From assembly GCF_003790525.1 (NCBI RefSeq), contig NZ_CP033635.1: DNA of 64,000 nt. The stretch is one strand, 5' to 3'. Below are positions 1 through 64,000 of this stretch, piece after piece. How positions within the stretch are numbered: the stretch's first letter is position 1; the number at the start of each line of letters is the position of its first letter. The DNA is from Escherichia coli. Lineage in GTDB: Bacteria; Pseudomonadota; Gammaproteobacteria; Enterobacterales; Enterobacteriaceae. The position numbers and the translations under genes were made by a program. Below the pieces are notes generated by a model. The model was given only the letters and a program-made list of their open reading frames with translations. It did not search any database and was not told the origin of the DNA.

Positions 1-187
1 GTACCATATTTGTGGCGAGGACATCATTAAGCCCCAATTCACCGTCCTGTACTTTTTGCACCATAAACGCCATCGCTTCATTGACGGCGAGCTTCGCGCC
101 TTCTCCTCCCTGCGAAACGCTACCTGCGCCATCAGCAAGGAACATCACCAGTAATGGCTGCTGGTCATTTAGCCAGGCAACCTGCAT
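1..187 (-). CDS. yegK: PP2C-like serine/threonine phosphatase, N-terminal part only (gene continues past window start)
   Basis: Minus-strand frame open from ATG (plus 185-187) to the window edge: MQVAWLNDQQPLLVMFLADGAGSVSQGGEGAKLAVNEAMAF...; the DGAGS stretch resembles a PP2C metal-binding motif. Absent from the ORF track because no stop lies inside the window. Sits downstream of yegL as in E. coli. Confidence 0.5.
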   Translation of the reverse strand, partial: MQVAWLNDQQPLLVMFLADGAGSVSQGGEGAKLAVNEAMAFMVQKVQDGELGLNDVLATNMV

Positions 188-264
188 CTGGCAGGCATCC
201 TGACAAGGTAAATCAGCGCTAATGTGCGACGTTCCAACAGCGGATGCATAAACCAGACGCCAGC

Positions 265-924
265 TCACACTGACGTCCAGCCTTTTGGCGCTTCCAGCAC
301 AACTTCCGTTCCCGGCGTGGAGCGGGAAACCGAACGCAGTGAACTGGATAACCAGCTAAACAGTTCGCGGAATTGTAATCCCTGCAGAGACAAAGGCTGA
401 CGGACGCTGATTTGGGCCAGCGTCTTCATATCCGCCCCCTGAACACCGATGGAAAAGAAGGCAAACTTCTTATCTTCTTCCCCCTGAAACACTTTGTTGG
501 CGGCAGCCTGCCACTCATCGGTTGGAGCGCCATCGGTGATCAGGAAAATCCACGGGCGATAATACGAAATACCATTTGCACGATACTCACGTTTCCGCTC
601 CTCTACCATATCCAGGGCTTTGGTAATGGCGGCACCCATTGGTGTATCGCCCTGGGCAAACAGGATGGGCGGGAAAAAATTAGCGGCGCTGGTAAAGGGT
701 TGTTCCACATGCACCGGGCCGAACGTCACAATACCAAGTTCCACTCTTTTTAAGGCCAGCGGGTCGGCAAGCAGCTCATCGCGAAAGGTAACCAATCCGG
801 CGTTAAGTTCATTAATGGGTCTACCGTTCATCGAACCAGAAACATCCAGCAGCAAAATGCAGGGGCAACGTGGTTCCGGGTTACTGGCAAAATCGCTGGT
901 GGCAAACGTGATTTGTTCGCTCAT
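265..924 (-). CDS. yegL: von Willebrand factor A (vWA) domain protein
   Basis: 219-aa ORF; MIDAS-type motif LLLDVSGSM near the N-terminus; position before mdtA matches E. coli yegL. Confidence 0.85.
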
Positions 925-1105
925 AAGAAATCCTTTCTTAGAGAATTATTGAGGTCCGGTATCATACCGATTGCAATAATGAAATAAGAGCAAACGAAGA
1001 AACTTTCAGAATTAGGCCCGGCGGCGCAGAAAATTTTGCTATTCGCCTCGCAAGAACGGAGAGCCGTCGATTGACACTAAGGGCGGAGTGACATAATTTC
1101 AGGAG

Positions 1106-1256
1106 TGAGGGTTAGGGAGAGGTTTCCCCCTCCCCCTGGTGTTCTTAGTAAGCCTGGAAGCTAATCACTAAGAGTATCACCAGTATGATGACGTGCTTCA
1201 TCATAACCCTTTCCTTATTTAAAAGCCCTCTTCTCCGGGAGAGGGTTCCCCGTTTT
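1106..1256 (+). ncRNA. sibA: Sib-type antisense sRNA (antitoxin) fully overlapping the ibs ORF; ends approximate
   Basis: Promoter TTGACA (1071-1076) - 17 bp - TAATTT (1094-1099) on plus strand; GC-rich hairpin plus T-run at about 1225-1256; arrangement antisense to the ibs ORF as known for Sib RNAs. Confidence 0.6.
1145..1204 (-). CDS. ibsA: Ibs-family type I toxin peptide (19 aa, MMKHVIILVILLVISFQAY)
   Basis: Hand translation of the minus strand; matches the Ibs toxin family pattern (MMK + hydrophobic core + FPAY-like end) remembered from E. coli ibsA-E. Confidence 0.75.
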   Translation of the reverse strand: MMKHVIILVILLVISFQAY

Positions 1257-1441
1257 AGCGTCCCGCTGAAATCGTCGGCTTACCTCCTTTCGCCCTGAAT
1301 GCAGTCTATCGCTGACTTGCGGATAAAATAGTTTCAAGTGTGATTATTGCGTAACGACTCGCAAAGAATATTTGCTGGCAGGATCGCAGACTGCAAAGCC
1401 TGCAGATTGACAATCTTATCGTGAAGGCATACTTTCAGGAG

Positions 1442-1584
1442 TGAGGGTAGAGCGGGGTTTCCCCCGCCCTGGTAGTCTTAGTAAGCGGGGAAGCTTATGA
1501 CTAAGAGCACCACGATGATGAGTAGCTTCATCATGACCCTTTCCTTATTTAAGGCCCCTTCCTCGGGAGGGGCTTTCCCGTTTC
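1442..1584 (+). ncRNA. sibB: Sib-type antisense sRNA (antitoxin); ends approximate
   Basis: Promoter TTGACA (1407-1412) - 17 bp - TACTTT (1430-1435); hairpin plus T-run at about 1554-1584. Confidence 0.6.
1478..1534 (-). CDS. ibsB: Ibs-family type I toxin peptide (18 aa, MMKLLIIVVLLVISFPAY)
   Basis: Hand translation of the minus strand; sequence as remembered for E. coli IbsB. Confidence 0.8.
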   Translation of the reverse strand: MMKLLIIVVLLVISFPAY

Positions 1585-1769
1585 AGCGTCCCGCTGAAAT
1601 CTTCGGCTTACCTCCTTTCGCCCTGTATGCAGTCTATCGCTGACTTGCGGATAAAATAGTTTCAAGTGTGATTATTGCGTAACGCCTCGCAAAGAATATT
1701 TGCTGGCAGGATCGCAGACTGCAAAGCCTGCGGATTGACAATCTGACCGTGAAGGCATACTTTCAGGAG

Positions 1770-1903
1770 TGAGGGTTGAGCGGGGTTTCCCCCGCCCTGG
1801 TAGTCTTAGTAAGCCGGGAAGCTTATGACTAAGAGCACCACGATGATGATCCACTTCATCATGACCCTTTCCTTATTTATGGCCCCTTCCTCGGGAGGGG
1901 CTT
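1770..1903 (+). ncRNA. Sib-type antisense sRNA (antitoxin), third copy; ends approximate
   Basis: Promoter TTGACA (1735-1740) - 17 bp - TACTTT (1758-1763); hairpin plus T-run at about 1873-1903. Confidence 0.55.
1806..1862 (-). CDS. Ibs-family type I toxin peptide, third copy (18 aa, MMKWIIIVVLLVISFPAY)
   Basis: Hand translation of the minus strand inside the third repeat unit; same family signature. Confidence 0.75.
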   Translation of the reverse strand: MMKWIIIVVLLVISFPAY

Positions 1904-2069
1904 TCCCGTTTCAGCGTCCCGCTGAAATCGTCGGCTTACCTCCTTTCGCCATGCAAGCAGTCTATCGCTAACGCGTAGATAAAATAGTTTCCTGTGTTAT
2001 TACTGGATGCGTGCTCGCAAATGTGCCCGCCATTCAGACGATTCCCGATAGTGTTTCATAATTCCTCCA

Positions 2070-2087
2070 TTTTTCTCCCTTATTGGC
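2070..2087 (+). promoter_or_regulatory. BaeR box upstream of mdtA
   Basis: TTTTTCTCCCTTATTGGC matches the published BaeR consensus TTTTTCTCCATDATTGGC at 17 of 18 positions, about 55 bp upstream of the mdtA start. Confidence 0.6.
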
Positions 2088-2140
2088 TGGCTACACTAGT
2101 ATCATTCCGCGAAACGTTTCAGGAAGAGAAACTCTTAACG

Positions 2141-3388
2141 ATGAAAGGCAGTTATAAATCCCGTTGGGTAATCGTAATCGTGGTGGTTATCGCCGCCATC
2201 GCCGCATTCTGGTTCTGGCAAGGCCGCAATGACTCCCAGAGTGCAGCCCCAGGGGCGACGAAACAAGCGCAGCAATCGCCAGCGGGTGGTCGCCGTGGTA
2301 TGCGTTCCGGCCCATTAGCCCCGGTTCAGGCGGCGACCGCCGTAGAACAGGCAGTTCCGCGTTACCTCACCGGGCTTGGCACCATTACCGCTGCTAACAC
2401 CGTTACGGTGCGCAGCCGCGTAGATGGTCAGTTGATGGCGTTACATTTCCAGGAAGGCCAGCAGGTCAAAGCAGGCGATTTACTGGCAGAAATTGACCCC
2501 AGCCAGTTCAAAGTTGCATTAGCACAAGCCCAGGGCCAACTGGCAAAAGATAAAGCCACGCTTGCCAACGCCCGCCGTGACCTGGCGCGTTATCAACAAC
2601 TGGTAAAAACCAATCTCGTATCTCGTCAGGAACTGGATGCCCAACAAGCGCTGGTCAGTGAAACCGAAGGCACCATTAAGGCTGATGAAGCAAGCGTCGC
2701 CAGCGCACAGCTGCAACTCGACTGGAGCCGCATCACCGCACCAGTCGATGGTCGCGTTGGTCTCAAGCAGGTTGATGTTGGTAACCAAATCTCCAGTGGT
2801 GATACCACCGGAATTGTGGTGATCACCCAGACGCATCCTATCGATTTGCTCTTTACCCTGCCGGAAAGCGATATCGCTACCGTTGTGCAGGCGCAAAAAG
2901 CCGGAAAACCGCTGGTGGTAGAAGCCTGGGATCGCACCAACTCGAAGAAATTAAGTGAAGGCACGCTGTTAAGTCTCGATAACCAAATCGATGCCACTAC
3001 CGGTACGATTAAAGTGAAAGCACGCTTTAATAATCAGGATGATGCGCTGTTTCCCAATCAGTTTGTTAACGCGCGCATGTTAGTCGACACCGAACAAAAC
3101 GCCGTAGTGATCCCAACAGCCGCCCTGCAAATGGGCAATGAAGGCCATTTTGTCTGGGTACTGAATAGCGAAAACAAGGTCAGCAAACATCTGGTGACGC
3201 CGGGCATTCAGGACAGTCAGAAAGTGGTGATCCGCGCAGGTATTTCTGCGGGCGATCGCGTGGTGACAGACGGCATTGATCGCCTGACCGAAGGGGCGAA
3301 AGTGGAAGTGGTGGAAGCCCAGAGCGCCACCACTCCGGAAGAGAAAGCCACCAGCCGCGAATACGCGAAAAAAGGAGCACGCTCCTGA
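2141..3388 (+). CDS. mdtA: RND efflux membrane fusion protein MdtA (415 aa)
   Basis: ORF 1994-3388 trimmed to ATG at 2141 ([14 protein letters not shown]...); periplasmic adaptor-like sequence; stop overlaps the mdtB start (TGATG). Confidence 0.9.
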
Positions 3389-6300
3389 TGCAGGTGTTAC
3401 CCCCGAGCAGCACAGGCGGCCCGTCGCGCCTGTTTATTATGCGTCCTGTGGCCACCACGCTGCTGATGGTGGCGATCTTACTCGCCGGGATTATCGGTTA
3501 TCGCGCCCTGCCCGTTTCGGCGCTGCCGGAAGTGGACTATCCGACCATTCAGGTGGTCACGCTCTACCCAGGTGCGAGCCCGGATGTCATGACCTCTGCC
3601 GTTACCGCGCCGCTCGAACGCCAGTTCGGGCAGATGTCTGGTCTGAAACAGATGTCGTCGCAAAGTTCCGGCGGTGCGTCAGTTATCACTTTGCAGTTCC
3701 AGCTAACATTACCGCTGGATGTCGCCGAGCAGGAAGTACAGGCCGCGATTAACGCTGCGACCAACTTGTTGCCGAGCGATCTGCCTAACCCGCCGGTTTA
3801 CAGCAAAGTGAACCCGGCAGATCCGCCGATCATGACGCTCGCCGTCACCTCAACAGCCATGCCGATGACGCAAGTGGAAGATATGGTGGAAACCCGCGTC
3901 GCGCAGAAAATCTCGCAGATTTCCGGCGTCGGCCTGGTGACGCTTTCCGGCGGCCAGCGTCCGGCTGTTCGCGTCAAACTTAACGCTCAGGCGATTGCCG
4001 CCCTCGGCCTGACCAGCGAAACCGTGCGCACCGCCATTACCGGCGCTAACGTTAACTCGGCAAAAGGTAGCCTCGACGGCCCTTCCCGCGCGGTTACGCT
4101 TTCCGCGAATGACCAAATGCAATCTGCGGAAGAATATCGCCAGTTGATTATCGCCTACCAGAACGGCGCGCCGATTCGTCTGGGCGATGTCGCAACTGTA
4201 GAGCAAGGTGCAGAAAACAGCTGGCTCGGCGCATGGGCGAACAAAGAACAGGCCATTGTGATGAATGTTCAGCGCCAGCCCGGTGCTAACATTATCTCCA
4301 CCGCCGACAGCATCCGGCAGATGCTGCCACAGCTCACCGAGAGTTTGCCGAAATCGGTGAAGGTGACGGTACTTTCTGACCGTACCACCAATATCCGCGC
4401 ATCTGTCGATGATACTCAGTTTGAATTGATGATGGCTATCGCGCTGGTAGTCATGATTATCTACCTGTTTTTGCGCAATATTCCGGCGACCATCATTCCC
4501 GGTGTTGCCGTGCCGCTGTCGTTAATCGGCACTTTTGCGGTTATGGTGTTTCTCGATTTTTCAATCAATAACCTGACACTGATGGCGTTAACTATCGCCA
4601 CCGGATTCGTGGTCGATGACGCCATCGTGGTGATCGAAAACATTTCCCGCTATATCGAAAAAGGCGAAAAACCGTTGGCGGCGGCGCTCAAGGGCGCAGG
4701 TGAAATCGGCTTTACCATTATCTCGCTGACCTTCTCACTGATTGCGGTGTTGATCCCACTGCTGTTTATGGGCGATATCGTCGGGCGACTGTTCCGCGAA
4801 TTTGCTATTACCCTGGCGGTAGCGATTTTGATCTCAGCGGTGGTGTCGCTGACCCTGACACCGATGATGTGCGCGCGGATGCTCAGCCAGGAGTCGTTGC
4901 GTAAACAGAACCGCTTCTCCCGTGCCTCGGAAAAAATGTTCGACAGGATAATCGCCGCCTATGGTCGTGGACTGGCGAAAGTGCTGAATCATCCGTGGCT
5001 GACCTTAAGCGTGGCACTCAGCACGCTGCTGCTTAGCGTGCTGCTGTGGGTGTTCATTCCGAAAGGTTTCTTCCCGGTACAGGACAATGGCATTATTCAG
5101 GGCACTTTGCAGGCACCGCAATCCAGCTCCTTTGCCAATATGGCCCAGCGACAACGCCAGGTCGCGGACGTGATTTTGCAGGATCCGGCAGTGCAAAGCC
5201 TGACCTCATTTGTTGGCGTTGATGGCACTAACCCGTCGCTGAACAGTGCACGTTTACAAATCAACCTCAAACCGTTGGATGAACGTGATGATCGGGTGCA
5301 AAAAGTCATCGCCCGTCTGCAAACGGCGGTAGATAAAGTGCCGGGCGTCGATCTCTTCCTGCAACCAACGCAGGATCTGACTATTGATACTCAGGTCAGC
5401 CGCACCCAGTACCAGTTTACCTTGCAGGCCACGTCACTGGATGCGCTCAGTACCTGGGTGCCACAGTTGATGGAAAAACTCCAGCAACTGCCACAGCTTT
5501 CTGATGTCTCCAGCGACTGGCAGGACAAAGGGCTGGTGGCGTATGTCAATGTTGATCGCGACAGCGCCAGCCGTCTGGGGATCAGCATGGCGGATGTCGA
5601 TAACGCCCTGTACAACGCGTTTGGTCAGCGGCTGATTTCCACTATTTATACTCAGGCCAACCAGTATCGCGTGGTGCTGGAGCACAACACCGAAAATACC
5701 CCAGGCCTCGCGGCGCTGGATACCATTCGCCTGACCAGCAGCGACGGCGGCGTGGTGCCGCTAAGCTCAATTGCCAAAATTGAGCAGCGTTTTGCGCCGC
5801 TCTCCATCAACCATCTGGATCAGTTCCCGGTAACGACCATCTCCTTTAACGTGCCGGATAACTATTCGCTGGGCGATGCGGTGCAGGCGATTATGGACAC
5901 CGAAAAGACGCTGAATCTGCCGGTGGATATCACCACGCAGTTCCAGGGCAGCACCCTCGCCTTCCAGTCGGCGCTGGGCAGCACTGTCTGGCTGATTGTC
6001 GCGGCGGTGGTGGCGATGTATATCGTGCTCGGCATTCTGTACGAGAGCTTTATTCACCCGATCACCATTCTCTCGACGCTACCCACCGCAGGGGTTGGCG
6101 CACTGCTGGCGTTGCTGATTGCTGGTAGCGAACTGGATGTGATTGCGATTATCGGCATTATTTTGCTGATCGGTATCGTGAAGAAGAACGCCATCATGAT
6201 GATCGACTTCGCGCTGGCTGCCGAGCGCGAGCAAGGCATGTCGCCGCGCGAGGCAATCTACCAGGCTTGTCTGTTGCGTTTTCGTCCGATCCTGATGACC

Positions 6301-6510
6301 ACCCTGGCGGCTCTGCTTGGCGCGCTGCCGCTGATGTTGAGTACCGGGGTCGGCGCGGAACTGCGTCGTCCGTTAGGTATCGGCATGGTCGGCGGCCTGA
6401 TTGTCAGCCAGGTGCTGACGCTGTTCACCACGCCGGTGATTTATCTGCTGTTCGACCGCCTGGCATTGTGGACCAAAAGCCGCTTTGCCCGTCATGAAGA
6501 GGAGGCGTAA
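3388..6510 (+). CDS. mdtB: RND multidrug efflux transporter MdtB (1040 aa)
   Basis: 1040-aa ORF with 12-TM RND architecture, a paralog of the next ORF. Confidence 0.95.
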
Positions 6511-9500
6511 GTGAAGTTTTTTGCCCTCTTCATTTACCGTCCGGTGGCGACGATTTTACTGTCGGTTGCCATTACCCTGTGCGGCATACTGGGCTTCCGT
6601 ATGCTGCCGGTCGCCCCGCTGCCGCAGGTCGATTTTCCGGTGATTATGGTCAGCGCCTCGCTGCCCGGTGCGTCACCAGAAACAATGGCGTCTTCCGTTG
6701 CCACGCCGCTGGAGCGCTCACTTGGGCGCATTGCCGGAGTCAGTGAAATGACCTCCAGCAGTTCGCTCGGCAGCACGCGTATTATTTTGCAGTTTGATTT
6801 TGACCGGGATATCAACGGCGCAGCGCGTGATGTGCAGGCGGCGATCAACGCTGCACAAAGTTTGCTGCCCAGTGGGATGCCCAGCCGCCCGACCTATCGC
6901 AAAGCGAACCCGTCGGATGCGCCAATTATGATCCTCACGCTGACGTCCGATACTTATTCGCAGGGTGAACTGTACGATTTCGCCTCGACGCAGCTGGCTC
7001 CGACGATTTCGCAAATCGACGGTGTTGGTGATGTCGATGTCGGAGGCAGCTCACTGCCCGCCGTACGCGTCGGGCTGAATCCGCAGGCGCTGTTTAATCA
7101 GGGCGTGTCGCTGGACGACGTACGCACCGCCGTCAGCAATGCCAACGTGCGTAAACCGCAGGGCGCGCTGGAAGATGGCACTCACCGCTGGCAGATCCAG
7201 ACCAATGATGAGCTAAAAACCGCCGCTGAATATCAGCCGTTGATTATTCACTACAACAACGGCGGCGCGGTTCGTCTGGGCGATGTGGCGACGGTGACCG
7301 ACTCAGTGCAGGATGTGCGCAACGCCGGGATGACCAACGCCAAACCGGCTATTTTACTGATGATCCGCAAACTGCCGGAAGCCAATATTATCCAGACGGT
7401 TGACAGCATCCGGGCAAAATTACCGGAGTTGCAGGAAACCATTCCGGCGGCGATTGATCTGCAAATTGCCCAGGATCGCTCCCCCACCATTCGCGCCTCG
7501 CTGGAAGAAGTCGAGCAAACGCTGATTATCTCGGTGGCGCTGGTGATTCTGGTGGTGTTTTTATTCCTGCGCTCGGGTCGCGCCACTATTATTCCCGCCG
7601 TTTCGGTGCCGGTTTCGCTGATTGGTACGTTTGCGGCGATGTACCTGTGCGGATTCAGTCTCAATAACCTTTCGTTAATGGCGCTCACCATCGCTACTGG
7701 TTTCGTGGTGGATGACGCCATCGTGGTGCTGGAAAACATTGCACGTCATCTGGAAGCGGGAATGAAACCGTTGCAAGCCGCACTGCAAGGTACTCGCGAA
7801 GTCGGTTTTACGGTGCTGTCGATGAGTCTGTCACTGGTGGCGGTGTTCCTGCCGCTGCTGTTGATGGGCGGATTGCCGGGCCGACTGTTACGCGAATTTG
7901 CCGTGACGCTTTCTGTCGCCATTGGTATATCGTTGCTGGTTTCTCTGACATTAACGCCAATGATGTGTGGCTGGATGCTGAAAGCCAGCAAGCCGCGCGA
8001 GCAAAAGCGACTGCGTGGTTTTGGTCGCATGTTGGTAGCCCTGCAACAAGGCTACGGCAAGTCACTGAAATGGGTGCTCAATCATACCCGTCTGGTGGGC
8101 GTGGTGCTGCTTGGCACCATTGCGCTGAATATCTGGCTGTATATCTCGATCCCGAAAACCTTCTTCCCGGAGCAGGACACTGGCGTGTTGATGGGCGGGA
8201 TTCAGGCGGATCAGAGTATTTCGTTTCAGGCGATGCGCGGTAAGTTGCAGGATTTCATGAAAATTATCCGTGACGATCCGGCAGTGGATAATGTCACCGG
8301 CTTTACAGGCGGTTCGCGAGTGAACAGCGGGATGATGTTTATCACCCTCAAGCCACGCGACGAACGCAGCGAAACGGCGCAGCAAATTATCGACCGTCTG
8401 CGCGTAAAACTGGCGAAAGAACCGGGGGCGAATCTGTTCCTGATGGCGGTACAGGATATTCGCGTTGGTGGGCGTCAGTCGAACGCCAGCTACCAGTACA
8501 CGTTGTTATCCGACGACCTGGCGGCACTGCGAGAATGGGAGCCGAAAATCCGCAAAAAACTGGCGACGTTGCCGGAACTGGCGGACGTGAACTCCGATCA
8601 GCAGGATAACGGCGCGGAGATGAATCTGGTTTACGACCGCGACACCATGGCACGGCTGGGAATCGACGTACAAGCCGCCAACAGTCTGTTAAATAACGCC
8701 TTCGGTCAGCGGCAAATCTCGACCATTTACCAGCCGATGAACCAGTATAAAGTGGTGATGGAAGTGGATCCGCGCTATACCCAGGACATCAGTGCGCTGG
8801 AAAAAATGTTCGTTATCAATAACGAAGGCAAAGCGATCCCGCTGTCGTATTTCGCTAAATGGCAACCGGCGAATGCCCCACTATCGGTGAATCATCAGGG
8901 ATTATCGGCGGCCTCGACCATTTCGTTTAACCTGCCGACCGGAAAATCGCTCTCGGACGCCAGTGCGGCGATCGATCGCGCAATGACCCAGCTTGGTGTG
9001 CCTTCGACGGTGCGCGGCAGTTTTGCCGGCACGGCGCAGGTGTTCCAGGAGACGATGAACTCGCAGGTGATCCTGATTATCGCCGCCATCGCCACGGTGT
9101 ATATCGTGCTGGGTATCCTTTACGAGAGTTACGTACATCCGCTGACGATTCTCTCCACCCTGCCCTCGGCGGGCGTTGGAGCGCTGTTGGCGCTGGAGCT
9201 GTTCAATGCCCCGTTCAGCCTAATCGCCCTGATAGGGATCATGCTTTTAATCGGCATCGTGAAGAAAAACGCCATTATGATGGTCGATTTTGCGCTTGAA
9301 GCCCAACGGCACGGTAACCTGACGCCGCAGGAAGCTATTTTCCAGGCCTGTCTGCTGCGTTTTCGCCCGATTATGATGACTACCCTGGCGGCGCTGTTTG
9401 GTGCGCTGCCGCTGGTATTGTCGGGCGGCGACGGCTCGGAGCTGCGGCAACCCCTGGGGATCACCATTGTCGGCGGACTGGTAATGAGCCAGCTCCTTAC

Positions 9501-9588
9501 GCTGTATACCACGCCGGTGGTGTATCTCTTTTTCGACCGTCTGCGGCTGCGTTTTTCGCGTAAACCTAAACAAACGGTAACCGAGTAA
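6511..9588 (+). CDS. mdtC: RND multidrug efflux transporter MdtC (1025 aa), GTG start
   Basis: 1025-aa ORF immediately after mdtB; RND family. Confidence 0.95.
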
Positions 9589-11004
9589 ATGACAGATCTT
9601 CCCGACAGCACCCGTTGGCAATTGTGGATTGTGGCTTTCGGCTTCTTTATGCAGTCGCTGGACACCACCATCGTAAACACCGCCCTTCCCTCAATGGCGC
9701 AAAGCCTCGGGGAAAGTCCGTTGCATATGCACATGGTCATTGTCTCTTATGTGCTGACCGTGGCGGTGATGCTGCCCGCCAGCGGCTGGCTGGCGGACAA
9801 AGTCGGCGTGCGCAATATTTTCTTTACCGCCATCGTGCTGTTTACTCTCGGTTCACTGTTTTGCGCGCTTTCCGGCACGCTGAACGAACTGTTGCTGGCA
9901 CGCGCGTTACAGGGCGTTGGCGGCGCGATGATGGTGCCGGTCGGCAGATTGACGGTGATGAAAATCGTACCGCGCGAGCAATATATGGCGGCGATGACCT
10001 TTGTCACGTTACCCGGTCAGGTCGGTCCGCTGCTCGGTCCGGCGCTCGGCGGTCTGCTGGTGGAGTACGCATCGTGGCACTGGATCTTTTTGATCAACAT
10101 TCCGGTGGGGATTATCGGTGCGATCGCCACATTGCTGTTAATGCCAAACTACACCATGCAGACGCGGCGCTTTGATCTCTCCGGATTTTTATTGCTGGCG
10201 GTTGGCATGGCGGTATTAACCCTGGCGCTGGACGGCAGTAAAGGTACAGGTTTATCGCCGCTGACGATTGCAGGCCTGGTCGCAGTTGGCGTGGTGGCAC
10301 TGGTGCTTTATCTGCTGCACGCCAGAAATAACAACCGTGCCCTGTTCAGTCTGAAACTGTTCCGTACTCGTACCTTTTCGCTGGGCCTGGCGGGGAGCTT
10401 TGCCGGACGTATTGGCAGTGGCATGTTGCCCTTTATGACACCGGTTTTCCTGCAAATTGGCCTCGGTTTCTCGCCGTTTCATGCCGGACTGATGATGATC
10501 CCGATGGTGCTTGGCAGCATGGGAATGAAGCGAATTGTGGTACAGGTGGTGAATCGCTTTGGTTATCGTCGGGTACTGGTAGCGACCACGCTGGGTCTGT
10601 CGCTGGTCACCCTGTTGTTTATGACTACCGCCCTGCTGGGCTGGTACTACGTTTTGCCGTTCGTCCTGTTTTTACAAGGGATGGTCAACTCGACGCGTTT
10701 CTCCTCCATGAACACCCTGACGCTGAAAGATCTCCCGGACAATCTGGCGAGCAGCGGCAACAGCCTGCTGTCGATGATTATGCAATTGTCGATGAGTATC
10801 GGCGTCACTATCGCCGGGCTGTTGCTGGGACTTTTTGGTTCACAGCATGTCAGCGTCGACAGCGGCACCACACAAACCGTCTTTATGTACACCTGGCTTA
10901 GCATGGCGTTGATCATCGCCCTTCCGGCGTTCATCTTTGCCAGAGTGCCGAACGATACGCATCAAAATGTAGCTATTTCGCGGCGAAAAAGGAGCGCGCA
11001 ATGA
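9589..11004 (+). CDS. mdtD: MFS transporter MdtD (471 aa)
   Basis: 471-aa polytopic membrane protein; start abuts the mdtC stop (TAAATG); stop overlaps the baeS start (ATGA). Confidence 0.9.
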
Positions 11005-12404
11005 AGTTCTGGCGACCCGGTATTACCGGCAAACTGTTTCTGGCGATTTTCGCCACCTGCATTGTCTTGCTGATCAGTATGCACTGGGCGGTGCGTATCA
11101 GTTTTGAGCGTGGCTTTATTGATTACATCAAGCATGGTAATGAACAGCGATTACAACTGTTAAGTGATGCGCTTGGCGAGCAGTATGCGCAGCATGGCAA
11201 CTGGCGCTTCCTGCGCAACAATGATCGCTTTGTCTTTCAGATCCTGCGTTCATTTGAACACGATAATTCGGAAGATAAACCCGGCCCGGGTATGCCACCG
11301 CACGGCTGGCGTACCCAGTTCTGGGTGGTTGATCAAAACAACAAAGTGCTGGTTGGTCCGCGAGCGCCGATTCCACCTGACGGTACACGGCGACCCATTC
11401 TGGTCAACGGTGCGGAAGTTGGCGCGGTGATCGCCTCCCCCGTTGAGCGGTTAACGCGCAATACTGATATCAATTTCGATAAACAACAGCGGCAAACCAG
11501 CTGGTTGATTGTCGCCCTGGCAACGTTACTCGCGGCACTTGCCACTTTTCTGCTGGCGCGCGGTTTACTGGCACCGGTAAAACGACTTGTCGATGGCACG
11601 CACAAACTGGCGGCGGGCGATTTCACTACCCGCGTAACGCCCACCAGTGAAGATGAACTGGGCAAACTGGCGCAAGACTTCAACCAGCTTGCCAGCACAC
11701 TGGAGAAAAACCAGCAAATGCGGCGCGATTTTATGGCCGATATTTCTCACGAACTGCGTACGCCATTAGCGGTGCTGCGCGGTGAACTGGAAGCCATTCA
11801 GGATGGCGTGCGTAAATTCACGCCGGAGACGGTGGCGTCTTTACAGGCGGAGGTCGGTACACTGACCAAACTGGTTGACGATCTCCATCAGTTGTCGATG
11901 TCTGATGAAGGCGCTCTCGCCTATCAAAAAGCACCGGTAGATTTGATCCCACTGCTGGAAGTGGCGGGCGGCGCATTTCGCGAACGATTCGCCAGTCGTG
12001 GCCTGAAACTGCAATTTTCCCTGCCAGACAGTATTACCGTATTTGGCGATCGCGACCGTTTAATGCAGTTATTCAATAACTTACTGGAAAACAGCCTGCG
12101 CTACACTGACAGCGGCGGCAGCCTGCAAATCTCTGCCGGGCAGCGCGACAAAACGGTGCGCCTGACCTTTGCCGACAGTGCGCCAGGTGTCAGTGACGAT
12201 CAGCTACAAAAATTGTTTGAACGTTTTTATCGCACCGAAGGTTCCCGCAACCGTGCCAGCGGCGGTTCCGGGCTGGGGCTGGCGATTTGCCTGAACATTG
12301 TTGAAGCACATAATGGTCGCATTATTGCTGCCCATTCGCCTTTTGGCGGGGTAAGCATTACAGTAGAGTTACCGCTGGAACGGGATTTACAGAGAGAAGT
12401 ATGA
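11001..12404 (+). CDS. baeS: Sensor histidine kinase BaeS (467 aa)
   Basis: Two TM segments, HAMP, H-box (ISHELRTPL) and ATPase G-boxes (GGSGLGLAI). Confidence 0.95.
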
Positions 12405-13123
12405 CCGAGTTACCAATCGACGAAAACACACCGCGTATTTTGATCGTGGAAGATGAACCGAAGCTGGGGCAGTTGCTCATTGATTATCTGCGTGCTGCGA
12501 GCTATGCGCCGACGCTTATCAGCCACGGCGATCAGGTACTGCCGTATGTGCGCCAGACACCACCGGATCTGATCCTGTTAGATCTGATGCTCCCTGGCAC
12601 CTATGGCCTGACGCTGTGCCGGGAAATTCGTCGTTTTTCTGACATTCCGATCGTGATGGTGACGGCAAAAATCGAAGAGATCGATCGCCTGCTGGGGCTG
12701 GAGATTGGCGCAGATGATTATATCTGTAAGCCGTACAGCCCACGGGAAGTGGTAGCGCGCGTCAAAACCATTTTGCGCCGTTGCAAACCGCAGCGCGAGT
12801 TGCAGCAACAGGATGCTGAAAGCCCGTTGATTATCGACGAAGGTCGTTTTCAGGCTTCATGGCGCGGTAAAATGCTTGACCTGACGCCTGCGGAATTTCG
12901 TCTGCTGAAAACGCTCTCTCACGAACCAGGAAAAGTGTTTTCCCGCGAGCAATTGCTCAATCATCTTTATGACGACTACCGCGTAGTAACCGACCGCACC
13001 ATCGACAGCCACATTAAAAACCTGCGCCGCAAGCTGGAATCTCTCGACGCCGAACAGTCATTTATCCGCGCCGTTTATGGCGTCGGTTACCGCTGGGAAG
13101 CCGACGCCTGCCGCATCGTTTAG
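12401..13123 (+). CDS. baeR: OmpR-family response regulator BaeR (240 aa)
   Basis: Receiver domain ([10 protein letters not shown]) plus winged-helix C-terminus; start overlaps the baeS stop. Confidence 0.95.
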
Positions 13124-13313
13124 TTTTAGCGACATTATTTTGTTAGCCGGAGATGGCGTTCAGACCAGATCCGGCAACATTATCCCACGCATGGTCAGCA
13201 AACTGACATTATCTCTCCGCCCTGGCAGGCATCAGAAAATCGCTCATACTTTAATCGGTAAACAGCACCTTTAGATGCTGTTTTCGATACACAATTTCAA
13301 TCAAGGAGTCATT

Positions 13314-13646
13314 ATGGCTGGTTGGTTTGAACTCAGTAAGAGCAGTGATAATCAGTTCCGGTTTGTGCTAAAAGCGGGCAATGGTGAGACTATCCTCACC
13401 AGCGAGCTTTATACCTCAAAAGCCTCTGCGGAAAAGGGCATCGCGTCGGTGCGTAGCAACAGCCCGCAAGAAGAACGCTATGAGAAAAAAACGGCAAGTA
13501 ACGGCAAATTCTATTTCAATCTGAAAGCCGCTAATCATCAAATTATCGGCTCCAGCCAGATGTACGCCACCGCGCAATCTCGTGAAACCGGAATTGCCTC
13601 CGTTAAAGCCAATGGCACAAGCCAGACGGTGAAAGACAATACGTAA
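13314..13646 (+). CDS. yegP: DUF1508/UPF0339 protein YegP (110 aa) with internal tandem duplication
   Basis: ORF 13275-13646 trimmed to ATG at 13314 after GGAG; two repeated halves (FRFVLKAGNGETI...GIASVRSN and KFYFNLKAANHQII...GIASVKAN). Confidence 0.85.
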   Translation: MAGWFELSKSSDNQFRFVLKAGNGETILTSELYTSKASAEKGIASVRSNSPQEERYEKKTASNGKFYFNLKAANHQIIGSSQMYATAQSRETGIASVKANGTSQTVKDNT

Positions 13647-13792
13647 TTACGATGCCGGGCGTGGGTTGTTGGCGTCCGGCGCTTTACCAGATCCCCCCAC
13701 AGCGCTACAATGCCCGCCCTTAAAGTGGGGGCACTCCCCTAACCGCTTCATCAGGTGAAGCGGATCTGACCTGTCATCAGAACGAGAGAATT

Positions 13793-15154
13793 ATGTTTAA
13801 ACCGGAACTCCTTTCCCCGGCGGGAACGCTGAAAAATATGCGTTACGCTTTCGCTTATGGCGCAGATGCTGTTTATGCGGGCCAGCCGCGTTACTCCCTG
13901 CGTGTGCGCAACAACGAATTCAACCACGAAAATCTTCAGCTCGGCATCAATGAAGCCCACGCGCTGGGGAAAAAGTTTTATGTCGTGGTCAACATTGCAC
14001 CGCACAACGCCAAGCTGAAAACCTTTATCCGTGACCTGAAACCGGTGGTGGAAATGGGGCCGGATGCGCTGATTATGTCCGATCCAGGGCTGATTATGCT
14101 GGTGCGTGAGCACTTCCCTGAAATGCCGATCCACCTCTCGGTGCAGGCTAACGCCGTAAACTGGGCGACGGTGAAATTCTGGCAGCAAATGGGCCTGACC
14201 CGCGTGATCCTCTCTCGCGAGCTGTCGCTGGAAGAGATTGAAGAGATCCGCAATCAGGTGCCGGATATGGAGATCGAGATCTTCGTTCACGGCGCACTGT
14301 GCATGGCCTACTCCGGTCGCTGCCTGCTCTCTGGCTATATCAACAAGCGCGATCCGAACCAGGGTACCTGCACCAACGCCTGCCGCTGGGAGTACAACGT
14401 CCAGGAAGGGAAAGAAGATGACGTTGGCAACATCGTACACAAGTACGAGCCGATTCCGGTGCAAAATGTTGAGCCGACGCTGGGTATCGGCGCGCCAACC
14501 GACAAAGTGTTTATGATCGAAGAAGCCCAGCGTCCGGGCGAGTATATGACCGCGTTTGAAGATGAGCACGGCACTTACATCATGAACTCGAAAGATCTGC
14601 GCGCCATCGCCCATGTAGAACGCCTGACCAAAATGGGCGTGCATTCGCTGAAAATCGAAGGCCGTACTAAATCTTTCTACTATTGCGCACGCACCGCACA
14701 GGTTTACCGTAAAGCTATCGATGACGCCGCTGCGGGCAAACCGTTCGATACCAGCCTGCTGGAAACTCTGGAAGGTCTGGCGCATCGTGGCTATACCGAA
14801 GGTTTCCTGCGTCGTCATACTCACGACGATTATCAGAACTACGAATACGGTTATTCAGTTTCTGACCGCCAGCAGTTTGTTGGTGAGTTTACCGGTGAGC
14901 GCAAGGGGGACCTCGCGGCGGTAGCGGTGAAAAATAAATTCTCCGTTGGCGACAGCCTTGAGCTGATGACGCCGCAAGGCAACATTAACTTTACCCTTGA
15001 GCACATGGAAAACGCCAAAGGTGAAGCGATGCCGGTCGCACCAGGCGATGGTTATACTGTGTGGCTCCCGGTCCCGCAGGATCTTGAGCTCAATTACGCT
15101 CTGCTGATGCGTAATTTCTCCGGGGAAACCACGCGTAACCCACACGGTAAGTGA
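13793..15154 (+). CDS. yegQ: Peptidase U32 family protein YegQ/TrhP (453 aa)
   Basis: 453-aa ORF, U32-type sequence with Cys-rich C-terminal half; position after yegP. Confidence 0.9.
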   Translation: MFKPELLSPAGTLKNMRYAFAYGADAVYAGQPRYSLRVRNNEFNHENLQLGINEAHALGKKFYVVVNIAPHNAKLKTFIRDLKPVVEMGPDALIMSDPGLIMLVREHFPEMPIHLSVQANAVNWATVKFWQQMGLTRVILSRELSLEEIEEIRNQVPDMEIEIFVHGALCMAYSGRCLLSGYINKRDPNQGTCTNACRWEYNVQEGKEDDVGNIVHKYEPIPVQNVEPTLGIGAPTDKVFMIEEAQRPGEYMTAFEDEHGTYIMNSKDLRAIAHVERLTKMGVHSLKIEGRTKSFYYCARTAQVYRKAIDDAAAGKPFDTSLLETLEGLAHRGYTEGFLRRHTHDDYQNYEYGYSVSDRQQFVGEFTGERKGDLAAVAVKNKFSVGDSLELMTPQGNINFTLEHMENAKGEAMPVAPGDGYTVWLPVPQDLELNYALLMRNFSGETTRNPHGK

Positions 15155-15238
15155 TTAATTTCGATTATTTTTCCCGGATGGAAAATTCTTAGAAACCGAT
15201 CACATACAGCTGCATTTATTAAGGTTATCATCCGTTTC

Positions 15239-15325
15239 GCTGAAAAACATAACCCATAAAATGCTAGCTGTACCAGGAACCACCTCCTTAGCCTGTGTAA
15301 TCTCCCTTACACGGGCTTATTTTTT
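15239..15325 (+). ncRNA. cyaR: CyaR (RyeE) Hfq-dependent sRNA
   Basis: GCTGAAAAACATAACCCATAAAATGCTAGCTGTACCAGGAACCACCTCCTTAGCCTGTGTAATCTCCCTTACACGGGCTTATTTTTT matches the CyaR sequence as remembered; ends in a hairpin (GTGTAATCTCCCTTACAC) plus T-run; a -10-like TATCAT lies about 8 bp upstream. Confidence 0.8.
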
Positions 15326-15483
15326 ATGCATAAGCCCTATCCCTGGTCACCGTCTTCCATTGACCACATCGATAGAATCTCCCTTCATAGCACGATGCCT
15401 TTCACGTAACGGCATCGTGCTCGCACAGGTTCCGGCTAAGCACAACCAGAACGCACATATTTGACGCTTACCAAAAAATATTC

Positions 15484-15801
15484 TCACTCTCCACATTTGA
15501 ATGTCAGACGAGCGACACCATGTAATCCTACACCTTCTGTCTTCAGCTCAACTATTTGCATTTTTTTGCCCTGAGTAACACAGAAATGGGCTGCATCATT
15601 TTTTACTATATTTTCTGCACCAGATATTCTACCCCTGGCTAAAGAAGCTTCGGCTTCGGTGTAGTATTGGTTATCGAGTTTACGCTGAATATTACTTTTA
15701 TATGCAAGGCCAAATTTACCGATACTTGTCTCATCATTATGCACAGCACAACCAGACATAAGAAAAACACTAATTAATGATATAGCAGCTATTTTATTCA
15801 C
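15484..15801 (-). CDS. yegR: Small lipoprotein-like protein YegR (105 aa, probable GTG start)
   Basis: ORF 15484-15906 trimmed to GTG giving (M)NKIAAISLISVFLMSGCAV..., signal peptide with lipobox LMSGC. Confidence 0.7.
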   Translation of the reverse strand: MNKIAAISLISVFLMSGCAVHNDETSIGKFGLAYKSNIQRKLDNQYYTEAEASLARGRISGAENIVKNDAAHFCVTQGKKMQIVELKTEGVGLHGVARLTFKCGE

Positions 15802-16214
15802 CTCACCTTCCCCCATTAAATACCAACGACACTCTCTAGTGTTTAAGTATAATAATGGCCGATCATTATAATTGAATAGGATTATAATAAATGTTTTGTA
15901 CAACATTTCCTACATAAGTAGGAATTACAGACTCAGAGGCCCTTCCGGGTAACCCTATGGGAGCTTTAATATATTTGGAATAGTATATTGAAGATGCCAC
16001 TGTTTAGTTGAATATTAGATATTTGCTCTTTTTTCAAATTTACCGGTGGCTACCGTTAACATTCACTGCCCCCATTGCAAGCTCCTGGTGGTAACAACTG
16101 AATTACCCATGCTTGAACTGACTTTTTATCCTCCGACTTTCATCCTGTTCTGACTCCACCTTTTGTTTTCTGCTCTACACTATCTACAGACCAATCATAA
16201 AGGCACATACGATC

Positions 16215-17114
16215 ATGGCAGAATTTCCCGCCAGCTTACTGATTCTTAATGGCAAAAGTACTGACAATCTACCCTTGCGCGAAGCAATTATGCTGTTGCG
16301 TGAGGAAGGAATGACGATCCATGTGCGGGTCACCTGGGAGAAAGGTGATGCCGCACGATTTGTAGAGGAGGCCCGGAAGTTGGGCGTCGCAACGGTGATT
16401 GCTGGAGGTGGCGATGGCACCATTAATGAAGTTTCTACGGCGTTGATTCAGTGTGAGGGGGATGACATACCCGCGCTGGGAATTTTACCATTAGGAACCG
16501 CCAATGATTTTGCCACCAGCGTAGGGATTCCTGAGGCACTGGATAAGGCGCTGAAACTGGCAATTGCCGGTGACGCCATTGCGATAGATATGGCGCAGGT
16601 CAACAAACAAACCTGTTTTATTAATATGGCGACAGGCGGATTTGGGACGCGTATTACCACAGAAACGCCGGAAAAATTAAAAGCCGCGCTGGGTAGCGTC
16701 TCTTACATCATTCATGGCTTAATGCGTATGGATACTCTGCAACCGGACCGTTGTGAAATCCGCGGTGAAAACTTTCACTGGCAAGGTGACGCCCTGGTCA
16801 TTGGTATTGGTAACGGGCGTCAGGCCGGTGGCGGTCAGCAATTGTGTCCGAACGCGTTAATTAACGATGGCTTGCTGCAACTGCGCATTTTTACCGGCGA
16901 TGAAATACTTCCGGCTCTCGTATCAACCTTAAAATCTGACGAAGATAACCCGAATATTATCGAAGGCGCTTCGTCGTGGTTTGATATTCAGGCACCACAC
17001 GACATCACCTTTAATCTTGATGGCGAACCGTTGAGTGGGCAAAATTTTCATATTGAAATACTTCCGGCAGCGTTGCGTTGCCGTCTGCCACCAGATTGCC
17101 CGCTTTTACGTTAA
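16215..17114 (+). CDS. yegS: Lipid kinase YegS (diacylglycerol-kinase catalytic-domain family, 299 aa)
   Basis: 299-aa ORF with GGDGT motif ([13 protein letters not shown]). Confidence 0.9.
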
Positions 17115-17187
17115 ATAAAAGCAAGCTCAGAAGCAGGATTAGCAGACCGGCATCATCCCTGGGATCTTCTGCGCTCACCCTTTTTTG

Positions 17188-17841
17188 TTACGCAGCTACG
17201 GCTAACGCTGCCAGTAATTCATTCATCGATAAATATCTTGCACTCGCCGCATTAAAGCAGGTTTGTTGGGCATCTTCTGATACCACAATGGTGTTTATTC
17301 CTGCCGCCTGTGCTGCCTGAAAACCACTCACGCTGTCCTCTATAACCAAACAATCTGCAGCAGACAGTTGCAATTCTCGCAGTGCAGAAAGATAAACTGC
17401 CGGATGGGGTTTCCCATGCTTTTCGTCATCAGCACTACAAATCACCGAAAAATAATGCTGAATATTGAGTTTTGTCAGTACAGCATCGATCACCTGGTAA
17501 GATGAAGAGGTTGCCAGCGCCAGTTGATAGCCACTCCGGCGCAAAAAAAATAACACGTCCTGAACGCCTGGCATCGCTTCGCCCGTCCCGGCAATCAACG
17601 TAGTGATCAGGCGGCGAATCTCACTTTCCAACAGTGCGGGTTCAATGTGTAAATGACAATATTCACACCAGGTTTGGGCAATCTCATCCAGCCTTTTACC
17701 TTTAGTCAGTCTTATACACTCTTCGTCACTGACACATGCGCCCCACCTTGCCAGTGCTCCCTTTTGTGCCTCACGCCATAACCCTTCCGAATCAATGATG
17801 ACGCCGTCCATATCAAAAATGACTGCTTTACAATTAAACAT
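17188..17841 (-). CDS. HAD-superfamily sugar-phosphate phosphatase (217 aa)
   Basis: ORF 17188-17886 trimmed to ATG at 17841 preceded by GAGGAA; HAD motif I FDMDGVIIDS; lies immediately downstream of atlT. Confidence 0.8.
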   Translation of the reverse strand: MFNCKAVIFDMDGVIIDSEGLWREAQKGALARWGACVSDEECIRLTKGKRLDEIAQTWCEYCHLHIEPALLESEIRRLITTLIAGTGEAMPGVQDVLFFLRRSGYQLALATSSSYQVIDAVLTKLNIQHYFSVICSADDEKHGKPHPAVYLSALRELQLSAADCLVIEDSVSGFQAAQAAGINTIVVSEDAQQTCFNAASARYLSMNELLAALAVAA

Positions 17842-17885
17842 TGTTCCTCGCAATAAAGCCTGGCACCACACCAGGCTTGTCGTCA

Positions 17886-19163
17886 TCAGGAAATGGTGGC
17901 GGTCTTCCCTTCACACACTTGCTGATTTGAGAATCCCGGTTGTTCGACGCGAATAAACGGGCAAATAATAAACGCTATCACATACAGGGTGGTGTAAGCG
18001 ATAACCACACCAATAGTACTGAAATAAGGCAGAAGTACCACGGCGATTGCCGGAGCAAGGAAGTTGGACAACCCGGCTGAAAGGTTATAAACCGAAATAG
18101 CTGCTCCTTTATGTTTCGGTTCCAGTGCCGGGAAAACGGCTGCCATCGGTACGAATGCAGCAACAAAGATCCCCAGTGCCACCGCAGGTATCAGCGCCAT
18201 AGCAAAGTTATGACCGAAATGTTGCGGCATGTAGTAGAACGCCAGGCTTGAAAGCGCCATTCCCACGCAACCAAACCAGCGAACAACTTTCATCCAGCCC
18301 ATTTTCTCTGCCAGCACGCCCCAGAATACGTTAGAGAAGATGGTGGTAAAGAAGAAGACTGCCCAGACCTGCAACCACTCAGAGGTGGTAAAGCCCAGCT
18401 CATCAACAAACATCATCGGCATAATTACGGCGAATCCGAATAAAGATAAGGTGTTGATAATGCGAACAATACTGGAAAGCAAAATATTGCGGTTGGTATA
18501 AAGCAAAGTCACCGCACGGCCCAGTTCGCTAAACTTCTCTTTTGTGGTTAGGTTTTGCATATGGCGTGGTGTTTCTACTTTGCGCATAGAAATTAACGCA
18601 ACAGCGCCACCAACCCCACAGAAGGCCAGCGCCAGCCATAATGTTCCCATTTCGCCAATAAGCGGAATGGTAAAACTGGGGATGTAGCTGCCGAATACGC
18701 CGATACCAATAGAGTAAACTGCCCAGAACCAGCCCAGAGCAGCACTGGTGCTGTCACTGCGTACGTTATGGACAATCGCCACAATAAAGGCGTAGAGGAA
18801 CAGCGGATAGGCTAGGCCACGAATACCATAAAACAGCAGGATTAACCCATAGTTCGCCTGCCCCAGACCAAAGACCAGAAACAGCACGTGAAATACGCAC
18901 CACAGCACAAAGCCGATAAACATGGTTTTTTGTGGCGTAATAATTTCGGCAACTACGCCGGAAACCCAGGCGGAAAGCGCTGCCGCCAGGCCATAGAGCG
19001 TAAAGGCAAAGGAGGCTTCTGCAGGCGTGAAACCCAGTGCTTTAATGTAATGCGACAGGAATGCCAGTTCAAAACCGTCTCCGGTCATAAAGATGGCAAT
19101 GGCAATATATCCCCACACCAGATTTAAGGGTAATCCCAGCCATTGTTTATTTGTTAACGACAT
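17886..19163 (-). CDS. atlT: MFS pentitol transporter, D-arabitol operon (425 aa)
   Basis: ORF trimmed to MSLTNKQWLGL...; about 85% identical by eye to the second MFS protein at 26892-28166. Confidence 0.85.
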   Translation of the reverse strand: MSLTNKQWLGLPLNLVWGYIAIAIFMTGDGFELAFLSHYIKALGFTPAEASFAFTLYGLAAALSAWVSGVVAEIITPQKTMFIGFVLWCVFHVLFLVFGLGQANYGLILLFYGIRGLAYPLFLYAFIVAIVHNVRSDSTSAALGWFWAVYSIGIGVFGSYIPSFTIPLIGEMGTLWLALAFCGVGGAVALISMRKVETPRHMQNLTTKEKFSELGRAVTLLYTNRNILLSSIVRIINTLSLFGFAVIMPMMFVDELGFTTSEWLQVWAVFFFTTIFSNVFWGVLAEKMGWMKVVRWFGCVGMALSSLAFYYMPQHFGHNFAMALIPAVALGIFVAAFVPMAAVFPALEPKHKGAAISVYNLSAGLSNFLAPAIAVVLLPYFSTIGVVIAYTTLYVIAFIICPFIRVEQPGFSNQQVCEGKTATIS

Positions 19164-19231
19164 AGTGACCTCGTTTGTAGGATACAAAACGCCGCTCCGG
19201 TGCAAACACCGGAGGGCATTTGTGACAGATG

Positions 19232-20695
19232 TTATTGATTGCGATAGTTCAGGTCGTTGTGATACAGCGCAGTAAACTGCTGATATCGTTGCATCAGCGC
19301 ATTATGACGTTCAGGATCGCTGCGCCAGGTTTTGAAGATTTCAGGTTTTTCACACACTGCCGCCAGTGGTTTTCCCGCAGCAAGACAGGCCAGACGCGCG
19401 GCTCCCAGCGCCCCACCCGTTTCACCGCCTTTATGCGTCACCACTGGCATATCGAGAATATCGGCCAGTAACTGCGCCCAGAATGGACTTCTCGCCCCCC
19501 CACCTACCAGCGAGCATTGCTCAATTGCCGTACCGCTTTCTTGCAGGACTCGCAGCCCATCGGCAATACCAAAGCTGACGCCTTCCAGCACTGCATATCC
19601 CATTAGCGCACGCTGACTGGAGTGTGTCAGCGCCCAGAACAATCCCCGGGCATGAGGATCGTTATGTGGCGTACGTTCACCAGAAAGATACGGGAGGAAC
19701 ATCGGTGCACTGGCTTTGTCTGCATCAGAAAGTTGGGCAATCTCTTCCAGTAACTCTGTTTCCGTTACCCCCACCAGACGGCAGAACCATTGCAGACAAC
19801 TGGCGGCACTGAGCATTACACTCATCTGGTGCCATAAATTCGGTAGTACGTGACAGAAAGCATGGACTGCTGATTGCGGCGCAGGACGATAGGCATCAGT
19901 CACTACAAACAACACCCCGGAAGTTCCCAAAGAAATAAACGCATCTCCGGGAGAAACGGCCCCCACACCAATTGCGCTCACGGCGTTATCGCCACCGCCA
20001 CCAGCAACTACAACCGAAGATGTCAGCCCCCAACGGCTGGCAACTTCAGGGGAAAGAGTGGCAGAAACGTCACAACCTTCCACCAGTTCCGGCATATTCG
20101 CCCGTGTCAGGCCACATTTTTCCAGCAACGAATCTGACCAGTCGCGTTTTTCCACGTCGAGCCACAACGTGCCAGCAGAATCCGACATATCGGAAATCTT
20201 TTGGCCGGTCATTTTGAAACGCAAATAGTCTTTCGGCAGTAAAACGGTGGAAATGCGCGCAAAGTGCTGCGGCTCATGGCGCCGTACCCATAGCAATTTG
20301 GGGGCGGTAAATCCAGGCATCGCCAGGTTTCCCGCTACCTGATGCAACTCTGGTGCGATCTCTTCCAGCTCCGCACACTCCTGCGCACTGCGGGTGTCGT
20401 TCCATAAAATCGCCGGACGAATCGCCTCTCCTTTTTCATCCAACAGGACGGCACCATGCATTTGACCAGAAAGGCCAATGGCTTTGATCGCCTGCCAGTG
20501 GTGACCGCATTTTTCCCGCAGGGTCGACATTAAATATTCCGTCGCTTCCCACCAGGCTTGCGGCGATTGTTCTGACCAGTGTGGATGGGGCCGCTGAATG
20601 GTCAGCGGCGCACTATGGGTGGCAACAATTTCATTGTTTTCATCAATGACCAGCGCCTTAACTTCCGATGTGCCCAGATCGATACCCAGATACAT
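19232..20695 (-). CDS. atlK: FGGY-family kinase, xylulokinase-like (487 aa)
   Basis: N-terminus MYLGIDLGTSEVKA typical of FGGY sugar kinases; AGGAGG before the ATG. Confidence 0.85.
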   Translation of the reverse strand: MYLGIDLGTSEVKALVIDENNEIVATHSAPLTIQRPHPHWSEQSPQAWWEATEYLMSTLREKCGHHWQAIKAIGLSGQMHGAVLLDEKGEAIRPAILWNDTRSAQECAELEEIAPELHQVAGNLAMPGFTAPKLLWVRRHEPQHFARISTVLLPKDYLRFKMTGQKISDMSDSAGTLWLDVEKRDWSDSLLEKCGLTRANMPELVEGCDVSATLSPEVASRWGLTSSVVVAGGGGDNAVSAIGVGAVSPGDAFISLGTSGVLFVVTDAYRPAPQSAVHAFCHVLPNLWHQMSVMLSAASCLQWFCRLVGVTETELLEEIAQLSDADKASAPMFLPYLSGERTPHNDPHARGLFWALTHSSQRALMGYAVLEGVSFGIADGLRVLQESGTAIEQCSLVGGGARSPFWAQLLADILDMPVVTHKGGETGGALGAARLACLAAGKPLAAVCEKPEIFKTWRSDPERHNALMQRYQQFTALYHNDLNYRNQ

Positions 20696-20708
20696 AACCG
20701 CCTCCTGG

Positions 20709-22076
20709 TTAGTTAATTAACGCGTAGACGTCAGCGATTTTTTCGCGCAACAACGCGGCAAAATCTTCACGTTCGGTTAAATCGCCAAACAGCGCTTTAT
20801 CACTGGCATAAACAGCGACGGGATCGGCAGACTGGAACATTGCATGGACAGCTGGTGCATCAAGGATGCCATCCTGATATTCATAGGGCAGTTTGCCGTG
20901 ATGCCATTGCTCCATGAATACGTAAAACAGTGCAGGTAACATGGCGGTGGCATTCGGGCGAACGCCTCGCTGGTAGCACTCTCGCAGTGTGGGGGCAATC
21001 ATCGCCGGAATTTTCGAGAAACCATCCGCAGCGACGCGTTGGTTGGTGTCCTGAATATGTGGATTGGTAAAACGCTTGAGTACAACATCACGGTAGGTTG
21101 GCAAATCGATACCGTTATCGCCCAAGCAAGGAATGACATCTTCCGTCACGTAGCGGTCGGCAATCTGATAGATAAAATCGGTCATTGTGCTTTCGTGGAT
21201 ATATTTTTGACCGATTAACGTACCTGCCCAGGCGATGCAACTGTGTGAAGAGTTAAGAATGCGAATCTTCGCCTCTTCATAGGGGATTACCGACGCCACC
21301 AGTTCGACACCGACCTTCTCCAGTGCCGGACGGACATCACGGAAATTATCTTCCACGACCCACTGGATAAAGGTTTCGCCCATTACCGGCGCTTTATCGG
21401 CAATACCCGTTTGAGCCTTGATCCGTGCCGGAAGTTCTGCTGCCGGACGAGGCGTAATGCGGTCAACCATGGTATTCGGGCAAGTGGTATTTGTACTCAG
21501 CCAGTCGATGACATCCTGTTTGCCAGTTAGCTGGAGAAACTCAACCAGGCCATCATGGAAACGTTCACCATTATGGCGCACGTTATCGCAATTCAGCAGG
21601 GTTAGTGGTCCGGCGTTATTTGCCATACGTGCTTCGAGGATACGGGTAATAACACCGTAAATTGTTTTGCATCCCCCTTTAAGATCTGCCGCTAAATCAG
21701 GATTGTTAACTTCCAGTTTGTGACTGGTATTCAGGTAGTACCCGCCTTCGGTGACGGTGAAAGCAATCACTTTTGTCTTCGGATCTGCCCCTTCAGCAAT
21801 CAGCGGTTGTAAATCTGCCTGCCACGGTATCAACTTCTGAATTGAGGTGATCTCTTCATATTCGCTTACCCCTTCCGGGCTGACGGTTTCCAGCACATAG
21901 CGACCTTTCTGTGCACTGAGTGCCTGTACGACATGTTCAGCATCATTACGAATATTGCCCGCAGCAATGCTCCAGCGTTTATCGCCCATCACCTGCAAAC
22001 GGTGTAGATACCACGCCTGATGTGCGCGATGAAAAGAACCTAACCCGATGTGCAGCCATGTAAATTGTTCGTTCAT
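20709..22076 (-). CDS. atlD: Mannitol-dehydrogenase-family polyol dehydrogenase, D-arabitol 4-dehydrogenase-like (455 aa)
   Basis: ORF 20709-22121 trimmed to [21 protein letters not shown] (Rossmann N-terminus); the start could instead be 15 codons upstream. Confidence 0.8.
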
Positions 22077-22288
22077 TGTTTCGTTCTCCATTGACGTTAT
22101 GGCTGAACTGTAATCGAACATTTGAGTTAATTAAGAGCGTTAGATCACAAAAGAACAATTGACCAAAAAAATTACAAATGACCAAATCAAAGCAATAAAC
22201 TTGCCTCGCGGTAAAGCTATGGCCAAAATGACGCTAATCAGTTGCGGGATTTTCACGATTCCGCACGCCACTTTTGAGGTAGGGAAAC

Positions 22289-23230
22289 GTGAACAAAGAA
22301 GATGACATCAGGCTCGATCAAAAAGTACGGGCGGCATGGATGTACTACATTGCCGGACTTAATCAGAGTGAAATCGCAAGTCAGTTAGGTACTTCACGGC
22401 CAGTGGTTCAACGCCTGATAGCAGCAGCGAAAGACGAAGGGATTGTGTCGATTGGATTGCATCATCCGGTTGCCAACTGTCTCGATTATGCCCAACTGTT
22501 AAAGGAAAAGTACCAATTAACCGACTGCAATATTATGCCGGTTTACAGTATTGAAAGTACGCTCGACAGCGTGACATTTGGCTGTTATCAACTGATGGCG
22601 CGTTACTTACAGGGTGACAAACCGACCATCGTTGGTATTGGTTCTGGCTTAACGTTGAAGAAAACCATTAAACGTATCGATTTTGATAGTCAGAATACCC
22701 GCTGTGTGGCGCTGATTAGCGCCATGAATGAACACGGGCAATGTAACTATTACGACGACGTACCGCTGCTTTTGGCGAGAAAAATTCAGGGAAAATATTA
22801 CCAGTGGCCAGCTCCACGCTATGCTCAGTCCCGCGAAGAGTACCAAATGTGGTCAACCAATCGATTGTTCCGCAACGTCTCTACCGTAGCGCGTGACTCT
22901 GATGTTATTTTCGTGGGTATTGGTGCTTTAGGTCGTCAAAGCCCTATTTTCAAAGATGGCTTTATTGATGAGCAGCAACTGGAAGAGTTAACAGCACGCG
23001 GAGGCGTTGGTGAAATCCTCGGACGCTTTATTGATGCTGAAGGCAATGTTGTGGAAAGCCAGATCAACCAGATGATCACCAGCCATGATATCCGCGAAAG
23101 CAACTGCCCACGTATCGCAGCTGCCTGTGGTGAGGATAAACGTCCGGCGATCCTCGCAGCATTAAAAGGTGGGTGGATCAACGGTCTGGTCACCGATGAA
23201 CACACCGCACGCTGGTTGCTGACACGTTAA
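22289..23230 (+). CDS. atlR: SorC/DeoR-type sugar-binding transcriptional regulator (313 aa)
   Basis: N-terminal HTH (LNQSEIASQLGTSRPVVQRL) plus sugar-binding domain; divergent from atlDKT. Symbol assigned by adjacency only. Confidence 0.75.
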   Translation: MNKEDDIRLDQKVRAAWMYYIAGLNQSEIASQLGTSRPVVQRLIAAAKDEGIVSIGLHHPVANCLDYAQLLKEKYQLTDCNIMPVYSIESTLDSVTFGCYQLMARYLQGDKPTIVGIGSGLTLKKTIKRIDFDSQNTRCVALISAMNEHGQCNYYDDVPLLLARKIQGKYYQWPAPRYAQSREEYQMWSTNRLFRNVSTVARDSDVIFVGIGALGRQSPIFKDGFIDEQQLEELTARGGVGEILGRFIDAEGNVVESQINQMITSHDIRESNCPRIAAACGEDKRPAILAALKGGWINGLVTDEHTARWLLTR

Positions 23231-23232
23231 TC

Positions 23233-24264
23233 TCAGCTGACAACATTCAGGCTCGGAATGAGTTGTGGCGGTATCTCAATGCGACGCAGGGTGGTATCGC
23301 CAGAATCCACAATTTCAAACACTTTTTCGAGCATGGCGGGTACATCCTGACGAACCATATCGATATCGTGCCCGAGCAGAGAAACAAAAGGATCCCAGTC
23401 AAAACACCCCATTGGCGGTTGATTGGCTCCCGTCTGCCCGGTTTGCGCCAGCCAGCGAACCACCCCTTCAAGAGAGATTGTCGAGTTGACGAATAACCCG
23501 TGAAGCGATACTGCAGAGCTTTGGAAGACCTCTTTCAGTAATCCCTCTACGCGAGCAGAAGAGTAGCCGGTAACCAGTTTATGTTCATCCGGTACGGTTA
23601 TCCCCAAAGCCTGATGGGCATCGACAAAACCACATAAACGTTCAGCAGTATTGTTATCGCTTATACGTCCACCGACAAAAGTCAAAGGTGCCAGCTTGCC
23701 ATAGCGTTTCTGGCTGTTGGCTAAAATTCTTTCCGTCAATAATTTCGCCCCCATATAGTTATCAGAAATGATCGACGGCGCCAGTGTTCCCGGCAGATCC
23801 AGATTCAGTGTCGGTACGCCCGCTTGCTGGCACATTTGGGCTATTTTATCCGGTTGAGTCGCTCCGGTAGCAATGACCCAATCCACCTGCCAGGAGAGCA
23901 TGGCGCGAGCAGCCTCAATTTCCAGTTCTGGCTGTCGCCGCGTACAGGTGATGATTGGCAGTAATCCTCTGGCACGCGCCATCTCTTCAAATTTTTCGGC
24001 AATCGATCCAAAGTATCGGTTGTCATATTTCGGCACAATCATGCCAATAACGTTGGATTTTTTACTGCGCAGTAAACTTGCCTGCCGATTAATGGCATAT
24101 CCCTGCTCTTCCGCAATACGGGTGACCTTCTCAGCCAGCTTTGCGCTGATGCGTCGCTTTTTCCAGTTGCCATTCAAAATAGCGCTTACCGCACTGGCAG
24201 AAACGCCGGTTAATTCTGCCAGGTCGTAAATGGTCGTTTTCTTCGTTTTCTCAACGCGTGTCAC
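23233..24264 (-). CDS. rtlR: LacI-family transcriptional repressor (343 aa)
   Basis: LacI-type HTH (TIYDLAELTGVSASAVS) plus periplasmic-binding-like domain; divergent from rtlDKT. Symbol assigned by adjacency only. Confidence 0.75.
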   Translation of the reverse strand: MTRVEKTKKTTIYDLAELTGVSASAVSAILNGNWKKRRISAKLAEKVTRIAEEQGYAINRQASLLRSKKSNVIGMIVPKYDNRYFGSIAEKFEEMARARGLLPIITCTRRQPELEIEAARAMLSWQVDWVIATGATQPDKIAQMCQQAGVPTLNLDLPGTLAPSIISDNYMGAKLLTERILANSQKRYGKLAPLTFVGGRISDNNTAERLCGFVDAHQALGITVPDEHKLVTGYSSARVEGLLKEVFQSSAVSLHGLFVNSTISLEGVVRWLAQTGQTGANQPPMGCFDWDPFVSLLGHDIDMVRQDVPAMLEKVFEIVDSGDTTLRRIEIPPQLIPSLNVVS

Positions 24265-24422
24265 AAATTTGCCTCTTCATTTTGAATGTCTCTTGCTGAG
24301 AATTTAAGCAAGTGCTAGATCTGCTTCATCGATTGAGCAGTTTGCTTCACACGGCAGCTAAATTCCCGTTCAGTGCGTGCAAGCAAACAGAGACTATAAA
24401 TTCGCCCTGGTAAAAGGATTAT

Positions 24423-25175
24423 ATGATGAATCACTCTGTGCCCTCTATGAATACTCCCCTTAATGGCAAAGTTGCAGCTATCACTGGCGCTGCGTCAGGT
24501 ATTGGCCTGCAATGTGCAAAAACGCTGCTCGATGCAGGAGCAAAGGTAGTATTGATTGACCGGGAAGGCGACAAACTGCACAAGATTGTCGCTGAGTTAG
24601 GCGAAAACGCGTACGCGCTGCAACTCGATCTCTTCAATAATCAGCAAGTCGATAACATGCTGGCGGACATTATCGAACTGGCGGGTGGGCTGGATATTTT
24701 TCATGCCAATGCAGGCGCTTATATTGGCGGCCCAGTGGCTGAAGGTGATCCAGATGTCTGGGATCGTGTGTTAAATCTGAATATAAATGCGGCGTTTCGC
24801 TGTGTCCGTGCAGTCCTGCCGCATATGATTGCGCAGAGGTCGGGCGATATAATTTTTACCAGTTCCATCGCGGGCGTCGTTCCGGTTATCTGGGAACCGA
24901 TCTACACCGCGTCCAAATTTGCCGTTCAGGCATTCGTACACACTACCCGCCGCCAGGTTTCTCAATATGGCGTGCGTGTGGGTGCGGTGCTGCCAGGACC
25001 AGTAGTCACTGCCCTGCTTGATGACTGGCCAAAAGCCAAAATGGAAGAAGCCCTGGCAAATGGTAGCCTGATGCAACCGATTGAAGTGGCGGAATCAGTA
25101 TTGTTTATGGTGACCCGCTCGAAAAATGTCACCGTGCGAGATTTAGTGATCCTGCCTGGCAGTGTCGATCTGTAA
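24423..25175 (+). CDS. rtlD: Short-chain dehydrogenase/reductase, ribitol 2-dehydrogenase-like (about 249 aa)
   Basis: SDR motifs TGAASGIG and YTASK; the start may be the second ATG at 24426. Confidence 0.85.
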
Positions 25176-25185
25176 GGGCGCAATC

Positions 25186-26790
25186 ATGACAATAACCAAA
25201 ACCGTTATTGGTGTTGATGTGGGATCAGGCAGTGTCCGCGCCGGGATTTTTGATCTCAACGGATCTCTGCTATCCCATGCCACAGAAAAAATCACGACTA
25301 CGCGGCGCAGCGGAAGCCGCGTGGAACAGTCCAGCCAGGAGATCTGGCAGGCGGTCTGTTCATGTATTCGTAATGCGCTCACTCTGGCAGACGTTTGTGC
25401 ACAAAGTGTGGCAGGCATCGGTTTTGATGCCACCTGTTCTCTGGTGGTACTGGATAAAAACGGTGATCCATTGCCTGTCAGCCCGGAAGGAGATGCAAAG
25501 CAAAATATCATTGTGTGGATGGATCACCGCGCCACCGAACAAGCAGAGCGAATCAATGCCACTCACCATCCGGTGCTGAACTACGTCGGTGGTAAAATTT
25601 CGCCTGAAATGGAAACACCGAAAATTCTCTGGCTGAAAGAAAATATGCCAGAGATCTACGAACGTGCCGGACAATTTTTCGATCTGGCCGATTTTCTGAC
25701 CTGGCGGGCTACCGGTGATTTAGCGCGTTCAGTATGCACTGTTACCTGTAAATGGACGTGGCTGGCACATGAAAATCGCTGGGATCCAGATTATTTCCGC
25801 ACCATTGGCCTTGCAGAGTTAGCGGATGAAGATTTTATTCGCATTGGTCATCATATTGTTTCTCCCGGAACACCTTGTGGAAATGGTTTAACAGCACAAG
25901 CCGCGGCAGAGATGGGATTACTCCCCGGCACACCTGTCGCTGTAGGGTTAATTGATGCTCACGCTGGTGGCATCGGTACGGTTGGCGTAGAAGGTGGAGC
26001 GCTGAACAATCTCGCGTATGTTTTCGGCACTTCTTCATGCACCATGGCATCTACCACTTCTCCCTCGTTTGTACCGGGTGTCTGGGGGCCGTATTACAGT
26101 GCGATGGTTCCAGGTCTGTGGTTAGTTGAAGGCGGGCAAAGTGCTGCGGGAGCAGCTATTGACCAGCTACTTGATTTCCATCCGGCTGTTGAAGAAGCTC
26201 GCGAAATGGCACAACGTGTGAATCAGCCCCTCCCCGTCTGGCTTGCTGATCGAATCCTCGAAAAAACGGCGCAACCATCAGATGCTGTCGCCCTGGCGAA
26301 AGGGCTACACGTGGTGCCGGAATTTCTCGGAAATCGCGCCCCCTTCGCAGATCCTCATGCCAGAGCGGTAATTTGTGGCCTGGGTATGGAGCGAGATCTG
26401 GATAATTTACTCGCCTTGTATATCGCTGGATTATGCGGAATTGGTTATGGTCTGCGCCAAATTCTCGACGCTCAAACAGCGCAGGGAGTAGTGAGTAAAA
26501 ATATCGTTATTAGCGGCGGTGCCGGGCAGCATCCACTGGTACGACAAATTCTGGCAGATACCTGCGGTATTCCGGTCATTACCACGCAATGCTGCGAACC
26601 GGTTTTATTAGGCTCGGCCATTCTTGGTGCTGTCGCCGGAAATATTGCACCTTCTGTTGGCGAAGCGATGCAACAATTCACCCATGTGGATAAATATTAT
26701 TATCCGCAAGAACGCTATCAATCTCTTCATCATCGTCGATATGAGGCCTATAAGCAGTTGCAGCATACTGCAAAATTACTCAGAGACTAA
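25186..26790 (+). CDS. rtlK: FGGY-family kinase, D-ribulokinase-like (534 aa)
   Basis: ORF 25162-26790 trimmed to ATG at 25186 (MTITKTVIGVDVGSGSVRAG...), 10 bp after the rtlD stop. Confidence 0.85.
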   Translation: MTITKTVIGVDVGSGSVRAGIFDLNGSLLSHATEKITTTRRSGSRVEQSSQEIWQAVCSCIRNALTLADVCAQSVAGIGFDATCSLVVLDKNGDPLPVSPEGDAKQNIIVWMDHRATEQAERINATHHPVLNYVGGKISPEMETPKILWLKENMPEIYERAGQFFDLADFLTWRATGDLARSVCTVTCKWTWLAHENRWDPDYFRTIGLAELADEDFIRIGHHIVSPGTPCGNGLTAQAAAEMGLLPGTPVAVGLIDAHAGGIGTVGVEGGALNNLAYVFGTSSCTMASTTSPSFVPGVWGPYYSAMVPGLWLVEGGQSAAGAAIDQLLDFHPAVEEAREMAQRVNQPLPVWLADRILEKTAQPSDAVALAKGLHVVPEFLGNRAPFADPHARAVICGLGMERDLDNLLALYIAGLCGIGYGLRQILDAQTAQGVVSKNIVISGGAGQHPLVRQILADTCGIPVITTQCCEPVLLGSAILGAVAGNIAPSVGEAMQQFTHVDKYYYPQERYQSLHHRRYEAYKQLQHTAKLLRD

Positions 26791-26891
26791 TTAACCAGCC
26801 GCCTGACGCTGTTTTCAGGCAATCACTAATAACGACTCACTCCGGTAATATCCCGGAGTGCATTCATCTGCACCCTAAAAACGAGGTTTAT

Positions 26892-28166
26892 ATGTCCAGA
26901 AATAATAAACAGTGGTTGGGTTTGCCACTGCATCTGATATGGGGATATATCGCCATCGCAGTATTTATGACTGGTGATGGTTTCGAACTCGCATTCTTAT
27001 CGCACTATATTAAATCGTTAGGCTTCACACCTGCGGAAGCCTCTTTTGCCTTTACGCTCTACGGCCTGGCGGCTGCCCTTTCCGCCTGGGTTTCTGGGGT
27101 AGTAGCGGAAATCATCACGCCGCAAAAAACCATGCTGATTGGTTTTGTCCTATGGTGCGTATTCCATGTTCTGTTTCTGGTCTTTGGATTAGGACAGGCA
27201 AACTATGGGTTAATCCTGCTGTTTTACGGGATTCGTGGTTTAGCGTATCCGCTATTTCTCTACTCATTTATCGTCGTTATTATTCATAACGTGCGTAGCG
27301 AAAATTCCAGTTCTGCTCTGGGTTGGTACTGGGCGGTATATTCAGTAGGGATCGGTGTTGCTGGCAGTTATATTCCCAGTTTTACGATACCGATTATGGG
27401 TGAAATGGGAACCTTATGGCTGGCACTGGCGTTCTGCTTTGCTGGCGGTGTCATTGCCATGATCTCCTTGCGTCATGTTAAAACGCCTGGACATATGCAT
27501 AATTTAACTCCCCGTGAGAAGTTTGCAGAATTAAGTCGGGCAGTAACTTTACTTTATACCAACCGCAATATTTTTCTCTCCAGTATTGTGCGCATTATAA
27601 ATACCTTATCGTTATTCGGTTTTGCGGTCATTATGCCAATGATGTTTGTGGATGAACTGGGATTCACCACCTCTGAATGGTTGCAGGTCTGGGCGGCATT
27701 TTTCTTTACCACTATTTTCTCTAATATTTTTTGGGGGATTGTGGCAGAAAAAATGGGCTGGATGCGTGTTATTCGCTGGTTTGGTTGCCTCGGGATGGCA
27801 GCATCAAGTTTAGCGTTTTACTACATGCCGCAATACTTTGGTCACAACTACTGGATGGCAATGATTCCGGCGATTGCTCTGGGAACTTTTGTTGCTGCAT
27901 TTGTGCCGATGGCCGCTGTCTTCCCGGCACTGGAACCAAAACACAAAGGTGCTGCAATCTCGGTTTACAACCTCTCTGCGGGTATGTCTAACTTCCTGGC
28001 TCCGGCAATTGCCGTGGTGTTATTACCGTGGTTTAGCACTATCGGTGTGGTCATTGCCTATACAGCATTGTATCTATTGGCCTTTGTCCTTTGCGCATTC
28101 ATTCGCGTTGAGCAGCCAGGATTCAGTTCTGCGCCAGTGACTGAGAAGGCATTGAATATCTCCTGA
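26892..28166 (+). CDS. rtlT: MFS pentitol transporter, ribitol operon (424 aa)
   Basis: Paralog of atlT (MSRNNKQWLGLPLHLIWGYIAIAVF...). Confidence 0.85.
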   Translation: MSRNNKQWLGLPLHLIWGYIAIAVFMTGDGFELAFLSHYIKSLGFTPAEASFAFTLYGLAAALSAWVSGVVAEIITPQKTMLIGFVLWCVFHVLFLVFGLGQANYGLILLFYGIRGLAYPLFLYSFIVVIIHNVRSENSSSALGWYWAVYSVGIGVAGSYIPSFTIPIMGEMGTLWLALAFCFAGGVIAMISLRHVKTPGHMHNLTPREKFAELSRAVTLLYTNRNIFLSSIVRIINTLSLFGFAVIMPMMFVDELGFTTSEWLQVWAAFFFTTIFSNIFWGIVAEKMGWMRVIRWFGCLGMAASSLAFYYMPQYFGHNYWMAMIPAIALGTFVAAFVPMAAVFPALEPKHKGAAISVYNLSAGMSNFLAPAIAVVLLPWFSTIGVVIAYTALYLLAFVLCAFIRVEQPGFSSAPVTEKALNIS

Positions 28167-28187
28167 AAAACGAAACGCATCAGGCAC

Positions 28188-28215
28188 TCATCCTCTCCCT
28201 CATGGGAGAGGATGA
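28188..28215. terminator. Perfect 12-bp stem / 4-nt loop hairpin between convergent rtlT and fbaB
   Basis: TCATCCTCTCCC-TCAT-GGGAGAGGATGA followed by TTT on the plus strand. Confidence 0.5.
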
Positions 28216-28222
28216 TTTCACA

Positions 28223-29275
28223 TCAGGCAATAGTGACTTTGTTATCGAGATAAACGTCCTGCACGGCGTTAATCAGTTTCACGCCGTCAGCCATCGATTT
28301 CTTAAATGCTTTCCGCCCCAGAATCAGCCCCATTCCGCCTGCGCGTTTGTTGATAACCGCAGTACGCACTGCATCGCTGAGGTCAGTTTCACCGCCCGCA
28401 GCACCGCCGGAGTTTATCAACCCAGCCCGACCCATATAGCAGTTAGCTAACTGATAACGCACCAGATCAATCGGGTTTTCGCTGGTCAATTTGCTGTAAA
28501 CACGATCGTCGGTGTAACCGTAATTAATTGCTTTATAGCCGCCGTTATTTTCCGCCATTTTTTGTTTGACGATATCTGCACCGATGGTTGCCGCCAGATG
28601 GTTTGCCTGACCGGTCAGGTCGGCGGAAACATGGTAATCAACGCCATCTTTCTTAAAGGCGGAGTTACGCAAATAGGCCCACAGCACTGTCACCATACCC
28701 AGCTCGTGCGCACGTTCAAAAGCCGCAGAAATTTCTTCAATCTGGCGACGTGACTCTTCCGAGCCAAAATAGATAGTCGCACCAACCGCAACCGCGCCCA
28801 TGTTGAACGCCTGCTCCACGCTGGCATACAGCGTTTGATCGTAGGTATTCGGGTAACTTAGCGTCTCGTTGTGATTAAGTTTGACGAGGAATGGAATGCG
28901 ATGCGCATAACGCCGCGATACCGACGCCAGCACGCCGTAAGTTGACGCCACACAGTTACAGCCCGCTTCGATCGCCAGTTCAACAATGTTTTTCGGGTCA
29001 AAGTAGAGCGGGTTAGCAGCAAATGAAGCTCCGGCAGAGTGCTCAACGCCCTGGTCAACCGGCAGAATAGAAAGATATCCTGTGCCAGCCAGACGCCCGG
29101 TGTTGTACAACGTCTGCATATTACGTAACACCGCTGGCGGGCGATTATTGTCAATCATTACGCGGTCTACGTAGTCATGTCCGGGGAGATAAAGCTGGTC
29201 AGAAGGAATTGTCATACAACGGTGCTGTAAAAGGTTGTCGGCGTCTTTGCCAAGCAACTGCGCAATATCTGTCAT
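28223..29275 (-). CDS. fbaB: Class I fructose-bisphosphate aldolase FbaB (350 aa)
   Basis: ORF 28223-29347 trimmed to [20 protein letters not shown]..., the FbaB N-terminus as remembered. Confidence 0.9.
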
Positions 29276-29531
29276 TACTATGCTCCCGTAAATTCCGATT
29301 GGATATCGGCTATGGATTGTCCTGGCCCGCCTTTTGCGGGCAATCATAATCCTGGTCGTTACGGGCGAGTTTTTCCATCTTTTGGATGTTTTTTCAGCGT
29401 TTTCTGTTGGCTCGATTCATCAGAAAAAATGTTAGCGCGGTCAAGTTTTCACCGCAAAGGTATTTAAAAGGTATTATTAAGTGGTATTGTCATCGCGTAC
29501 CTTACATTACCTGTCATGAAGGAATTAAAAG

Positions 29532-30809
29532 ATGAAAACAACAGCAAAGCTGTCGTTCATGATGTTTGTTGAATGGTTTATCTGGGGCGCGTGGTTTGTG
29601 CCATTGTGGTTGTGGTTAAGTAAAAGCGGTTTTAGTGCCGGAGAAATTGGCTGGTCGTATGCCTGTACCGCCATTGCGGCGATCCTGTCGCCAATTCTGG
29701 TTGGCTCCATCACTGACCGCTTTTTCTCGGCGCAAAAAGTGCTGGCGGTATTGATGTTCGCAGGCGCGCTGCTGATGTATTTCGCTGCGCAACAGACCAC
29801 TTTTGCCGGGTTCTTTCCGTTACTGCTGGCTTACTCTCTAACCTATATGCCGACCATTGCGCTGACTAACAGCATCGCTTTTGCCAACGTGCCGGATGTG
29901 GAGCGTGATTTCCCGCGCATTCGTGTGATGGGCACTATCGGCTGGATTGCCTCCGGTCTGGCATGTGGTTTCTTGCCGCAAATACTGGGGTATGCCGATA
30001 TCTCACCGACTAACATCCCGCTGCTGATTACCGCCGGAAGTTCTGCTCTGCTCGGTGTGTTTGCGTTTTTCCTGCCCGACACGCCACCAAAAAGCACCGG
30101 CAAAATGGATATTAAAGTCATGCTCGGCCTGGATGCGCTGATCCTGCTGCGCGATAAAAACTTCCTCGTCTTTTTCTTCTGTTCATTCCTGTTTGCGATG
30201 CCACTGGCGTTCTATTACATCTTTGCCAACGGTTATCTGACCGAAGTCGGCATGAAAAATGCCACCGGCTGGATGACGCTCGGCCAGTTCTCTGAAATAT
30301 TCTTTATGCTGGCATTACCGTTTTTCACTAAACGCTTTGGTATCAAAAAGGTATTATTGCTTGGTCTGGTCACCGCTGCGATCCGCTATGGCTTCTTTAT
30401 TTACGGTAGTGCGGATGAATATTTCACCTACGCGTTACTGTTCCTCGGTATTTTGCTTCACGGCGTAAGTTACGATTTTTACTACGTTACCGCTTACATC
30501 TATGTCGATAAAAAAGCCCCCGTGCATATGCGTACCGCCGCGCAGGGGCTGATCACGCTCTGCTGCCAGGGCTTCGGCAGTTTGCTCGGCTATCGTCTTG
30601 GCGGTGTGATGATGGAAAAGATGTTCGCTTATCAGGAACCGGTAAACGGACTGACTTTCAACTGGTCCGGGATGTGGACTTTTGGCGCGGTGATGATTGC
30701 CATTATCGCCGTGCTGTTCATGATTTTTTTCCGCGAATCCGACAACGAAATTACGGCTATCAAGGTCGATGATCGCGATATTGCGTTGACACAAGGGGAA
30801 GTTAAATGA
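29532..30809 (+). CDS. yegT: Nucleoside:H+ symporter-family MFS transporter YegT (425 aa)
   Basis: 12-TM ORF resembling NupG/XapB-type nucleoside permeases; position after fbaB. Confidence 0.85.
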   Translation: MKTTAKLSFMMFVEWFIWGAWFVPLWLWLSKSGFSAGEIGWSYACTAIAAILSPILVGSITDRFFSAQKVLAVLMFAGALLMYFAAQQTTFAGFFPLLLAYSLTYMPTIALTNSIAFANVPDVERDFPRIRVMGTIGWIASGLACGFLPQILGYADISPTNIPLLITAGSSALLGVFAFFLPDTPPKSTGKMDIKVMLGLDALILLRDKNFLVFFFCSFLFAMPLAFYYIFANGYLTEVGMKNATGWMTLGQFSEIFFMLALPFFTKRFGIKKVLLLGLVTAAIRYGFFIYGSADEYFTYALLFLGILLHGVSYDFYYVTAYIYVDKKAPVHMRTAAQGLITLCCQGFGSLLGYRLGGVMMEKMFAYQEPVNGLTFNWSGMWTFGAVMIAIIAVLFMIFFRESDNEITAIKVDDRDIALTQGEVK

Positions 30810-31810
30810 AAACAGAACGTATTCTCGGTGCTCTTTATGGGCAGGCGTTAGGGGATGCGATGGGGATGCCCTCCGAGCTTTGGCCACGCAGCCGCGTTAA
30901 AGCACACTTTGGCTGGATTGACCGTTTTCTTCCTGGACCAAAGGAGAATAACGCGGCCTGTTATTTTAACCGCGCCGAATTCACCGACGATACCTCGATG
31001 GCGCTGTGTCTGGCGGATGCGTTACTGGAACGTGAAGGCAAGATCGATCCGAATCTGATTGGGCGTAATATTCTCGACTGGGCGCTGCGTTTCGACGCCT
31101 TTAACAAAAACGTACTTGGTCCGACCTCGAAGATTGCGCTTAACGCCATTCGCGACGGTAAACCCATTGCTGAACTGGAAAACAACGGCGTGACCAACGG
31201 CGCAGCGATGCGCGTCTCGCCATTAGGTTGTTTGCTTCCGGCGCACGATGTTGATTCCTTTATTGATGATGTGGCGCTGGCGTCCAGCCCGACCCATAAA
31301 TCCGATCTGGCGATTGCAGGCGCGGTAGTCATCGCATGGGCGATTTCTCGTGCCATTGACGGAGAAAGCTGGTCAGCGATTGTAGATTCACTGCCTTCAA
31401 TTGCGCGACATGCACAGCAAAAACGCATCACTACCTTCAGCGCCTCACTGGCAGCACGTCTGGAGATTGCGCTGAAAATTGTGCGCAATGCCGACGGCAC
31501 CGAATCCGCCAGCGAACAGCTTTACCAGGTCGTTGGCGCAGGTACCAGCACTATTGAGTCCGTTCCGTGCGCCATTGCGCTGGTTGAACTGGCACAAACC
31601 GACCCGAATCGCTGCGCCGTCCTGTGCGCTAACCTTGGCGGCGACACAGACACCATCGGCGCTATGGCGACGGCGATTTGCGGCGCGTTGCATGGCGTTA
31701 ACGCTATCGATCCTGCATTAAAGGCGGAACTGGATGCGGTAAATCAGCTTGATTTCAACCGCTATGCCACAGCGCTGGCGAAATATCGTCAACAACGGGA
31801 GGCGGTATGA
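30806..31810 (+). CDS. yegU: ADP-ribosylglycohydrolase-family protein YegU (334 aa)
   Basis: 334-aa ORF; start overlaps the yegT stop (ATGA). Confidence 0.8.
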   Translation: MKTERILGALYGQALGDAMGMPSELWPRSRVKAHFGWIDRFLPGPKENNAACYFNRAEFTDDTSMALCLADALLEREGKIDPNLIGRNILDWALRFDAFNKNVLGPTSKIALNAIRDGKPIAELENNGVTNGAAMRVSPLGCLLPAHDVDSFIDDVALASSPTHKSDLAIAGAVVIAWAISRAIDGESWSAIVDSLPSIARHAQQKRITTFSASLAARLEIALKIVRNADGTESASEQLYQVVGAGTSTIESVPCAIALVELAQTDPNRCAVLCANLGGDTDTIGAMATAICGALHGVNAIDPALKAELDAVNQLDFNRYATALAKYRQQREAV

Positions 31811-32772
31811 GCGGCGCTCGATTACACACGCTGCTGCCTGAATTAACCTCGCGTCAGCCGGTGATGGTCGTCGGCGCGGCGGTCATTGATGTGATCGCCG
31901 ACGCTTATGCCCTCCCCTGGCGTGGGTGCGATATCGAACTGAAGCAGCAGAGCGTTAACGTTGGCGGCTGCGCACTGAATATTGCCGTGGCGTTAAAGCG
32001 CCTCGGCATCGAAGCGGGTAATGCCTTGCCGCTCGGTCAGGGCGTGTGGGCGGAGATTATTCGCAACCGGATGGCGAAAGAGGGGTTAATCAGCCTGATC
32101 GATAACGCCGAAGGCGATAACGGCTGGTGTCTGGCGCTGGTTGAGCCGGATGGCGAACGCACTTTTATGTCATTCAGCGGTGTGGAAAATCAGTGGAATC
32201 GCCAGTGGCTGGCGCGATTAACCGTTGCGCCTGGCAGCCTGCTCTATTTTTCCGGTTATCAACTGGCCTCGCCCTGCGGCGAATTGTTAGTGGAATGGCT
32301 GGAAAAGCTGCAAGACGTGACGCCGTTTATCGATTTTGGCCCACGTATCGGCGATATCCCGGACGCATTACTGGCGCGGATCATGGCCTGTCGACCTTTA
32401 GTATCACTCAATCGTCAAGAGGCTGAGATTGCCGCCGAACGTTTTGCTTTATCCGCAGAGATAACAACACTTGGCAAGCAATGGCAGGAGAAATCTGCCG
32501 CGCCGTTGATCGTTCGTCTCGATAAAGAGGGTGCATGGTATTTCAGCAACGACGCTTCTGGCTGCATTCCGGCATTTCCAACGCAAGTTGTAGACACCAT
32601 TGGGGCGGGCGACAGTCATGCAGGTGGCGTACTTGCCGGGCTGGCCTCTGGTCTGCCACTGGCGGATGCCGTATTACTGGGCAATGCAGTGGCGTCGTGG
32701 GTTGTCGGGCATCGGGGCGGTGATTGTGCGCCAACGCGCGAGGAACTACTCCTCGCACACAAAAACGTATAG
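31807..32772 (+). CDS. yegV: PfkB-family carbohydrate/nucleoside kinase YegV (321 aa)
   Basis: C-terminal PfkB signature DTIGAGDSHAGG; start overlaps the yegU stop. Confidence 0.85.
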   Translation: MSGARLHTLLPELTSRQPVMVVGAAVIDVIADAYALPWRGCDIELKQQSVNVGGCALNIAVALKRLGIEAGNALPLGQGVWAEIIRNRMAKEGLISLIDNAEGDNGWCLALVEPDGERTFMSFSGVENQWNRQWLARLTVAPGSLLYFSGYQLASPCGELLVEWLEKLQDVTPFIDFGPRIGDIPDALLARIMACRPLVSLNRQEAEIAAERFALSAEITTLGKQWQEKSAAPLIVRLDKEGAWYFSNDASGCIPAFPTQVVDTIGAGDSHAGGVLAGLASGLPLADAVLLGNAVASWVVGHRGGDCAPTREELLLAHKNV

Positions 32773-33492
32773 ATCGCTGCGACAGTGGCTAATGCTGTAC
32801 TCAATAGGCCGTTGCTGTTGGTCAAGCGCCACTTGCTTGATCACCAGCACCGGTATTTTGCTATCTAACTGAATATGTGACTGAAACTCGGCATCCGGCA
32901 TCCGGGCGCTAACGCGGGAACGTGTACGTTGTGGGTAAATGTGCTGGCTGCGGAAATAGTCATAAAGTGAAATCCCGATGGCATCAACATCATGAATTAA
33001 ATGCGCCGGAACCCACGATTCCTCAATCGATACCGCTTCTTCATCGACATAGCGAATACGCTTAAGCAAAAAGACATCACTTCCTGCTTCGACCGCCAGC
33101 TGCTGCGCGACTTCTTCGGGACATTTCACGACACGCTTGTTAACCCATAGCGTATCGGGCTTTTTCCCGCGCAATACCACCTGCTGAGAAAAACCTCGCG
33201 CTTCTTTCAACGAGTATTCGAAGATGTTGTTGATCTGCGTGCCGTAACCGCGCGAACGCGTCACCACACCCTCTTCTTCCAGCGCCTGCATCGCCTTGCG
33301 CACCGTAATGCGCGAAACGCCGGTTAACTGACTTAAATCACGCTCACCGGGCAAAATATTGCCATGCTCCAGCACCCCGCTGCGCACGGCATTTTTTACC
33401 GTTTCGGCAAACTTAATATAAAGCGGCGTGTTATCCGCAGCTAAAATACGCTCGTTCAGTTGGGCAATCAGCTGGGTATGCGCTTGTTCCAT
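32746..33492 (-). CDS. yegW: GntR/HutC-family transcriptional regulator YegW (248 aa)
   Basis: N-terminal GntR HTH (LPGERDLSQLTGVSRITVRKAMQAL) plus UTRA-like C-terminus; 3' end overlaps the yegV 3' end by 27 bp. Confidence 0.85.
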   Translation of the reverse strand: MEQAHTQLIAQLNERILAADNTPLYIKFAETVKNAVRSGVLEHGNILPGERDLSQLTGVSRITVRKAMQALEEEGVVTRSRGYGTQINNIFEYSLKEARGFSQQVVLRGKKPDTLWVNKRVVKCPEEVAQQLAVEAGSDVFLLKRIRYVDEEAVSIEESWVPAHLIHDVDAIGISLYDYFRSQHIYPQRTRSRVSARMPDAEFQSHIQLDSKIPVLVIKQVALDQQQRPIEYSISHCRSDLYVFVCEE

Positions 33493-33543
33493 TTGTCTTT
33501 TTCCTGCCAGGGAGTCTGGTGGGAGTATATCACTGCTTCTTAT

Positions 33544-34371
33544 TTAAGGCGTTTCTTTAATCCCATCAACGAATCCCTGCAACTCCTCCACCGTGCCATT
33601 AAACACATTAAAATCCACCGGACCATTGATGCCATCTACCTGTCCACGGTCGGAATGCTGCCAGAAGCGCCAGGCCATTCCGTCATTGTCCGGACGACGT
33701 TGATAATAGTGAGCCACCCACCACGGATATTCATTAAAATAGCCCGCCAGATTCGTGTGATAAAAAACGGCTCCTGAGTAAATAATCGGCTTTTTTCCCG
33801 TGCGTTTTTCTACCATTTTTAGCCACTGACTTACCCGCTTGCGTAATTCTTTTGCCGATAATTTTCCCCGTTCTTCTACGTCCAGCACGGCAGGGAAATC
33901 GCCTTGTGAGAAATCCACCGTTTGCAGAAATAATCGCGCCTGAACTGAAGCGGATACCGACGGGGAGAAATAATGATACGCCCCACGCAGCATGCCATTT
34001 TCGCGGCTTAGTTGCCAGTTACGCGAAAAATAGGGGTCCACCAGCTTTTCGCCTTCCGTCGCCTTAATAAAAGCAAACTGTAAGCGGATACCGTTGTCGC
34101 GCATTTTTGCCACCCGCTGCCAGTCGATCCGCTCCTGCCAGCGCGAAACATCTATTCCGTGAATGGTATAACTGGCAGGAATGCGAATTGCGAAAGATTT
34201 AACCGGGCGATAACCGTAGAAGTGGATGTAGTCTTTAATCTGAACTGCTGTCGAATAGAAAAAATTCACCGTCTGACGCGGATAAATTGCAATGATGGAA
34301 ATTAGCCCAAGAACGCATAATAAAGCGGTGAATTTTTTTCGACTGGTGATTCTCAGCTGCATTGGTTTCAT
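33544..34371 (-). CDS. yegX: Glycoside hydrolase family 25 (lysozyme-like) protein YegX (275 aa)
   Basis: N-terminal TM/signal segment followed by a GH25-like domain (GIDVSRWQ...). Confidence 0.8.
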   Translation of the reverse strand: MKPMQLRITSRKKFTALLCVLGLISIIAIYPRQTVNFFYSTAVQIKDYIHFYGYRPVKSFAIRIPASYTIHGIDVSRWQERIDWQRVAKMRDNGIRLQFAFIKATEGEKLVDPYFSRNWQLSRENGMLRGAYHYFSPSVSASVQARLFLQTVDFSQGDFPAVLDVEERGKLSAKELRKRVSQWLKMVEKRTGKKPIIYSGAVFYHTNLAGYFNEYPWWVAHYYQRRPDNDGMAWRFWQHSDRGQVDGINGPVDFNVFNGTVEELQGFVDGIKETP

Positions 34372-34426
34372 CCCTGAATGTCAGTGCCAAAGACTGACAA
34401 TAACCAAAGCAGCTATAGTACGGTGC

Positions 34427-35227
34427 TCACCACCAGGCGTGGAAGTGGTGAACCGGACCAATACCGTGACCAACTTCCAGCATGTCGGCCTGGGCTAACG
34501 CCGATGAAAGCCAGCTTTTTGCCTCCTGTACGGTGTCAGCCCAGTTTGTATGGCGCGGGCGTAGTGCAGCCAACGCCGCAGAGAGTGTACAACCAGTGCC
34601 GTGGGTGTTTTTGGTCATAATGCGCGGTGCGGTAAACCGTTGTTCACCCTCGCGAGTAAACAGCCAGTCCGGGCTTTGCTCATCATCCAGATGACCACCT
34701 TTCATTAGCACTGCGCCACAGCCCATCGCCAACAGCGATCGCCCTTGTTCCAGCATTTCCTGTTCGTTGCGCGCGTGTGGCGCGTCGAGCAAGGCGGCAG
34801 CTTCGGGCAAGTTTGGCGTTATTAATGAAACCTGTGGCAATAATCGACTGCGCAGCGTAGCAACCGCCGAAGGTGAAAGCAGCGGATCGCCGCTTTTTGC
34901 CAGCATAACAGTGTCGAGTACCACGTTTTGGATCTGATAACGTTGCAACCGTTCTGCCACCGCTTCAACAATATCGGTTTCCGCCAACATACCGATTTTA
35001 GTGGTATCGATTCGCACATCGCTGAACACCGAATCGAGCTGGGCGGCGACAAAATCAGGCTCAATGCGATACACCGACTGTACGCCACGGGTATTTTGCG
35101 CCACCAGTGCAGTAATAACTGAGCAACCATAAGCGCCAAGTGCCGAGAAGGTTTTAAGATCGGCCTGAATCCCCGCACCACCACTCGGATCAGTACCGGC
35201 AATCGTCAGAGCGTTAATTCGTTTCAT
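34427..35227 (-). CDS. thiD: Hydroxymethylpyrimidine/phosphomethylpyrimidine kinase ThiD (266 aa)
   Basis: [31 protein letters not shown]..., the ThiD/PdxK family N-terminus. Confidence 0.9.
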
Positions 35228-36012
35228 GCCTGCACCTCCTGCGTCAATTGCCAGAGCGCATCAAGGAAATGTGGAACAAAACTGCCTGGCCCCTCGCTTC
35301 TGGCGACAGCGCGTTCTCCGGCTTGTTTCATCCAGTGACAGGCAGATGCGACATTTTCCAGCATATCGCCTGGTAAGGCACAACAGGCAGCGACAACCGC
35401 CGATAATGCACAGCCAGTTCCTACCACTTTGGTCATTAACGGATCGCCACCGTGAATACCAATGATACGATGTCCATCGGTAACATAATCCACCTCGCCA
35501 GTGACCACGACGATTGCGCCAGTTTCCCGTGCCAGTGTTTGTGCAGCGGGTATCGCGTTAGCTGCGGCGTCAGTGGTATCCACTCCCCGTCCGCCATTAG
35601 CAATGCCAGCTAATGCCATGATTTCCGAAGCATTACCACGTATCGCTGCCGGTTTAAAAGATAAAAGTTCATGACAAAAATGGCGGCGATAATCGAGCGC
35701 ACCCACCGCTACTGGATCAAGCGTCCAGGGTGTTTGAGAGCTTTTTGCTTGCTCAACGGCAGCACGCATCGCCTGTGCGCGTGGCTGCGTCAGTGTGCCA
35801 ACGTTAATCAACAAGGCACTGGCGATAGCCGCAAACTGACTGGCCTCTTCGGTTTCGATAACCATCGCTGGCGATGCACCGAGCGCCAGCAAGGTATTGG
35901 CGGTAAAGGTTTGCACCACATCATTGGTCATGCAGTGCACAAGAGGGGAATGTTGGTGAAAAAGGTGTAACGCGTGCGCAGATTGCGCTGAACCCAGCAG
36001 GTCGACTTGCAT
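35224..36012 (-). CDS. thiM: Hydroxyethylthiazole kinase ThiM (262 aa)
   Basis: 262-aa ORF overlapping the thiD start; a TPP riboswitch lies immediately upstream. Confidence 0.9.
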
Positions 36013-36039
36013 AGTTTGCTCCTGCCATAACGTGAAGAA

Positions 36040-36145
36040 GCAATGACCTGGTGGTCCGTGACTTCCCTACGCTGGCATTATCCAGATCAGGTGATACGGG
36101 TATTTCTCAGCCTTCACGCAGAAGGGCACCCCGAGTCGTTTGGTT
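36040..36145 (-). ncRNA. TPP (thi-box) riboswitch in the thiMD leader; ends approximate
   Basis: Minus strand reads GGGGTGCCCTTCTGCGTGAAGGCTGAGAAATACCCGTATCACCTGATCTGGATAATGCCAGCGTAGGGAA, containing the conserved CTGAGA and ACCTGATCTGGATAATGCCAGCG elements of the thiM riboswitch. Confidence 0.85.
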
Positions 36146-36234
36146 GCGATGATAAATCGCAGAGGAGGATGGTAATGTCCAGCGCACGCGTTGTAAACGA
36201 GGAAAAACGGCAGTTTTACAATCGCGTTAATAAA

Positions 36235-36507
36235 TTATTTGATATATGAATCCAGCACCTTCAGAACGACATCCAGATCTTCTTCACGTTTTAGCTCATC
36301 CCCCTGGTGAACGATGTGTTCCGTCAGATGACCTTTAATCACTTCCCGCATCAGACCGTTTACCGCGCCACGGATAGCAGCAATCTGTTGTAAAACTGCA
36401 GCGCATTCGTGCGGCTCGTCGAGCATTTTCTTGAGCGCCACGACCTGGCCCTGAATCTTACTGGCACGCGCTTTCAGTTTCTGTTTATCACGGATTGTAT
36501 GAGACAT
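36235..36507 (-). CDS. rcnR: Ni/Co-responsive repressor RcnR (90 aa, RcnR/CsoR family)
   Basis: 90-aa [24 protein letters not shown]... divergent from rcnA. Confidence 0.9.
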
Positions 36508-36555
36508 GGCAACACCTGGTTAACAAGAATATGAAAAATCATAGCACTATTAATC

Positions 36556-36590
36556 TACTGGGGGGTAGTATCAGGTACTGGGGGGGAGTA
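36556..36590. promoter_or_regulatory. Tandem RcnR operator sites (TACT-G6/7-N-AGTA)
   Basis: TACTGGGGGGTAGTA (36556-36570) and TACTGGGGGGGAGTA (36576-36590) in the rcnR-rcnA intergenic region; matches the published RcnR recognition motif. Confidence 0.8.
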
Positions 36591-36627
36591 GAATCAGATT
36601 GCCGAATTAATACTAAGAATTATTATC

Positions 36628-37452
36628 ATGACCGAATTTACAACTCTTCTTCAGCAAGGAAACGCCTGGTTCTTCATCCCCAGCGCCATCTTACTTGGTG
36701 CGCTTCATGGCCTGGAACCAGGGCACTCAAAAACGATGATGGCGGCGTTTATCATCGCCATCAAAGGCACCATTAAACAGGCGGTGATGCTCGGACTGGC
36801 AGCAACCATTTCGCATACCGCGGTGGTCTGGTTGATTGCCTTTGGCGGGATGGTGATCAGTAAGCGCTTTACTGCTCAATCAGCAGAACCGTGGCTCCAG
36901 CTGATTTCCGCAGTGATCATTATTAGCACCGCGTTCTGGATGTTCTGGCGTACCTGGCGCGGCGAACGCAACTGGCTGGAGAATATGCACGGGCATGATT
37001 ATGAGCATCATCATCACGATCACGAAGATCACCACGACCATGGACATCATCACCATCACGAACATGGCGAGTATCAGGATGCCCATGCACGAGCCCATGC
37101 CAATGATATTAAACGACGCTTTGATGGTAGAGAGGTCACCAACTGGCAAATTTTGTTATTTGGCTTAACAGGTGGTCTTATCCCCTGTCCGGCAGCAATT
37201 ACCGTGCTGTTGATTTGCATTCAGTTGAAAGCCCTGACACTGGGCGCAACACTGGTCGTCAGTTTCAGCATTGGCCTGGCGTTAACGCTGGTCACCGTAG
37301 GCGTTGGCGCAGCAATCAGCGTTCAGCAGGTCGCAAAACGCTGGAGCGGATTTAACACTCTCGCTAAACGCGCCCCCTATTTTTCCAGTCTGTTGATTGG
37401 CTTAGTTGGTGTGTATATGGGCGTACATGGCTTCATGGGCATAATGCGATAA
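36628..37452 (+). CDS. rcnA: Nickel/cobalt efflux protein RcnA (274 aa) with His-rich loop
   Basis: Membrane protein with central loop HGHDYEHHHHDHEDHHDHGHHHHHEHGEYQDAHARAH. Confidence 0.9.
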   Translation: MTEFTTLLQQGNAWFFIPSAILLGALHGLEPGHSKTMMAAFIIAIKGTIKQAVMLGLAATISHTAVVWLIAFGGMVISKRFTAQSAEPWLQLISAVIIISTAFWMFWRTWRGERNWLENMHGHDYEHHHHDHEDHHDHGHHHHHEHGEYQDAHARAHANDIKRRFDGREVTNWQILLFGLTGGLIPCPAAITVLLICIQLKALTLGATLVVSFSIGLALTLVTVGVGAAISVQQVAKRWSGFNTLAKRAPYFSSLLIGLVGVYMGVHGFMGIMR

Positions 37453-37670
37453 CTCAATCCTTTAGGCTTGCATGTTATCTTCAGCCCAGGATGATTCTTA
37501 AATCAGCTATTTCCGCTGACTCTCTGCTCGCTAAGGATGCTTTTAGGGCATCCTTTCATTTACACTTTTTACGAAATCATGGGATCACTAACAAAATATC
37601 GCTTGTCAGTTATATTGTATGGCAGGAAAGATATGCGACTGATATTACAGATCCCCAAAGTGGAGAGTTT

Positions 37671-38009
37671 ATGACCATTAAAAATAAGATGTTGCTGGGT
37701 GTGCTTTTGCTGGTTACCAGTGCCGCCTGGGCCGCACCAGCCACCGCGGGTTCGACCAATACCTCGGGAATTTCTAAGTATGAGTTAAGTAGTTTCATTG
37801 CTGACTTTAAGCATTTCAAACCAGGTGATACCGTCCCAGAGATGTACCGCACCGATGAGTACAACATTAAGCAGTGGCAGTTACGTAACCTGCCCGCGCC
37901 TGATGCCGGGACGCACTGGACCTATATGGGTGGCGCGTACGTGTTGATCAGCGACACCGACGGTAAAATCATTAAAGCCTACGACGGTGAGATTTTTTAT
38001 CATCGCTAA
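37671..38009 (+). CDS. rcnB: Periplasmic protein RcnB/YohN (112 aa)
   Basis: ORF 37491-38009 trimmed to ATG at 37671 after GGAGAG; signal peptide MTIKNKMLLGVLLLVTSAAWA. Confidence 0.8.
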   Translation: MTIKNKMLLGVLLLVTSAAWAAPATAGSTNTSGISKYELSSFIADFKHFKPGDTVPEMYRTDEYNIKQWQLRNLPAPDAGTHWTYMGGAYVLISDTDGKIIKAYDGEIFYHR

Positions 38010-38035
38010 AAAAATCCCCCTCATCATGAGGGGGA
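38008..38035. terminator. Bidirectional intrinsic terminator between convergent rcnB and yehA
   Basis: A-run, then TCCCCCTCATCATGAGGGGGA; on the minus strand the hairpin is followed by a T-run. Confidence 0.65.
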
Positions 38036-38090
38036 AATGCAGACACCTTGTTATTTTTTATTATTAGCCACTTGCTCGTCTTGCTTGTTA

Positions 38091-39125
38091 TTAGTCGTAT
38101 TTCACGTTGATTAATGCGGTTGCCTCCAGTGCGCCAGATTTAACTTTGTTTGTATCGTAGACGTAGTAACTGGCTGTTATCGGAATTGAAACCGTTGTAT
38201 CTGTAAGTTTTGACTTTGCCGCAATTTCTTTTAAATTTGTGTATCCTTTGCTGTTATCAGTGATATTTAAAAGTGTGACTGGCGAACCATTACTTTCAAG
38301 AATAAATCCTACGCCATTATCTTCCGCACCTTTCAGTATTGTGTTGCTGTTGGTTAACAAGTCAGAACTTGATAAATACACCTGCATTTTCCGTGATGTT
38401 TGATTTTGTTGACCTAATAAATTTTTACAACGCAGAATAATATCCCCTTTTTTACTATTTATTGTTGCTTTGTTACCTGTGGCTGGTAATTGTGAAACGG
38501 GAATACCCTCTAAAGTAATTAATAAATCGTCCGGTTTGCAGGTTGTGGTTATCGGGTTGTATGACAAGGTCAGATTAAAGGAATAGACACCTGCATTTTG
38601 TGCCAATGCATTTCTATAGCTATTTACACATGCATCCCATGACTTGCCACCTAATAAACACAGTAGAAATTGTACTGCGGCACTCCCGCGTGTCGATGAT
38701 GAAGCACTGGATAATGTCGCAACACCATTAATCATCACTGAACCGCCGCCCCCCGCAGAAACATTCACTTTTGCATTACTGGCCGCAGGTGTCACCGTTA
38801 CCGAATAACCATTGGTGAAACTGGTCTGATTATTTGACAACGTGATGTTATTTTTATTGGTCCATTCAAAATGTAAATTTAATTTAATGGTATCGTTATA
38901 AAGTCCAACAATAATATCCGACGGGCTCATAGGGGTGATAGTATTTGTACTCACGCATGACGAATCATTAAAATTATGCTCATATGTCGCCATTTGTGTT
39001 TGAGTAAGTGCAAAATCCCCCTGAACAACCAAGTTGTGCTGAACAGATAACTCACTATAACATGCCGCATAGCTCACAGGCATAACCATCATCATTAATA
39101 TAAATAGCATTATGCGAATTTCCAT
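38091..39125 (-). CDS. yehA: Fimbrial adhesin-like protein YehA (344 aa)
   Basis: Signal peptide, Ser/Thr/Asn-rich, last gene of a chaperone-usher operon. Confidence 0.85.
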   Translation of the reverse strand: MEIRIMLFILMMMVMPVSYAACYSELSVQHNLVVQGDFALTQTQMATYEHNFNDSSCVSTNTITPMSPSDIIVGLYNDTIKLNLHFEWTNKNNITLSNNQTSFTNGYSVTVTPAASNAKVNVSAGGGGSVMINGVATLSSASSSTRGSAAVQFLLCLLGGKSWDACVNSYRNALAQNAGVYSFNLTLSYNPITTTCKPDDLLITLEGIPVSQLPATGNKATINSKKGDIILRCKNLLGQQNQTSRKMQVYLSSSDLLTNSNTILKGAEDNGVGFILESNGSPVTLLNITDNSKGYTNLKEIAAKSKLTDTTVSIPITASYYVYDTNKVKSGALEATALINVKYD

Positions 39126-39140
39126 AGAACCACCTGACTA

Positions 39141-41621
39141 TTACTGGCAAATATAATTTCTACTTTCATCAATCTCTTTACCGAAGGTGATTGTGCATGA
39201 AAGTCCTTGTTGCTTATCAATTGCTACATTAACCGATGGCGGTACTTCATTGGTGCGAATAAATAACTGGCTTCCCTGACCGACAACGCCAATATTATGA
39301 CCATGGATATCATTGACTTCATAACCAAACATTAATGGTTGCCCATCCGCTCTTAACGCTTTTATAAACCAGGGCTTGCGCTGATCGGTATCAAAATTAA
39401 CCAGTACAACCGCGCCGCGATAAGGGGCGGCAATTTTCCGGTTGCCACGTAATTCTGCTTCGCTATCGCTTTGCGACACATCCAGCATCAGGTGATTTTC
39501 CCGATAAGGTGTCATTCCGTCGTATACCACCACTCCATTACGGTTTGTTGTGCGATATTTTTGCCCATTGACATAAGCATCTTTAATTCCTGGGGCATTC
39601 ATCACAGCAAACGTTTCGGAAAGACGGTTCGCCAGATTAACGCCACCCGACCAGGCGACAATGCCCCCAGAAACACTGGCTCCAGCCTGTCGATAAGTAC
39701 TCGACTGACTATAACTGCCATTCACTGTCGCAACCGGCGCGTTCCAGGTCAAATTCGCCCCAGCTGTCGTTTCATTTCCCTGATGCTGATAACTCAGGTT
39801 GACCCCATAGTTAAACTGATCCCGGCTTCCAACGGTTCCTGATAATCCCGTATTATTTGAGGCAAACCCCTGATCATCAAACGTCGTTGAGTTAGACATA
39901 TATATTTGCCGACGAGGCGTCGTAACGTCATCACCCCAATCAAAGGGAATCGATATAAAAATATTAAATCGTTTCTCTTCATGATGATTCTCGTCATAAG
40001 CCTGGCTTGCCGCGAGGGTATAGCTTATCCGCCGCCAGTTATTGGAATAACTCAACTGATAATCCTTACTGCTGCCGCTACGTCCCCAGTAATCTCGCCA
40101 TAACGTACTTAAGGACACAGAACCCCAGCCTTCTGGCAATGACTGGCTCATATTGGCAGAAAAGCTATTTTTACGGCCAAAATCGTTCTGGTAATAATCG
40201 GCAATGTCATAGACATCGTTTTCATCACAGCGATAATTATCTTTATTGTTTGCCCAAACGTGATCATTAAATGTCCGGTAATCACGCGATGAATAACGCC
40301 AGGCCGCAAGACCAAAACGCGTCGACGTTTGGCTCACAAATTTGTTGTAGGCAATTTGATAACTTTGCCCGTCAAACACATCGCCGTTGTCTTGTTTACT
40401 ATGCGACTTAGTGGCATCGACGGAAATGGCACCAATGCGTGTATTCCAGCCAGTCCCCAAAGTAAACGCGTAATAATTATTCGCGACCATCGAGCCGCCA
40501 TACAGCGTCAATAAATTATTAAAACCATACTGATAACCCACCTGGACAAATTCACTTTGTTTGCTCGCCCCTTCAATATGGCTACGACCCGCCGCAAAAT
40601 CATATTTCGACACGCCGGGTTGCAGCATATTTGGCACCGCTGCATAAGGCACCAGATAGGTGGTTACCGAACCGTCCGCCTCTTTCACGCTGACATCAAG
40701 ATCTGCTCCACCACCGGCCAACTGCAAATCTGTAATCGCGAACGGGCCAGGAGGAACCTCTTTCTGATAAACGACAAAACCATTCTGTTCAATAGTTACC
40801 AGCGCGTTACTCTGAGCAATCCCCTGCACCCGTGGCGTAAAATTTTGTTTCGAGTTAGGCAACATCTGCATATCACGAAACAACCGCACACCTCTGAAGC
40901 GAACAGAATCAAAAATATCGCTTGATGTGTACATATCACCCACGCGAAGCGTGCCGAGAAGTTGGGCAAATCCACGTTCCAGATACAGGGTATTGCTTTT
41001 CCACACCCCTGGATTGTTATTTGTTTTACTGAAACTGGCATCAGAATGCAGTTGCCACCCCAGTAAATTTAACCCGCTGTTAAAACGTACATATGTACTC
41101 TTGTTATTACCCGACGCTTTATAGTCGCTGTAATACTGACTCAGATAATAAGAGGTATAAAACGCATTAATACCCCGCTCCCAGTTTTCCGGTGGAACAT
41201 AGCCACTTTCCAGTTCTTCCACCCAGGCCTGCGGGACACTGAAATCGAGACGAAAAACCCCGATATCCCAGGTATAGCTCCCACCCTGAACAAGTTGCTC
41301 AAATGTTAAACATTGCTTACCGCTGGCGAAGTTATCGCTATTAATGCCTAACCGCTTGATAACTTCTCTTGATAAACATGTTTCTTGCGGGTTGTCTTTA
41401 ACAATAATCTCATATTTCCCGCGCCATTGCTTATTGACATAAATATCGATGTCATACTGCCCCGGTAAGGGTTGATTATCATCAAGACGAATATTTGCAA
41501 CCTGCTGGTCTTTCATTCCACCTATCATAAAATGGGTATCAAAGGTTTCTTCAGCTGCATAAGCTTCAATGCCGAGCAATAACGCTACGATTGCTGATGC
41601 AAGTGGGGTCATTCTCAACAT
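39141..41621 (-). CDS. yehB: Fimbrial outer-membrane usher YehB (826 aa)
   Basis: ORF 39141-41636 trimmed to ATG at 41621 (AGGAG 7 bp upstream); usher-family size and sequence. Confidence 0.9.
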   Translation of the reverse strand: MLRMTPLASAIVALLLGIEAYAAEETFDTHFMIGGMKDQQVANIRLDDNQPLPGQYDIDIYVNKQWRGKYEIIVKDNPQETCLSREVIKRLGINSDNFASGKQCLTFEQLVQGGSYTWDIGVFRLDFSVPQAWVEELESGYVPPENWERGINAFYTSYYLSQYYSDYKASGNNKSTYVRFNSGLNLLGWQLHSDASFSKTNNNPGVWKSNTLYLERGFAQLLGTLRVGDMYTSSDIFDSVRFRGVRLFRDMQMLPNSKQNFTPRVQGIAQSNALVTIEQNGFVVYQKEVPPGPFAITDLQLAGGGADLDVSVKEADGSVTTYLVPYAAVPNMLQPGVSKYDFAAGRSHIEGASKQSEFVQVGYQYGFNNLLTLYGGSMVANNYYAFTLGTGWNTRIGAISVDATKSHSKQDNGDVFDGQSYQIAYNKFVSQTSTRFGLAAWRYSSRDYRTFNDHVWANNKDNYRCDENDVYDIADYYQNDFGRKNSFSANMSQSLPEGWGSVSLSTLWRDYWGRSGSSKDYQLSYSNNWRRISYTLAASQAYDENHHEEKRFNIFISIPFDWGDDVTTPRRQIYMSNSTTFDDQGFASNNTGLSGTVGSRDQFNYGVNLSYQHQGNETTAGANLTWNAPVATVNGSYSQSSTYRQAGASVSGGIVAWSGGVNLANRLSETFAVMNAPGIKDAYVNGQKYRTTNRNGVVVYDGMTPYRENHLMLDVSQSDSEAELRGNRKIAAPYRGAVVLVNFDTDQRKPWFIKALRADGQPLMFGYEVNDIHGHNIGVVGQGSQLFIRTNEVPPSVNVAIDKQQGLSCTITFGKEIDESRNYICQ

Positions 41622-41636
41622 AGGCAGCTCCTGCAA

Positions 41637-42356
41637 TTAAATTTTGTCACTAATATAGTTGCCATGGTCATCGATAATGGTCAGATGCCAGTTATTTGCA
41701 TTATTACTTTTGACATTAACACTCTGACTTTCTAAGGGGGCAATCATAATAGTTTCATAATTGACTTTGACATTATTAGCTTTGACATCCGAAATCGTCA
41801 CCCAATTAGCTGAGTCATTTTTTATCACCAAACCATTGCCACTGCGATTTACCAGCAATTTTTTAAATGTCGCTTTATTTACCGGAGCAATACCCGCTGG
41901 CCGGTAAAACAACTTAATTCTGTTTTGCATCGCAAACTTCAGTGCATTCTTACCTTCTTGCTCTGGACTATTTGGTGGAATATCCAGAACATTCAGATAA
42001 AAAATGCTTTCTTTATTAGTGGGCAGTTTATTCGGCATAATTTTGATTTTTACTTGCTGCCCGGAATTTGCCCCTATTTTTGCCACTGGTGGCGTTAACA
42101 TGAAAGGAACCTGAATTTTTTCTGGTGGTAATGACGTATCGCCATCATCAATCCACGCCTGCAGCAGCGAAGAACGGTTTCCCTGGTTCATCAACTGCAC
42201 CATCACTTCTTTATTTTCTGCCGGGTAAATAATGCGCGTCCCGTAGATAACAATTCCGGCATGTGCAGGAAGGACCATAGAAAAAATGAGTAAAGATAAT
42301 AATCCTTTCATTTTAATGCCTCTTAAATTAAAAGGCCGCCATGGGATAGCGGCCAT
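41637..42356 (-). CDS. yehC: Periplasmic pilus chaperone YehC (239 aa)
   Basis: PapD-like chaperone sequence; the start may be the internal MKGLLSLLIF. Confidence 0.85.
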   Translation of the reverse strand: MAAIPWRPFNLRGIKMKGLLSLLIFSMVLPAHAGIVIYGTRIIYPAENKEVMVQLMNQGNRSSLLQAWIDDGDTSLPPEKIQVPFMLTPPVAKIGANSGQQVKIKIMPNKLPTNKESIFYLNVLDIPPNSPEQEGKNALKFAMQNRIKLFYRPAGIAPVNKATFKKLLVNRSGNGLVIKNDSANWVTISDVKANNVKVNYETIMIAPLESQSVNVKSNNANNWHLTIIDDHGNYISDKI

Positions 42357-42390
42357 GTTTATTACCTGGAGAAACTTACAATTTTATTTA

Positions 42391-42933
42391 TTAATCCTGC
42401 GCCACACGCATAACCAGAGAAGATAACACATCACCTGATTGCACTGAGTTATCTGTCAGTTTCAGGTATTTTGCTTTAAACGGAATAGCATATTGACCTT
42501 CCGCTGTTTTATAACTCTCAATGTTAAAAGGTGCAGAAACATCCAGGACATCGCTGTTATCACCTAAATAGAGATAGTAACCCACGGTATCGTTGCTACT
42601 GGCTATCGCCTTATCGTTACCGGTTATTTTATCGTTGGTAATCAACGAGAGTTTTACACCAGCAACTTCTTTCGGGCAGCTAATTTTTAACATGCTGCTG
42701 GTTACACCGACTGCATCATCATAGGTAGAATATTTAGCTTTACCTTCAAAGACACTGGTTGGTACAGTCGGCATATTAATACTTACTGAATCACCACCCG
42801 CTTCGAATTTACACGGAGATTCTGCAATATTCCCCTTAATAGTTAATGTTCCGGTATCAACGTCTGCAGCAAATACTCCAGCGCTCATAAAAAAAGAAGA
42901 AAAGACAGCGGCAGCAATAATTGAACGTTTCAT
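42391..42933 (-). CDS. yehD: Fimbrial major subunit-like protein YehD (180 aa)
   Basis: Signal peptide MKRSIIAAAVFSSFFMSAGVFA and fimbrial subunit fold features. Confidence 0.85.
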   Translation of the reverse strand: MKRSIIAAAVFSSFFMSAGVFAADVDTGTLTIKGNIAESPCKFEAGGDSVSINMPTVPTSVFEGKAKYSTYDDAVGVTSSMLKISCPKEVAGVKLSLITNDKITGNDKAIASSNDTVGYYLYLGDNSDVLDVSAPFNIESYKTAEGQYAIPFKAKYLKLTDNSVQSGDVLSSLVMRVAQD

Positions 42934-43154
42934 AATATGTTCCTTAATAAAATTTTATTTTTGGTTGTTAAGAGTCTGTATCTCTTGGAAACAAATTTCT
43001 CACATCAAAAAAGTTGCCGCAATGTAAACACATTGTTTTATTGATTTAAAACAAATTAACCATTGCAATATAAATACAAAAAACATTTAAGAGTATTAAC
43101 TATTTATCGCATCTATCAATTAATGTAGATTTATGTAAATGGTATTGTTGATAT

Positions 43155-43194
43155 CAATAAAAAAGCCGAAATCATTTATATAAATGATTTCGGC
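43155..43194 (-). terminator. Intrinsic terminator downstream of yehE
   Basis: Perfect inverted repeat GCCGAAATCATTT-ATAT-AAATGATTTCGGC (43165-43194) followed on the minus strand by a T-run. Confidence 0.7.
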
Positions 43195-43226
43195 TTTCTA
43201 AATGCAATTAAAATCAGGTTGCCAAA

Positions 43227-43508
43227 TTAATCGTAGCGATTTAACACGATTCGACGTTTGCTATCGCTACCTGCAACAACCACTTCTGTCGTTACACCTT
43301 TGACGGGCGAAGAAAACAGATGACGGGTGTCAACATTATACGTTAACTGACCACAATGCTGTTGAGGTTGACCATTAACCATAGCCATACTGCATGTTGG
43401 GGGACTGATCCTGCCATTAATCGCTAATGTGGCAGTCTCTGAAGAGAATGCGGGAGAAGCCAATCCATAGGCAAGAAAAATAATTCCTGACAGCCAATAC
43501 TTATTCAT
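43227..43508 (-). CDS. yehE: Small secreted protein YehE (93 aa)
   Basis: Signal peptide MNKYWLSGIIFLAYGLASPAFS; position between yehD and mrp. Confidence 0.75.
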   Translation of the reverse strand: MNKYWLSGIIFLAYGLASPAFSSETATLAINGRISPPTCSMAMVNGQPQQHCGQLTYNVDTRHLFSSPVKGVTTEVVVAGSDSKRRIVLNRYD

Positions 43509-43770
43509 TGAACGTTATCCCTGTAGTAAAGGTTATGCCTGGATAGAATGAGTGCATAACAAACTATAGCTGTACATCCACTACACAGCCACGAAGGATG
43601 ATAATGAAGCATTGCCTGTATGATCAATCGACTTTGTAGAGTTTCGGACGAAGGTCCGCAGAATATTCGCAGTATTAAATAAGTGTTCATTAATGCGGCA
43701 AAAACTAATACACCGCATCAATGTAACATCTCTGCGGTGTATGAAGAATAACCAGAATGGTTAATAGGCG

Positions 43771-44880
43771 TTAGACCGCGCGGAAGGAAATCTCGCCTGG
43801 AATGACTTCACCCTGCCAGTAGAGCTGAGCTGCAACGCGGTCAGCCAGCTGGCGGTAGATAGCGGTAAATTCGCTCTCCGGACGGCTGATAACCGTTGGC
43901 GTACCTTTATCGAGATCCTCACGTAAGGAGATGTGTAACGGCATCTGCCCCAGCAGCTGTGTATGGTATTTTTCAGCCAGTTTCTCTGCACCACCGGTAC
44001 CGAAAATCGGTTCATGGTGACCACAGTTACTGCAAATATGCACACTCATGTTCTCGACAATACCGAGCACCGGAACCTCGACTTTCTCGAACATCACAAT
44101 GCCTTTTTTCGCATCGATCAGCGCGATGTCCTGCGGGGTGGTGACCACGACTGCACCGGTTACTGGAATGTTTTGCGCCAGCGTCAATTGAATGTCACCG
44201 GTGCCTGGCGGCATATCAAGCACCAGATAGTCGAGATCCGGCCACAAGGTTTCCTGCAACATCTGCATTAACGCCTTGCTCGCCATCGGTCCACGCCACA
44301 CCATCGCATTGTCGTCAGTGACCAGATAACCAATTGAATTGGTTGCCAGGCCATGAGACATAATCGGTGCCATATGGGTACCGTCCGGCGAAGTTGGACG
44401 CTGATTTTCTGCGCCCAACATTGTTGGGATTGATGGGCCGTAGATATCGGCGTCCAGAATGCCGACTTTCGCCCCTTCTGCCGCCAGCGCCAGTGCCAGG
44501 TTTACCGCCGTGGACGATTTACCCACGCCGCCTTTACCGGAACTCACCGCGATAATGTTCTTCACACCGTTAATTCCCGGCTGATTCTTCACGCGTTTCA
44601 GAGTGGCTATGTTATGCGACAGTTTCCAGTCGATAGCTTTCGCCCCGGTGATGCGCAGCAGTTCGGCGCTACATTGCTCTTTTAACTCTTCGAACGCGCT
44701 ATGCCAGACAAACGGCATAACCAGTTCCACATGCAACGTGTCGTCCATCCAGGCGACATGGTGCAACGCTTTCAGCGTGGTGAGGTTATGCTTCAGGGTT
44801 GGGTGCTGAAAATTGGCCAGTGTCCCGGCGACCATTGCGCGCAAGGCTTCTGGTGATTTGGCCTGGGATTGTTCGTTCAT
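43771..44880 (-). CDS. mrp: Fe-S cluster carrier ATPase Mrp/ApbC (369 aa)
   Basis: ORF trimmed to MNEQSQAKSPEAL (AGGAG upstream); P-loop GKGGVGKS and CxxC motif. Confidence 0.9.
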   Translation of the reverse strand: MNEQSQAKSPEALRAMVAGTLANFQHPTLKHNLTTLKALHHVAWMDDTLHVELVMPFVWHSAFEELKEQCSAELLRITGAKAIDWKLSHNIATLKRVKNQPGINGVKNIIAVSSGKGGVGKSSTAVNLALALAAEGAKVGILDADIYGPSIPTMLGAENQRPTSPDGTHMAPIMSHGLATNSIGYLVTDDNAMVWRGPMASKALMQMLQETLWPDLDYLVLDMPPGTGDIQLTLAQNIPVTGAVVVTTPQDIALIDAKKGIVMFEKVEVPVLGIVENMSVHICSNCGHHEPIFGTGGAEKLAEKYHTQLLGQMPLHISLREDLDKGTPTVISRPESEFTAIYRQLADRVAAQLYWQGEVIPGEISFRAV

Positions 44881-45011
44881 CCCGACTCCTTTTTTGTATA
44901 GATAAACCATCAGCTGATAGTTTACCTGAAGAATATAGAGAAGTACTTACTTAACATTTTCCCATTTGGTACTATCTAACCCCTTTTCACTATTAAGAAG
45001 TAATGCCTACT

Positions 45012-47045
45012 ATGACTCAAGTCGCGAAGAAAATTCTGGTGACGTGCGCACTGCCGTACGCTAACGGCTCAATCCACCTCGGCCATATGCTGGAGCACAT
45101 CCAGGCTGATGTCTGGGTCCGTTACCAGCGAATGCGCGGCCACGAGGTCAACTTCATCTGCGCCGACGATGCCCACGGTACACCGATCATGCTGAAAGCT
45201 CAGCAGCTTGGTATCACCCCGGAGCAGATGATTGGCGAAATGAGTCAGGAGCATCAGACTGATTTCGCAGGCTTTAACATCAGCTATGACAACTATCACT
45301 CGACGCACAGCGAAGAGAACCGCCAGTTGTCAGAACTTATCTACTCTCGCCTGAAAGAAAACGGTTTTATTAAAAACCGCACCATCTCTCAGCTGTACGA
45401 TCCGGAAAAAGGCATGTTCCTGCCGGACCGTTTTGTGAAAGGCACCTGCCCGAAATGTAAATCCCCGGATCAATACGGCGATAACTGCGAAGTCTGCGGC
45501 GCGACCTACAGCCCGACTGAACTGATCGAGCCGAAATCGGTGGTTTCTGGCGCTACGCCGGTAATGCGTGATTCTGAACACTTCTTCTTTGATCTGCCCT
45601 CTTTCAGCGAAATGTTGCAGGCATGGACCCGCAGCGGTGCGTTGCAGGAGCAGGTGGCAAATAAAATGCAGGAGTGGTTTGAATCTGGCCTGCAACAGTG
45701 GGATATCTCCCGCGACGCCCCTTACTTCGGTTTTGAAATTCCGAACGCGCCGGGCAAATATTTCTACGTCTGGCTGGACGCACCGATTGGCTACATGGGT
45801 TCTTTCAAGAATCTGTGCGACAAGCGCGGCGACAGCGTAAGCTTCGATGAATACTGGAAGAAAGACTCCACCGCCGAGCTGTACCACTTCATCGGTAAAG
45901 ATATTGTTTACTTCCACAGCCTGTTCTGGCCTGCCATGCTGGAAGGCAGCAACTTCCGCAAGCCGTCCAACCTGTTTGTTCATGGCTATGTGACGGTGAA
46001 CGGCGCAAAGATGTCCAAGTCTCGCGGCACCTTTATTAAAGCCAGCACCTGGCTGAATCATTTTGACGCAGACAGCCTGCGTTACTACTACACTGCGAAA
46101 CTCTCTTCGCGCATTGATGATATCGATCTCAACCTGGAAGATTTCGTTCAGCGTGTGAATGCCGATATCGTTAACAAAGTGGTTAACCTGGCCTCCCGTA
46201 ATGCGGGCTTTATCAACAAGCGTTTTGACGGCGTGCTGGCAAGCGAACTGGCTGACCCGCAGTTGTACAAAACCTTCACTGATGCCGCTGAAGTGATTGG
46301 TGAAGCGTGGGAAAGCCGTGAATTTGGTAAAGCCGTGCGCGAAATCATGGCGCTGGCTGATCTGGCTAACCGCTATGTCGATGAACAGGCTCCGTGGGTG
46401 GTGGCGAAACAGGAAGGCCGCGATGCCGACCTGCAGGCAATTTGCTCAATGGGCATCAACCTGTTCCGCGTGCTGATGACTTACCTGAAGCCGGTACTGC
46501 CGAAACTGACCGAGCGTGCAGAAGCATTCCTCAATACGGAACTGACCTGGGATGGTATCCAGCAACCGCTGCTGGGCCACAAAGTGAATCCGTTCAAGGC
46601 GCTGTATAACCGCATCGATATGAGGCAGGTTGAAGCACTGGTGGAAGCCTCTAAAGAAGAAGTAAAAGCCGCTGCCGCGCCGGTAACTGGCCCGCTGGCA
46701 GATGATCCGATTCAGGAAACCATCACCTTTGACGACTTCGCTAAAGTTGACCTGCGCGTGGCGCTGATTGAAAACGCAGAGTTTGTTGAAGGTTCTGACA
46801 AACTGCTGCGCCTGACGCTGGATCTCGGCGGTGAAAAACGCAATGTCTTCTCCGGTATTCGTTCTGCTTACCCGGATCCGCAGGCACTGATTGGTCGTCA
46901 CACCATTATGGTGGCTAACCTGGCACCACGTAAAATGCGCTTCGGTATCTCTGAAGGCATGGTGATGGCTGCCGGTCCTGGCGGGAAAGATATTTTCCTG
47001 CTAAGCCCGGATGCCGGTGCTAAACCGGGTCATCAGGTGAAATAA
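45012..47045 (+). CDS. metG: Methionyl-tRNA synthetase MetG (677 aa)
   Basis: [29 protein letters not shown]... with KMSKS motif and zinc knuckles (CPKC...CEVC). Confidence 0.95.
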
Positions 47046-47054
47046 TCCCCCTTC

Positions 47055-47086
47055 AAGGCGCTGCATCGACAGCGCCTTTTCTTTAT
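47055..47086 (+). terminator. Intrinsic terminator of metG
   Basis: AAGGCGCTG-CATCGA-CAGCGCCTT followed by TTTCTTTAT. Confidence 0.75.
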
Positions 47087-48715
47087 AAATTCCTAAAGTT
47101 GTTTTCTTGCGATTTTGTCTCTCTCTAACCCGCATAAATACTGGTAGCATCTGCATTCAACTGGATAAAATTACAGGGATGCAGAATGAGACACTTTATC
47201 TATCAGGACGAAAAATCACATAAATTCAGGGCAGTTGAGCAACAGGGAAACGAGTTGCATATCAGTTGGGGAAAAGTTGGCACCAAAGGGCAAAGCCAGA
47301 TAAAAAGTTTTTCAGATGCTGCGGCAGCGGCAAAAGCGGAGCTTAAGCTGATTGCGGAGAAGGTGAAGAAGGGGTATGTGGAGCAAGCGAAGGATAATTC
47401 TTTGCAACCTTCCCAAACGGTAACGGGCTCTCTCAAGGTAGCGGACTTATCCACCATTATTCAGGAACAACCCTCTTTCGTAGCAGAAACCCGTGCGCCT
47501 GACAAAAATACAGATGCTGTTTTACCGTGGCTGGCGAAAGATATTGCTGTCGTTTTTCCGCCCGAAGTTGTACACACCACGTTAAGTCATCGCCGCTTTC
47601 CCGGAGTTCCTGTTCAGCAAGCAGACAAATTGCCCCAATTACGTCGCTTAGCCTGTAGTGTGTCGCAACGGGATAATAAAACAGCCACATTTGACTTCAG
47701 CGCCTGTTCTTTAGAATGGCAAAACACCGTCGCCCAGGCGATCAGTCAGATCGACGGCCTGAAAACAACACAGTTACCATCACCAGTAATGGCTGTACTC
47801 ACGGCACTTGAAATGAAATGCACAAGATATAAAGTGCGTGAGGATGTTATGGATCAGATCGTCCAGGAAGGCGGTCTGGAATATGCTACTGATGTAATAA
47901 TACACCTTCAACAGATTGATATTGAATGGGATTATGCGAATAATGTCATTATTATTCTGCCGTCTGGCATTGCACCTAGCTACTTGGAGCAATATTCCAG
48001 ATTTGAATGACGCCTACGTAAACATTTATCACTGACGGAAGAGTCTCTCTGGCAAAAATGTGCACAAAAACTTATTGCCGCAATTCCACATATTCCAGAA
48101 TGGCGGCAACCATTAATTGCTTTGTTATTACCCGAAAAACCAGAAATTGCACATGAAATTGCCCAGCGTCTACTGGGGCAAAAAAAATTACCCTCGCTTG
48201 AGTGGTTAAAAATAGTGGCGACTGATGAGCACATTCTTGCCTCATTAGAAAAATATCACGAACCATATGCCATTTTTGATGATTACTATTGTGGTGCGAT
48301 ATGGTCAGCCACCGTATTACAGGAGCAAGGTGTTGCAGCCCTGCCCCGATTTGCTCCCTATGCCGCAAGTGACTACTGCGCCGATGTGTTGCGTCATATC
48401 AATCATCCGTTCGCATTGACACTGCTTATACGTGTAGCCGGGCAAACTAAACGCTGTCACGATCGGATGACGAAAGCCATTGCTGCGTTCCCACATGCAG
48501 CAATGGCGGCACTGACGGAACTTCTTGGGCAAAAAGAAGAGAACAGTTGGCGCATTATGCTAATGACAATGCTTATCTCACAACCAGCACTGGCAGAACA
48601 GGTCATTCCCTGGCTCTCGACACCCGCAGTTGCCGTACTGAAATCATGCCAGCAACAACTGACACAGCCCTCAAACCATGCCAGCGCCGATCTACTGCCA
48701 GCCGTAGTAGTCTCC

Positions 48716-50054
48716 CATAAGCGCTAACTTAAGGGTTGTGGTATTACGCCTGATATGATTTAACGTGCCGATGAATTACTCTCACGATAACTGGTCAGCA
48801 ATTCTGGCCCATATTGGTAAGCCCGAAGAACTGGATACTTCGGCACGTAATGCCGGGGCTCTAACCCGCCGCCGCGAAATTCGTGATGCTGCAACTCTGC
48901 TACGTCTGGGGCTGGCTTACGGCCCCGGGGGGATGTCATTACGTGAAGTCACTGCATGGGCTCAGCTCCATGACGTTGCAACATTATCTGACGTGGCTCT
49001 CCTGAAGCGGCTGCGGAATGCCGCCGACTGGTTTGGCATACTTGCCGCACAAACACTTGCTGTACGCGCCGCAGTTACGGGTTGTACAAGCGGAAAGAGA
49101 TTGCGTCTTGTCGATGGAACAGCAATCAGTGCGCCCGGGGGCGGCAGCGCTGAATGGCGACTACATATGGGATATGATCCTCATACCTGTCAGTTCACTG
49201 ATTTTGAGCTAACCGACAGCAGAGACGCTGAACGGCTGGACCGATTTGCGCAAACGGCAGACGAGATACGCATTGCTGACCGGGGATTCGGTTCGCGTCC
49301 CGAATGTATCCGCTCACTTGCTTTTGGAGAAGCTGATTATATCGTCCGGGTTCACTGGCGAGGATTGCGCTGGTTAACTGCAGAAGGAATGCGCTTTGAC
49401 ATGATGGGTTTTCTGCGCGGGCTGGATTGCGGTAAGAACGGTGAAACCACTGTAATGATAGGCAATTCAGGTAATAAAAAAGCCGGAGCTCCCTTTCCGG
49501 CACGTCTCATTGCCGTATCACTTCCTCCCGAAAAAGCATTAATCAGTAAAACCCGACTGCTCAGCGAGAATCGTCGAAAAGGACGAGTAGTTCAGGCGGA
49601 AACGCTGGAAGCAGCGGGCCATGTGCTATTGCTAACATCATTACCGGAAGATGAATATTCAGCAGAGCAAGTGGCTGATTGTTACCGTCTGCGATGGCAA
49701 ATTGAACTGGCTTTTAAGCGGCTCAAAAGTTTGCTGCACCTGGATGCTTTGCGTGCAAAGGAACCTGAACTCGCGAAAGCGTGGATATTTGCTAATCTAC
49801 TCGCCGCATTTTTAATTGACGACATAATCCAGCCATCGCTGGATTTCCCCCCCAGAAGTGCCGGATCCGAAAAGAAGAACTAACTCGTTGTGGAGAATAA
49901 CAAAAATGGTCATCTGGAGCTTACAGGTGGCCATTCGTGGGACAGTATCCCTGACAGCCTACAAAACGCAATTGAAGAACGCGAGGCATCGTCTTAACGA
50001 GGCACCGAGGCGTCGCATTCTTCAGATGGTTCAACCCTTAAGTTAGCGCTTATG
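48716..50054 (+). mobile_element. IS186 (IS4 family), about 1339 bp, with perfect 23-bp terminal inverted repeats and 10-bp target-site duplication
   Basis: Left end CATAAGCGCTAACTTAAGGGTTG (48716-48738), right end CAACCCTTAAGTTAGCGCTTATG (50032-50054); direct repeats AGTAGTCTCC at 48706-48715 and 50055-50064. Confidence 0.9.
48771..49883 (+). CDS. IS186 transposase (DDE, IS4 family; about 370 aa)
   Basis: MNYSHDNWSAILAHIGKPEELDTSARNAGALTRRREIRDAATLLRLGLAYGPGG..., the IS186 transposase as remembered; the ORF track starts two codons earlier at GTG 48765. Confidence 0.85.
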   Translation: MNYSHDNWSAILAHIGKPEELDTSARNAGALTRRREIRDAATLLRLGLAYGPGGMSLREVTAWAQLHDVATLSDVALLKRLRNAADWFGILAAQTLAVRAAVTGCTSGKRLRLVDGTAISAPGGGSAEWRLHMGYDPHTCQFTDFELTDSRDAERLDRFAQTADEIRIADRGFGSRPECIRSLAFGEADYIVRVHWRGLRWLTAEGMRFDMMGFLRGLDCGKNGETTVMIGNSGNKKAGAPFPARLIAVSLPPEKALISKTRLLSENRRKGRVVQAETLEAAGHVLLLTSLPEDEYSAEQVADCYRLRWQIELAFKRLKSLLHLDALRAKEPELAKAWIFANLLAAFLIDDIIQPSLDFPPRSAGSEKKN

Positions 50055-52338
50055 AGTAGTCTCCCCTCCCTGGCTTTCGAAAAAGAAAAAATCGCCGATT
50101 CCGGTGCTGGATTTAGCGCCATTAGGCATTGAGCCAATCTGTTATCTGACAGAAGAAATCAGTAATCAACTTTTGGCGAAATATATCTGGTATTCAAAAC
50201 ACATCACGGTTAGCCATGAAGAAAGTACTACCAACCTGTTGGCAAGGATGGGTTTTCAACGACGGATCGCTGGTACATATATTAAAGCTCCCGAAGCGGT
50301 AGTTGAGGCATGGCTAAATGAAGATTATTCAACCTTACTAAGTGAATTTAAGGTGTTTCATTCACCTACCGGGCATTATTGGCAGTTGGGGATTTTGACA
50401 ACATTGCCGCTGGAGAAAGCAGTAAAAGCATGGAATGCCCTTACCCTATCTCCACATACCGATACCGAATACTCCATGTTACATTTTGGACTCAAAGGGT
50501 TACCTGGGTTAGTAAACTCACTTGCACGCTATCCACAAGAAGCCTTGCCCATCACGAATTACTTCGCAGCGAGTGAGCTGGCTCCTGCCGTCGCCCGTGC
50601 CTTCAACAAACTGAAAACGCTACGCGAAAACGCCCGTAGCTGGCTGTTGAAATACCCGGAACATGCCCTTACCGGCCTGCTGCCTGCGGCGCTCGGCAAA
50701 GCCGGTGAAGCACAGGATAACGCCCGCGCTGCCTTGCGTATGCTTACCGAAAACGGTCATCAGCCATTACTGCAAGAAATCGCCCGACGTTATAACCAGC
50801 CGGAAGTAACCGATGCGGTGAACGCTCTGCTTGCGCTCGATCCCTTAGATAATCACCCGACAAAAATCCCCACTCTTCCGGCCTTTTATCAGCCATCGCT
50901 CTGGACGCGCCCGGTATTAAAAGCAAATGCCCAATCACTGCCAGATAGCGCCCTCCTCCACCTCGGTGAAATGCTCCGCTTCCCTCAGGAAGAGGCTCTG
51001 TATCCGGGATTATTGCAGGTGAAAGACGTCTGTTCCGCCGACTCACTGGCGGGATTTGCCTGGGATCTGTTTACCGCCTGGCAGACCGCTGGCGCGCCGT
51101 CGAAAGAGAGTTGGGCGTTCACTGCGTTAGGCGTTCTCGGTAACGATGACACCGCCCGCAAACTGACGCCATTAATACGCGCCTGGCCTGGTGAATCCCA
51201 GCATAAACGCGCCACCGTTGGGTTGGATATTCTCGCTGCTATCGGTAGTGATATCGCCCTTATGCAGCTTAACGGCATCGCCCAGAAACTGAAATTCAAA
51301 GCATTACAGGAGCGGGCAAAAGAAAAAATTGCCGACATTGCCGAGAGCCGCGAACTCACGGTGGCGGAGCTTGAAGATCGGTTAGCACCGGATCTCGGTC
51401 TGGATGATAACGGTTCGCTGCTGCTGGATTTTGGCCCACGGCAGTTCACCGTCAGCTTTGATGAAACCTTAAAACCGTTTGTGCGTGATGTTTCCGGCAG
51501 CCGCCTGAAAGACCTGCCCAAACCGAACAAAAGCGATGATGAAACGCGGGCGAACGATGCGGTTAACCGCTACAAATTGCTGAAAAAAGATGCGCGTACC
51601 ATCGCCGCCCAGCAGGTAGCAAGGCTGGAATCCGCCATGTGCCTGCGCCGCCGCTGGTCGCTGGAAAACTTCCAGCTCTTCCTGGTTGAGCATCCGCTGG
51701 TTCGTCACTTAACCCGCCGTCTGATTTGGGGCGTTTATAGCGCCGAAAACCAGCTACTGGCTTGCTTTCGCGTAGCAGAAGATAACAGCTCCAGCACCGC
51801 TGACGATGATCTTTTCACCCTGCCGGAAGGCGATATCTCTATCGGCACTCCTCACGTTCTGGAAATATCACCAACGGATGCTGCCGCCTTTGGTCAGCTT
51901 TTTGCCGACTACGAACTGCTACCACCGTTCCGCCAGCTCGACCGTAACAGCTACGCCCTGACAGAAGCCGAGCGCAATGCCAGTGAACTGACCCGCTGGG
52001 CAGGCAGAAAATGCCCGAGTGGTCGGGTCATGGGGCTGGCGAATAAAGGCTGGATAAAGGGCGAACCACAGGATGGAGGCTGGATCGGATGGATGATCAA
52101 ACCTTTGGGTCGCTGGTCGTTAATCATGGAAATCGATGAAGGCTTTGCGGTAGGCATGTCGCCAGCCGAACTCAGCGCTGAGCAGCTCTTAAGCAAGCTG
52201 TGGCTATGGGAAGGCAAAGCAGAAAGATATGGCTGGGGGAGTAATTCAACACAGGAAGCGCAGTTCTCCGTAATCGATGCCATCACCGCCAGCGAGCTAA
52301 TTAACGATATTGAAGCCCTGTTTGAATAAGGAAAGAGC

Positions 52339-55300
52339 ATGGACAAGGAATTACCGTGGCTGGCGGATAACGCCCAACTGGAACTGAAATATAAAAAAGG
52401 CAAAACGCCGCTCAGTCATCGTCGCTGGCCGGGCGAACCAGTGTCCGTTATCACTGGAAGTCTCATCCAGACATTGGGTGATGAATTGCTACAAAAAGCT
52501 GAGAAGAAAAAAAACATTGTCTGGCGTTATGAGAATTTTTCACTGGAGTGGCAGTCCGCCATCACGCAGGCCATCAACTTGATCGGCGAACACAAACCCT
52601 CAATCCCGGCCCGGACAATGGCGGCGCTAGCCTGTATCGCGCAAAATGACAGCCAACAGTTGCTCGACGAAATCGTCCAACAAGAGGGGCTGGAATATGC
52701 GACTGAGGTGGTGATTGCACGCCAGTTTATTGCGCGGTGTTATGAGAGTGATCCTCTGGTAGTGACATTGCAGTATCAGGACGAGGATTATGGCTATGGT
52801 TATCGCTCAGAAACCTATAACGAATTCGATCTCCGACTGCGTAAGCATCTCTCTCTGGCAGAGGAAAGCTGCTGGCAGCGTTGCGCCGACAAACTCATTG
52901 CCGCACTACCAGGAATAACCAAAGTTCGCCGCCCTTTTATTGCGCTGATCCTCCCGGAAAAACCAGAAATAGCCAATGAGTTGGTAGGCCTTGAATGCCC
53001 GCGAACTCATTTTCATTCTAAGGAGTGGTTAAAAGTTGTTGCTAATGACCCCACAGCGGTGAGAAAACTCGAACACTACTGGAGCCAGGATATATTTAGC
53101 GATCGAGAAGCCAGCTACATGTCGCATGAAAACCACTTCGGCTACGCGGCCTGCGCCGCCCTTTTGCGCGAACAAGGACTGGCAGCCATTCCGCGCCTCG
53201 CGATGTATGCCCATAAAGAAGATTGCGGCAGTCTGCTGGTACAAATTAACCATCCGCAAGTCATCCGCACCTTGCTACTGGTGGCTGATAAAAACAAACC
53301 CAGCCTGCAACGTGTAGCTAAATACCATAAAAACTTCCCCCATGCGACGCTCGCCGCACTGGCAGAACTGCTGGCGTTAACAGAACCACCAGCCCGCCCT
53401 GGTTATCCAATCATCGAAGACAAAAAGCTGCCTGCACAGCAAAAAGCACGCGATGAATACTGGCGTACGCTGTTACAAACGCTGATGGCATCGCAGCCAC
53501 AACTGGCAGCAGAAGTGATGCCGTGGTTAAGTACTCAACCCCAGTCAGTGCTGAAGAGTTATTTATCGGCACCGCCCAAACCGGTTATTGATGGCACCGA
53601 TAACAGCAATCTGCCAGAAATCCTCGTTTCACCACCGTGGCGTAGTAAGAAAAAAATGACAGCTCCACGTCTTGATTTGGCACCGCTCGAATTAACTCCG
53701 CAAGTTTACTGGCAACCAGGCGAACAAGAGAGGCTTGCCGCCACTGAGCCTGCCCGTTATTTCAGCACGGAATCTCTTGCGCAACGCATGGAACAAAAAA
53801 GTGGACGAGTTGTATTACAGGAACTGGGTTTTGGGGATGATGTATGGCTGTTTCTGAATTATATACTCCCCGGAAAACTGGATGCTGCACGCAATTCACT
53901 CTTGTTCAGTGGCATTACTACCAGGGGCGGGTTGAAGAGATCCTGAATGGCTGGAACTCCCCGGAAGCACAATTAGCAGAACAGGCGCTCCGCAGCGGTC
54001 ACATAGAAGCGTTAATTAACATATGGGAAAATGACAACTACTCACATTATCGTCCGGAAAAGAGTGTCTGGAACCTGTATTTATTGGCACAGTTGCCGCG
54101 TGAGATGGCTTTGACCTTCTGGCTGCGTATCAATGAGAAAAAGCATCTGTTCGCGGGTGAGGACTATTTTCTCAGTATCCTCGGATTGGATGCGCTACCA
54201 GGTCTGCTGTTGGCTTTTTCACATCGTCCAAAAGAAACATTTCCGTTAATTTTAAATTTTGGCGCAACAGAACTGGCGCTGCCTGTTGCCCACGTCTGGC
54301 GACGTTTCGCGGCGCAGCGTGATCTGGCTCGCCAGTGGATTTTACAATGGCCGGAACATACGGCTAGTGCACTTATCCCTCTTGTCTTTACCAAACCCAG
54401 CGATAATAGCGAAGCCGCATTACTTGCCCTGCGTTTACTGTACGAACAGGGACATGGCGAATTGCTACAAACCGTGGCAAACCGCTGGCAGCGTACAGAT
54501 GTATGGTCTGCCCTGGAGCAGTTGCTTAAACAGGGTCCAATGGACATTTACCCGGCACGCATTCCAAAAGCCCCTGATTTCTGGCATCCGCAAATGTGGT
54601 CCAGGCCGCGCCTTATCACTAATAATCAAACTGTTACCAATGACGCTCTGGAAATTATCGGCGAAATGCTGCGCTTTACCCAGGGGGGACGTTTTTATAG
54701 CGGGCTGGAACAACTGAAAACGTTCTGCCAGCCACAAACGCTGGCAGCTTTTGCCTGGGATCTCTTCACTGCGTGGCAACAAGCTGGTGCCCCCGCAAAA
54801 GACAACTGGGCATTTCTGGCGTTAAGTCTCTTTGGTGACGAAAGCACGGCACGGGATCTGACGACACAGATCCTCGCCTGGCCACAAGAAGGCAAATCTG
54901 CCCGTGCTGTCAGCGGCCTGAACATCCTTACCCTGATGAATAATGATATGGCGCTGATACAGCTGCATCATATATCGCAACGGGCTAAATCCCGCCCCTT
55001 ACGTGATAACGCGGCGGAATTTCTTCAGGTGGTCGCAGAAAATCGCGGGCTAAGCCAGGAAGAGCTAGCGGACAGATTAGTCCCAACCCTGGGCCTTGAT
55101 GATCCGCAGGCGTTGAGTTTTGATTTTGGTCCCCGGCAGTTTACCGTTCGCTTCGATGAAAATCTCAACCCGGTTATCTTTGATCAGCAAAACGTTCGCC
55201 AGAAAAGCGTTCCCCGTTTGCGCGCCGATGACGATCAACTGAAAGCGCCCGAGGCACTGGCCCGACTAAAAGGGCTAAAAAAAGATGCTACTCAGGTGAG

Positions 55301-55970
55301 CAAAAACCTGCTCCCGCGTCTTGAAACGGCCCTACGTACCACCCGACGCTGGTCGCTGGCAGATTTTCATTCTCTGTTTGTTAATCATCCCTTTACCCGT
55401 CTGGTTACCCAGCGATTAATATGGGGGGTTTATCCGGCAAATGAACCGCGTTGTTTACTCAAAGCCTTTCGTGTGGCCGCAGAGGGGGAGTTCTGCAATG
55501 CGCAAGATGAGCCAATTGACCTGCCTGCGGACGCTCTGATTGGCATTGCCCACCCGTTAGAAATGACAGCAGAAATGCGCAGTGAATTTGCACAGCTTTT
55601 TGCCGATTACGAAATTATGCCGCCTTTTCGCCAGTTGTCGCGCCGCACGGTGCTGCTCACACCTGACGAGTCAACCAGTAACAGCCTGACTCGCTGGGAA
55701 GGTAAATCCGCTACCGTTGGGCAACTTATGGGAATGCGATACAAAGGCTGGGAGTCAGGCTATGAGGACGCATTTGTCTATAACCTGGGTGAGTACCGGC
55801 TGGTCCTTAAGTTTTCACCCGGTTTTAACCACTACAATGTTGATAGCAAAGCGCTAATGAGCTTCCGTTCTCTTCGAGTGTACCGTGACAATAAATCCGT
55901 CACTTTTGCCGAACTTGATGTGTTTGATTTGAGTGAGGCGTTAAGCGCACCTGACGTCATTTTCCATTAA
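52339..55970 (+). pseudogene. yehI: yehI-like DUF4132 large protein gene with an apparent -1 frameshift inside 53844-53946
   Basis: Two overlapping ORFs (52339-53946 in frame 1, 53844-55970 in frame 0); total span 3632 nt is one nt short of an intact 1210-codon gene; both halves are colinear with the molR paralog. Confidence 0.7.
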
Positions 55971-56030
55971 AACACAGCGGGCAGTGATGCAACTGCCCGT
56001 TATCAACACGACTTACCAGCGGGGAAAGCG

Positions 56031-56348
56031 ATGATCGTGCAAAAAGAGCTGGTTGCTATTTACGATTATGAGGTCCCTGTACCTGAAGATCCGTTTTCCT
56101 TCAGACTTGAGATCCATAAATGCTCTGAATTATTTACAGGTTCCGTCTATCGACTGGAGCGATTCCGGCTACGTCCAACATTTCATCAACGTGATCGAGA
56201 AGATGCTGACCCGCTAATAAATGATGCGTTGATTTATATAAGAGATGAGTGTATTGATGAGCGGAAATTACGAGGTGAATCACCTGAAACTGTAATAGCA
56301 ATTTTTAATCGTGAACTACAGAATATATTCAACCAAGAAATAGAATAA
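56031..56348 (+). CDS. yehK: Small uncharacterized protein YehK (105 aa)
   Basis: 105-aa ORF with no recognizable domain, followed by an intrinsic terminator. Confidence 0.7.
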   Translation: MIVQKELVAIYDYEVPVPEDPFSFRLEIHKCSELFTGSVYRLERFRLRPTFHQRDREDADPLINDALIYIRDECIDERKLRGESPETVIAIFNRELQNIFNQEIE

Positions 56349-56516
56349 TATACTCTAAATAATTCAAATTGGTCCGATCCGGCGCAACGTCCCAATGGCC
56401 TGGATTATAAATCTCATTATCTTAATTGCAACGGGGTCCAGCCGTGGTTATAATTCGTTCGTTGGAACACGATGTTGCACAGGCTGTGGTGTTAGGCCTG
56501 AAAATAGTAAATAAAA

Positions 56517-56546
56517 GAACCTGCCTCACCAGCAGGTTTTTTTATT
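56517..56546 (+). terminator. Intrinsic terminator downstream of yehK
   Basis: CCTGC-CTCACCA-GCAGG followed by TTTTTTT. Confidence 0.75.
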
Positions 56547-56654
56547 TACTGTGATCTGCTTTCCAGATATTTTTCGCTCAAACAACTAATGCGCCAAACA
56601 TTTATTGCGCGTAAAATATCGTTTATTTCATTAATACATTTCAGGGATGAATAT

Positions 56655-57743
56655 ATGTCACCGCAGAATAATCATCTGCAGCGTCCGCCTGCTGCTGTGT
56701 TATACGCCGATGAACTGGCAAAATTAAAACAAAATGATAACGCACCTTGCCCGCCCGGTTGGCAGTTAAGTTTGCCTGCGGCCCGTGCTTTTATCCTTGG
56801 CGACGAAGCGCAAAATATCAGCCGTAAAGTGGTGATTAGCCCCTCCGCTGTCGAACGTATGTTAGTCACTCTTGCTACCGGCCGCGGTTTGATGTTGGTG
56901 GGGGAACCGGGTACCGCAAAATCTCTTCTTTCTGAATTACTGGCAACCGCTATTAGCGGCGATGCCGGGTTAACCATCCAGGGCGGGGCATCTACCACCG
57001 AAGATCAAATCAAGTATGGCTGGAACTACGCCCTGCTTATCAATCATGGTCCGTCAACGGAAGCGCTGGTCCCTGCCCCGCTTTATCAGGAAATGCGCGA
57101 CGGCAAAATCGTCCGTTTCGAAGAGATAACGCGTACACCGCTGGAAGTGCAGGACTGTCTGTTAGGTATGCTTTCTGACAGGGTGATGACGGTGCCGGAA
57201 CTCACTGGTGAAGCCAGTCAGCTCTATGCGCGAGAAGGCTTTAATATTATTGCCACTGCCAATACCCGCGATCGCGGCGTCAATGAAATGAGTGCTGCGC
57301 TAAAGCGTCGCTTCGATTTTGAAACGGTTTTTCCGATTATGGATTTCGCCCAGGAGTTGGAACTGGTCGCCAGTGCTTCGGCGCGTTTGCTGGCCCATAG
57401 CGGTATTCCGCATAAAGTGCCTGACGCGGTACTGGAATTACTGGTCCGCACCTTCCGCGATCTGCGTGCCAACGGCGAAAAGAAAACGTCAATGGATACA
57501 CTGACAGCGATTATGTCCACCGCTGAAGCCGTGAACGTGGCCCATGCTGTGGGCGTCCGCGCCTGGTTTTTAGCGAATCGCGCGGGGGAGCCTGCCGACC
57601 TGGTGGAATGTATTGCCGGAACCATCGTCAAAGATAACGAAGAAGATCGCGCGCGTCTGCGCCGTTACTTCGAACAGCGTGTCGCCACACATAAAGAAGC
57701 TCACTGGCAGGCTTATTATCAAGCCCGCCACCGCCTGCCGTGA
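56655..57743 (+). CDS. yehL: MoxR-like AAA+ ATPase YehL (362 aa)
   Basis: ORF 56589-57743 trimmed to ATG at 56655 (MSPQNNHLQRP...); Walker A GEPGTAKS, Walker B-like FNIIATAN. Confidence 0.85.
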   Translation: MSPQNNHLQRPPAAVLYADELAKLKQNDNAPCPPGWQLSLPAARAFILGDEAQNISRKVVISPSAVERMLVTLATGRGLMLVGEPGTAKSLLSELLATAISGDAGLTIQGGASTTEDQIKYGWNYALLINHGPSTEALVPAPLYQEMRDGKIVRFEEITRTPLEVQDCLLGMLSDRVMTVPELTGEASQLYAREGFNIIATANTRDRGVNEMSAALKRRFDFETVFPIMDFAQELELVASASARLLAHSGIPHKVPDAVLELLVRTFRDLRANGEKKTSMDTLTAIMSTAEAVNVAHAVGVRAWFLANRAGEPADLVECIAGTIVKDNEEDRARLRRYFEQRVATHKEAHWQAYYQARHRLP

Positions 57744-57753
57744 GGAAAGATGC

Positions 57754-60033
57754 ATGAGCGAGCCGTTAATTGTCGGCATCCGGCATCATAGTCCGGCCTG
57801 CGCCCGGCTGGTGAAATCGTTAATCGAAAGCCAGCGGCCACGATACGTGTTGATTGAAGGCCCGGCTGATTTTAATGACCGGGTAGACGAACTGTTTTTA
57901 GCCCACCAGCTTCCGGTAGCTATTTACAGTTATTGCCAGTATCAGGACGGTGCAGCCCCCGGGCGTGGTGCCTGGACGCCATTTGCTGAATTTTCGCCGG
58001 AGTGGCAGGCGCTACAAGCCGCACGTCGCATTCAGGCACAAACTTACTTCATCGATTTGCCTTGCTGGGCGCAGAGTGAAGAAGAGGACGATTCGCCTGA
58101 TACGCAAGATGAAAGCCAGGCCTTACTGCTGCGTGCCACCCGCATGGATAACAGCGATACCCTGTGGGATCACTTGTTCGAAGATGAAAGCCAGCAAACT
58201 GCATTACCCTCTGCGCTGGCGCACTATTTTGCCCAACTGCGGGGCGACGCCTCCGGCGATGCGCTCAATCGTCAGCGCGAAGCCTTTATGGCCCGCTGGA
58301 TTGGATGGGCGATGCAGCAAAATAATGGCGACGTGTTAGTTGTCTGCGGTGGCTGGCACGCTCCGGCACTGGCAAAGATGTGGCGCGAATGCCCTCAGAA
58401 AATTAACAAGCCAGAATTGCCCTCGCTGGCAGATGCCGTTACAGGTTGTTATCTCACACCCTACAGTGAAAAGCGCCTTGATGTGCTGGCAGGATACCTT
58501 TCAGGAATGCCTGCCCCGGTATGGCAAAACTGGTGCTGGCAGTGGGGCTTGCAGAAGGCCGGTGAACAACTGCTAAAAACTATCCTTACCCGTTTGCGCC
58601 AGCACAAATTGCCCGCTTCTACCGCGGATATGGCTGCCGCTCATCTGCATGCGATGGCGCTGGCACAGTTGCGCGGTCATACACTACCGTTACGCACTGA
58701 CTGGCTGGATGCCATAGCAGGCTCGCTGATTAAAGAAGCCCTGAACGCGCCGTTGCCGTGGAGCTATCGCGGCGTTATTCATCCCGATACCGATCCGATT
58801 CTGCTAACGTTGATAGACACATTAGCGGGTGACGGATTCGGTAAACTTGCCCCTTCTACGCCACAACCGCCTCTGCCAAAAGATGTCACCTGCGAACTGG
58901 AACGTACCGCAATCTCCCTTCCGGCGGAGCTTACCTTAAATCGCTTTACCCCCGATGGGCTGGCGCAAAGTCAGGTGTTACATCGGCTGGCAATACTGGA
59001 GATCCCTGGGATTGTACGCCAGCAGGGAAGTACACTGACACTTGCAGGCAACGGTGAAGAACGCTGGAAATTAACCCGCCCGCTTAGCCAGCATGCGGCA
59101 TTGATTGAGGCCGCCTGTTTTGGTGCCACACTCCAGGAAGCCGCACGCAATAAATTAGAAGCCGATATGCTGGACGCGGGCGGAATCGGCAGTATCACCA
59201 CATGTCTTAGCCAGGCGGCGTTAGCGGGTCTGGCGTCCTTCAGTCAACAATTACTGGAGCAACTCACACTATTAATCGCCCAGGAAAATCAATTTGCCGA
59301 AATGGGCCAGGCGCTGGAAGTGCTTTATGCCTTATGGCGGCTGGATGAAATTAGCGGTATGCAAGGCGCGCAGATATTACAAACGACGTTATGCGCGACT
59401 ATCGATCGCACGCTGTGGCTGTGTGAATCTAACGGCAGACCGGATGAAAAGGAGTTTCACGCTCACCTGCATAGCTGGCAAGCGCTTTGCCATATTCTGC
59501 GCGATCTACATAGCGGCGTTAATTTACCCGGCGTTTCTCTTTCTGCGGCGGTAGCCTTACTGGAGCGACGCAGTCAGGCAATTCATGCCCCGGCGCTGGA
59601 TCGCGGCGCGGCTCTTGGCGCACTAATGCGTCTGGAACATCCCAACGCCAGTGCCGAAGCGGCGCTGACGATGCTGGCGCAGTTATCCCCGGCACAATCT
59701 GGTGAGGCGCTGCACGGTTTGCTGGCGCTGGCCCGCCATCAACTGGCCTGTCAGCCGGCATTTATCGCCGGTTTCAGCAGTCATTTAAATCAACTGAGTG
59801 AAGCCGATTTTATTAACGCCCTGCCCGATTTACGCGCGGCGATGGCCTGGCTACCACCACTAGAACGCGGGACGCTGGCGCATCAGGTGCTTGAGCATTA
59901 TCAACTGGCGCAACTTCCCGTTTCGGCGCTGCAAATGCCGTTGCATTGTCCACCACAGGCCATTGCACATCATCAACAACTCGAACAGCAGGCACTGGCA
60001 TCGCTGCAAAACTGGGGAGTTTTCCATGTCTGA
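57754..60033 (+). CDS. yehM: Large uncharacterized protein YehM (759 aa)
   Basis: ORF 57613-60033 trimmed to ATG at 57754 after GAGGAAAG, 10 bp after the yehL stop; no motif I can name. Confidence 0.8.
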   Translation: MSEPLIVGIRHHSPACARLVKSLIESQRPRYVLIEGPADFNDRVDELFLAHQLPVAIYSYCQYQDGAAPGRGAWTPFAEFSPEWQALQAARRIQAQTYFIDLPCWAQSEEEDDSPDTQDESQALLLRATRMDNSDTLWDHLFEDESQQTALPSALAHYFAQLRGDASGDALNRQREAFMARWIGWAMQQNNGDVLVVCGGWHAPALAKMWRECPQKINKPELPSLADAVTGCYLTPYSEKRLDVLAGYLSGMPAPVWQNWCWQWGLQKAGEQLLKTILTRLRQHKLPASTADMAAAHLHAMALAQLRGHTLPLRTDWLDAIAGSLIKEALNAPLPWSYRGVIHPDTDPILLTLIDTLAGDGFGKLAPSTPQPPLPKDVTCELERTAISLPAELTLNRFTPDGLAQSQVLHRLAILEIPGIVRQQGSTLTLAGNGEERWKLTRPLSQHAALIEAACFGATLQEAARNKLEADMLDAGGIGSITTCLSQAALAGLASFSQQLLEQLTLLIAQENQFAEMGQALEVLYALWRLDEISGMQGAQILQTTLCATIDRTLWLCESNGRPDEKEFHAHLHSWQALCHILRDLHSGVNLPGVSLSAAVALLERRSQAIHAPALDRGAALGALMRLEHPNASAEAALTMLAQLSPAQSGEALHGLLALARHQLACQPAFIAGFSSHLNQLSEADFINALPDLRAAMAWLPPLERGTLAHQVLEHYQLAQLPVSALQMPLHCPPQAIAHHQQLEQQALASLQNWGVFHV

Positions 60034-61162
60034 ACTGAACGATCTTCTGACCACCCGTGAGCTACAACGCTGGCGATTAATTCTTGGCGAAGCGGCAGAA
60101 ACGACGCTTTGTGGGCTGGATGACAACGCCCGGCAGATAGACCACGCGCTGGAGTGGCTGTATGGGCGCGATCCTGAACGGCTCCAGCGTGGTGAACGTT
60201 CCGGTGGATTAGGTGGCTCAAATCTCACCACCCCTGAGTGGATCAACAGTATTCACACGCTGTTTCCGCAGCAGGTGATTGAGCGGCTGGAAAGCGATGC
60301 CGTGCTGCGCTACGGCATTGAAGATGTGGTGACGAATCTCGACGTGCTGGAACGTATGCAGCCTTCTGAAAGCCTGCTACGCGCTGTTTTGCACACCAAA
60401 CATCTGATGAACCCCGAAGTACTGGCTGCCGCCCGCCGGATAGTGTGCCAGGTTGTTGAAGAAATTATGGCTCGACTGGCAAAGGAAGTTCGTCAGGCTT
60501 TTTCTGGTGTCCGCGATCGCCGTCGCCGTTCATTTATTCCACTGGCGCGAAACTTTGATTTCAAAAGTACTCTGCGCGCCAACCTGCAACACTGGCACCC
60601 GCAACACGGCAAGTTGTATATCGAATCCCCCCGCTTTAACAGCCGCATTAAACGCCAAAGCGAACAATGGCAACTGGTCTTACTGGTTGATCAAAGCGGA
60701 TCGATGGTTGACTCGGTGATCCACTCTGCGGTGATGGCGGCCTGTTTATGGCAGTTACCCGGCATTCGTACCCATCTGGTGGCGTTTGACACCAGCGTCG
60801 TTGATCTCACGGCAGACGTTGCTGATCCGGTAGAGTTATTAATGAAAGTACAACTGGGCGGCGGGACCAATATCGCCAGTGCCGTGGAGTATGGTCGGCA
60901 ACTTATTGAACAACCAGCAAAAAGCGTCATTATCCTCGTGAGCGATTTCTATGAAGGGGGTTCATCATCATTGCTGACGCATCAGGTGAAAAAGTGTGTC
61001 CAGAGCGGCGTCAAAGTGCTGGGACTGGCGGCGCTCGATAGCACCGCAACACCTTGCTATGACCGCGATATGGCCCAGGCGCTGGTTAATGTCGGCGCAC
61101 AAATAGCTGCCATGACACCGGGCGAACTGGCGGCCTGGCTTGCGGAGAATCTTCAGTCATGA
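60026..61162 (+). CDS. yehP: vWA-domain protein YehP (378 aa)
   Basis: ORF 59891-61162 trimmed to ATG at 60026 (MSELNDLLTT...), overlapping the yehM stop by 8 nt; MIDAS motif LVDQSGSM. Confidence 0.85.
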   Translation: MSELNDLLTTRELQRWRLILGEAAETTLCGLDDNARQIDHALEWLYGRDPERLQRGERSGGLGGSNLTTPEWINSIHTLFPQQVIERLESDAVLRYGIEDVVTNLDVLERMQPSESLLRAVLHTKHLMNPEVLAAARRIVCQVVEEIMARLAKEVRQAFSGVRDRRRRSFIPLARNFDFKSTLRANLQHWHPQHGKLYIESPRFNSRIKRQSEQWQLVLLVDQSGSMVDSVIHSAVMAACLWQLPGIRTHLVAFDTSVVDLTADVADPVELLMKVQLGGGTNIASAVEYGRQLIEQPAKSVIILVSDFYEGGSSSLLTHQVKKCVQSGVKVLGLAALDSTATPCYDRDMAQALVNVGAQIAAMTPGELAAWLAENLQS

Positions 61163-63159
61163 ATTCACTACGTCCGGAATTATTAGAACTGACGCCGCAG
61201 GCCCTGACGGCGTTAAGCAATGCCGGTTTTGTTAAACGCAGTCTTAAGGAACTGGAAAATGGCAACGTCCCGGAAATCAGCCATAAGAACGGCGCTTTAA
61301 TCGCCACCTTCAGTGACGGTGTCCGTACCCAGCTGGCGAACGGTCAGGCACTGAAAGAGGCTCAATGCAGCTGCGGGGCCAACGGTATGTGCCGTCATCG
61401 CGTGATGCTGGTGTTAAGTTATCAACGACTTTGTGCCACCACTCAGTCTACGGAAAAAGAAGAAGAGTGGGATCCGGCAATCTGGCTGGAAGAACTGGCT
61501 ACCCTTCCCGATGCTACCCGCAAACGCGCACAGGCGCTGGTCGCTAAAGGCATCACCATTGAGTTGTTCTGTGCGCCGGGTGAAATTCCCTCTGCCCGCT
61601 TACCGATGAGCGATGTGCGTTTTTATTCCCGCAGCAGTATTCGTTTCGCCCGTTGTGATTGTATTGAAGGCACACTTTGCGAACATGTCGTACTGGCGGT
61701 ACAGGCCTTCGTCGAGGCCAAAGCGCAGCAAGTAGAATTTAACCATTTAATCTGGCAGATGCGCAGCGAACACGTCACATCATCTGACGATCCGTTTGCC
61801 AGCGAAGAAGGCAACGCGTGTCGTCAATATGTTCAGCAATTAAGCCAGACATTATGGCTTGGCGGCATCAGCCAGCCGCTCATCCATTACGAGGCAGCAT
61901 TCAACCGCGCATTGCAGGCGGCAGAGACCTGCAACTGGCGCTGGGTGAGTGAATCGCTACGGCAACTGCGCGCCAGCGTTGATGCCTTCCACGCCCGCGC
62001 CAGCCACTATAATGCCGGAGAATGCTTACATCAGCTTGCGGCATTAAACAGTCGATTAAATTGCGCACAAGAGATGGCCCGGCGCGACAGTATTGGTGAA
62101 GTTCCTCCTGTGCCGTGGCGCACGGTCGTTGGCTCTGGCATTGCCGGAGAAGCAAAGCTTGATCATCTGCGGCTGGTGTCTTTAGGTATGCGTTGCTGGC
62201 AGGATATTGAGCATTATGGTTTACGCATCTGGTTTACCGATCCCGACACCGGCAGTATTTTGCACCTTTCGCGCAGTTGGCCGCGAAGTGAACAGGAAAA
62301 CTCACCGGCAGCTACGCGTCGGCTGTTTAGTTTTCAGGCTGGCGCACTGGCGGGCGGGCAAATTGTTTCACAAGCAGCAAAACGCAGTGCCGATGGCGAG
62401 CTGCTGTTAGCTACCCGCAACCGCTTAAGCAGCGTTGTGCCGCTGTCGCCTGATGCCTGGCAAATGTTGAGCGCGCCGTTACGCCAGCCGGGCATTGTGG
62501 CTTTGCGGGAATATTTACGCCAGCGTCCCCCCGCCTGCATACGGCCTCTTAATCAGGTCGATAACTTATTTATTCTGCCGGTCGCTGAGTGTATTTCGCT
62601 CGGTTGGGACAGCAGCCGCCAGACGCTGGATGCGCAGGTCATTAGCGGCGAAGGGGAAGATAATGTGCTGACGTTATCATTACCAGCCTCAGCCAGCGCA
62701 CCTTATGCCGTTGAACGCATGGCGGCGCTTTTGCAACAAACAGACGACCCCGTGTGTCTGGTTTCTGGCTTTGTCAGTTTTGTTGAAGGGCAATTGACAC
62801 TGGAACCACGGGTGATGATGACAAAAACCCGTGCCTGGGCGCTGGACGCAGAAACTACGCCTGTGGCACCGCTACCTTCTGCCAGCGTTTTGCCTGTGCC
62901 GTCTACTGCTCATCAGTTGCTGATACGCTGCCAGGCGTTACTTATTCAACTGCTCCATAACGGCTGGCACTATCAGGAACAGAGTGCTATTGGTCAGGCA
63001 GAGTTGCTGGCGAATGACCTCACCGCGGTGGGTTTTTATCGGCTGGCACATGTGTTGGGACAATTTCGTAATACAGAAAGCGAGGCACGGGTAGAAGCAA
63101 TGAATAACGGTGTTTTGCTTTGCGAACAATTATTCCCCATGCTTCAGCAACAAGGATGA
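61159..63159 (+). CDS. yehQ: SWIM zinc-finger-like protein YehQ (666-aa ORF)
   Basis: Start overlaps the yehP stop (ATGA); two CxC...CxH motifs (CSCGANGMCRHRV and CDCIEGTLCEHVV) typical of SWIM fingers. Confidence 0.8.
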   Translation: MNSLRPELLELTPQALTALSNAGFVKRSLKELENGNVPEISHKNGALIATFSDGVRTQLANGQALKEAQCSCGANGMCRHRVMLVLSYQRLCATTQSTEKEEEWDPAIWLEELATLPDATRKRAQALVAKGITIELFCAPGEIPSARLPMSDVRFYSRSSIRFARCDCIEGTLCEHVVLAVQAFVEAKAQQVEFNHLIWQMRSEHVTSSDDPFASEEGNACRQYVQQLSQTLWLGGISQPLIHYEAAFNRALQAAETCNWRWVSESLRQLRASVDAFHARASHYNAGECLHQLAALNSRLNCAQEMARRDSIGEVPPVPWRTVVGSGIAGEAKLDHLRLVSLGMRCWQDIEHYGLRIWFTDPDTGSILHLSRSWPRSEQENSPAATRRLFSFQAGALAGGQIVSQAAKRSADGELLLATRNRLSSVVPLSPDAWQMLSAPLRQPGIVALREYLRQRPPACIRPLNQVDNLFILPVAECISLGWDSSRQTLDAQVISGEGEDNVLTLSLPASASAPYAVERMAALLQQTDDPVCLVSGFVSFVEGQLTLEPRVMMTKTRAWALDAETTPVAPLPSASVLPVPSTAHQLLIRCQALLIQLLHNGWHYQEQSAIGQAELLANDLTAVGFYRLAHVLGQFRNTESEARVEAMNNGVLLCEQLFPMLQQQG

Positions 63160-63283
63160 AATAGTGTTTTTTACTAAGAGTTCTACTCCAGTTCCGGACT
63201 GCTCACGCCACGGTATTAGGCATATCCTATATAGCCCCTGGTGAGAGTCACCAGTTCCTTGATTAAATAAAATGGAGTTTTAC

Positions 63284-63745
63284 ATGAAGGCTTTCAATAA
63301 GCTGTTTTCCCTCGTTGTTGCATCTGTTCTGGTTTTCTCTCTTGCTGGCTGCGGTGACAAAGAAGAATCGAAGAAATTCAGCGCCAATCTGAACGGCACT
63401 GAAATTGCCATTACCTATGTCTACAAAGGTGACAAGGTGCTTAAGCAATCTTCTGAAACCAAAATTCAATTTGCCTCCATTGGTGCAACCACCAAAGAAG
63501 ATGCTGCCAAGACACTTGAGCCGTTAAGCGCCAAATACAAAAACATCGCGGGTGTTGAAGAAAAATTAACCTATACCGATACCTACGCGCAGGAAAACGT
63601 GACTATCGATATGGAAAAAGTGGATTTTAAAGCCCTGCAGGGTATTTCAGGAATCAACGTTTCTGCTGAAGATGCCAAAAAAGGTATCACTATGGCGCAA
63701 ATGGAACTGGTGATGAAAGCCGCTGGTTTTAAAGAAGTGAAATAA
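63284..63745 (+). CDS. yehR: Lipoprotein YehR (153 aa)
   Basis: ORF 63272-63745 trimmed to MKAFNKLFSLVVASVLVFSLAGC with lipobox LAGC. Confidence 0.85.
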   Translation: MKAFNKLFSLVVASVLVFSLAGCGDKEESKKFSANLNGTEIAITYVYKGDKVLKQSSETKIQFASIGATTKEDAAKTLEPLSAKYKNIAGVEEKLTYTDTYAQENVTIDMEKVDFKALQGISGINVSAEDAKKGITMAQMELVMKAAGFKEVK

Positions 63746-63749
63746 TCGG

Positions 63750-63786
63750 TTGGCGGTCATGCTCTAAACATGACCGCCAATTTTTT
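63750..63786 (+). terminator. Intrinsic terminator of yehR
   Basis: TTGGCGGTCATG-CTCTAAA-CATGACCGCCAA followed by TTTTTT; overlaps the stop of the convergent yehS ORF. Confidence 0.8.
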
Positions 63787-64000
63787 AGCCTTTTTTCACA
63801 TGCTGGCGCGCTGCCAGTCCACGCAGAAAATAACGTAAAAATTGATCGCCGCATTCGCGGAAGTTTTTATGATCCGGTGCGCGCATCATCGCTGTAATTT
63901 CCGGCATCGAAACGCGGAACTGCTGTTCGGTGAGGATAGCCAGAATGTCATCGGTTTTCAGCGAAAACGCGATGCGTAATTTTTTCAGCACGATGTTGTT
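63785..64000 (-). CDS. yehS: C-terminal part of YehS-like protein (gene continues past window end)
   Basis: Minus-strand frame open from the window edge to the stop at 63785-63787 (...LKKLRIAFSLKTDDILAILTEQQF...). Confidence 0.6.
   Translation of the reverse strand, partial: NNIVLKKLRIAFSLKTDDILAILTEQQFRVSMPEITAMMRAPDHKNFRECGDQFLRYFLRGLAARQHVKKG

Follow-up and report, generated by a model that had tools for sequence, protein, structure and literature searches.

The window, a stretch of 64,000 nucleotides of the Escherichia coli contig NZ_CP033635.1, begins with genes read on the minus strand. The ORF reading of positions 1-924 gave two minus-strand coding regions, the complete gene yegL (924..265, ATG at 924-922, stop codon TGA at 267-265), which encodes a 219-aa vWA protein of the TerY family, and the 5′ part of pphC, also named yegK (268..1, codons 1-89 of 253), which runs off the left edge of the window. 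A putative Shine-Dalgarno-like sequence AAGGA, read from the sequence (931..935, minus strand), is located 6 nt upstream of the yegL ATG. The genes meet in a GTGA junction (265..268, minus strand), where the GTG start codon of pphC (268-266) overlaps the TGA stop codon of yegL (267-265). The promoter and terminator scan of positions 1-2200 was uninformative, with one promoter-like site against 2.0 expected and two terminator-like sites against 2.6 expected.

As was found by the megablast search of 5426 complete E. coli genomes, window positions 1-2100 are present in 5419 of them, and at least 15 genomes match this segment at 100% identity. The RefSeq annotation of the matches listed names the two genes as yegL (vWA domain-containing protein) and pphC (protein-serine/threonine phosphatase PphC). 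These matches, far above the level of chance, show the window to be chromosomal DNA of E. coli. Both are well-known, annotated E. coli genes, and the pair as such is already known. The region beyond the left edge was read from one annotated RefSeq genome (L001), where the window coordinate equals the L001 coordinate minus 9000. This genome is 100% identical to the window over positions 1-2100 and shows three mismatches across the 11.1 kb compared. Positions 1-924 very probably comprise the first two genes of the locus yegL-pphC(yegK)-[yegJ]-yegI, a switch for Ser/Thr phosphorylation that has three components and is of the type of the TerY-P triad.

The YegL sequence scored above the cut-offs of the Pfam families VWA (39.9 bits, cut-off 23.8) and VWA_2 (31.4 bits, cut-off 27) and possesses the complete set of MIDAS residues, D27-x-S29-x-S31, T94 and D131. 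The motif D27-V-S29-G-S31 was located in the translation and is encoded at 832..846, and the codons of T94 and D131 lie at 645-643 and 534-532, all on the minus strand. In the alignment of 33 diverse family members no sequence deviates at D27, S29 or S31, and at least 90% of the sequences have T94 and D131; the N-terminal motif NPEPRCP and the C-terminal motif F-x-E-L-F-x-W-L-S-x-S are conserved as well. The AlphaFold2 model built with this family alignment has a mean pLDDT of 92.5 and matched 193 PDB chains at E<=1e-3, all of them vWA/integrin I-type domains, including those of vWF A3, ANTXR, the integrin I-domains and the MIDAS of Rea1. As modelled, the product of yegL is a canonical Rossmann-like alpha/beta vWA fold with an intact MIDAS site. 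The PDB sequence searches with YegL and with PphC returned no match at E<=0.01.

The family of YegL is large and comprises 5188 representatives at 50% identity (E<=1e-3). In the first homology search only E. coli sequences were among the matches listed, and the distant representatives of the family lie on metagenome contigs too short for reading of the neighbourhood. Elsewhere, YegL-type vWA domains are fused to TIR, caspase, CHAT/TRADD-N, AAA+ and GTPase domains, and one protein (P0160) is a natural Pkinase-vWA fusion. The set of conflict-system domains that includes such fusion partners of vWA has been discussed by Kaur et al. 2020.

PphC is recognisable as a PP2C-like phosphatase from its N-terminus. 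The 89-residue fragment encoded in the window, which is identical to the N-terminus of RefSeq PphC, matched Pfam PP2C_2 with 57.1 bits (cut-off 24, E 2.3e-15), and the full-length protein of 253 aa, read from L001, matched the same family with 171.1 bits over profile positions 1-204 of 209 (E 3e-50). Two catalytic aspartates lie within the window, namely D24 in motif I (Q23-D24; D24 codon 199-197) and D46 in motif II (D46-G-A-G-S; D46 codon 133-131), both on the minus strand. All of the 40 family members aligned possess D46, D131, D186, D242 and D243, and at least 90% of them possess D24. Biochemical studies of PphC have described a metal-dependent PP2C-like phosphatase that was assayed with MnCl2, loses its activity upon addition of EDTA, is inactive as the D46N mutant and dephosphorylates autophosphorylated YegI (bioRxiv 10.1101/303594).

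The sequence-only reading of this DNA had seen in positions 1-924 a vWA gene followed on the same strand by the N-terminus of a PP2C-like phosphatase, likened the pair to eukaryote-like signalling modules and supposed that only part of the module lies in the window. The domain searches, the MIDAS residues and the RefSeq names bear out both gene assignments and their common strand; yegI, the kinase gene of the module, lies beyond the left edge on the L001 map, and in the published work it is grouped with yegL and pphC in a single locus. The extension upstream and the domain search of the whole yegK product, which that reading had proposed, gave a complete PP2C domain, and so the concern that the ORF might not extend into such a domain falls away. 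The reading erred in the extent of the phosphatase ORF, which it had placed at 1-187. Downstream of the in-frame stop codon at 358-356 there are two in-frame start codons only, GTG 268 and ATG 187, and RefSeq starts pphC at GTG 268-266. The ATG at 187-185, which corresponds to M28, was considered as the start and rejected, as it would delete the conserved motif I; residues 1-27 are themselves conserved in the 40 family members, with W3 invariant and G12, H15, Q23 and D24 present in at least 90%. Of 78 related loci, 59 have an overlap of 4 nt between the stop codon of the vWA gene and the start codon of the PP2C gene, and seven more have an overlap of 1 nt. The GTGA overlap and its conservation in relatives, the RefSeq start and the presence of just two candidate codons thus place the start of pphC at GTG 268. 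Judged by its sequence, the GTGA overlap is a signature of translational coupling, conserved in most relatives.

Leftward from yegL, the L001 map shows pphC (253 aa, minus strand), yegJ (153 aa, plus strand), yegI (648 aa, minus strand), yegD and alkA. The yegI gene is annotated there as 'protein kinase YegI', yegD encodes an Hsp70-like protein, and the domain search assigned YegJ to the DUF2314 proteins. No ter genes adjoin the locus on this map. As yegJ lies on the opposite strand between pphC and yegI, the latter is not co-transcribed with yegL-pphC in L001, whereas in an E. coli locus devoid of yegJ (L004) the three genes are contiguous on one strand. Two such arrangements have been described, one of B strains, where yegI overlaps pphC by 4 nt, and one of K strains, where yegJ lies in between (Rajagopalan, Nagle & Dworkin 2018 J Bacteriol; Rajagopalan & Dworkin 2020 FEBS Lett); in these two papers yegL, pphC and yegI are treated as one locus and yegL is drawn in the 'yeg operon'. 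From the identity of L001 to the window, we infer that the window strain has the yegJ-containing 'K-type' arrangement. The yegJ segment was found in 1933 of the 5426 complete E. coli genomes, which indicates a spread much wider than laboratory K-12.

The kinase itself has been characterised as an active, autophosphorylating Hanks-type Ser/Thr kinase of the inner membrane, which has two TM helices and exposes its N-terminus and its C-terminus to the cytoplasm (Rajagopalan & Dworkin 2020, bioRxiv 10.1101/819920). YegI has no match to a Pfam kinase family and matches the kinase models of NCBIfam and PADLOC weakly; Pfam Pkinase is matched by 17 of the 19 members of the YegI family. The protein is conserved along its whole length in the family, and the Cys/His pattern C309-x5-H315-x8-C324-P-W-C327, a predicted zinc-ribbon-like motif, is invariant in 40 kinases. 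Searched alone, the Cys/His segment matched no zinc-ribbon family of Pfam, and the TerY-C model was not matched either.

Around residues 520-570 YegI contains two glycine hairpins (G-V-G-P ... G-I-E-T-A-A-D-V ... G-F-G). Such hairpins are typical of tandem helix-hairpin-helix (HhH) modules. The Pfam HHH_5 profile scored 20.1 bits with YegI, below its cut-off of 27, and matched three of the 19 family members. The AlphaFold2 model of residues 445-648 (pLDDT 95.1) is all-alpha; its helices are long and antiparallel, and a compact module lies midway along the chain. A local Foldseek match of this model to Rad51 was found with a probability of 0.82-0.90, and the global fold searches returned generic coiled coils only. 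As far as the model goes, the tail of YegI appears to be a coiled coil of about 200 aa with a tandem HhH module, the assignment of the latter being weak. A genome-wide screen in E. coli placed YegL and YegI, each when overproduced, among the strong DNA-damage-up proteins, and the predicted HhH tail fits with this result.

A pattern scan of one genome per species yielded 80 loci encoding proteins 59-97% identical to YegL. These loci span Proteobacteria, Firmicutes, Planctomycetes, Chloroflexi, Cyanobacteria, Acidobacteria, Myxococcota and the archaeon Methanoregula. When their six-frame ORFs were searched with PphC and YegI, a PphC-like ORF was found in 79 loci and a YegI-like ORF in 73, always downstream of the vWA gene and on the same strand. 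In the 67 loci with at least 2.9 kb of DNA downstream of the vWA gene, the full order vWA > PP2C > kinase on one strand was present in 64; the three exceptions are two Thiotrichales loci without the kinase and one locus where the vWA gene is split by an insertion. The survey shows the pairing of yegL and pphC to be part of a tightly conserved, self-contained cassette of three genes. Identity of about 60% between the E. coli and the archaeal copies implies horizontal transfer.

The search of the same loci for a fourth conserved gene was negative: a homologue of YegJ is encoded in none of the 80, and YegD only at the E. coli locus. The 150 flanking genes collected from 27 diverse loci are heterogeneous and include no recurrent partner. 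Genes related to defence are few among them (two DpdF, two methyltransferases and some mad genes). Given the heterogeneous flanks and the small number of defence genes, no defence-island context is claimed here.

In its composition the cassette resembles the TerY-P triad, where a TerY-like vWA protein and a PP2C phosphatase are combined with a Ser/Thr kinase that carries a zinc ribbon as a fusion (Anantharaman, Iyer & Aravind 2012, as cited in PMC11090510 and PMC4978471). Such triads are described as associated with ter genes and with CoCoNuT systems. In about 2300 plasmids YegL had matches of 29-37% identity, and each of the ter plasmids listed contained three matching places. Aligned with the TerY of a ter plasmid, it is 32% identical over 181 aa (BLASTP E 9e-28; hhalign probability 99.6%), and the alignment includes the C-terminal motif F-x-W-x-S-x-S. 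On plasmid pPMK1-NDM the order of genes is vWA+TerY-C, then PP2C (577 aa), then a 429-aa kinase. The PphC family profile matched this PP2C protein with an hhalign probability of 98.7% (E 1.5e-16) and the YegI family profile matched the kinase with a probability of 98.8% (E 5.9e-17) over 331 columns, the latter alignment extending through the Cys motif, which in the plasmid kinase reads C...C-P-Y-C. As all three components are homologous to their ter-plasmid counterparts, it seems that the E. coli locus works like the TerY-P triad to which it is homologous.

The yegL locus and the ter-plasmid triad share the order of genes and the three types of components, but the sequence identity between them is just 20-32%, and the yegL locus has no adjacent ter genes. 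PphC is a minimal phosphatase of 253 aa, whereas the 577-aa plasmid protein carries a long N-terminal extension. In comparison with the plasmid kinase, YegI adds two TM helices and, after the zinc-ribbon-like motif, the predicted coiled-coil/HhH tail of about 200 aa. The first knuckle of this motif is C-x5-H in YegI and C-x4-C in the plasmid kinase, and the end C-P-[WY]-C is common to both.

A further relative is the OB-fold kinase variant of TerY-P, whose anti-phage function was validated by Gao et al. 2020 (Science, cited second-hand); TerY-P-like modules are likewise described as stand-alone anti-phage systems. The validated system has the same architecture as the yegL locus, a stand-alone cassette of vWA, PP2C and Ser/Thr kinase, but its kinase is an OB-fold fusion, whereas the YegI tail, as modelled, combines TM helices with the coiled-coil/HhH part and has no OB fold. 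The TerY model of PADLOC matched YegL with an E-value of 0.0095, PphC had no match, and YegI matched generic kinase models only. Across the family, the TerY model was matched by three of 19 vWA members (E 5e-3) and STK_OB by three of 19 kinases (best E 2.6e-4). At the level of sequence profiles, the TerY-P defence models of PADLOC do not match the YegL, PphC and YegI families at meaningful E-values. The literature search found no anti-phage experiment on the YegL-PphC-YegI family. The comparison adds modestly to what was known; new here are the homology of each of the three components to TerY-P, the conserved coupling, the features of the kinase tail, the spread into archaea and the miss by the defence HMMs.

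A working scheme of the switch can be drawn from these features. Coupled translation would yield YegL and PphC together and in a fixed proportion. The metal site of the YegL MIDAS might hold an acidic or phosphorylated peptide of YegI, of PphC or of their substrate, so that YegL would act as an adaptor or sensor for the pair of kinase and phosphatase. PphC would keep YegI reset, or off, until a signal arrives. YegI, anchored in the membrane, could engage nucleic acid or a partner by means of the zinc-ribbon-like motif and the HhH tail. The conserved cytoplasmic tail of YegI, with its predicted coiled-coil stalk and tandem HhH module, suggests that the signal or the target involves nucleic acid near the membrane.

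Several roles can be considered for this switch. It is possible, and we put it forward tentatively, that the locus serves endogenous stress signalling as a metal-sensing or DNA-damage-linked switch with housekeeping targets at the membrane. As cited in later papers, the proposal of Anantharaman et al. 2012 for TerY-P is a phospho-switch that senses metal and is linked to DNA processing, and the metal site of the YegL MIDAS is intact. The rise of DNA damage upon overproduction of YegL or YegI points in the same direction, although a phenotype caused by overexpression need not be specific. In E. coli the locus is core, and mutations of yegI recur in lines of long-term evolution (Rajagopalan et al., bioRxiv 10.1101/303594). 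On the other hand, ter genes do not adjoin the locus and no inducing condition has been reported for it: Rajagopalan et al. found no conditions for its robust expression (bioRxiv 10.1101/303594, 10.1101/819920), and a 2026 study of RNase E interactions detected no expression under standard growth. Our literature search for later work on YegI or PphC found none that assigns a physiological role. The silence of the locus under laboratory conditions might also be taken to mean that in the yegJ-bearing lineage the genes are an uncoupled remnant, where the insertion of yegJ set yegI apart from yegL-pphC and the genes are retained but have no function at present. The position of yegJ in L001, the frequency of its segment among the E. 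coli genomes and the lack of a YegJ homologue in all 80 related loci agree with such a scenario. It is nevertheless quite improbable, since both ORFs of the window are intact and contain all catalytic and MIDAS residues, the K-type PphC has been discussed as an active enzyme with altered activity (bioRxiv 10.1101/303594), and the genes are kept in nearly all E. coli genomes.

Anti-phage defence, with a stand-alone immune cassette whose membrane kinase would sense infection and whose phosphorylation would lead to growth arrest or to a block of the phage, is a doubtful reading of the locus. It is favoured by the homology of all three proteins to the TerY-P triad and by the stand-alone anti-phage systems described for TerY-P-like modules. 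The fusions of YegL-type vWA domains to conflict-system domains, the variable flanks of the related loci and the patchy distribution, which at about 60% identity reaches across phyla into archaea and implies horizontal transfer, can be explained in the same way. Against it, the PADLOC models of TerY-P barely match the three proteins, and the YegI tail is predicted to differ from the OB fold of the validated systems. Furthermore, presence in 5419 of 5426 E. coli genomes is unlike the variable occurrence of typical defence islands, the 150 flanking genes include just a few defence genes, and no effector gene is conserved beside the triad. A defence role is thus allowed by the fusions and the context and is not established, and the near-universality and the failure of the HMMs call for caution. 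It also seems unlikely that YegL-PphC-YegI represents, in a bolder version, a distinct and horizontally mobile branch of TerY-P that is missed by the defence HMMs and has a membrane-anchored kinase whose coiled-coil stalk bears a tandem HhH module at its tip. Such a triad would detect DNA that is foreign or damaged at the inner membrane and would serve as a switch for immunity or abortive infection, near-universal in E. coli and shared with archaea.

The three-component phosphorylation switch of the TerY-P type is the reading of the locus that we retain. The locus is a reminder that a Ser/Thr switch of eukaryote-like kind, conserved and joined by a vWA protein, is present in the model organism E. 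coli. The homology to TerY-P, the conserved coupling, the zinc-ribbon-like motif, the TM helices and the putative HhH tail lead to testable hypotheses on the working of the switch.

The sequence-only reading had also mentioned that the window holds a second vWA/MIDAS gene, and this is the case: a yehP-type vWA gene with the motif VDQSGSM is located at about 60026-61162 on the plus strand. It belongs to the MoxR-vWA pairs (yehL/yehP in the window), which were compared with yegL together with the ternary conflict systems of Kaur et al. 2020; that paper mentions the combination of kinase, PP2C and stand-alone vWA protein only as an accessory to actinobacterial GAP1-N2 GTPase systems. The MoxR-vWA pairs and YegL would have in common the vWA/MIDAS protein as a peptide-binding adaptor. 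In contrast to these pairs, no AAA+ MoxR gene adjoins yegL, and its conserved partners are the PP2C phosphatase and the kinase. The 25 Pfam families with the most matches in the 150 flanking genes of related loci include no AAA+ family. The immediate neighbours of yegL on the L001 map are pphC and the Ibs/Sib repeats. Upstream of yegL, this strain possesses three Ibs/Sib copies; K-12 presumably has two.

The cassette at the left end of the window, in which the vWA gene yegL and the PP2C phosphatase gene pphC are accompanied by the Ser/Thr kinase gene yegI, is probably not contiguous in this strain. In L001, a near-identical RefSeq genome, a yegJ-containing segment at positions 7782-8506, just left of the window, separates pphC from yegI. 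The literature confines the yegJ-bearing arrangement to K-12 laboratory strains, but a search of 5426 complete E. coli genomes found the segment in 1933, and these are not limited to such strains. The yegJ gene is itself interrupted by IS1 in some E. coli genomes.

Broken or incomplete triads were also found elsewhere. The IncHI2 plasmid pEGY49_MCR-1.1 carries a broken TerY-P triad (L084 10061-13717), the long PP2C protein of which is reduced to its N-terminal 223 aa (E-value of 2e-12 when compared with the N-terminal end of the intact homologue, which has 577 aa). The truncated PP2C gene is directly followed by mcr-1.1 and ISApl1, and the triad appears to be the insertion site of the colistin-resistance cassette. 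Two loci from Thiotrichales MAGs (L026 3891-6187 and L027 6899-8437) encode YegL-like and PphC-like proteins without the kinase; in L026, its position is occupied by a 241-aa ORF sharing a 4-nt overlap with the PP2C stop. In another locus of the YegL family (L020 6836-14603), an insertion of about 6.6 kb divides the vWA gene.

The YegL-type vWA domain was also found in fusion proteins (P0126, P0134, P0139, P0153, P0160, P0190 and P0191). The fusion to TIR, tandem AAA+, caspase, CHAT+TRADD-N, protein kinase and GTPase domains suggests wide reuse of this clade of vWA domains among conflict-type systems. In addition, YegL-like proteins (34-45% identity, E-values from 6e-11 to 6e-39) are encoded by three unannotated human-gut "Bacteriophage sp." contigs, MT836238.1, MT839721.1 and MT835511.1; these may be copies of the cassette, either phage-borne or misbinned.

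The sequence-only reading had called yegL a second vWA gene in the window; the other one it alluded to was identified as yehP (about 60026-61162, plus strand), with the MIDAS motif VDQSGSM. It belongs to the yehL-yehM-yehP-yehQ cluster, encoding an ATPase, a DUF5682 protein, the vWA protein and a SWIM zinc finger protein, and its neighbours begin at about 56.6 kb. According to the annotation of the matching RefSeq genome, yehL is frameshifted, and both upstream DUF4132 genes contain internal stops. An IS186-type element of the IS4 family (1338 bp, window 48717-50054), flanked by an 11-bp duplicated overlap, interrupts the first DUF4132 gene of the pair that lies upstream of yehK; genome comparison showed that it is missing from NZ_CP029741.1, which is elsewhere colinear.

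Between yegL and mdtA lie three tandem Sib antitoxin RNAs (window 1071-1219, 1407-1549 and 1735-1877; Rfam RF00113, 138-150 bits), repeated with a unit length of about 328 nt and each annotated in the matching RefSeq genome with a short Ibs toxin ORF opposite. K-12 has two copies, sibA and sibB, at this site, and the strain studied here appears to possess one more. The interval between yegS and fbaB, which is occupied by the galactitol (gat) operon in K-12, is annotated in the matching genome with a pentitol-type gene set (window about 17188-28166, coordinates mapped from L002). The set comprises dalD (arabinitol dehydrogenase), xylB (xylulokinase), two RbtT/DalT transporters, an SDR oxidoreductase, an FGGY pentulose kinase and regulators.

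What the first reader, a model, noticed from the sequence alone, without database searches (positions are those of the whole stretch)
1071..1960. Three tandem Sib/Ibs type I toxin-antitoxin modules where K-12 has two
Three about 320-335 bp units each encode an 18-19 aa hydrophobic peptide on the minus strand (MMKHVIILVILLVISFQAY, MMKLLIIVVLLVISFPAY, MMKWIIIVVLLVISFPAY) and, antisense to it, a promoter (TTGACA-17-TAATTT/TACTTT) with terminator hairpin consistent with a Sib antitoxin sRNA. The third copy carries a distinct toxin variant (KWII), suggesting duplication plus divergence by unequal crossing-over. The automated ORF track misses all three because they are under 60 aa.
Basis: partly seen in the sequence, partly recalled or inferred. 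Interest (0 to 1): 0.55.

Follow-up and report, generated by a model that had tools for sequence, protein, structure and literature searches.

The report
Three-copy Sib/Ibs toxin-antitoxin array
This is an ordinary, already-annotated E. coli locus: three tandem copies of the well-studied Ibs toxin / Sib antisense-RNA module between yegL and mdtA, and three copies turns out to be the most common state in E. coli, with K-12's two copies being another common variant.

Summary
Window 1071-2002 holds three tandem units (336, 328 and 328 bp) between yegL and mdtA. Each unit gives a full-length Rfam SIB_RNA match on the + strand (137.6-149.5 bits) and encodes an 18-19-aa Ibs peptide antisense to it. 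Units 1 and 2 encode exactly K-12 IbsA and IbsB. The unit-3 peptide (MMKWIIIVVLLVISFPAY) is RefSeq WP_012767741.1 and a full-length Pfam Ibs_toxin match.

It is not new. A 100% identical locus is annotated in strain 99-3165. O157:H7 has a three-unit array with the same KWII peptide in its second unit. Fozo et al. 2010 already counted seven ibs genes in O157:H7 Sakai.

In 5,416 complete E. coli genomes, units of this type number 1-8 per genome (median 3, mean 2.65). About 2,000 genomes carry the KWII unit. The window locus equals a four-unit array (strain GF4) minus one unit through a single in-register crossover, with zero differences. Unequal crossing-over therefore does explain copy-number change, but the third unit is an old, widespread type and not a recent duplication.

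Units 2 and 3 differ mainly in the known Sib recognition elements. They keep long uninterrupted shared stretches, so cross-repression is plausible but untested. Interest is low.

The parts
1071..1099 (+). Sib promoter of unit 1: -35 TTGACA (1071-1076), 17-nt spacer, -10 TAATTT (1094-1099). An overlapping extended -10-like TGaCATAAT lies at 1089-1097.
   Evidence: Sequence. The K-12 annotated SibA +1 lies 36 nt after the start of TTGACA. The 35-bp minimal promoter of the paralogue sibD is sufficient for transcription (PMC12956327).
1107..1251 (+). SibA antitoxin sRNA, about 145 nt. Ends transferred from the K-12 annotation.
   Evidence: Rfam SIB_RNA 149.5 bits. 142/145 identical to K-12 SibA. 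Fold -57.6 kcal/mol, z = -4.8, with a closing P1 stem, three internal hairpins and a terminator hairpin.
1145..1204 (-). ibsA CDS, 19 aa, MMKHVIILVILLVISFQAY. SD AAGGAAAGGG lies 3 nt upstream.
   Evidence: Translation. Identical to K-12 IbsA, WP_010723109.1, as annotated in an identical locus.
1407..1435 (+). Sib promoter of unit 2: TTGACA-17 nt-TACTTT.
   Evidence: Sequence. Identical to the K-12 sibB upstream region.
1443..1578 (+). SibB antitoxin sRNA, 136 nt.
   Evidence: Rfam 142 bits. 136/137 identical to K-12 SibB. Fold z = -4.4.
1478..1534 (-). ibsB CDS, 18 aa, MMKLLIIVVLLVISFPAY.
   Evidence: Translation. Identical to K-12 IbsB, WP_001386899.1.
1735..1763 (+). Sib promoter of unit 3: TTGACA-17 nt-TACTTT.
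   Evidence: Sequence. Same architecture and the same distance to the G of GAGGG as in units 1 and 2.
1771..1906 (+). Third Sib antitoxin sRNA (unnamed, SibB-like), predicted 136 nt.
   Evidence: Rfam 137.6 bits. 130/137 identical to unit 2. Fold z = -4.2 with the same architecture. Expression is not tested.
1806..1862 (-). Third ibs CDS, 18 aa, MMKWIIIVVLLVISFPAY (the 'KWII' variant).
   Evidence: Translation. Pfam PF13956 Ibs_toxin, E 4.8e-10, model 1-19/19. RefSeq WP_012767741.1, 'type I toxin-antitoxin system Ibs family toxin'.
1907..2015 (.). Terminal, mdtA-side spacer of the array. It has the same sequence type as the last-unit tail in K-12, O157:H7 and GF4.
   Evidence: Unit alignment. 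In-silico crossover.

Best explanation
The region is a tandem array of three Ibs/Sib type I toxin-antitoxin modules in the yegL-mdtA intergenic region of an E. coli chromosome.

In each unit the minus strand encodes an 18-19-aa hydrophobic Ibs membrane toxin. The plus strand encodes a Sib sRNA of about 136-145 nt that is constitutively made from a sigma-70 promoter and is perfectly complementary to the whole ibs ORF and its ribosome-binding site.

By analogy with SibC/ibsC, Sib first contacts its mRNA through two recognition domains. TRD1 is a loop opposite the 3' half of the ORF. TRD2 is a single-stranded stretch opposite the SD and start region. Pairing then spreads, translation is blocked and the duplex is cut by RNase III, so no toxin is made. 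If Sib is lost, Ibs inserts in the inner membrane and lowers membrane potential and ATP.

Shown here: the sequence features, family membership, positions and population distribution. Inferred from K-12 and Salmonella work: expression, repression and toxicity of the third unit.

Copy number at this site changes by in-register homologous (unequal) crossover between units. Because toxin and antitoxin are read from the same DNA, every recombinant unit remains a self-matched pair.
For: - Rfam SIB_RNA, three full-length hits at 137.6-149.5 bits.
- Pfam Ibs_toxin on the third peptide, E 4.8e-10.
- Units 1 and 2 are the same as K-12 SibA/IbsA and SibB/IbsB.
- A 100% identical locus in NZ_CP029981.1 is annotated with three Ibs toxins.
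- The predicted Sib RNAs fold far better than shuffles, z = -4.2 to -4.8.
- All three peptides keep Lys3 and Leu11. A basic residue 3 and Leu11 are conserved among the Ibs toxins compared in bioRxiv 10.1101/2025.05.26.656083; the residues shown there to be needed for toxicity are Salmonella IbsA His3 and Leu11.
- Mechanism: TRD1, TRD2 and cognate discrimination (PMC2943612); translation block and RNase III (PMC4147584); Sib spans the entire ORF (PMC8594479).
- Recombination: the window locus equals the GF4 four-unit locus with one unit3/unit4 crossover, edit distance 0 of 1078. Arrays of 1, 2, 3 and 4 units exist.
Against: There is no expression or toxicity data for this strain or for the third unit.

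The ibs promoters of this array type were not located: there is no sigma-70 consensus hit on the minus strand, and the ibs mRNA ends are poorly defined even in K-12.

NCBIfam returned no Ibs model hit for the peptides; this is uninformative because they are so short.

The Sib -10 hexamers are weak matches (3 of 6).
Confidence: 0.93

Rival explanations
1. The third unit is a decaying, non-functional duplicate (a pseudo-module) that persists only as repeat DNA.
For: No direct expression data. Unit 3 has the lowest of the three Rfam scores, 137.6 bits.
Against: Promoter, +1 G, all helices, terminator, SD, start, stop, Lys3 and Leu11 are all intact. The exact 89-mer spanning most of its ORF, start codon, SD and TRD2 (window 1807-1895) is conserved in 1,017 complete genomes. 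Five of the six substitutions that separate the IbsB-like unit types (window units 2 and 3, GF4 unit 4) in the TRD1-covered codons are synonymous by my reading of the alignment, as expected for a peptide under purifying selection.
Confidence: 0.05
2. The three-copy array is an assembly artefact, a mis-resolved tandem repeat.
For: Tandem repeats of about 330 bp can be mis-assembled from short reads.
Against: The three units are distinguishable at 7 or more positions each. An identical locus exists in a closed genome. About 43% of a 60-genome sample of complete assemblies has three units.
Confidence: 0.01
3. The units encode a plus-strand protein of about 48 aa (ORFs 1497-1643 and 1825-1971), not an sRNA.
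For: Two parallel 48-aa ORFs appear in units 2 and 3.
Against: Unit 1 has only a shorter 37-aa ORF with a different start. The ORFs run through the Sib terminator. All differences between the two copies are non-synonymous (MMSSFIM vs MMIHFIM, K vs M). The strand is a strong match to a structured-RNA model.
Confidence: 0.01

Closest known systems
SibA/IbsA and SibB/IbsB of E. coli K-12 (yegL-mdtA intergenic region; QUAD/SIB repeats)
   Same: Same locus, same orientation, identical IbsA and IbsB peptides. Sib bodies are 97.9% and 99.3% identical.
   Different: The window has one more unit. K-12's second unit carries the TRD2 and tail of the terminal unit type (TTTATGG), consistent with a crossover between the P6 loop and TRD2. 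The best in-silico crossover still leaves 18 differences of 749, mostly in K-12's unit-1 spacer.
The three-unit and four-unit yegL-mdtA arrays of other E. coli strains (O157:H7: IbsA-KWII-KILI; strain GF4: IbsA-IbsB-KWII-KILI)
   Same: The same unit types are present. The KWII peptide WP_012767741.1 is shared. The window locus is the GF4 locus minus one unit, exactly.
   Different: The window lacks the KILI (…SYPAY) unit. The second unit of O157:H7 is a mosaic: IbsB-type promoter and 5' end, KWII-type TRD1 and P6 loop, IbsB-type TRD2.
SibD/IbsD-SibE/IbsE tandem pair (yqiK-hldE) and SibC/IbsC of K-12
   Same: Same family, same antisense layout, same TRD1/P6/TRD2 architecture. SibC landmarks G49CU51 and C107-C113 align as expected.
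   Different: Only 56-77% identical in the Sib body. They lack the 22-nt segment with AAGGAGGT on the ibs strand just beyond the Sib terminator. They start with +1A, whereas the units here start with +1G.
Other tandemly repeated chromosomal type I TA loci (Ldr/Rdl, Zor/Orz)
   Same: Small hydrophobic toxin repressed by an sRNA, tandem duplication within one intergenic region, and strain-variable copy number (PMC2887945).
   Different: Unrelated sequences. Their antitoxins pair with the 5' UTR and do not span the whole ORF (PMC8594479).

Membership tests
Sib antitoxin RNA (Rfam RF00113 SIB_RNA) | Covariance-model score at or above the curated gathering score (56 bits) over the full model | tested here: met
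   149.5, 142 and 137.6 bits, model 1-147/147 for all three units.
Sib antitoxin RNA (Rfam RF00113 SIB_RNA) | Encoded antisense to, and spanning, the whole ibs ORF plus its ribosome-binding site | tested here: met
   Predicted Sib RNAs at 1107-1251, 1443-1578 and 1771-1906 contain the ibs CDSs at 1145-1204, 1478-1534 and 1806-1862 and the SD complements.
Sib antitoxin RNA (Rfam RF00113 SIB_RNA) | Own promoter and intrinsic terminator giving an RNA of about 140 nt | tested here: inconclusive
   TTGACA-17-TAATTT/TACTTT and terminator hairpins are present and homologous to the annotated K-12 sibA and sibB ends. The generic scan does not call the promoters. Transcripts were not measured.
Sib antitoxin RNA (Rfam RF00113 SIB_RNA) | Represses its cognate ibs mRNA through TRD1 and TRD2 | not testable with these tools
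   TRD1, the P6 loop and TRD2 are identifiable by alignment to SibC. Repression needs a co-transformation assay as in PMC2943612.
Ibs toxin (Pfam PF13956 Ibs_toxin; RefSeq 'Ibs family toxin') | Profile match over the full 19-residue model | tested here: met
   Unit-3 peptide: E 4.8e-10, 39.6 bits, model 1-19/19. Units 1 and 2 are identical to K-12 IbsA and IbsB. NCBIfam gave no Ibs hit, which is uninformative for peptides this short.
Ibs toxin (Pfam PF13956 Ibs_toxin; RefSeq 'Ibs family toxin') | 18-19-aa hydrophobic single-helix peptide with a basic residue at position 3 and Leu at position 11 | tested here: met
   MMK… in all three, with L11 in all three. The criterion comes from bioRxiv 10.1101/2025.05.26.656083.
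Ibs toxin (Pfam PF13956 Ibs_toxin; RefSeq 'Ibs family toxin') | Growth arrest, membrane depolarisation or ATP loss on overexpression | not testable with these tools
   Known for K-12 Ibs toxins and Salmonella IbsA. Not known for the KWII variant.

The most novel reading that the evidence does not exclude
Units 2 and 3 may not be orthogonal. Their Sib RNAs differ at only 7 of 137 aligned positions, and 6 of those lie in TRD1, the P6 loop or TRD2. They also share uninterrupted 37-nt and 27-nt stretches over TRD1 and TRD2. That is longer than the 22-25-bp helices that sufficed for repression in Han et al. 2010. Each Sib may therefore also silence its neighbour's toxin.

Such mutual back-up, together with the fact that any in-register crossover yields a self-matched module, would explain why this array gains and loses units so freely (1-8 per genome). 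Variation would then be expected to concentrate in the recognition elements and at peptide residues 4-5.
Probability: 0.35. Interest if true: 0.3.

Novelty: already known. Interest (0 to 1): 0.1.

Why it matters
It matters little as a discovery. The family, its mechanism and its strain-variable copy number are established, and RefSeq already annotates all three toxins in an identical locus.

The useful by-products are descriptive:
- K-12's two-unit array is not the species norm. Three is the median, and the range is 1-8.
- Array variants are related by clean in-register crossovers.
- The unit types differ mostly at the experimentally defined Sib specificity elements, which offers a natural series for testing how much divergence is needed for antitoxin discrimination.

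Tried and rejected
- The generic sigma-70/terminator scan called neither the Sib promoters (the -10 hexamers match only 3 of 6) nor any ibs promoter. The Sib promoters were instead placed by homology to the K-12 annotated +1. The ibs promoter remains unlocated.
- The NCBIfam scan of the peptides, extended to 21 aa, gave only noise hits. Pfam, with a 30-aa in-frame extension, worked.
- Fozo et al. 2008 (PMC2597788), the founding Sib/Ibs paper, is not held in the library, so its statements on strain variation could not be quoted. Fozo 2010, Han 2010 and later papers were used instead.
- Two in-silico crossover scripts failed for K-12 because of SNPs in the anchor sequences. This was fixed.
- A single-step derivation of the O157:H7 array from the GF4 array was rejected. 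At least 24 differences remain, so that array is a mosaic.
- Folding the putative ibs 5' region to explain the conserved hairpin and the SD-like AAGGAGGT gave no structure better than shuffles (z = -0.8, -1.3, +0.3).
- The plus-strand 48-aa ORFs and the minus-strand 38-40-aa ORFs in the units were considered and rejected as coding, because they are not conserved between units.
- An exact 20-mer scan of one genome per species found the array type in only two other Escherichia lineages. More diverged relatives would have been missed.

Full report
**1. What is in the sequence**

The finding lies in the intergenic region between yegL (265-924, minus strand, vWA-domain protein) and mdtA (from 2141, plus strand). 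Tandem Repeats Finder reports one array at 1092-2002 with period 328, 2.8 copies and 90% matches. Measured from one TTGACA to the next, the units are 336, 328 and 328 bp.

Rfam finds three full-length matches to RF00113 (SIB_RNA) on the plus strand: 1071-1219, 1407-1549 and 1735-1877. They score 149.5, 142 and 137.6 bits against a gathering score of 56.

Antisense to each match is a short ORF with a strong SD (AAGGAAAGGG):
- 1204..1145, MMKHVIILVILLVISFQAY
- 1534..1478, MMKLLIIVVLLVISFPAY
- 1862..1806, MMKWIIIVVLLVISFPAY

The promoter strings it quoted (TTGACA-17-TAATTT or TACTTT) are also present. A generic consensus scan does not call them, because the -10 hexamers match only 3 of 6. However, the K-12 reference genome annotates sibA (144 nt) and sibB (136 nt) as starting at the G of GAGGG, which is 36 nt after the start of TTGACA. 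That places the three predicted Sib RNAs at 1107-1251, 1443-1578 and 1771-1906.

Folded alone, these RNAs adopt the same architecture: a closing stem, three internal hairpins, a single-stranded stretch and a G+C-rich terminator hairpin. Their energies lie 4.2-4.8 standard deviations below shuffled controls.

**2. What it is**

Units 1 and 2 are K-12 SibA/IbsA and SibB/IbsB. The peptides are identical and the Sib bodies are 142/145 and 136/137 identical.

The third peptide is a full-length match to Pfam PF13956 Ibs_toxin (E 4.8e-10, model 1-19/19). A locus 100% identical to window 900-2150 exists in E. coli 99-3165 (NZ_CP029981.1). There RefSeq annotates ibsA plus two 'type I toxin-antitoxin system Ibs family toxin' CDSs, WP_001386899.1 and WP_012767741.1. 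The NCBIfam HMM library gave no Ibs hit for such short peptides, so that test is uninformative.

**3. How it works (literature plus inference)**

- Sib RNAs are constitutively expressed antisense RNAs of about 140 nt that span the whole ibs ORF and its translation-initiation region (PMC2943612; PMC8594479).
- SibC recognises ibsC through two independent domains. TRD1 (+46 to +68, the P5 loop) lies opposite the ORF. TRD2 (+99 to +115, single-stranded J1/7) lies opposite the initiation region, with help from the P6 loop. Swapping these elements switches specificity to ibsD.
- Pairing blocks translation, and the duplex is processed by RNase III (PMC4147584).
- Ibs overproduction damages the envelope. 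Salmonella IbsA lowers membrane potential and ATP by binding the Fo a and b subunits. In that work His3 and Leu11 of Salmonella IbsA are required for toxicity, and a basic residue 3 and Leu11 are conserved across the Ibs toxins compared there (bioRxiv 10.1101/2025.05.26.656083).
- All three window peptides keep Lys3 and Leu11.

For the third unit, expression, repression and toxicity are inferred and have not been shown.

**4. Is three copies unusual? No.**

A 73-nt segment specific to this array type was used as the census probe. It contains a 22-nt stretch that sibC, sibD and sibE lack. It occurs at 14,355 places in 5,416 of 5,426 complete E. coli genomes: mean 2.65, median 3, range 1-8. An evenly spaced 60-genome sample gave this distribution:

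| Copies per genome | Genomes (of 60) |
|---|---|
| 1 | 2 |
| 2 | 23 |
| 3 | 26 |
| 4 | 9 |

Representative annotated loci show these arrays:

| Strain | Array |
|---|---|
| 042 | IbsA only |
| K-12 | IbsA-IbsB |
| O157:H7 | IbsA-KWII-KILI |
| GF4 | IbsA-IbsB-KWII-KILI |

The exact 89-mer around the KWII codons is found in 1,017 genomes, and 1,032 more are within 1-4 mismatches. These include O111, O157:H7 and ST131. K-12's IbsB unit differs from it at 5 positions. Genome-wide, Sib-like sequences number 2-10 per genome, with a median of 5. Fozo et al. 2010 already reported seven ibs genes in O157:H7 Sakai, against five in K-12 (PMC2887945).

**5. How the array variants are related**

An alignment of all 13 units from five strains shows four unit types plus mosaics. 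From the first TTGACA to the mdtA start, the window locus (1078 nt) is exactly the GF4 four-unit locus with one in-register unit3/unit4 crossover. The crossover lies anywhere between 120 and 210 nt after TTGACA, and the edit distance is 0.

K-12 is best derived from a window-like array by a unit2/unit3 crossover 120-140 nt after TTGACA, that is, between the P6 loop and TRD2. This accounts for K-12 SibB carrying the terminal-type TRD2. Eighteen differences of 749 remain, mostly in K-12's unit-1 spacer, which is of another type. The O157:H7 array cannot be derived from GF4 in one step, since at least 24 differences remain. Its second unit is a mosaic.

Unequal crossover (and probably gene conversion) is therefore well supported as the mechanism of copy-number change. 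The direction is not settled, because the four-unit array could also arise by an equal crossover within the KWII unit between IbsA-IbsB-KWII and IbsA-KWII-KILI arrays. What is clear is that the KWII-specific bases are absent from K-12. The three-unit array therefore cannot come from simply duplicating K-12's units.

Two other Escherichia lineages (E. coli E69 and Escherichia sp. E1V33) have two-unit arrays. In E1V33 the array is flanked by a yegL-length ORF and an mdtA-like start; the flanks of the E69 array were not checked. These arrays carry further peptide variants (…ISWPAY, …ISYPAY, …ISLPAY; KIL, KLL or KLV at residues 3-5). The array and its diversity therefore predate E. coli proper.

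**6. Where the units differ**

The SibC numbering was placed on the alignment and validated with two landmarks from Han et al., G49CU51 and C107UCCUUC113.

| Unit | TRD1 triplet (aligned with SibC G49-U51) | P6 loop |
|---|---|---|
| Window unit 1 | CUG | CGUG |
| Window unit 2 | GGG | GUAG |
| Window unit 3 | CGG | UCCA |
| GF4 unit 4 | UGG | GUAU |

Units 2 and 3 are 130/137 identical in the Sib body. Their seven differences are +7, one base in the TRD1 triplet, four in the P6 loop (which recode residues 4-5 from LL to WI) and one in the single-stranded part of TRD2.

Across the three IbsB-like unit types (window units 2 and 3 and GF4 unit 4), 10 of 11 variable columns in the Sib body fall in TRD1, P6 or TRD2. 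By my own reading of the codons in the alignment, five of the six TRD1-region substitutions are synonymous. This fits either diversification of the RNA recognition surface or simple drift at sites free of both peptide and helix constraint. I cannot separate the two.

Units 2 and 3 share uninterrupted runs of 37 nt and 27 nt overlapping TRD1 and TRD2. The discriminating K-12 pairs share 8-14 nt, apart from a 36-nt run at TRD2 for SibD/SibE. In Han et al., engineered contiguous helices of 22 and 25 bp sufficed for repression. Cross-repression between units 2 and 3 is therefore plausible but untested.

**7. Verdict**

The feature is already known and annotated, and three copies is the commonest state of this locus. 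The evolutionary remark is half right: unequal crossover does occur, but the third unit is not a recent duplication.

The interest score is low. The only mildly open points are whether neighbouring near-identical modules cross-protect, and what the conserved hairpin and SD-like segment just beyond the Sib terminator do.

Noticed in passing
window 56468-56543 (+), in the yehK-yehL spacer 56349-56588: There is a full-length Rfam OrzO-P antitoxin match (99.9 bits; gathering score 60), but no ZorO-like toxin ORF nearby, and the spacer is only 240 bp. The same spacer is 100% identical in an O16:H48 (K-12-serotype) genome and at least 99% identical in 1,661 records. Fozo et al. 2010 describe zor-orz as absent from MG1655. 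This looks like an orphan orz-like remnant.
   Followed up: partly
window 1579-1622, 1907-1950 and 1252-1294 (all units of this array type): Just 3' of each Sib terminator lies a conserved hairpin (TTTCAGCG-tccc-CGCTGAAA) and a 22-nt segment absent from sibC, sibD and sibE. On the ibs strand this segment reads AAGGAGGT, a perfect SD with no start codon after it. It is invariant or nearly so in 13 of 13 units from five strains. Folding gives nothing better than shuffles. It may be part of the ibs 5' UTR.
   Followed up: partly
L009 (E. coli E69) and L010 (Escherichia sp. E1V33): Both have two-unit SIB arrays with further Ibs variants: MMKILIIVVLLVISWPAY, MMKLLIIVVLLVISYPAY and MMKLVIIVVLLVISLPAY. 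In L010 the array sits between a yegL-length ORF and an mdtA-like start; the flanks in L009 were not checked. Variation recurs at residues 4-5 and at the aromatic residue of the S-F/Y/W/L-P-A-Y tail.
   Followed up: partly
E. coli genomes census: At least one complete E. coli genome has 8 places matching the array-specific 73-mer, and a few matches lie on plasmids (7 places). The extreme arrays and the plasmid copies were not inspected.
   Followed up: no
window 15237-15322 (+) and 36047-36143 (-): CyaR sRNA (100.7 bits) and a TPP riboswitch (71.2 bits). Both are ordinary, expected E. coli features.
   Followed up: no
window 1215-1337 (-) and 1549-1665 (-): Parallel 40-aa and 38-aa TTG-start ORFs run through the ibs upstream region of units 1 and 2. 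They are absent from unit 3 and from several units in other strains (no TTG start), and the differences between them are non-synonymous, so they are probably not coding.
   Followed up: partly

Follow-up and report, generated by a model that had tools for sequence, protein, structure and literature searches.

The 18-mer TTTTTCTCCCTTATTGGC at positions 2070-2087 (plus strand) of the 64,000-nt stretch of E. coli DNA analyzed here (the window) is very probably the box that BaeR binds in the mdtA promoter, and the orthologue of the characterized K-12 site, and positive autoregulation of the mdtABCD-baeSR operon through this promoter is well supported. The assignment builds on the match to the published BaeR consensus, on the identity to K-12, and on the position of the box inside a K-12 BaeR ChIP-exo peak (peak_5). 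The box acts as the switch by which envelope stress turns on MdtABC, an efflux pump for multiple drugs and metals, and also amplifies the BaeSR system that senses it. This role is textbook knowledge for E. coli K-12, and the mdtA box found here is an already known site, one of the four classical BaeR sites. As the window repeats this site base for base, it reveals nothing new for the present strain.

In two later papers, the BaeR consensus TTTTTCTCCATDATTGGC is credited to Nishino et al. 2005 (PMC3799227, PMC3915751), and a CTNCA core is described as common to BaeR sites (PMC3799227). The consensus is an exact merger of the K-12 boxes at spy (TTTTTCTCCATAATTGGC), acrD (TTTTTCTCCACGATTGGC) and mdtA (TTTTTCTCCCTTATTGGC). 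The box in the window agrees with it at 17 of 18 positions, the sole mismatch being C for A at position 10, a score that is partly circular because the consensus is made by merging the K-12 boxes and the 18-mer is itself the K-12 mdtA box. A scan of both strands of the 64 kb, allowing up to 3 mismatches, returned 2070-2087 as the only match and thus no second BaeR box in the window; shuffled sequence yields 0.19 matches at this threshold, and at up to 1 mismatch the base composition predicts 2.7e-4 matches per window. The original prediction of a 17/18 BaeR-box match upstream of mdtA is confirmed. The first base of the box is 71 nt upstream of the mdtA ATG (2141). The K-12 spy and acrD boxes resemble that of mdtA in that 15 of 18 positions are invariant (T5-CTCC-N3-ATTGGC), and each of the three has a C/T-rich CTCC-like element 10-11 nt upstream. 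They differ in the distance from box to start codon (spy -156, acrD -88, mdtA -71) and in the spacing to the candidate -10, with 4 nt in mdtA, whereas spy and acrD have a similar hexamer at 14 nt.

In K-12 MG1655, the orthologous position (2153945-2153962) carries the identical 18-mer at the same distance from mdtA (yegM) and with the same mdtABCD-baeSR genes downstream. The K-12 site is attributed to Nishino et al. 2005 and to Baranova and Nikaido 2002 in three papers (PMC3799227, PMC3915751, PMC2731931), the last of which includes the mdt-bae operon among the only four BaeR sites reported in E. coli. The window and K-12 show zero differences from 2050 through the mdtA ATG. What differs is limited to the upstream context, i.e., single-base changes at the three positions 2030, 2046 and 2049, and three Sib/Ibs modules where K-12 has two (sibA and sibB).

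Occupancy and expression figures for K-12 were taken from Data Sets S2, S3 and S5 of PMC7657598. The two strongest BaeR ChIP-exo peaks in the K-12 genome are both located upstream of mdtA (PMC7657598). Peak_5 (K-12 2153931-2153967, S/N 11) is equivalent to 2056-2092 in the window; it contains the box and its center, 2074, falls on the junction of the repeats R2 and R3 described below. Peak_6 (K-12 2153972-2153998, S/N 15) is equivalent to 2097-2123, the presumed -10 and start zone. The borders of such peaks are approximate, and the spy peaks flank the spy box and do not cover it. Deletion of baeR in K-12 treated with 5% ethanol reduced mdtA, mdtB, mdtC, mdtD and baeS by log2 3.4-4.6, with log2 values of -4.0 for mdtA, -3.8 for mdtB, -3.6 for mdtC and -4.6 for baeS (PMC7657598). 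Induced mdtA was thus reduced 16-fold, while unstimulated mdtA was unaffected by the deletion (log2 +0.07; PMC7657598).

The box is also strongly conserved within E. coli. A 301-nt query around it was present in 5416 of 5426 complete genomes and was 100% identical in O157:H7, O145 and O111 strains. Of the 5417 matching E. coli records, 5279 (97.5%) agree at every base of the 61-nt segment 2050-2110, whereas just 2022 of 5110 (40%) do so over the neighboring non-coding 61 nt at 1989-2049. Two variant alleles were inspected; one alters the degenerate D position of the box, and the other has two changes, in a single T of the T-run and at 2105. A consensus match by itself is no proof of function, but the probability that 2070-2087 is a functionless chance resemblance is negligible, considering the expectation of just 2.7e-4 matches per window, the location at precisely the orthologous position that is occupied in K-12, and the near-invariance across 5,400 genomes. 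A chance match was rejected on these grounds. Regarding the neighboring segment, the allele that the window carries at 1989-2049 is common to about 40% of E. coli records. K-12 and most other genera have CCAGACAGT across 2046 and 2049, compared with CCCGATAGT in the window, and the T at 2049 is a C in nearly all genera.

Downstream of the box, six intact and co-oriented ORFs abut or overlap each other on the plus strand, with the regulator genes last, and all of them score above equivalog or subfamily cut-offs. They encode the RND periplasmic adaptor MdtA (2141-3388; NCBIfam NF008589, 722 bits against a cut-off of 391, and K-12 annotation), the RND permeases MdtB (3388-6510) and MdtC (6511-9588) and the MFS transporter MdtD (iceT, 9589-11004), which all pass their NCBIfam cut-offs, followed by the sensor histidine kinase BaeS (11001-12404; NF007837, 930 bits against 603) and the OmpR/PhoB-family response regulator BaeR, the box-binding protein (12401-13123; NF007982, 447 bits against 380). 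The BaeR of the window also matches the PhoB and AdeR models below their cut-offs, which is consistent with homology. The autoregulation of mdtABCD-baeSR that had been suggested earlier fits these data. It is well supported because BaeR occupancy and BaeR-dependent induction are documented in K-12, the six-gene operon is intact, and no second box is present. A search for the CpxR box GTAAA-N5-GTAAA in 1900-2145 gave no match at up to 2 mismatches and two matches at 3 mismatches, and an mdtA peak is absent from the K-12 CpxR ChIP-exo table (PMC7657598).

The start of mdtA was set to the ATG at 2141 by comparison with K-12 and with the RefSeq annotation of a near-identical genome, giving a protein of 415 aa. 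The ORF list instead places a GTG start at 1994, which is a longest-ORF artefact spanning both promoter and box. We rejected this 464-aa ORF (1994-3388) as an extended MdtA, as the start in K-12 and RefSeq is the ATG equivalent to 2141 and the cross-genus conservation upstream of it is promoter-like and not codon-like.

This conservation was examined in mdtA loci from 80 species by aligning the 130 nt upstream of the start, which gave 79 distinct enterobacterial sequences. Among these 79 promoters, the block at 2031-2074 is near-invariant (CATTCAGAC..TCC.GACAGT.TT(T/C)CATA(A/T)TTCCTCCATTTTT), and so is the block at 2091-2106 (CTA(A/C)ACTAGTATCATT; CTACACTAGTATCATT on the plus strand of the window), which we regard as a core-promoter block. 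The stretch between them, 2075-2090, is almost constant in length and variable in sequence except in Escherichia and Citrobacter, and it includes the 3' part of the 18-mer, CTCCCTTATTGGC. This layout, two near-invariant blocks around a variable spacer of nearly fixed length, is what an activator site together with a -10 element should produce. For most of the remaining genera, the highest-scoring match to the consensus is shifted about 10 nt upstream, onto TTCCTCCAT.

Within the upstream block, the plus-strand segment TTTCATAATTCCTCCATTTTT (2054-2074) holds two CTCCAT-like repeats, which we call R1 (TTTCAT, 2054-2059; TTCCAT in most genera) and R2 (CTCCAT, 2065-2070), spaced by 11 nt. A third repeat core, R3 (CTCCCT, 2075-2080), is found 10 nt after R2 and inside the published 18-mer. 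R1 to R3 are short, and their tentative assignment relied on visual inspection and analogy; weaker T(T/C)CAG elements are seen at 2033 and 2043. The remaining part of the block, CATTCAGACGATTCCCGATAGTG (2031-2053, plus strand), has a -35-like TTCAGA at 2033-2038 and may hold additional regulator half-sites or be another promoter. Conservation across Enterobacteriaceae ends abruptly at about 2030, and two CAGAC-type repeats lie 10 nt apart in 2031-2053.

Repeats of a similar kind are bound by homologous OmpR/PhoB-type regulators of RND pump operons, namely AdeR (Acinetobacter) and DzrR (Dickeya, Burkholderia). The AdeR co-crystal site, AAGTGTGGAG-N-AAGTGTGGAG, corresponds to CTCCAC with an 11-bp period on the opposite strand (PMC5766154), and the DzrR footprint protects CGGTTCTCCATCATATCTCCATATT, i.e., CTCCATC-N4-CTCCAT (PMC10052836). 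Both are thus CTCCAC or CTCCAT direct repeats with the 11-bp period of R1-R2, and by this analogy R1 and R2 are putative BaeR half-sites. However, the regulators differ as proteins (the AdeR model, with a cut-off of 340, gives the BaeR of the window 152 bits), the ATTGGC tail found in the E. coli box is missing from the AdeR and DzrR sites, and the R2-R3 spacing is 10 bp compared with 11 bp at those sites.

The pho box of PhoB is made up of direct repeats in tandem, with a period near 11 bp; they lie over the -35 element or take its place, and they stop about 10 nt short of the -10. The mdtA promoter resembles this arrangement: if the -10 is TACACT, the cores of R2 and R3 would, by our calculation, be at most 1 nt from the pho-box core positions. 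The half-sites differ, being CTGTCAT in the pho box and CTCCAT-like here, as does the spacing (11 bp compared with 10 bp for R2-R3). BaeR is not known to contact region 4 of sigma-70.

Two hexamers are candidates for the -10 element, TACACT at 2092-2097, which is preceded by a conserved C, and TAGTAT at 2097-2102. We consider TACACT the likelier one, because the conserved C at 2091 followed by TA(C/A)ACT comes directly after the variable spacer. The transcription start would then likely be at about 2104-2110, and the box probably overlaps the candidate -35 region with either hexamer. In published K-12 maps, the sole 5' end assigned to mdtA by Kim 2012 is inside sibA, 646 nt upstream (PMC3415461), and an mdtA transcription start is absent from the list of Adams 2021 (PMC7815308).

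A possible course of activation is as follows. Envelope stress (indole, ethanol, copper, zinc, tannins) would activate the kinase BaeS, which results in phosphorylated BaeR. As a winged-helix regulator of the OmpR/PhoB family, BaeR might bind head-to-tail on the CTCCAT-like repeats 10-11 bp apart, at about 2062-2087, a position that would overlap the -35 and the spacer of a weak sigma-70 promoter with TACACT or, less likely, TAGTAT as its -10. The bound protein may stand in for a good -35 element and recruit RNA polymerase, as PhoB does at pho boxes. A transcript starting at about 2104-2110 would run through mdtA-mdtB-mdtC-mdtD-baeS-baeR, so that the regulator boosts its own synthesis. Within this scheme, the half-site assignment, the choice of -10, the start site and the PhoB-like recruitment are all inferred.

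The cross-genus comparison suggests that the published 18-mer spans just part of the conserved promoter element and that its ATTGGC half is restricted to one lineage, which matters for the prediction of BaeR regulons outside Escherichia. The mdtA promoters of Enterobacter and Klebsiella, for example, have neither R3 nor ATTGGC (2082-2087 in the window). Since 2075-2090 is unconserved outside Escherichia and Citrobacter, the published box may not be the ancestral or the sole recognition element. Tentatively, the BaeR consensus might even be mis-centered, the ancient pan-enterobacterial element being the phased CTCCAT-like direct repeats of the AdeR/DzrR type at 2033-2074, and the ATTGGC-bearing 18-mer being a younger Escherichia/Citrobacter addition in the -35/-10 spacer. 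If so, BaeR half-sites would have been replaced from genus to genus within an unchanged promoter frame. A related reading, which refines the main explanation and does not replace it, is that the R1-R2 pair (2054-2074, an 11-bp CTCCAT-type repeat centered at about -41) is the ancestral and principal BaeR dimer site, and that the 18-mer mainly provides a third, promoter-proximal half-site in the spacer of Escherichia and Citrobacter. This is possible but doubtful. It agrees with the near-invariance of R1-R2 in 79 of 79 promoters against the variation of 2075-2090 outside Escherichia and Citrobacter, with the slide of the consensus match by about 10 nt onto R2 in most other genera, and with the 11-bp spacing shared with the AdeR and DzrR sites. 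In addition, a CTCCAY core is found 27 nt before TACAGT in K-12 acrD and before TACACT in spy, just as R2 is 27 nt before TACACT in mdtA, but the TACACT of spy is probably no promoter element, as a much better TTGACG-16-TAATCT is present downstream. Against this reading, the T5 and ATTGGC flanks recur in three unrelated E. coli promoters, which argues for their recognition, and K-12 peak_5 begins at 2056, inside R1, with its center on R2/R3 rather than R1/R2. Because the peak center is at 2074 and the flanks recur at spy and acrD, we favor occupancy of R2 and R3 in E. coli, i.e., of the published box and the half-site just upstream of it.

The conserved upstream block might alternatively be read as a second, BaeR-independent promoter with -35 TTCAGA (2033-2038), -10 CATAAT (2057-2062) and a start at about 2069, which would place the box at about +1 to +18 and leave BaeR binding to also modulate this promoter. 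We consider this unlikely. The pair is the sole sigma-70-like match in a promoter scan of 900-2300, but shuffled sequence gives as many matches (mean 1.0). Both hexamers are conserved across genera with nearly fixed spacing, which regulator half-sites would explain equally well. Basal mdtA expression in K-12 is indeed BaeR-independent, with a change of log2 +0.07 in unstimulated cells, but uninduced K-12 is without a reported transcription start nearby (PMC3415461), and the polymerase-like ChIP-exo peak is further downstream, at 2097-2123.

Transcription from the neighboring Sib/Ibs array is another potential influence on mdtA. The window contains, in tandem, three type I toxin-antitoxin modules of the Sib/Ibs kind, which span 1069-2021 and have their starts at 1069, 1405 and 1733. 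Their Sib RNAs match Rfam RF00113 on the plus strand at 1071-1219, 1407-1549 and 1735-1877 (138-150 bits against a gathering score of 56), the third one (137.6 bits) being nearest to mdtA and oriented in its direction. A Sib promoter has its -35 at 1736-1741. Each match has an antisense Ibs ORF of 18-19 aa, which places the modules in the Sib/Ibs family; the ORF at 1145-1204 is identical to IbsA, that at 1478-1534 is identical to IbsB, and that at 1806-1862 (minus strand) is a variant, MMKWIIIVVLLVISFPAY, with two residues different from IbsB. The repeat unit is 328 nt, and homology to the last unit extends to about 2021, 49 nt before the box. An exact third copy (at least 99% identity) was found in 272 of the 5347 E. 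coli records with a match, and the same three Ibs toxins are annotated in RefSeq strain E2863. Downstream of the last Sib, window and K-12 share one layout, and nothing there is particular to the window.

How far the array is from the box, a distance stated originally as about 100 bp, depends on the item counted. The dominant 3' end of K-12 SibB by Term-seq (2153749, score 487,446; PMC7815308) is equivalent to 1874, 196 nt before the box; the Rfam match ends at 1877 (193 nt), and the annotated sibB end is equivalent to 1906 (164 nt). The transcription start of K-12 ibsB maps to 1952 on the minus strand (PMC3415461), about 118 nt upstream of the box, with a promoter extending to about 2003 and transcription directed away from mdtA; the repeat homology, as given above, comes as close as 49 nt. 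Past the main Sib 3' end, a GC-rich 9-bp hairpin followed by UUUCCCGUUU (1881-1902, plus strand, -17.8 kcal/mol) is a predicted second barrier to plus-strand read-through. Term-seq also reports a weak orphan plus-strand 3' end at K-12 2153897, with a threshold-level score of 789-1217 (PMC7815308), which is equivalent to 2022, 48 nt before the box. Inside mdtA, a Rho-dependent termination region is reported at K-12 2154517 (PMC7815308), equivalent to 2642. The reads downstream of it are 20 without bicyclomycin and 139 with it (PMC7815308), and as its upstream counting window overlaps sibB, this says little about the source of the transcript. Apparently, mdtA receives some transcription that does not depend on BaeR and is terminated early.

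A material effect of Sib/Ibs transcription on mdtA, either by Sib read-through or by interference from the divergent ibs promoter, is on this basis very unlikely. Sib RNAs are abundant and directed towards mdtA, the weak 3' end equivalent to 2022 shows that some K-12 transcripts pass the Sib terminators, and the Rho-dependent region implies that some transcription enters mdtA, where it is normally cut short. On the other hand, two hairpins are in the path, and the distal 3' end amounts to about 0.2% of SibB (789-1217 compared with 487,446), which is near the reporting floor. As that end precedes the box by 48 nt, the majority of these transcripts, too, do not extend to the box. In addition, ibs transcription begins about 118 nt before the box and proceeds away from mdtA, mdtA induction is BaeR-dependent, and none of the papers searched links Sib/Ibs with mdtA. 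The read-through or interference proposed earlier therefore receives little support, given the main Sib 3' end 196 nt upstream and the orientation of ibs; it is conceivable, but it would be small and no different from that in K-12.

Elsewhere in the window, the small RNA CyaR (RyeE) is found at 15237-15322 (plus strand; Rfam RF00112, 100.7 bits), and a TPP riboswitch at 36047-36143 (minus strand; RF00059, 71.2 bits), upstream of thiM-thiD by comparison with E2863. An antitoxin small RNA of the OrzO-P family at 56468-56543 (plus strand; RF02083, 99.9 bits) shows that the window also has a type I toxin-antitoxin locus of another kind; the zorO-orzO system was reportedly described from O157:H7. 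Finally, a 146-nt gap separates an ORF ending at 13646 from a yegQ-sized ORF starting at 13793. Strain E2863, which is identical to the window around mdtA, has a ParD/ParE toxin-antitoxin pair between yegP and yegQ, and the two therefore differ at 13646-13793.

Follow-up and report, generated by a model that had tools for sequence, protein, structure and literature searches.

The mdtABCD-baeSR operon of Escherichia coli packs six genes end to end, which raises the question of whether these genes are read from one transcript as a chain of translationally coupled cistrons. The window analyzed here, a stretch of 64,000 nucleotides from an E. coli chromosome (contig NZ_CP033635.1), carries an intact, canonical copy of this textbook operon at positions 2141-13123 of the + strand. 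Both the ORFs and the RefSeq annotation give six co-directional genes, arranged as mdtA, mdtB, mdtC, mdtD, baeS, baeR, and the gene names of the original prediction are right, as all six products score above the NCBIfam equivalog or subfamily cut-offs for the respective proteins. The operon opens with mdtA (2141..3388), encoding the RND periplasmic adaptor (NF008589, 722 bits against a cut-off of 391), followed by the two RND permease genes mdtB (3388..6510; NF007798, 2243 bits against 1584) and mdtC (6511..9588; NF007905, 2210 bits against 1774); the latter begins with GTG, and MdtC aligns from residue 1 onward to profile positions 1-1024 of NF007905. The MFS transporter gene mdtD, also named iceT (9589..11004; NF007799, 969 bits against 426), the sensor histidine kinase gene baeS (11001..12404; NF007837, 930 bits against 603) and the OmpR-family response regulator gene baeR (12401..13123; NF007982, 447 bits against 380) complete it, baeR being the last gene.

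The locus is present at a coverage of at least 80% in 5420 of 5426 complete E. coli genomes. RefSeq places the gene boundaries identically in a strain with 100% identity to window positions 2000-13400, and the same boundaries are annotated in K-12, O157:H7, UTI89 and WB61; the junction architecture is identical in five diverse E. coli strains. Against K-12, whose copy of the operon (yegMNOB-baeSR) belongs to the envelope-stress regulon of BaeR, the identity of the window is 99.3% over 11.4 kb, and the six genes, their order and the junction architecture are the same, with a BaeR-box-like site upstream of mdtA; there is no difference of substance within the operon. Upstream of it, this strain carries three Sib/Ibs copies, while K-12 presumably has two at the corresponding place. 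An Rfam scan returned no RNA families inside the operon.

The stop and start codons overlap or adjoin at all five internal boundaries, which is the geometry of coupled gene pairs. At mdtA/mdtB the junction is TGATG with a 1-nt overlap (3386-3390, +; mdtA TGA 3386-3388, mdtB ATG 3388-3390), and at mdtC/mdtD it is TAAATG with a 0-nt gap (9586-9591, +; mdtC TAA 9586-9588, mdtD ATG 9589-9591). Two 4-nt ATGA overlaps follow: mdtD/baeS (11001-11004, +; baeS ATG 11001-11003, mdtD TGA 11002-11004) and baeS/baeR (12401-12404, +; baeR ATG 12401-12403, baeS TGA 12402-12404). These four junctions had been listed in the original prediction and match the letters of the window exactly, in agreement with the ORF coordinates; the list was incomplete, however, since it left out the equally tight mdtB/mdtC junction, TAAGTG with a 0-nt gap (6508-6513, +; mdtB TAA 6508-6510, mdtC GTG 6511-6513). 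The five spacings in order are thus -1, 0, 0, -4 and -4 nt, with intergenic DNA at none, so that a terminating ribosome would halt on the next start codon or at most one base from it. Elsewhere in the window a spacing of 0 nt or less is found in 7 of the 33 co-directional neighbor pairs (as counted from a reference-strain annotation), and five consecutive tight junctions out of five therefore exceed the local base rate. The tight junctions are a real, selected feature, yet of a very common kind; the layout is already understood and conserved across related bacteria, and the earlier judgment that it is expected and ordinary holds.

The same base rate can be turned toward a different explanation, in which the overlaps are a neutral by-product of stop and start codon drift, ATGA and TGATG being the arrangements most easily reached, and a free 30S subunit initiates each cistron at its own ribosome binding site. 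Such compaction without coupling gains from the frequency of short overlaps, both in the 7 of 33 other pairs of the window and in prokaryotes at large, where about 15% of gene pairs overlap (PMC6728339). Conservation was counted in samples of Enterobacteriaceae with one genome per species, up to 79 species, and it points mostly the other way: the 1-nt overlap of mdtA/mdtB occurs in 69/69 species and the ATGA of baeS/baeR in 79/79, both junction types being invariant despite varying flanking codons. The 0-nt gap of mdtB/mdtC is kept in 70 of 71 species, and mdtD/baeS falls between -4 and +3 nt in 76 of 77 (-4 in 54, -1 in 14, 0 in 1 and +3 in 7). The exception, which suits neutral compaction, is mdtC/mdtD, where the spacing drifts between species (-4 to +4 nt in 67/71, 20-56 nt in four); as some lineages have also lost mdtD, this junction appears to be under weaker constraint. 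Taken from sequence comparison, this conservation supports selection on the junctions. The mdtC start codon itself varies, with GTG in 44 species and ATG in 28; a compensation between start codon and Shine-Dalgarno (SD) strength was considered and dropped, as the pattern is not clean and follows phylogeny.

The sequences upstream of the start codons divide the five junctions into two classes: SD-assisted (mdtB, mdtC and baeS) and SD-poor (mdtD and baeR). Near the end of the upstream gene, an SD core precedes mdtB in 67/69 species, mdtC in 71/71 and baeS in 75/77, against a background of 2.8% of 15-nt windows. The mdtB SD is AGGAG at 3373-3377, inside mdtA; that of mdtC is a strong GAGGAGG at 6499-6505 (-12.0 kcal/mol); and that of baeS is AAGGAG at 10989-10994 (-7.9 kcal/mol), made of the mdtD codons AAA AGG AGC. 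The AGG codon of this tail is fixed, although AGG is rare elsewhere in mdtD (61 of 1208 Arg codons). The SD core is mostly missing before mdtD (GGAG or GAGG in 2/71 species) and before baeR (14/79); in the window mdtD has no SD upstream (duplex -3.0 kcal/mol), and baeR has a weak one only (GAGAGAAG, -4.1 kcal/mol). The SD of mdtA itself is also weak, with a duplex of -4.3 kcal/mol. The strong SDs of mdtB, mdtC and baeS would permit independent initiation too, as compaction without coupling requires; what speaks against it is that mdtD and baeR in most species keep the tight spacing without an SD. Because the SD is mostly missing there, these two genes stand out as the foremost candidates for translation relying on the upstream ribosome.

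According to folding predictions, the SD of mdtB and the start codon of mdtC could be masked by small hairpins. At mdtA/mdtB (3373..3390) the SD AGGAG at 3373-3377 can pair with CUCCU at 3382-3386, and the hairpin is part of the MFE structure; among 61 distinct sequences 88.9% of cells are paired, in comparison to 38-59% when slid. There is no covariation among these 61 sequences, and covariation proof of this SD-masking hairpin is impossible because the SD arm is invariant. At mdtB/mdtC (6499..6537) the stop and start codons lie within a predicted helix of 10 bp, formed by 6507-6516 and 6528-6537 (fold z -1.73); this helix is paired in 92.7% of cells versus 33-54% when slid, and has 13 double-change cells, with minimal covariation that is confounded by protein-coding conservation and phylogenetic clustering. 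The junctions mdtC/mdtD, mdtD/baeS and baeS/baeR have no predicted structure beyond shuffled controls. The two predicted hairpins would impede free initiation at mdtB and mdtC, which again speaks against compaction without coupling, and overall we consider that explanation improbable.

The reading we favor, and hold to be likely, is that this known operon with a BaeR-activated mdtA promoter and five gapless boundaries is translationally coupled by SD-assisted or SD-poor routes. Transcription of all six genes would start at the BaeR-activated promoter upstream of mdtA; at mdtB, mdtC and baeS initiation would be assisted by the conserved SD that the final codons of the preceding gene contain. 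Hairpins masking the mdtB SD or the mdtC start would be unfolded by the upstream ribosome, after which the same ribosome may restart or the site may open to a new one. For mdtD and baeR, which have no usable SD, translation would most likely proceed via re-initiation by the terminating ribosome. We infer both the coupling itself and the route at each junction from this analysis. The claim of one translationally coupled transcript, made in the original prediction, is supported at that level, by the operon literature, the junction class and the junction conservation.

Junctions with spacings of -4, -1 and 0 nt belong to a class for which termination-reinitiation coupling has been shown in four of five native E. 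coli pairs (PMC6728339). The coupled pairs hyfHI, astDB, ydbH/ynbE as well as menDH (Huber et al. 2019, PMC6728339) are likewise co-directional, with overlaps of -4 or -1 nt, and share with the present operon an SD that lies within the upstream gene in some cases and is lacking in others; however, coupling was measured there and is deduced from sequence here, two of the present junctions show no overlap but a 0-nt gap, and one has a GTG start. The remaining pair, bioBF, which Huber et al. included among their five E. coli ATGA pairs, is uncoupled despite its weak SD (PMC6728339); junction type alone is therefore no proof of coupling, and bioBF counts in favor of compaction. Both mechanistic models of coupling, re-initiation and RNA unfolding, have been reviewed (PMC12548453). 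The local hairpins predicted to cover the SD of mdtB and the start codon of mdtC resemble the unfolding models of rpmI-rplT and atpHA (PMC12548453), although those seen here are short (5 and 10 bp), predicted only, and restricted to two of five junctions; as they overlap the stop codon itself, unfolding and re-initiation are inseparable in this operon. A literature search found no experiment on coupling in mdtABCD-baeSR.

Co-transcription of all six genes from the mdtA promoter rests on the literature, where mdtABCD-baeSR is treated as one BaeR-activated operon (PMC7657598; PMC12046405). The mdtA promoter region is the place of the operon's single known regulated promoter, and a BaeR ChIP-exo peak lies upstream of mdtA (PMC7657598). 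In the window, a BaeR-box-like site TTTTTCTCCCTTATTGGC is found at 2070..2087 (+), with the mdtA ATG 54 nt downstream. It has one mismatch to TTTTTCTCCATDATTGGC, which we take to be the BaeR-box consensus of Nishino 2005; nothing else in the window matches, although at least one match also arose in 18 of 100 shuffles. In an ICA study the BaeR iModulon holds mdtA and baeR, and not mdtBCD or baeS (PMC7657598), which counts against the favored reading; that baeR is included probably stems from the knock-out strains of that data set.

A separate possibility is that baeSR, or baeR alone, is expressed mostly from a promoter buried in an upstream coding sequence, making the sensor genes transcriptionally independent of the pump genes. 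The expression data are divided on this: without inducer, a baeR deletion leaves the baeS mRNA level unaltered (log2 fold change -0.41), indicating basal expression with no need of BaeR, while in the induced baeR deletion baeS falls by 4.6 log2 units, as if driven by the mdtA promoter (PMC7657598). The one promoter-like match on the + strand inside the operon, TTGCCT-16-CATAAT at 12287-12314, lies 87 nt upstream of baeR; it was rejected as a candidate, since it encodes His-Asn of the kinase G2 region and is conserved only in Escherichia, Citrobacter and Salmonella, with CACGGC in most genera. Promoter-like matches in general occur at chance level (8, against 9.9 ± 3.0 in shuffles), and no conserved internal promoter was found in the operon. 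Furthermore, a genomic SELEX survey places no constitutive promoters inside it (PMC3946193), and entries for the operon genes were not found in the SMRT-Cappable-seq supplementary data.

Terminator-like matches number 20, against 17.1 ± 4.3 in shuffles, with none convincing on the + strand inside the operon. Term-seq data from K-12 place a bicyclomycin-sensitive Rho termination region within mdtA (PMC7815308, supplementary file 2), which is the only entry for the operon in those supplementary data; in uninduced cells it would curb read-through from the mdtA promoter, a point in favor of internal promoters. The upstream read count of this region probably reflects the neighboring SibB RNA, because the method counts in 800-nt windows. 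Internal promoters with independent transcripts had been named at the outset as what would overturn the single-transcript view; looked for here, they are unsupported by the chance-level scan, the unconserved match and the SELEX survey. We regard a largely independent baeSR transcript as unlikely, and internal promoters would in any case not exclude coupling on the long transcript.

The junction layout was already known, carries little weight beyond book-keeping and opens no new question. A speculative extension, to which we give little credence, is that the junctions act as hard-wired setters of stoichiometry, for BaeS and BaeR through the SD-poor ATGA and for MdtC below MdtB through the hairpin-masked start. 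If true, the invariant SD-poor ATGA of baeS/baeR would make BaeR synthesis dependent on ribosomes that complete BaeS and so hold the regulator-to-kinase ratio close to 1:1 or lower; in most two-component systems the regulator is generally made in large excess. The hairpin-masked mdtC start, GTG in many species, would likewise keep MdtC below MdtB, in line with the pump stoichiometry of MdtB2-MdtC1 reported in work cited in PMC4107485. The small additions made here are the mdtB/mdtC junction, the division into SD-assisted and SD-poor classes, and the conservation of the junction types across Enterobacteriaceae. Since an insertion close to a junction will probably exert a polar effect on translation of the following gene, these points could help in engineering or knocking out genes of this operon.

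The mdtABCD-baeSR operon lies on the plus strand, with mdtA at 2141-3388, mdtB at 3388-6510, mdtC at 6511-9588, mdtD at 9589-11004, baeS at 11001-12404, and baeR at 12401-13123; these boundaries are taken from the RefSeq annotation of an identical stretch and from a mechanical ORF list, and all six products (MdtA, MdtB, MdtC, MdtD, BaeS, and BaeR) pass the curated NCBIfam cut-offs. Positions 2000-13400 are 100% identical to E. coli 23CRST013 and 99.3% identical to K-12 MG1655, and 5420 of the 5426 complete E. coli genomes contain positions 2800-13200 at a coverage of at least 80%. The identity over 2000-13400 is only about 95% in 875 of 5423 E. coli records, UTI89 being among the examples listed; the 11-nt length difference in these records falls in the baeR-yegP spacer, outside the coding regions.

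Read directly from the window sequence, all five plus-strand junctions are tight. The original prediction named four of them, and each is correct: mdtA/mdtB has a 1-nt overlap (...CTCC TGATG CAG), mdtC/mdtD has a 0-nt gap (TAAATG), and mdtD/baeS and baeS/baeR each have a 4-nt ATGA overlap, the stated limits, 3386 and 12404, being the bases where the first junction begins and the last one ends. It omitted mdtB/mdtC, where the TAA at 6508-6510 is followed directly by a GTG at 6511-6513; this junction is as tight as the other four and should be added. The GTG is the true mdtC start because ATG occupies the same position in 28 of 72 related species, a conserved GAGGAGG precedes it, and the MdtC profile alignment begins at residue 1. 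By annotation, the rest of the window has 33 other pairs of co-directional neighbours, and 7 of these are spaced at zero or less (btsSR, yehQP, yehPM, thiMD, yegVU, yegUT, and yegL-pphC); a survey of 720 genomes gives about 15% overlapping co-directional pairs (PMC6728339). Five tight junctions out of five exceed this base rate, which for an operon is no surprise.

The same boundaries and near-identical junction sequences are present in five diverse E. coli (this strain, K-12, O157:H7, UTI89, and WB61). A BaeS scan of a one-genome-per-species collection gave 80 Enterobacteriaceae loci with 10-kb flanks, in which the six genes were placed by tblastn with an in-frame start/stop search and the spacings tabulated. 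The spacing is -1 in 69/69 for mdtA/mdtB, -4 in 79/79 for baeS/baeR, and 0 in 70 of 71 for mdtB/mdtC, with -1 in one (a seventy-second row, a paralogue artefact, is left out); mdtD/baeS displays -4 (54), -1 (14), 0 (1), +3 (7), and one odd -32, and mdtC/mdtD displays -4 (16), -1 (2), 0 (26), +1 (8), +2 (11), +3 (2), +4 (2), and 20-56 nt (4). Four junctions are therefore very tightly kept and mdtC/mdtD loosely. mdtD is truncated or absent at three loci, from Salmonella enterica subsp. arizonae (L023), Intestinirhabdus alba (L024), and a Pluralibacter MAG (L082), the mdtC-to-baeS distance being about 140-160 nt in the latter two; the link from pump to sensor thus persists even where mdtD and a tight junction are both lacking.

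The junctions fall into two classes by Shine-Dalgarno (SD) sequence. The duplex with the 16S rRNA tail reaches -7.9 kcal/mol for mdtB, -12.0 for mdtC, and -7.9 for baeS, and only -3.0 for mdtD and -4.1 for baeR, measured against a 5th percentile of -6.2 over all operon positions. An SD core, scored as GGAG or GAGG 4-18 nt upstream of the start, precedes mdtB in 67/69 species, mdtC in 71/71, and baeS in 75/77; it precedes mdtD in 2/71 and baeR in 14/79, with a background of 2.8% of 15-nt windows within mdtB. The baeS SD is spelled by the mdtD codons AAA AGG AGY; AGG is invariant at this site, yet in the rest of mdtD it accounts for just 61 of 1208 Arg codons, a clear sign that selection acts on the RNA and not the protein. 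The 3' tails of mdtA (3366-3385, GCGAAAAAAGGAGCACGC) and mdtD (10984-11000, GCGAAAAAGGAGCGCGC) are near-identical and each provides the SD of the next gene; this likeness is probably convergence on a lysine/arginine-rich tail combined with an SD.

When 70-nt windows are folded at the junctions, mdtA/mdtB is predicted to form a 5-bp hairpin pairing the SD AGGAG (3373-3377) with CUCCU (3382-3386), an arm that takes in the first base of the stop codon; mdtB/mdtC is predicted to form a 10-bp helix (6507-6516 with 6528-6537) around the UAA stop and GUG start, with a fold z of -1.73. Folding at mdtC/mdtD, mdtD/baeS, and baeS/baeR is no better than in shuffles. Across species 88.9% of cells are paired for the mdtA/mdtB hairpin versus 38-59% in slid controls, and 92.7% for the mdtB/mdtC helix versus 33-54%, a conservation that is no more than suggestive, since each helix falls within coding sequence and was derived from the E. 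coli sequence. No covariation across species was found for the hairpin; for the helix, double changes occur in 13 cells, most of which reflect a single G-C to A-U switch in Citrobacter.

In the literature the operon is treated as a single BaeR-activated unit (PMC7657598, PMC12046405), and ChIP-exo places a BaeR peak upstream of mdtA (PMC7657598); a BaeR-box-like sequence is found at 2070-2087. Internal promoters were the counter-evidence named in the original prediction; promoter-like and terminator-like matches in 1-14500 are about as numerous as in shuffles, and the sole plus-strand promoter-like match inside the operon (12287-12314) consists of His-Asn codons, is not conserved, and is rejected. 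The sole constitutive promoter that a SELEX survey reports here is one for yegP, located in the baeR-yegP spacer (PMC3946193). The baeR-yegP spacer (13124-13313) folds better than shuffles (z -2.54); no canonical hairpin-plus-U-run terminator was found in it, so the end of the operon transcript is not evident from sequence. A bicyclomycin-sensitive Rho termination region is reported inside mdtA in K-12, at K-12 coordinate 2154517, with 20 downstream 3'-end reads untreated versus 139 with bicyclomycin (Adams et al. 2021, PMC7815308, supplementary file 2). It would correspond to about window position 2640. The 3' end of the neighbouring SibB RNA is the probable source of its upstream counts, as the method uses 800-nt windows. 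The baeS mRNA is unchanged in a baeR deletion without inducer (PMC7657598); together with the Rho region this leaves a small door open to extra complexity.

Elsewhere in the window, three tandem Sib antitoxin RNAs (1071-1219, 1407-1549, and 1735-1877, plus strand; Rfam 138-150 bits) lie just upstream of mdtA, with annotated Ibs type I toxin ORFs on the minus strand; K-12 has two copies here (SibA and SibB), so this strain would carry an extra repeat. The CyaR sRNA (15237-15322, plus strand) and the TPP riboswitch upstream of thiMD (36047-36143, minus strand) are known elements. By the reference-strain annotation, a ribitol/D-arabitol-type catabolic island (about 17200-28200), not known from K-12, lies between yegS and fbaB and holds dalD, xylB, an FGGY kinase, an SDR oxidoreductase, two RbtT/DalT transporters, and two regulators. 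IS421 (IS4-like; about 48700-50100) is inserted in a DUF4132/WGR gene adjoining yehI; only 5 of 5426 E. coli genomes have this junction, the best matches being the O9:H10 strains Res13-Lact-PEB20-37-A and PEB21-38-A (100% identity). An OrzO-P type I antitoxin RNA (56468-56543, plus strand, 99.9 bits) is found between yehL and yehK, beside a roughly 285-nt indel in the reference strain relative to the window.

Two models of coupling are current: the upstream ribosome unfolds an inhibitory structure, or that ribosome itself re-initiates (PMC12548453). Of five native E. coli ATGA pairs put to the test, four showed coupling, and the need for the SD varied (PMC6728339). For mdtABCD-baeSR we infer a junction-by-junction scheme in which translation of mdtB and mdtC would be SD-assisted and hairpin-gated, that of baeS would be SD-assisted, and that of mdtD and baeR would depend mainly on re-initiation, as these two are without an SD yet keep tight spacing. 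Within the reach of sequence and literature, the reading of one translationally coupled transcript is supported; the tight junctions are an already known and ordinary feature of this operon, as was expected of them, and short overlaps are common.

Follow-up and report, generated by a model that had tools for sequence, protein, structure and literature searches.

Features of the locus

The window, by which we mean the whole stretch of 64,000 nucleotides of Escherichia coli DNA that was analysed, carries an intact gene for the small RNA CyaR, followed by a short spacer, by the yegR gene on the opposite strand, and by yegS. In Table 1, we report the coordinates of these genes and of the smaller features discussed below. 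CyaR matches its full Rfam model (model positions 1-85) with 100.7 bits, against a gathering score of 47, and folding gives an intact terminator made of an 11-bp stem and a T-run. Measured from the Rfam end of CyaR to the stop of the yegR reading frame at position 15484, the gap between the two genes is 158-161 bp, in agreement with a preliminary description of this DNA that had put it at about 160 bp.

Table 1. Features between cyaR and yegS, in positions of the window.
Feature	Position	Strand	Basis
CyaR (RyeE) sRNA gene, intact	15237..15322	+	Rfam RF00112
P2 attB core, 27 bp, AATCTCCCTTACACGGGCTTATTTTTT; loop, 3' stem half and T-run of the CyaR terminator	15299..15325		100% identity to P2 attP core
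Spacer between CyaR and yegR, unoccupied; K-12 carries PR-X (ogrK, yegZ) here	15326..15483		MG1655 alignment
Segment missing from the cyaR-yegS interval of sister Escherichia and of most other Enterobacteriaceae examined	15326..16127		802 bp, MAFFT with L083, L059, L062
Vestige homologous to the P2 attP 'P arm'	15338..15386		alignment with P2
Int arm-site homologue	15345..15372		22/28 positions match the annotated P2 P-arm site
Perfect 11-bp hairpin, AGCACGATGCC / GGCATCGTGCT, 11-nt loop, without U-tract	15389..15421	minus-strand fold	-24.6 kcal/mol, z -5.8
yegR, 105-aa predicted lipoprotein, signal peptide ending in lipobox LMSGC	15484..15801	-	ORF
Int-side arm-like 25 nt, 76% identity to the P2 stretch that adjoins the attP core on its int side	16072..16096		alignment
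core', degenerate second core copy, 17/27 (18/27 in K-12)	16101..16127		best core match in the whole 889-nt interval
yegS, lipid kinase, ancestral right-hand neighbour of cyaR	16215..17114	+	ORF, annotation, tblastn across species loci

The yegR gene is named in the annotation of ECCHD184 (YegR, or lipoprotein YegR), which is 100% identical to the window over 851 bp. Over the same length the identity to MG1655 is 96.2%, which bears out the earlier assignment of this DNA to a non-K-12 lineage. A Pfam scan of YegR with a local library gives a sub-threshold DUF333 only, and the precomputed family PF27694, carried by its homologues, is the YegR family itself. The protein is found almost only in E. 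coli. Inactivation of yegR has no phenotype in glucose-limited chemostats (PMC3708739).

The spacer holds a perfect hairpin, 63 nt downstream of the yegR stop, that may form the 3' end of the yegR transcript; a terminator scan does not call it an intrinsic terminator. Relative to the arm vestige listed in Table 1, it is placed roughly where P2 has its ogr terminator, to which it is not homologous. We dropped a structural claim for this hairpin, since a natural variant in SCU-116 weakens the stem without compensation. In 948 of 5,426 complete E. coli genomes, a 171-bp AT-rich insertion is found directly 3' of the yegR stop (window-equivalent position 15480/15481; positions 682-852 of L002). It is present in the type strain ATCC 11775 and absent from the window and from K-12, and it is a single-copy sequence with one or two places per genome, hence not a repeated mobile element.

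Two other features that the preliminary description had taken as marks of a non-K-12 lineage are indeed in the window, a third Sib unit and an rtl/atl island. Three tandem SIB antitoxin RNA units occupy 1071-1877 (RF00113, 137-150 bits each); the ECCHD184 annotation has only two Ibs toxin genes at the SIB locus. A pentitol (arabinitol/ribitol) island extends from about 17188 to 27000 (22089-31691 in L111), after yegS and ending near fbaB, with genes for a HAD hydrolase, an RbtT/DalT-type MFS transporter, xylB, dalD, two regulators, an SDR oxidoreductase and an FGGY pentulose kinase. The ECCHD184 annotation adds an IS1 at the far end of the island. At the position where the island starts, K-12 has gatR and gatD in the MG1655 annotation. 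What follows them there in K-12 we take to be the rest of the gat operon. Further away, the window includes a TPP riboswitch on the minus strand near thiM/thiD (36047-36143; RF00059, 71.2 bits) and an OrzO-P antitoxin RNA (56468-56543; RF02083, 99.9 bits).

A P2 attachment core at the CyaR terminator

The terminator of CyaR overlaps a sequence known from phage P2. The 27 bp at the 3' end of cyaR reproduce without a mismatch positions 24356-24382 of the P2 genome (AF063097), annotated as the 'attP core' bound by Int, and the match can be extended to 28/28 nt (window 15299-15326, P2 24355-24382). On one side of the attP core, the P2 record has the IHF site, the Int 'P arm', the ogr terminator and ogr; on the other side, it has the Cox sites, the 'P' arm' and int. 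Natural P2-like prophages sit exactly at this core, with a copy of it at both junctions. The ogr-side junction is seen in strain elppa10, where a full P2-like prophage adjoins cyaR and the core with its arm, then ogr, D and the tail genes. For the int side, strain D6 has the replication genes, cox, C and int, then the core, a flank of the window type and yegR.

Aligned with K-12, a check that the preliminary description had proposed, the interval is not equally short there. Between cyaR and yegR, the MG1655 annotation reports a 'cryptic prophage PR-X' of 629 bp (2167183-2167811) that consists of ogrK and a yegZ/D' pseudogene, the P2-like remnant that the description had named for K-12. In a pairwise alignment, the window and K-12 are collinear on either side of a single K-12-only block, which is PR-X. 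The block is flanked in K-12 by an 18-bp direct repeat, TACACGGGCTTATTTTTT, and alignment and repeat together put the K-12 insertion point exactly at the att core. This insertion point is common to PR-X and the window site, and the right-hand flanks are 93-94% identical. The ogr gene and the D' fragment that make up PR-X between cyaR and yegR are absent from the window by alignment, tblastn and blastn. PR-X is K-12's, and the window has the empty, pre-integration form of the site. We searched 15326-16135 with the P2 proteins Int, Ogr and C (tblastn) and with both ends of natural prophages (blastn), and found in it no similarity to the three proteins and no P2 gene DNA; the sole DNA match of the prophage-end queries in this range is a 31-nt piece of the P-arm vestige. 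Taken together, the core identity and the natural junctions make it very probable that 15299-15325 is the attB of P2 and its relatives, unoccupied in the window strain, and that in K-12 the same site is filled by the PR-X remnant.

We take the P2 site at cyaR to be the 'locI' of E. coli C (Yu et al. 1989; Barreiro and Haggard-Ljungquist 1992), which in the later of these two studies is reportedly the preferred P2 site in E. coli C and not in K-12, and in which the K-12 remnant is also said to be described. If that name is right, the core of the E. coli C site at the cyaR 3' end is no different from that of the window.

The states of the site can be pictured with the standard mechanism of P2, in which Int and IHF recombine the phage attP with an attB that is a simple core. 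Since the 27 bp are the same in the phage, integration rebuilds a complete cyaR gene and terminator on the ogr side, and the second core copy is displaced to the int side of the prophage, beside yegR. K-12 very probably descends from a lysogen of this kind, with a prophage later deleted down to the attachment arm, ogr and D', the 629 bp of PR-X; the deletion was internal and left the distal core fused to a 3' portion of gene D. Phages and islands at the 3' ends of tRNA, tmRNA and sRNA genes likewise restore the end of the gene with the phage copy. Such sites include tRNA genes for 186 and P4, rybB for P2-like phages, and ssrA and sdsR/ryeB for other elements (sdsR in Salmonella). As at those sites, successive insertions and decayed remnants pile up at cyaR, where the core overlaps the sRNA terminator. 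The target at cyaR is an Hfq-dependent regulatory sRNA, whereas in the tRNA-site systems it is a tRNA.

The frequencies of the different states were obtained with three 200-bp junction probes compared to the 5,426 complete E. coli genomes. The contiguous empty junction is present in 4,217 genomes (78%), the P2-like junction of int arm, core and yegR flank in 817 (15%), and the K-12-type D'-core junction in 356 (6.6%). The three states together amount to 5,390 among the 5,423 genomes that have the locus. Flank identity across the genomes with an empty junction is 93-100%, many of them being 100% identical over the 200 bp, and the empty allele is spread over very diverse strains. E. coli normally has the site empty, and the remnant of K-12 is confined to a minority of genomes. 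With 78% of the genomes in the empty state, absence of the remnant marks a strain as 'not K-12-like' and as nothing more specific. Polymorphism of the cyaR site is already published, and the finding is in this respect ordinary: Archer et al. 2011 (PMC3032704) enter 'cyaR RNA' among the P2 insertion sites of their Table 2, where it is occupied by Wphi2 in strain W, by ogr-D' in K-12 and by P2*B in B, and is empty in Crooks.

An empty site might also be a derived one, if the window lineage once held a P2-like prophage or a PR-X-like remnant and then lost it precisely, with Int and Cox excising it or with homologous recombination putting the empty allele of another strain in its place. The site is heavily used, as the 817 int-side and 356 remnant junctions attest, precise excision would regenerate exactly the window sequence, and flanks that are 93-100% identical are similar enough for allelic replacement. 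A site that was emptied and one that was never occupied read the same in the sequence alone. The empty allele is, however, the majority allele and occurs in very diverse strains, which makes it the parsimonious ancestral state, and PR-X is without int and cox, so that a remnant of its kind could not excise itself. We consider a secondary loss unlikely. That the interval was shortened by an assembly collapse or by a strain-specific deletion has nothing in its favour and is practically excluded, because 4,217 of the 5,426 genomes share the contiguous junction; the junction is identical in thousands of independent complete genomes, with its boundaries exactly at the att core. The reading of the window site as an attB in its empty state is the one that we carry forward.

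The 802-bp segment between the core and yegS

We scanned species-representative genomes with a conserved CyaR 23-mer, which gave 96 loci. In 51 of the 96, yegS starts at most 200 bp from the CyaR terminator (tblastn). The group in which cyaR and yegS are direct neighbours includes E. whittamii, Escherichia sp. E1V33, and 'E. coli E69', a separate species representative; in these three, the distance from the core to the yegS start codon is 85-87 nt. The yegR gene is in none of the 96 other-species cyaR loci, and the 802-bp segment that separates the core from the yegS leader in the window has no blastn match in them at E <= 1e-3. This segment is composed of the spacer, yegR, and the AT-rich region upstream of yegR, and its GC content is 39.5%, against 54% in yegQ and 50% in yegS. 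Since the sister clades run from cyaR directly into yegS, the 802 bp read as an insertion at the P2 core. The left boundary falls exactly at the att core, as in the MAFFT alignment the loci L083, L059 and L062 pass from the core straight into the yegS leader.

Sequences that resemble those around a P2 attP are found at both ends of the segment. At the left end, the P-arm vestige reaches a local alignment score of 22 with P2, while dinucleotide shuffles give 8.3 +/- 1.3 (z about 10.6) with a maximum of 14, so that 0/2000 reach the observed value. The vestige is 16 nt shorter than P2 in the IHF-site region, and the homology is confined to about 50 nt beside the core. K-12 has two arms: this vestige, which lies on the right of PR-X, and the intact arm of PR-X itself. 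At the right end, the arm-like 25 nt and core' form one collinear alignment of 57 nt with a score of 17, against 9.4 +/- 1.3 in shuffles, none of 2000 reaching it; the 25 nt of the arm taken alone are weak, their score being reached in 37/2000 shuffles. From the end of core' to the yegS ATG there are 87 nt, a distance that is 85-87 nt for the true core in the clades without an insertion. With its position left aside, a match of 17/27 is unremarkable (31/300 shuffles reach 17 somewhere); at that fixed position, the binomial P is about 1e-4. The match of core' is weak in itself, and it is convincing as a second core copy only through its position. The preliminary description had stated that no prophage-remnant genes are present. 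This holds for recognisable genes, and is incomplete for the interval as a whole, since the spacer starts with a homologue of the P2 Int arm site, and spacer and yegR are bounded by att-like sequences.

The segment is thus absent from relatives and low in GC, it has a distal core copy, and beside both cores there are attP arm sequences in the correct orientation. Inside it, tblastn and blastn with Int, Ogr, C and the prophage ends reveal no recognisable phage genes or fragments of them. On these alignments, the 802 bp that follow the core on the right are probably what is left, after decay, of a P2-type element that integrated earlier in an E. coli ancestor. We also lean, if only slightly, to the view that the entire cyaR-yegS interval of E. 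coli sensu stricto is an ancient P2-type prophage relic, integrated after the split from the sister Escherichia. The earlier element would have decayed to about 800 bp, and the present attB would be its regenerated proximal core, since reused. The later integrations, PR-X in K-12 and the live prophages in about 15% of strains, would then be nested inside the older relic. The proposed relic keeps no integrase or other phage gene, unlike the insertions at the 3' ends of tRNA, tmRNA and sRNA genes. Prophage remnants at a reused hot spot are of a familiar kind; the sole new element here is that the spacer and yegR would themselves be bounded by vestigial P2-type att sequences.

The resemblance between spacer and phage could have come about in the opposite direction. 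Aberrant excision is a known route by which phages gain flanking host DNA, and if a P2 ancestor took up cyaR-adjacent DNA in this way, the spacer would be ordinary host DNA. Such a capture fits a homology limited to about 50 nt beside the core. It does not fit the absence of the spacer from the sister Escherichia clades and from most other genera examined, by which the spacer is not ancestral at the locus. A phage origin is also favoured by the arm motif (GTCCACA...GACCACATCGA), which P2-like elements beside cyaR share in Citrobacter and Enterobacter and which the P2 record annotates as the Int P-arm binding site, and by the core-like copy at the distal end of the segment. Furthermore, we observed no arm-like sequence beside cyaR without a second core and an insertion. 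We regard host-DNA capture as very unlikely, and keep to the decayed P2-type integration as the preferred reading of the segment.

A geometry like that of the window is found in E. albertii NBRC 107761 and in Enterobacter sichuanensis, where an intact cyaR core is followed by an insert and by a second core 77-93 nt before the yegS ATG. In E. albertii (L010), the insert is 3,456 bp long, and the second core matches at 25/27 positions and ends 87 nt before the ATG. A truncated P2-type arm comes directly after its first core. For Enterobacter sichuanensis, the second core matches at 21/27 positions. Both second cores are better preserved than that of the window, and the cargo of both inserts is different and without yegR. 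In Pluralibacter and Mangrovibacter, the second core has 18/27 matches each. These parallels speak for the older relic. P2-type arms directly after cyaR are found in several Citrobacter and Enterobacter genomes. In four loci from Lelliottia and Enterobacter (L019, L040, L052 and L069), the hot spot is occupied by yet another cargo: they share a cyaR-yegS insert of about 630 bp in which no second core can be recognised. One contig of a 'Collinsella sp.' MAG (L057) has an E. coli-type cyaR and, after it, a P2 arm with only two differences from that of K-12 over the 150 nt compared; the contig almost certainly comes from one of the Enterobacteriaceae and was mis-binned with an Actinobacteria genome.

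The yegR gene may have arrived with the phage element. No genuine phage-borne homologue of YegR was found in PHROG, INPHARED or IMG/VR. The match to phrog_21109 (E 7.5e-72), which would have made YegR a phage cargo protein, is E. coli yegR swept into a prophage call. The two INPHARED matches (ON470606.1 and AY639599.1) are E. coli yegR at over-extended prophage boundaries; ON470606.1, vB_EcoM-720R8, was also considered as a phage carrying the spacer, and was set aside because the record includes the host genes yegR, yegS and gatR. The 80 IMG/VR loci that we kept (L112-L191), at 94-99% identity, are all E. coli yegR at contig edges; in most of them the gene lies at the contig end or no more than 15 nt away, and in the others up to about 2.3 kb away. 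Prophage boundaries at the cyaR site are over-extended into the host, and YegR is in consequence wrongly counted as a phage protein by predictors and PHROGs. More distant homologues of YegR, at 47-59% identity, are IS-flanked in an Enterobacter and otherwise in unrelated, ordinary chromosomal contexts; these neighbourhoods are uninformative as a sign of phage origin.

The cyaR site in strains and in the family

Whether the P2 site at cyaR is empty or occupied is useful only as a strain marker. From its intact core, the window strain is predicted to accept P2-like phages at cyaR. If the older relic is real, each new int-side junction, with its P' arm, core and old P-arm vestige, would resemble a near-complete attP. 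The relic would also explain where yegR comes from: this lipoprotein gene, uncharacterised and nearly confined to E. coli, could be a fixed phage 'moron'. The terminator of this sRNA would then be a landing pad reused repeatedly across the Enterobacteriaceae, with remnants layered one upon another.
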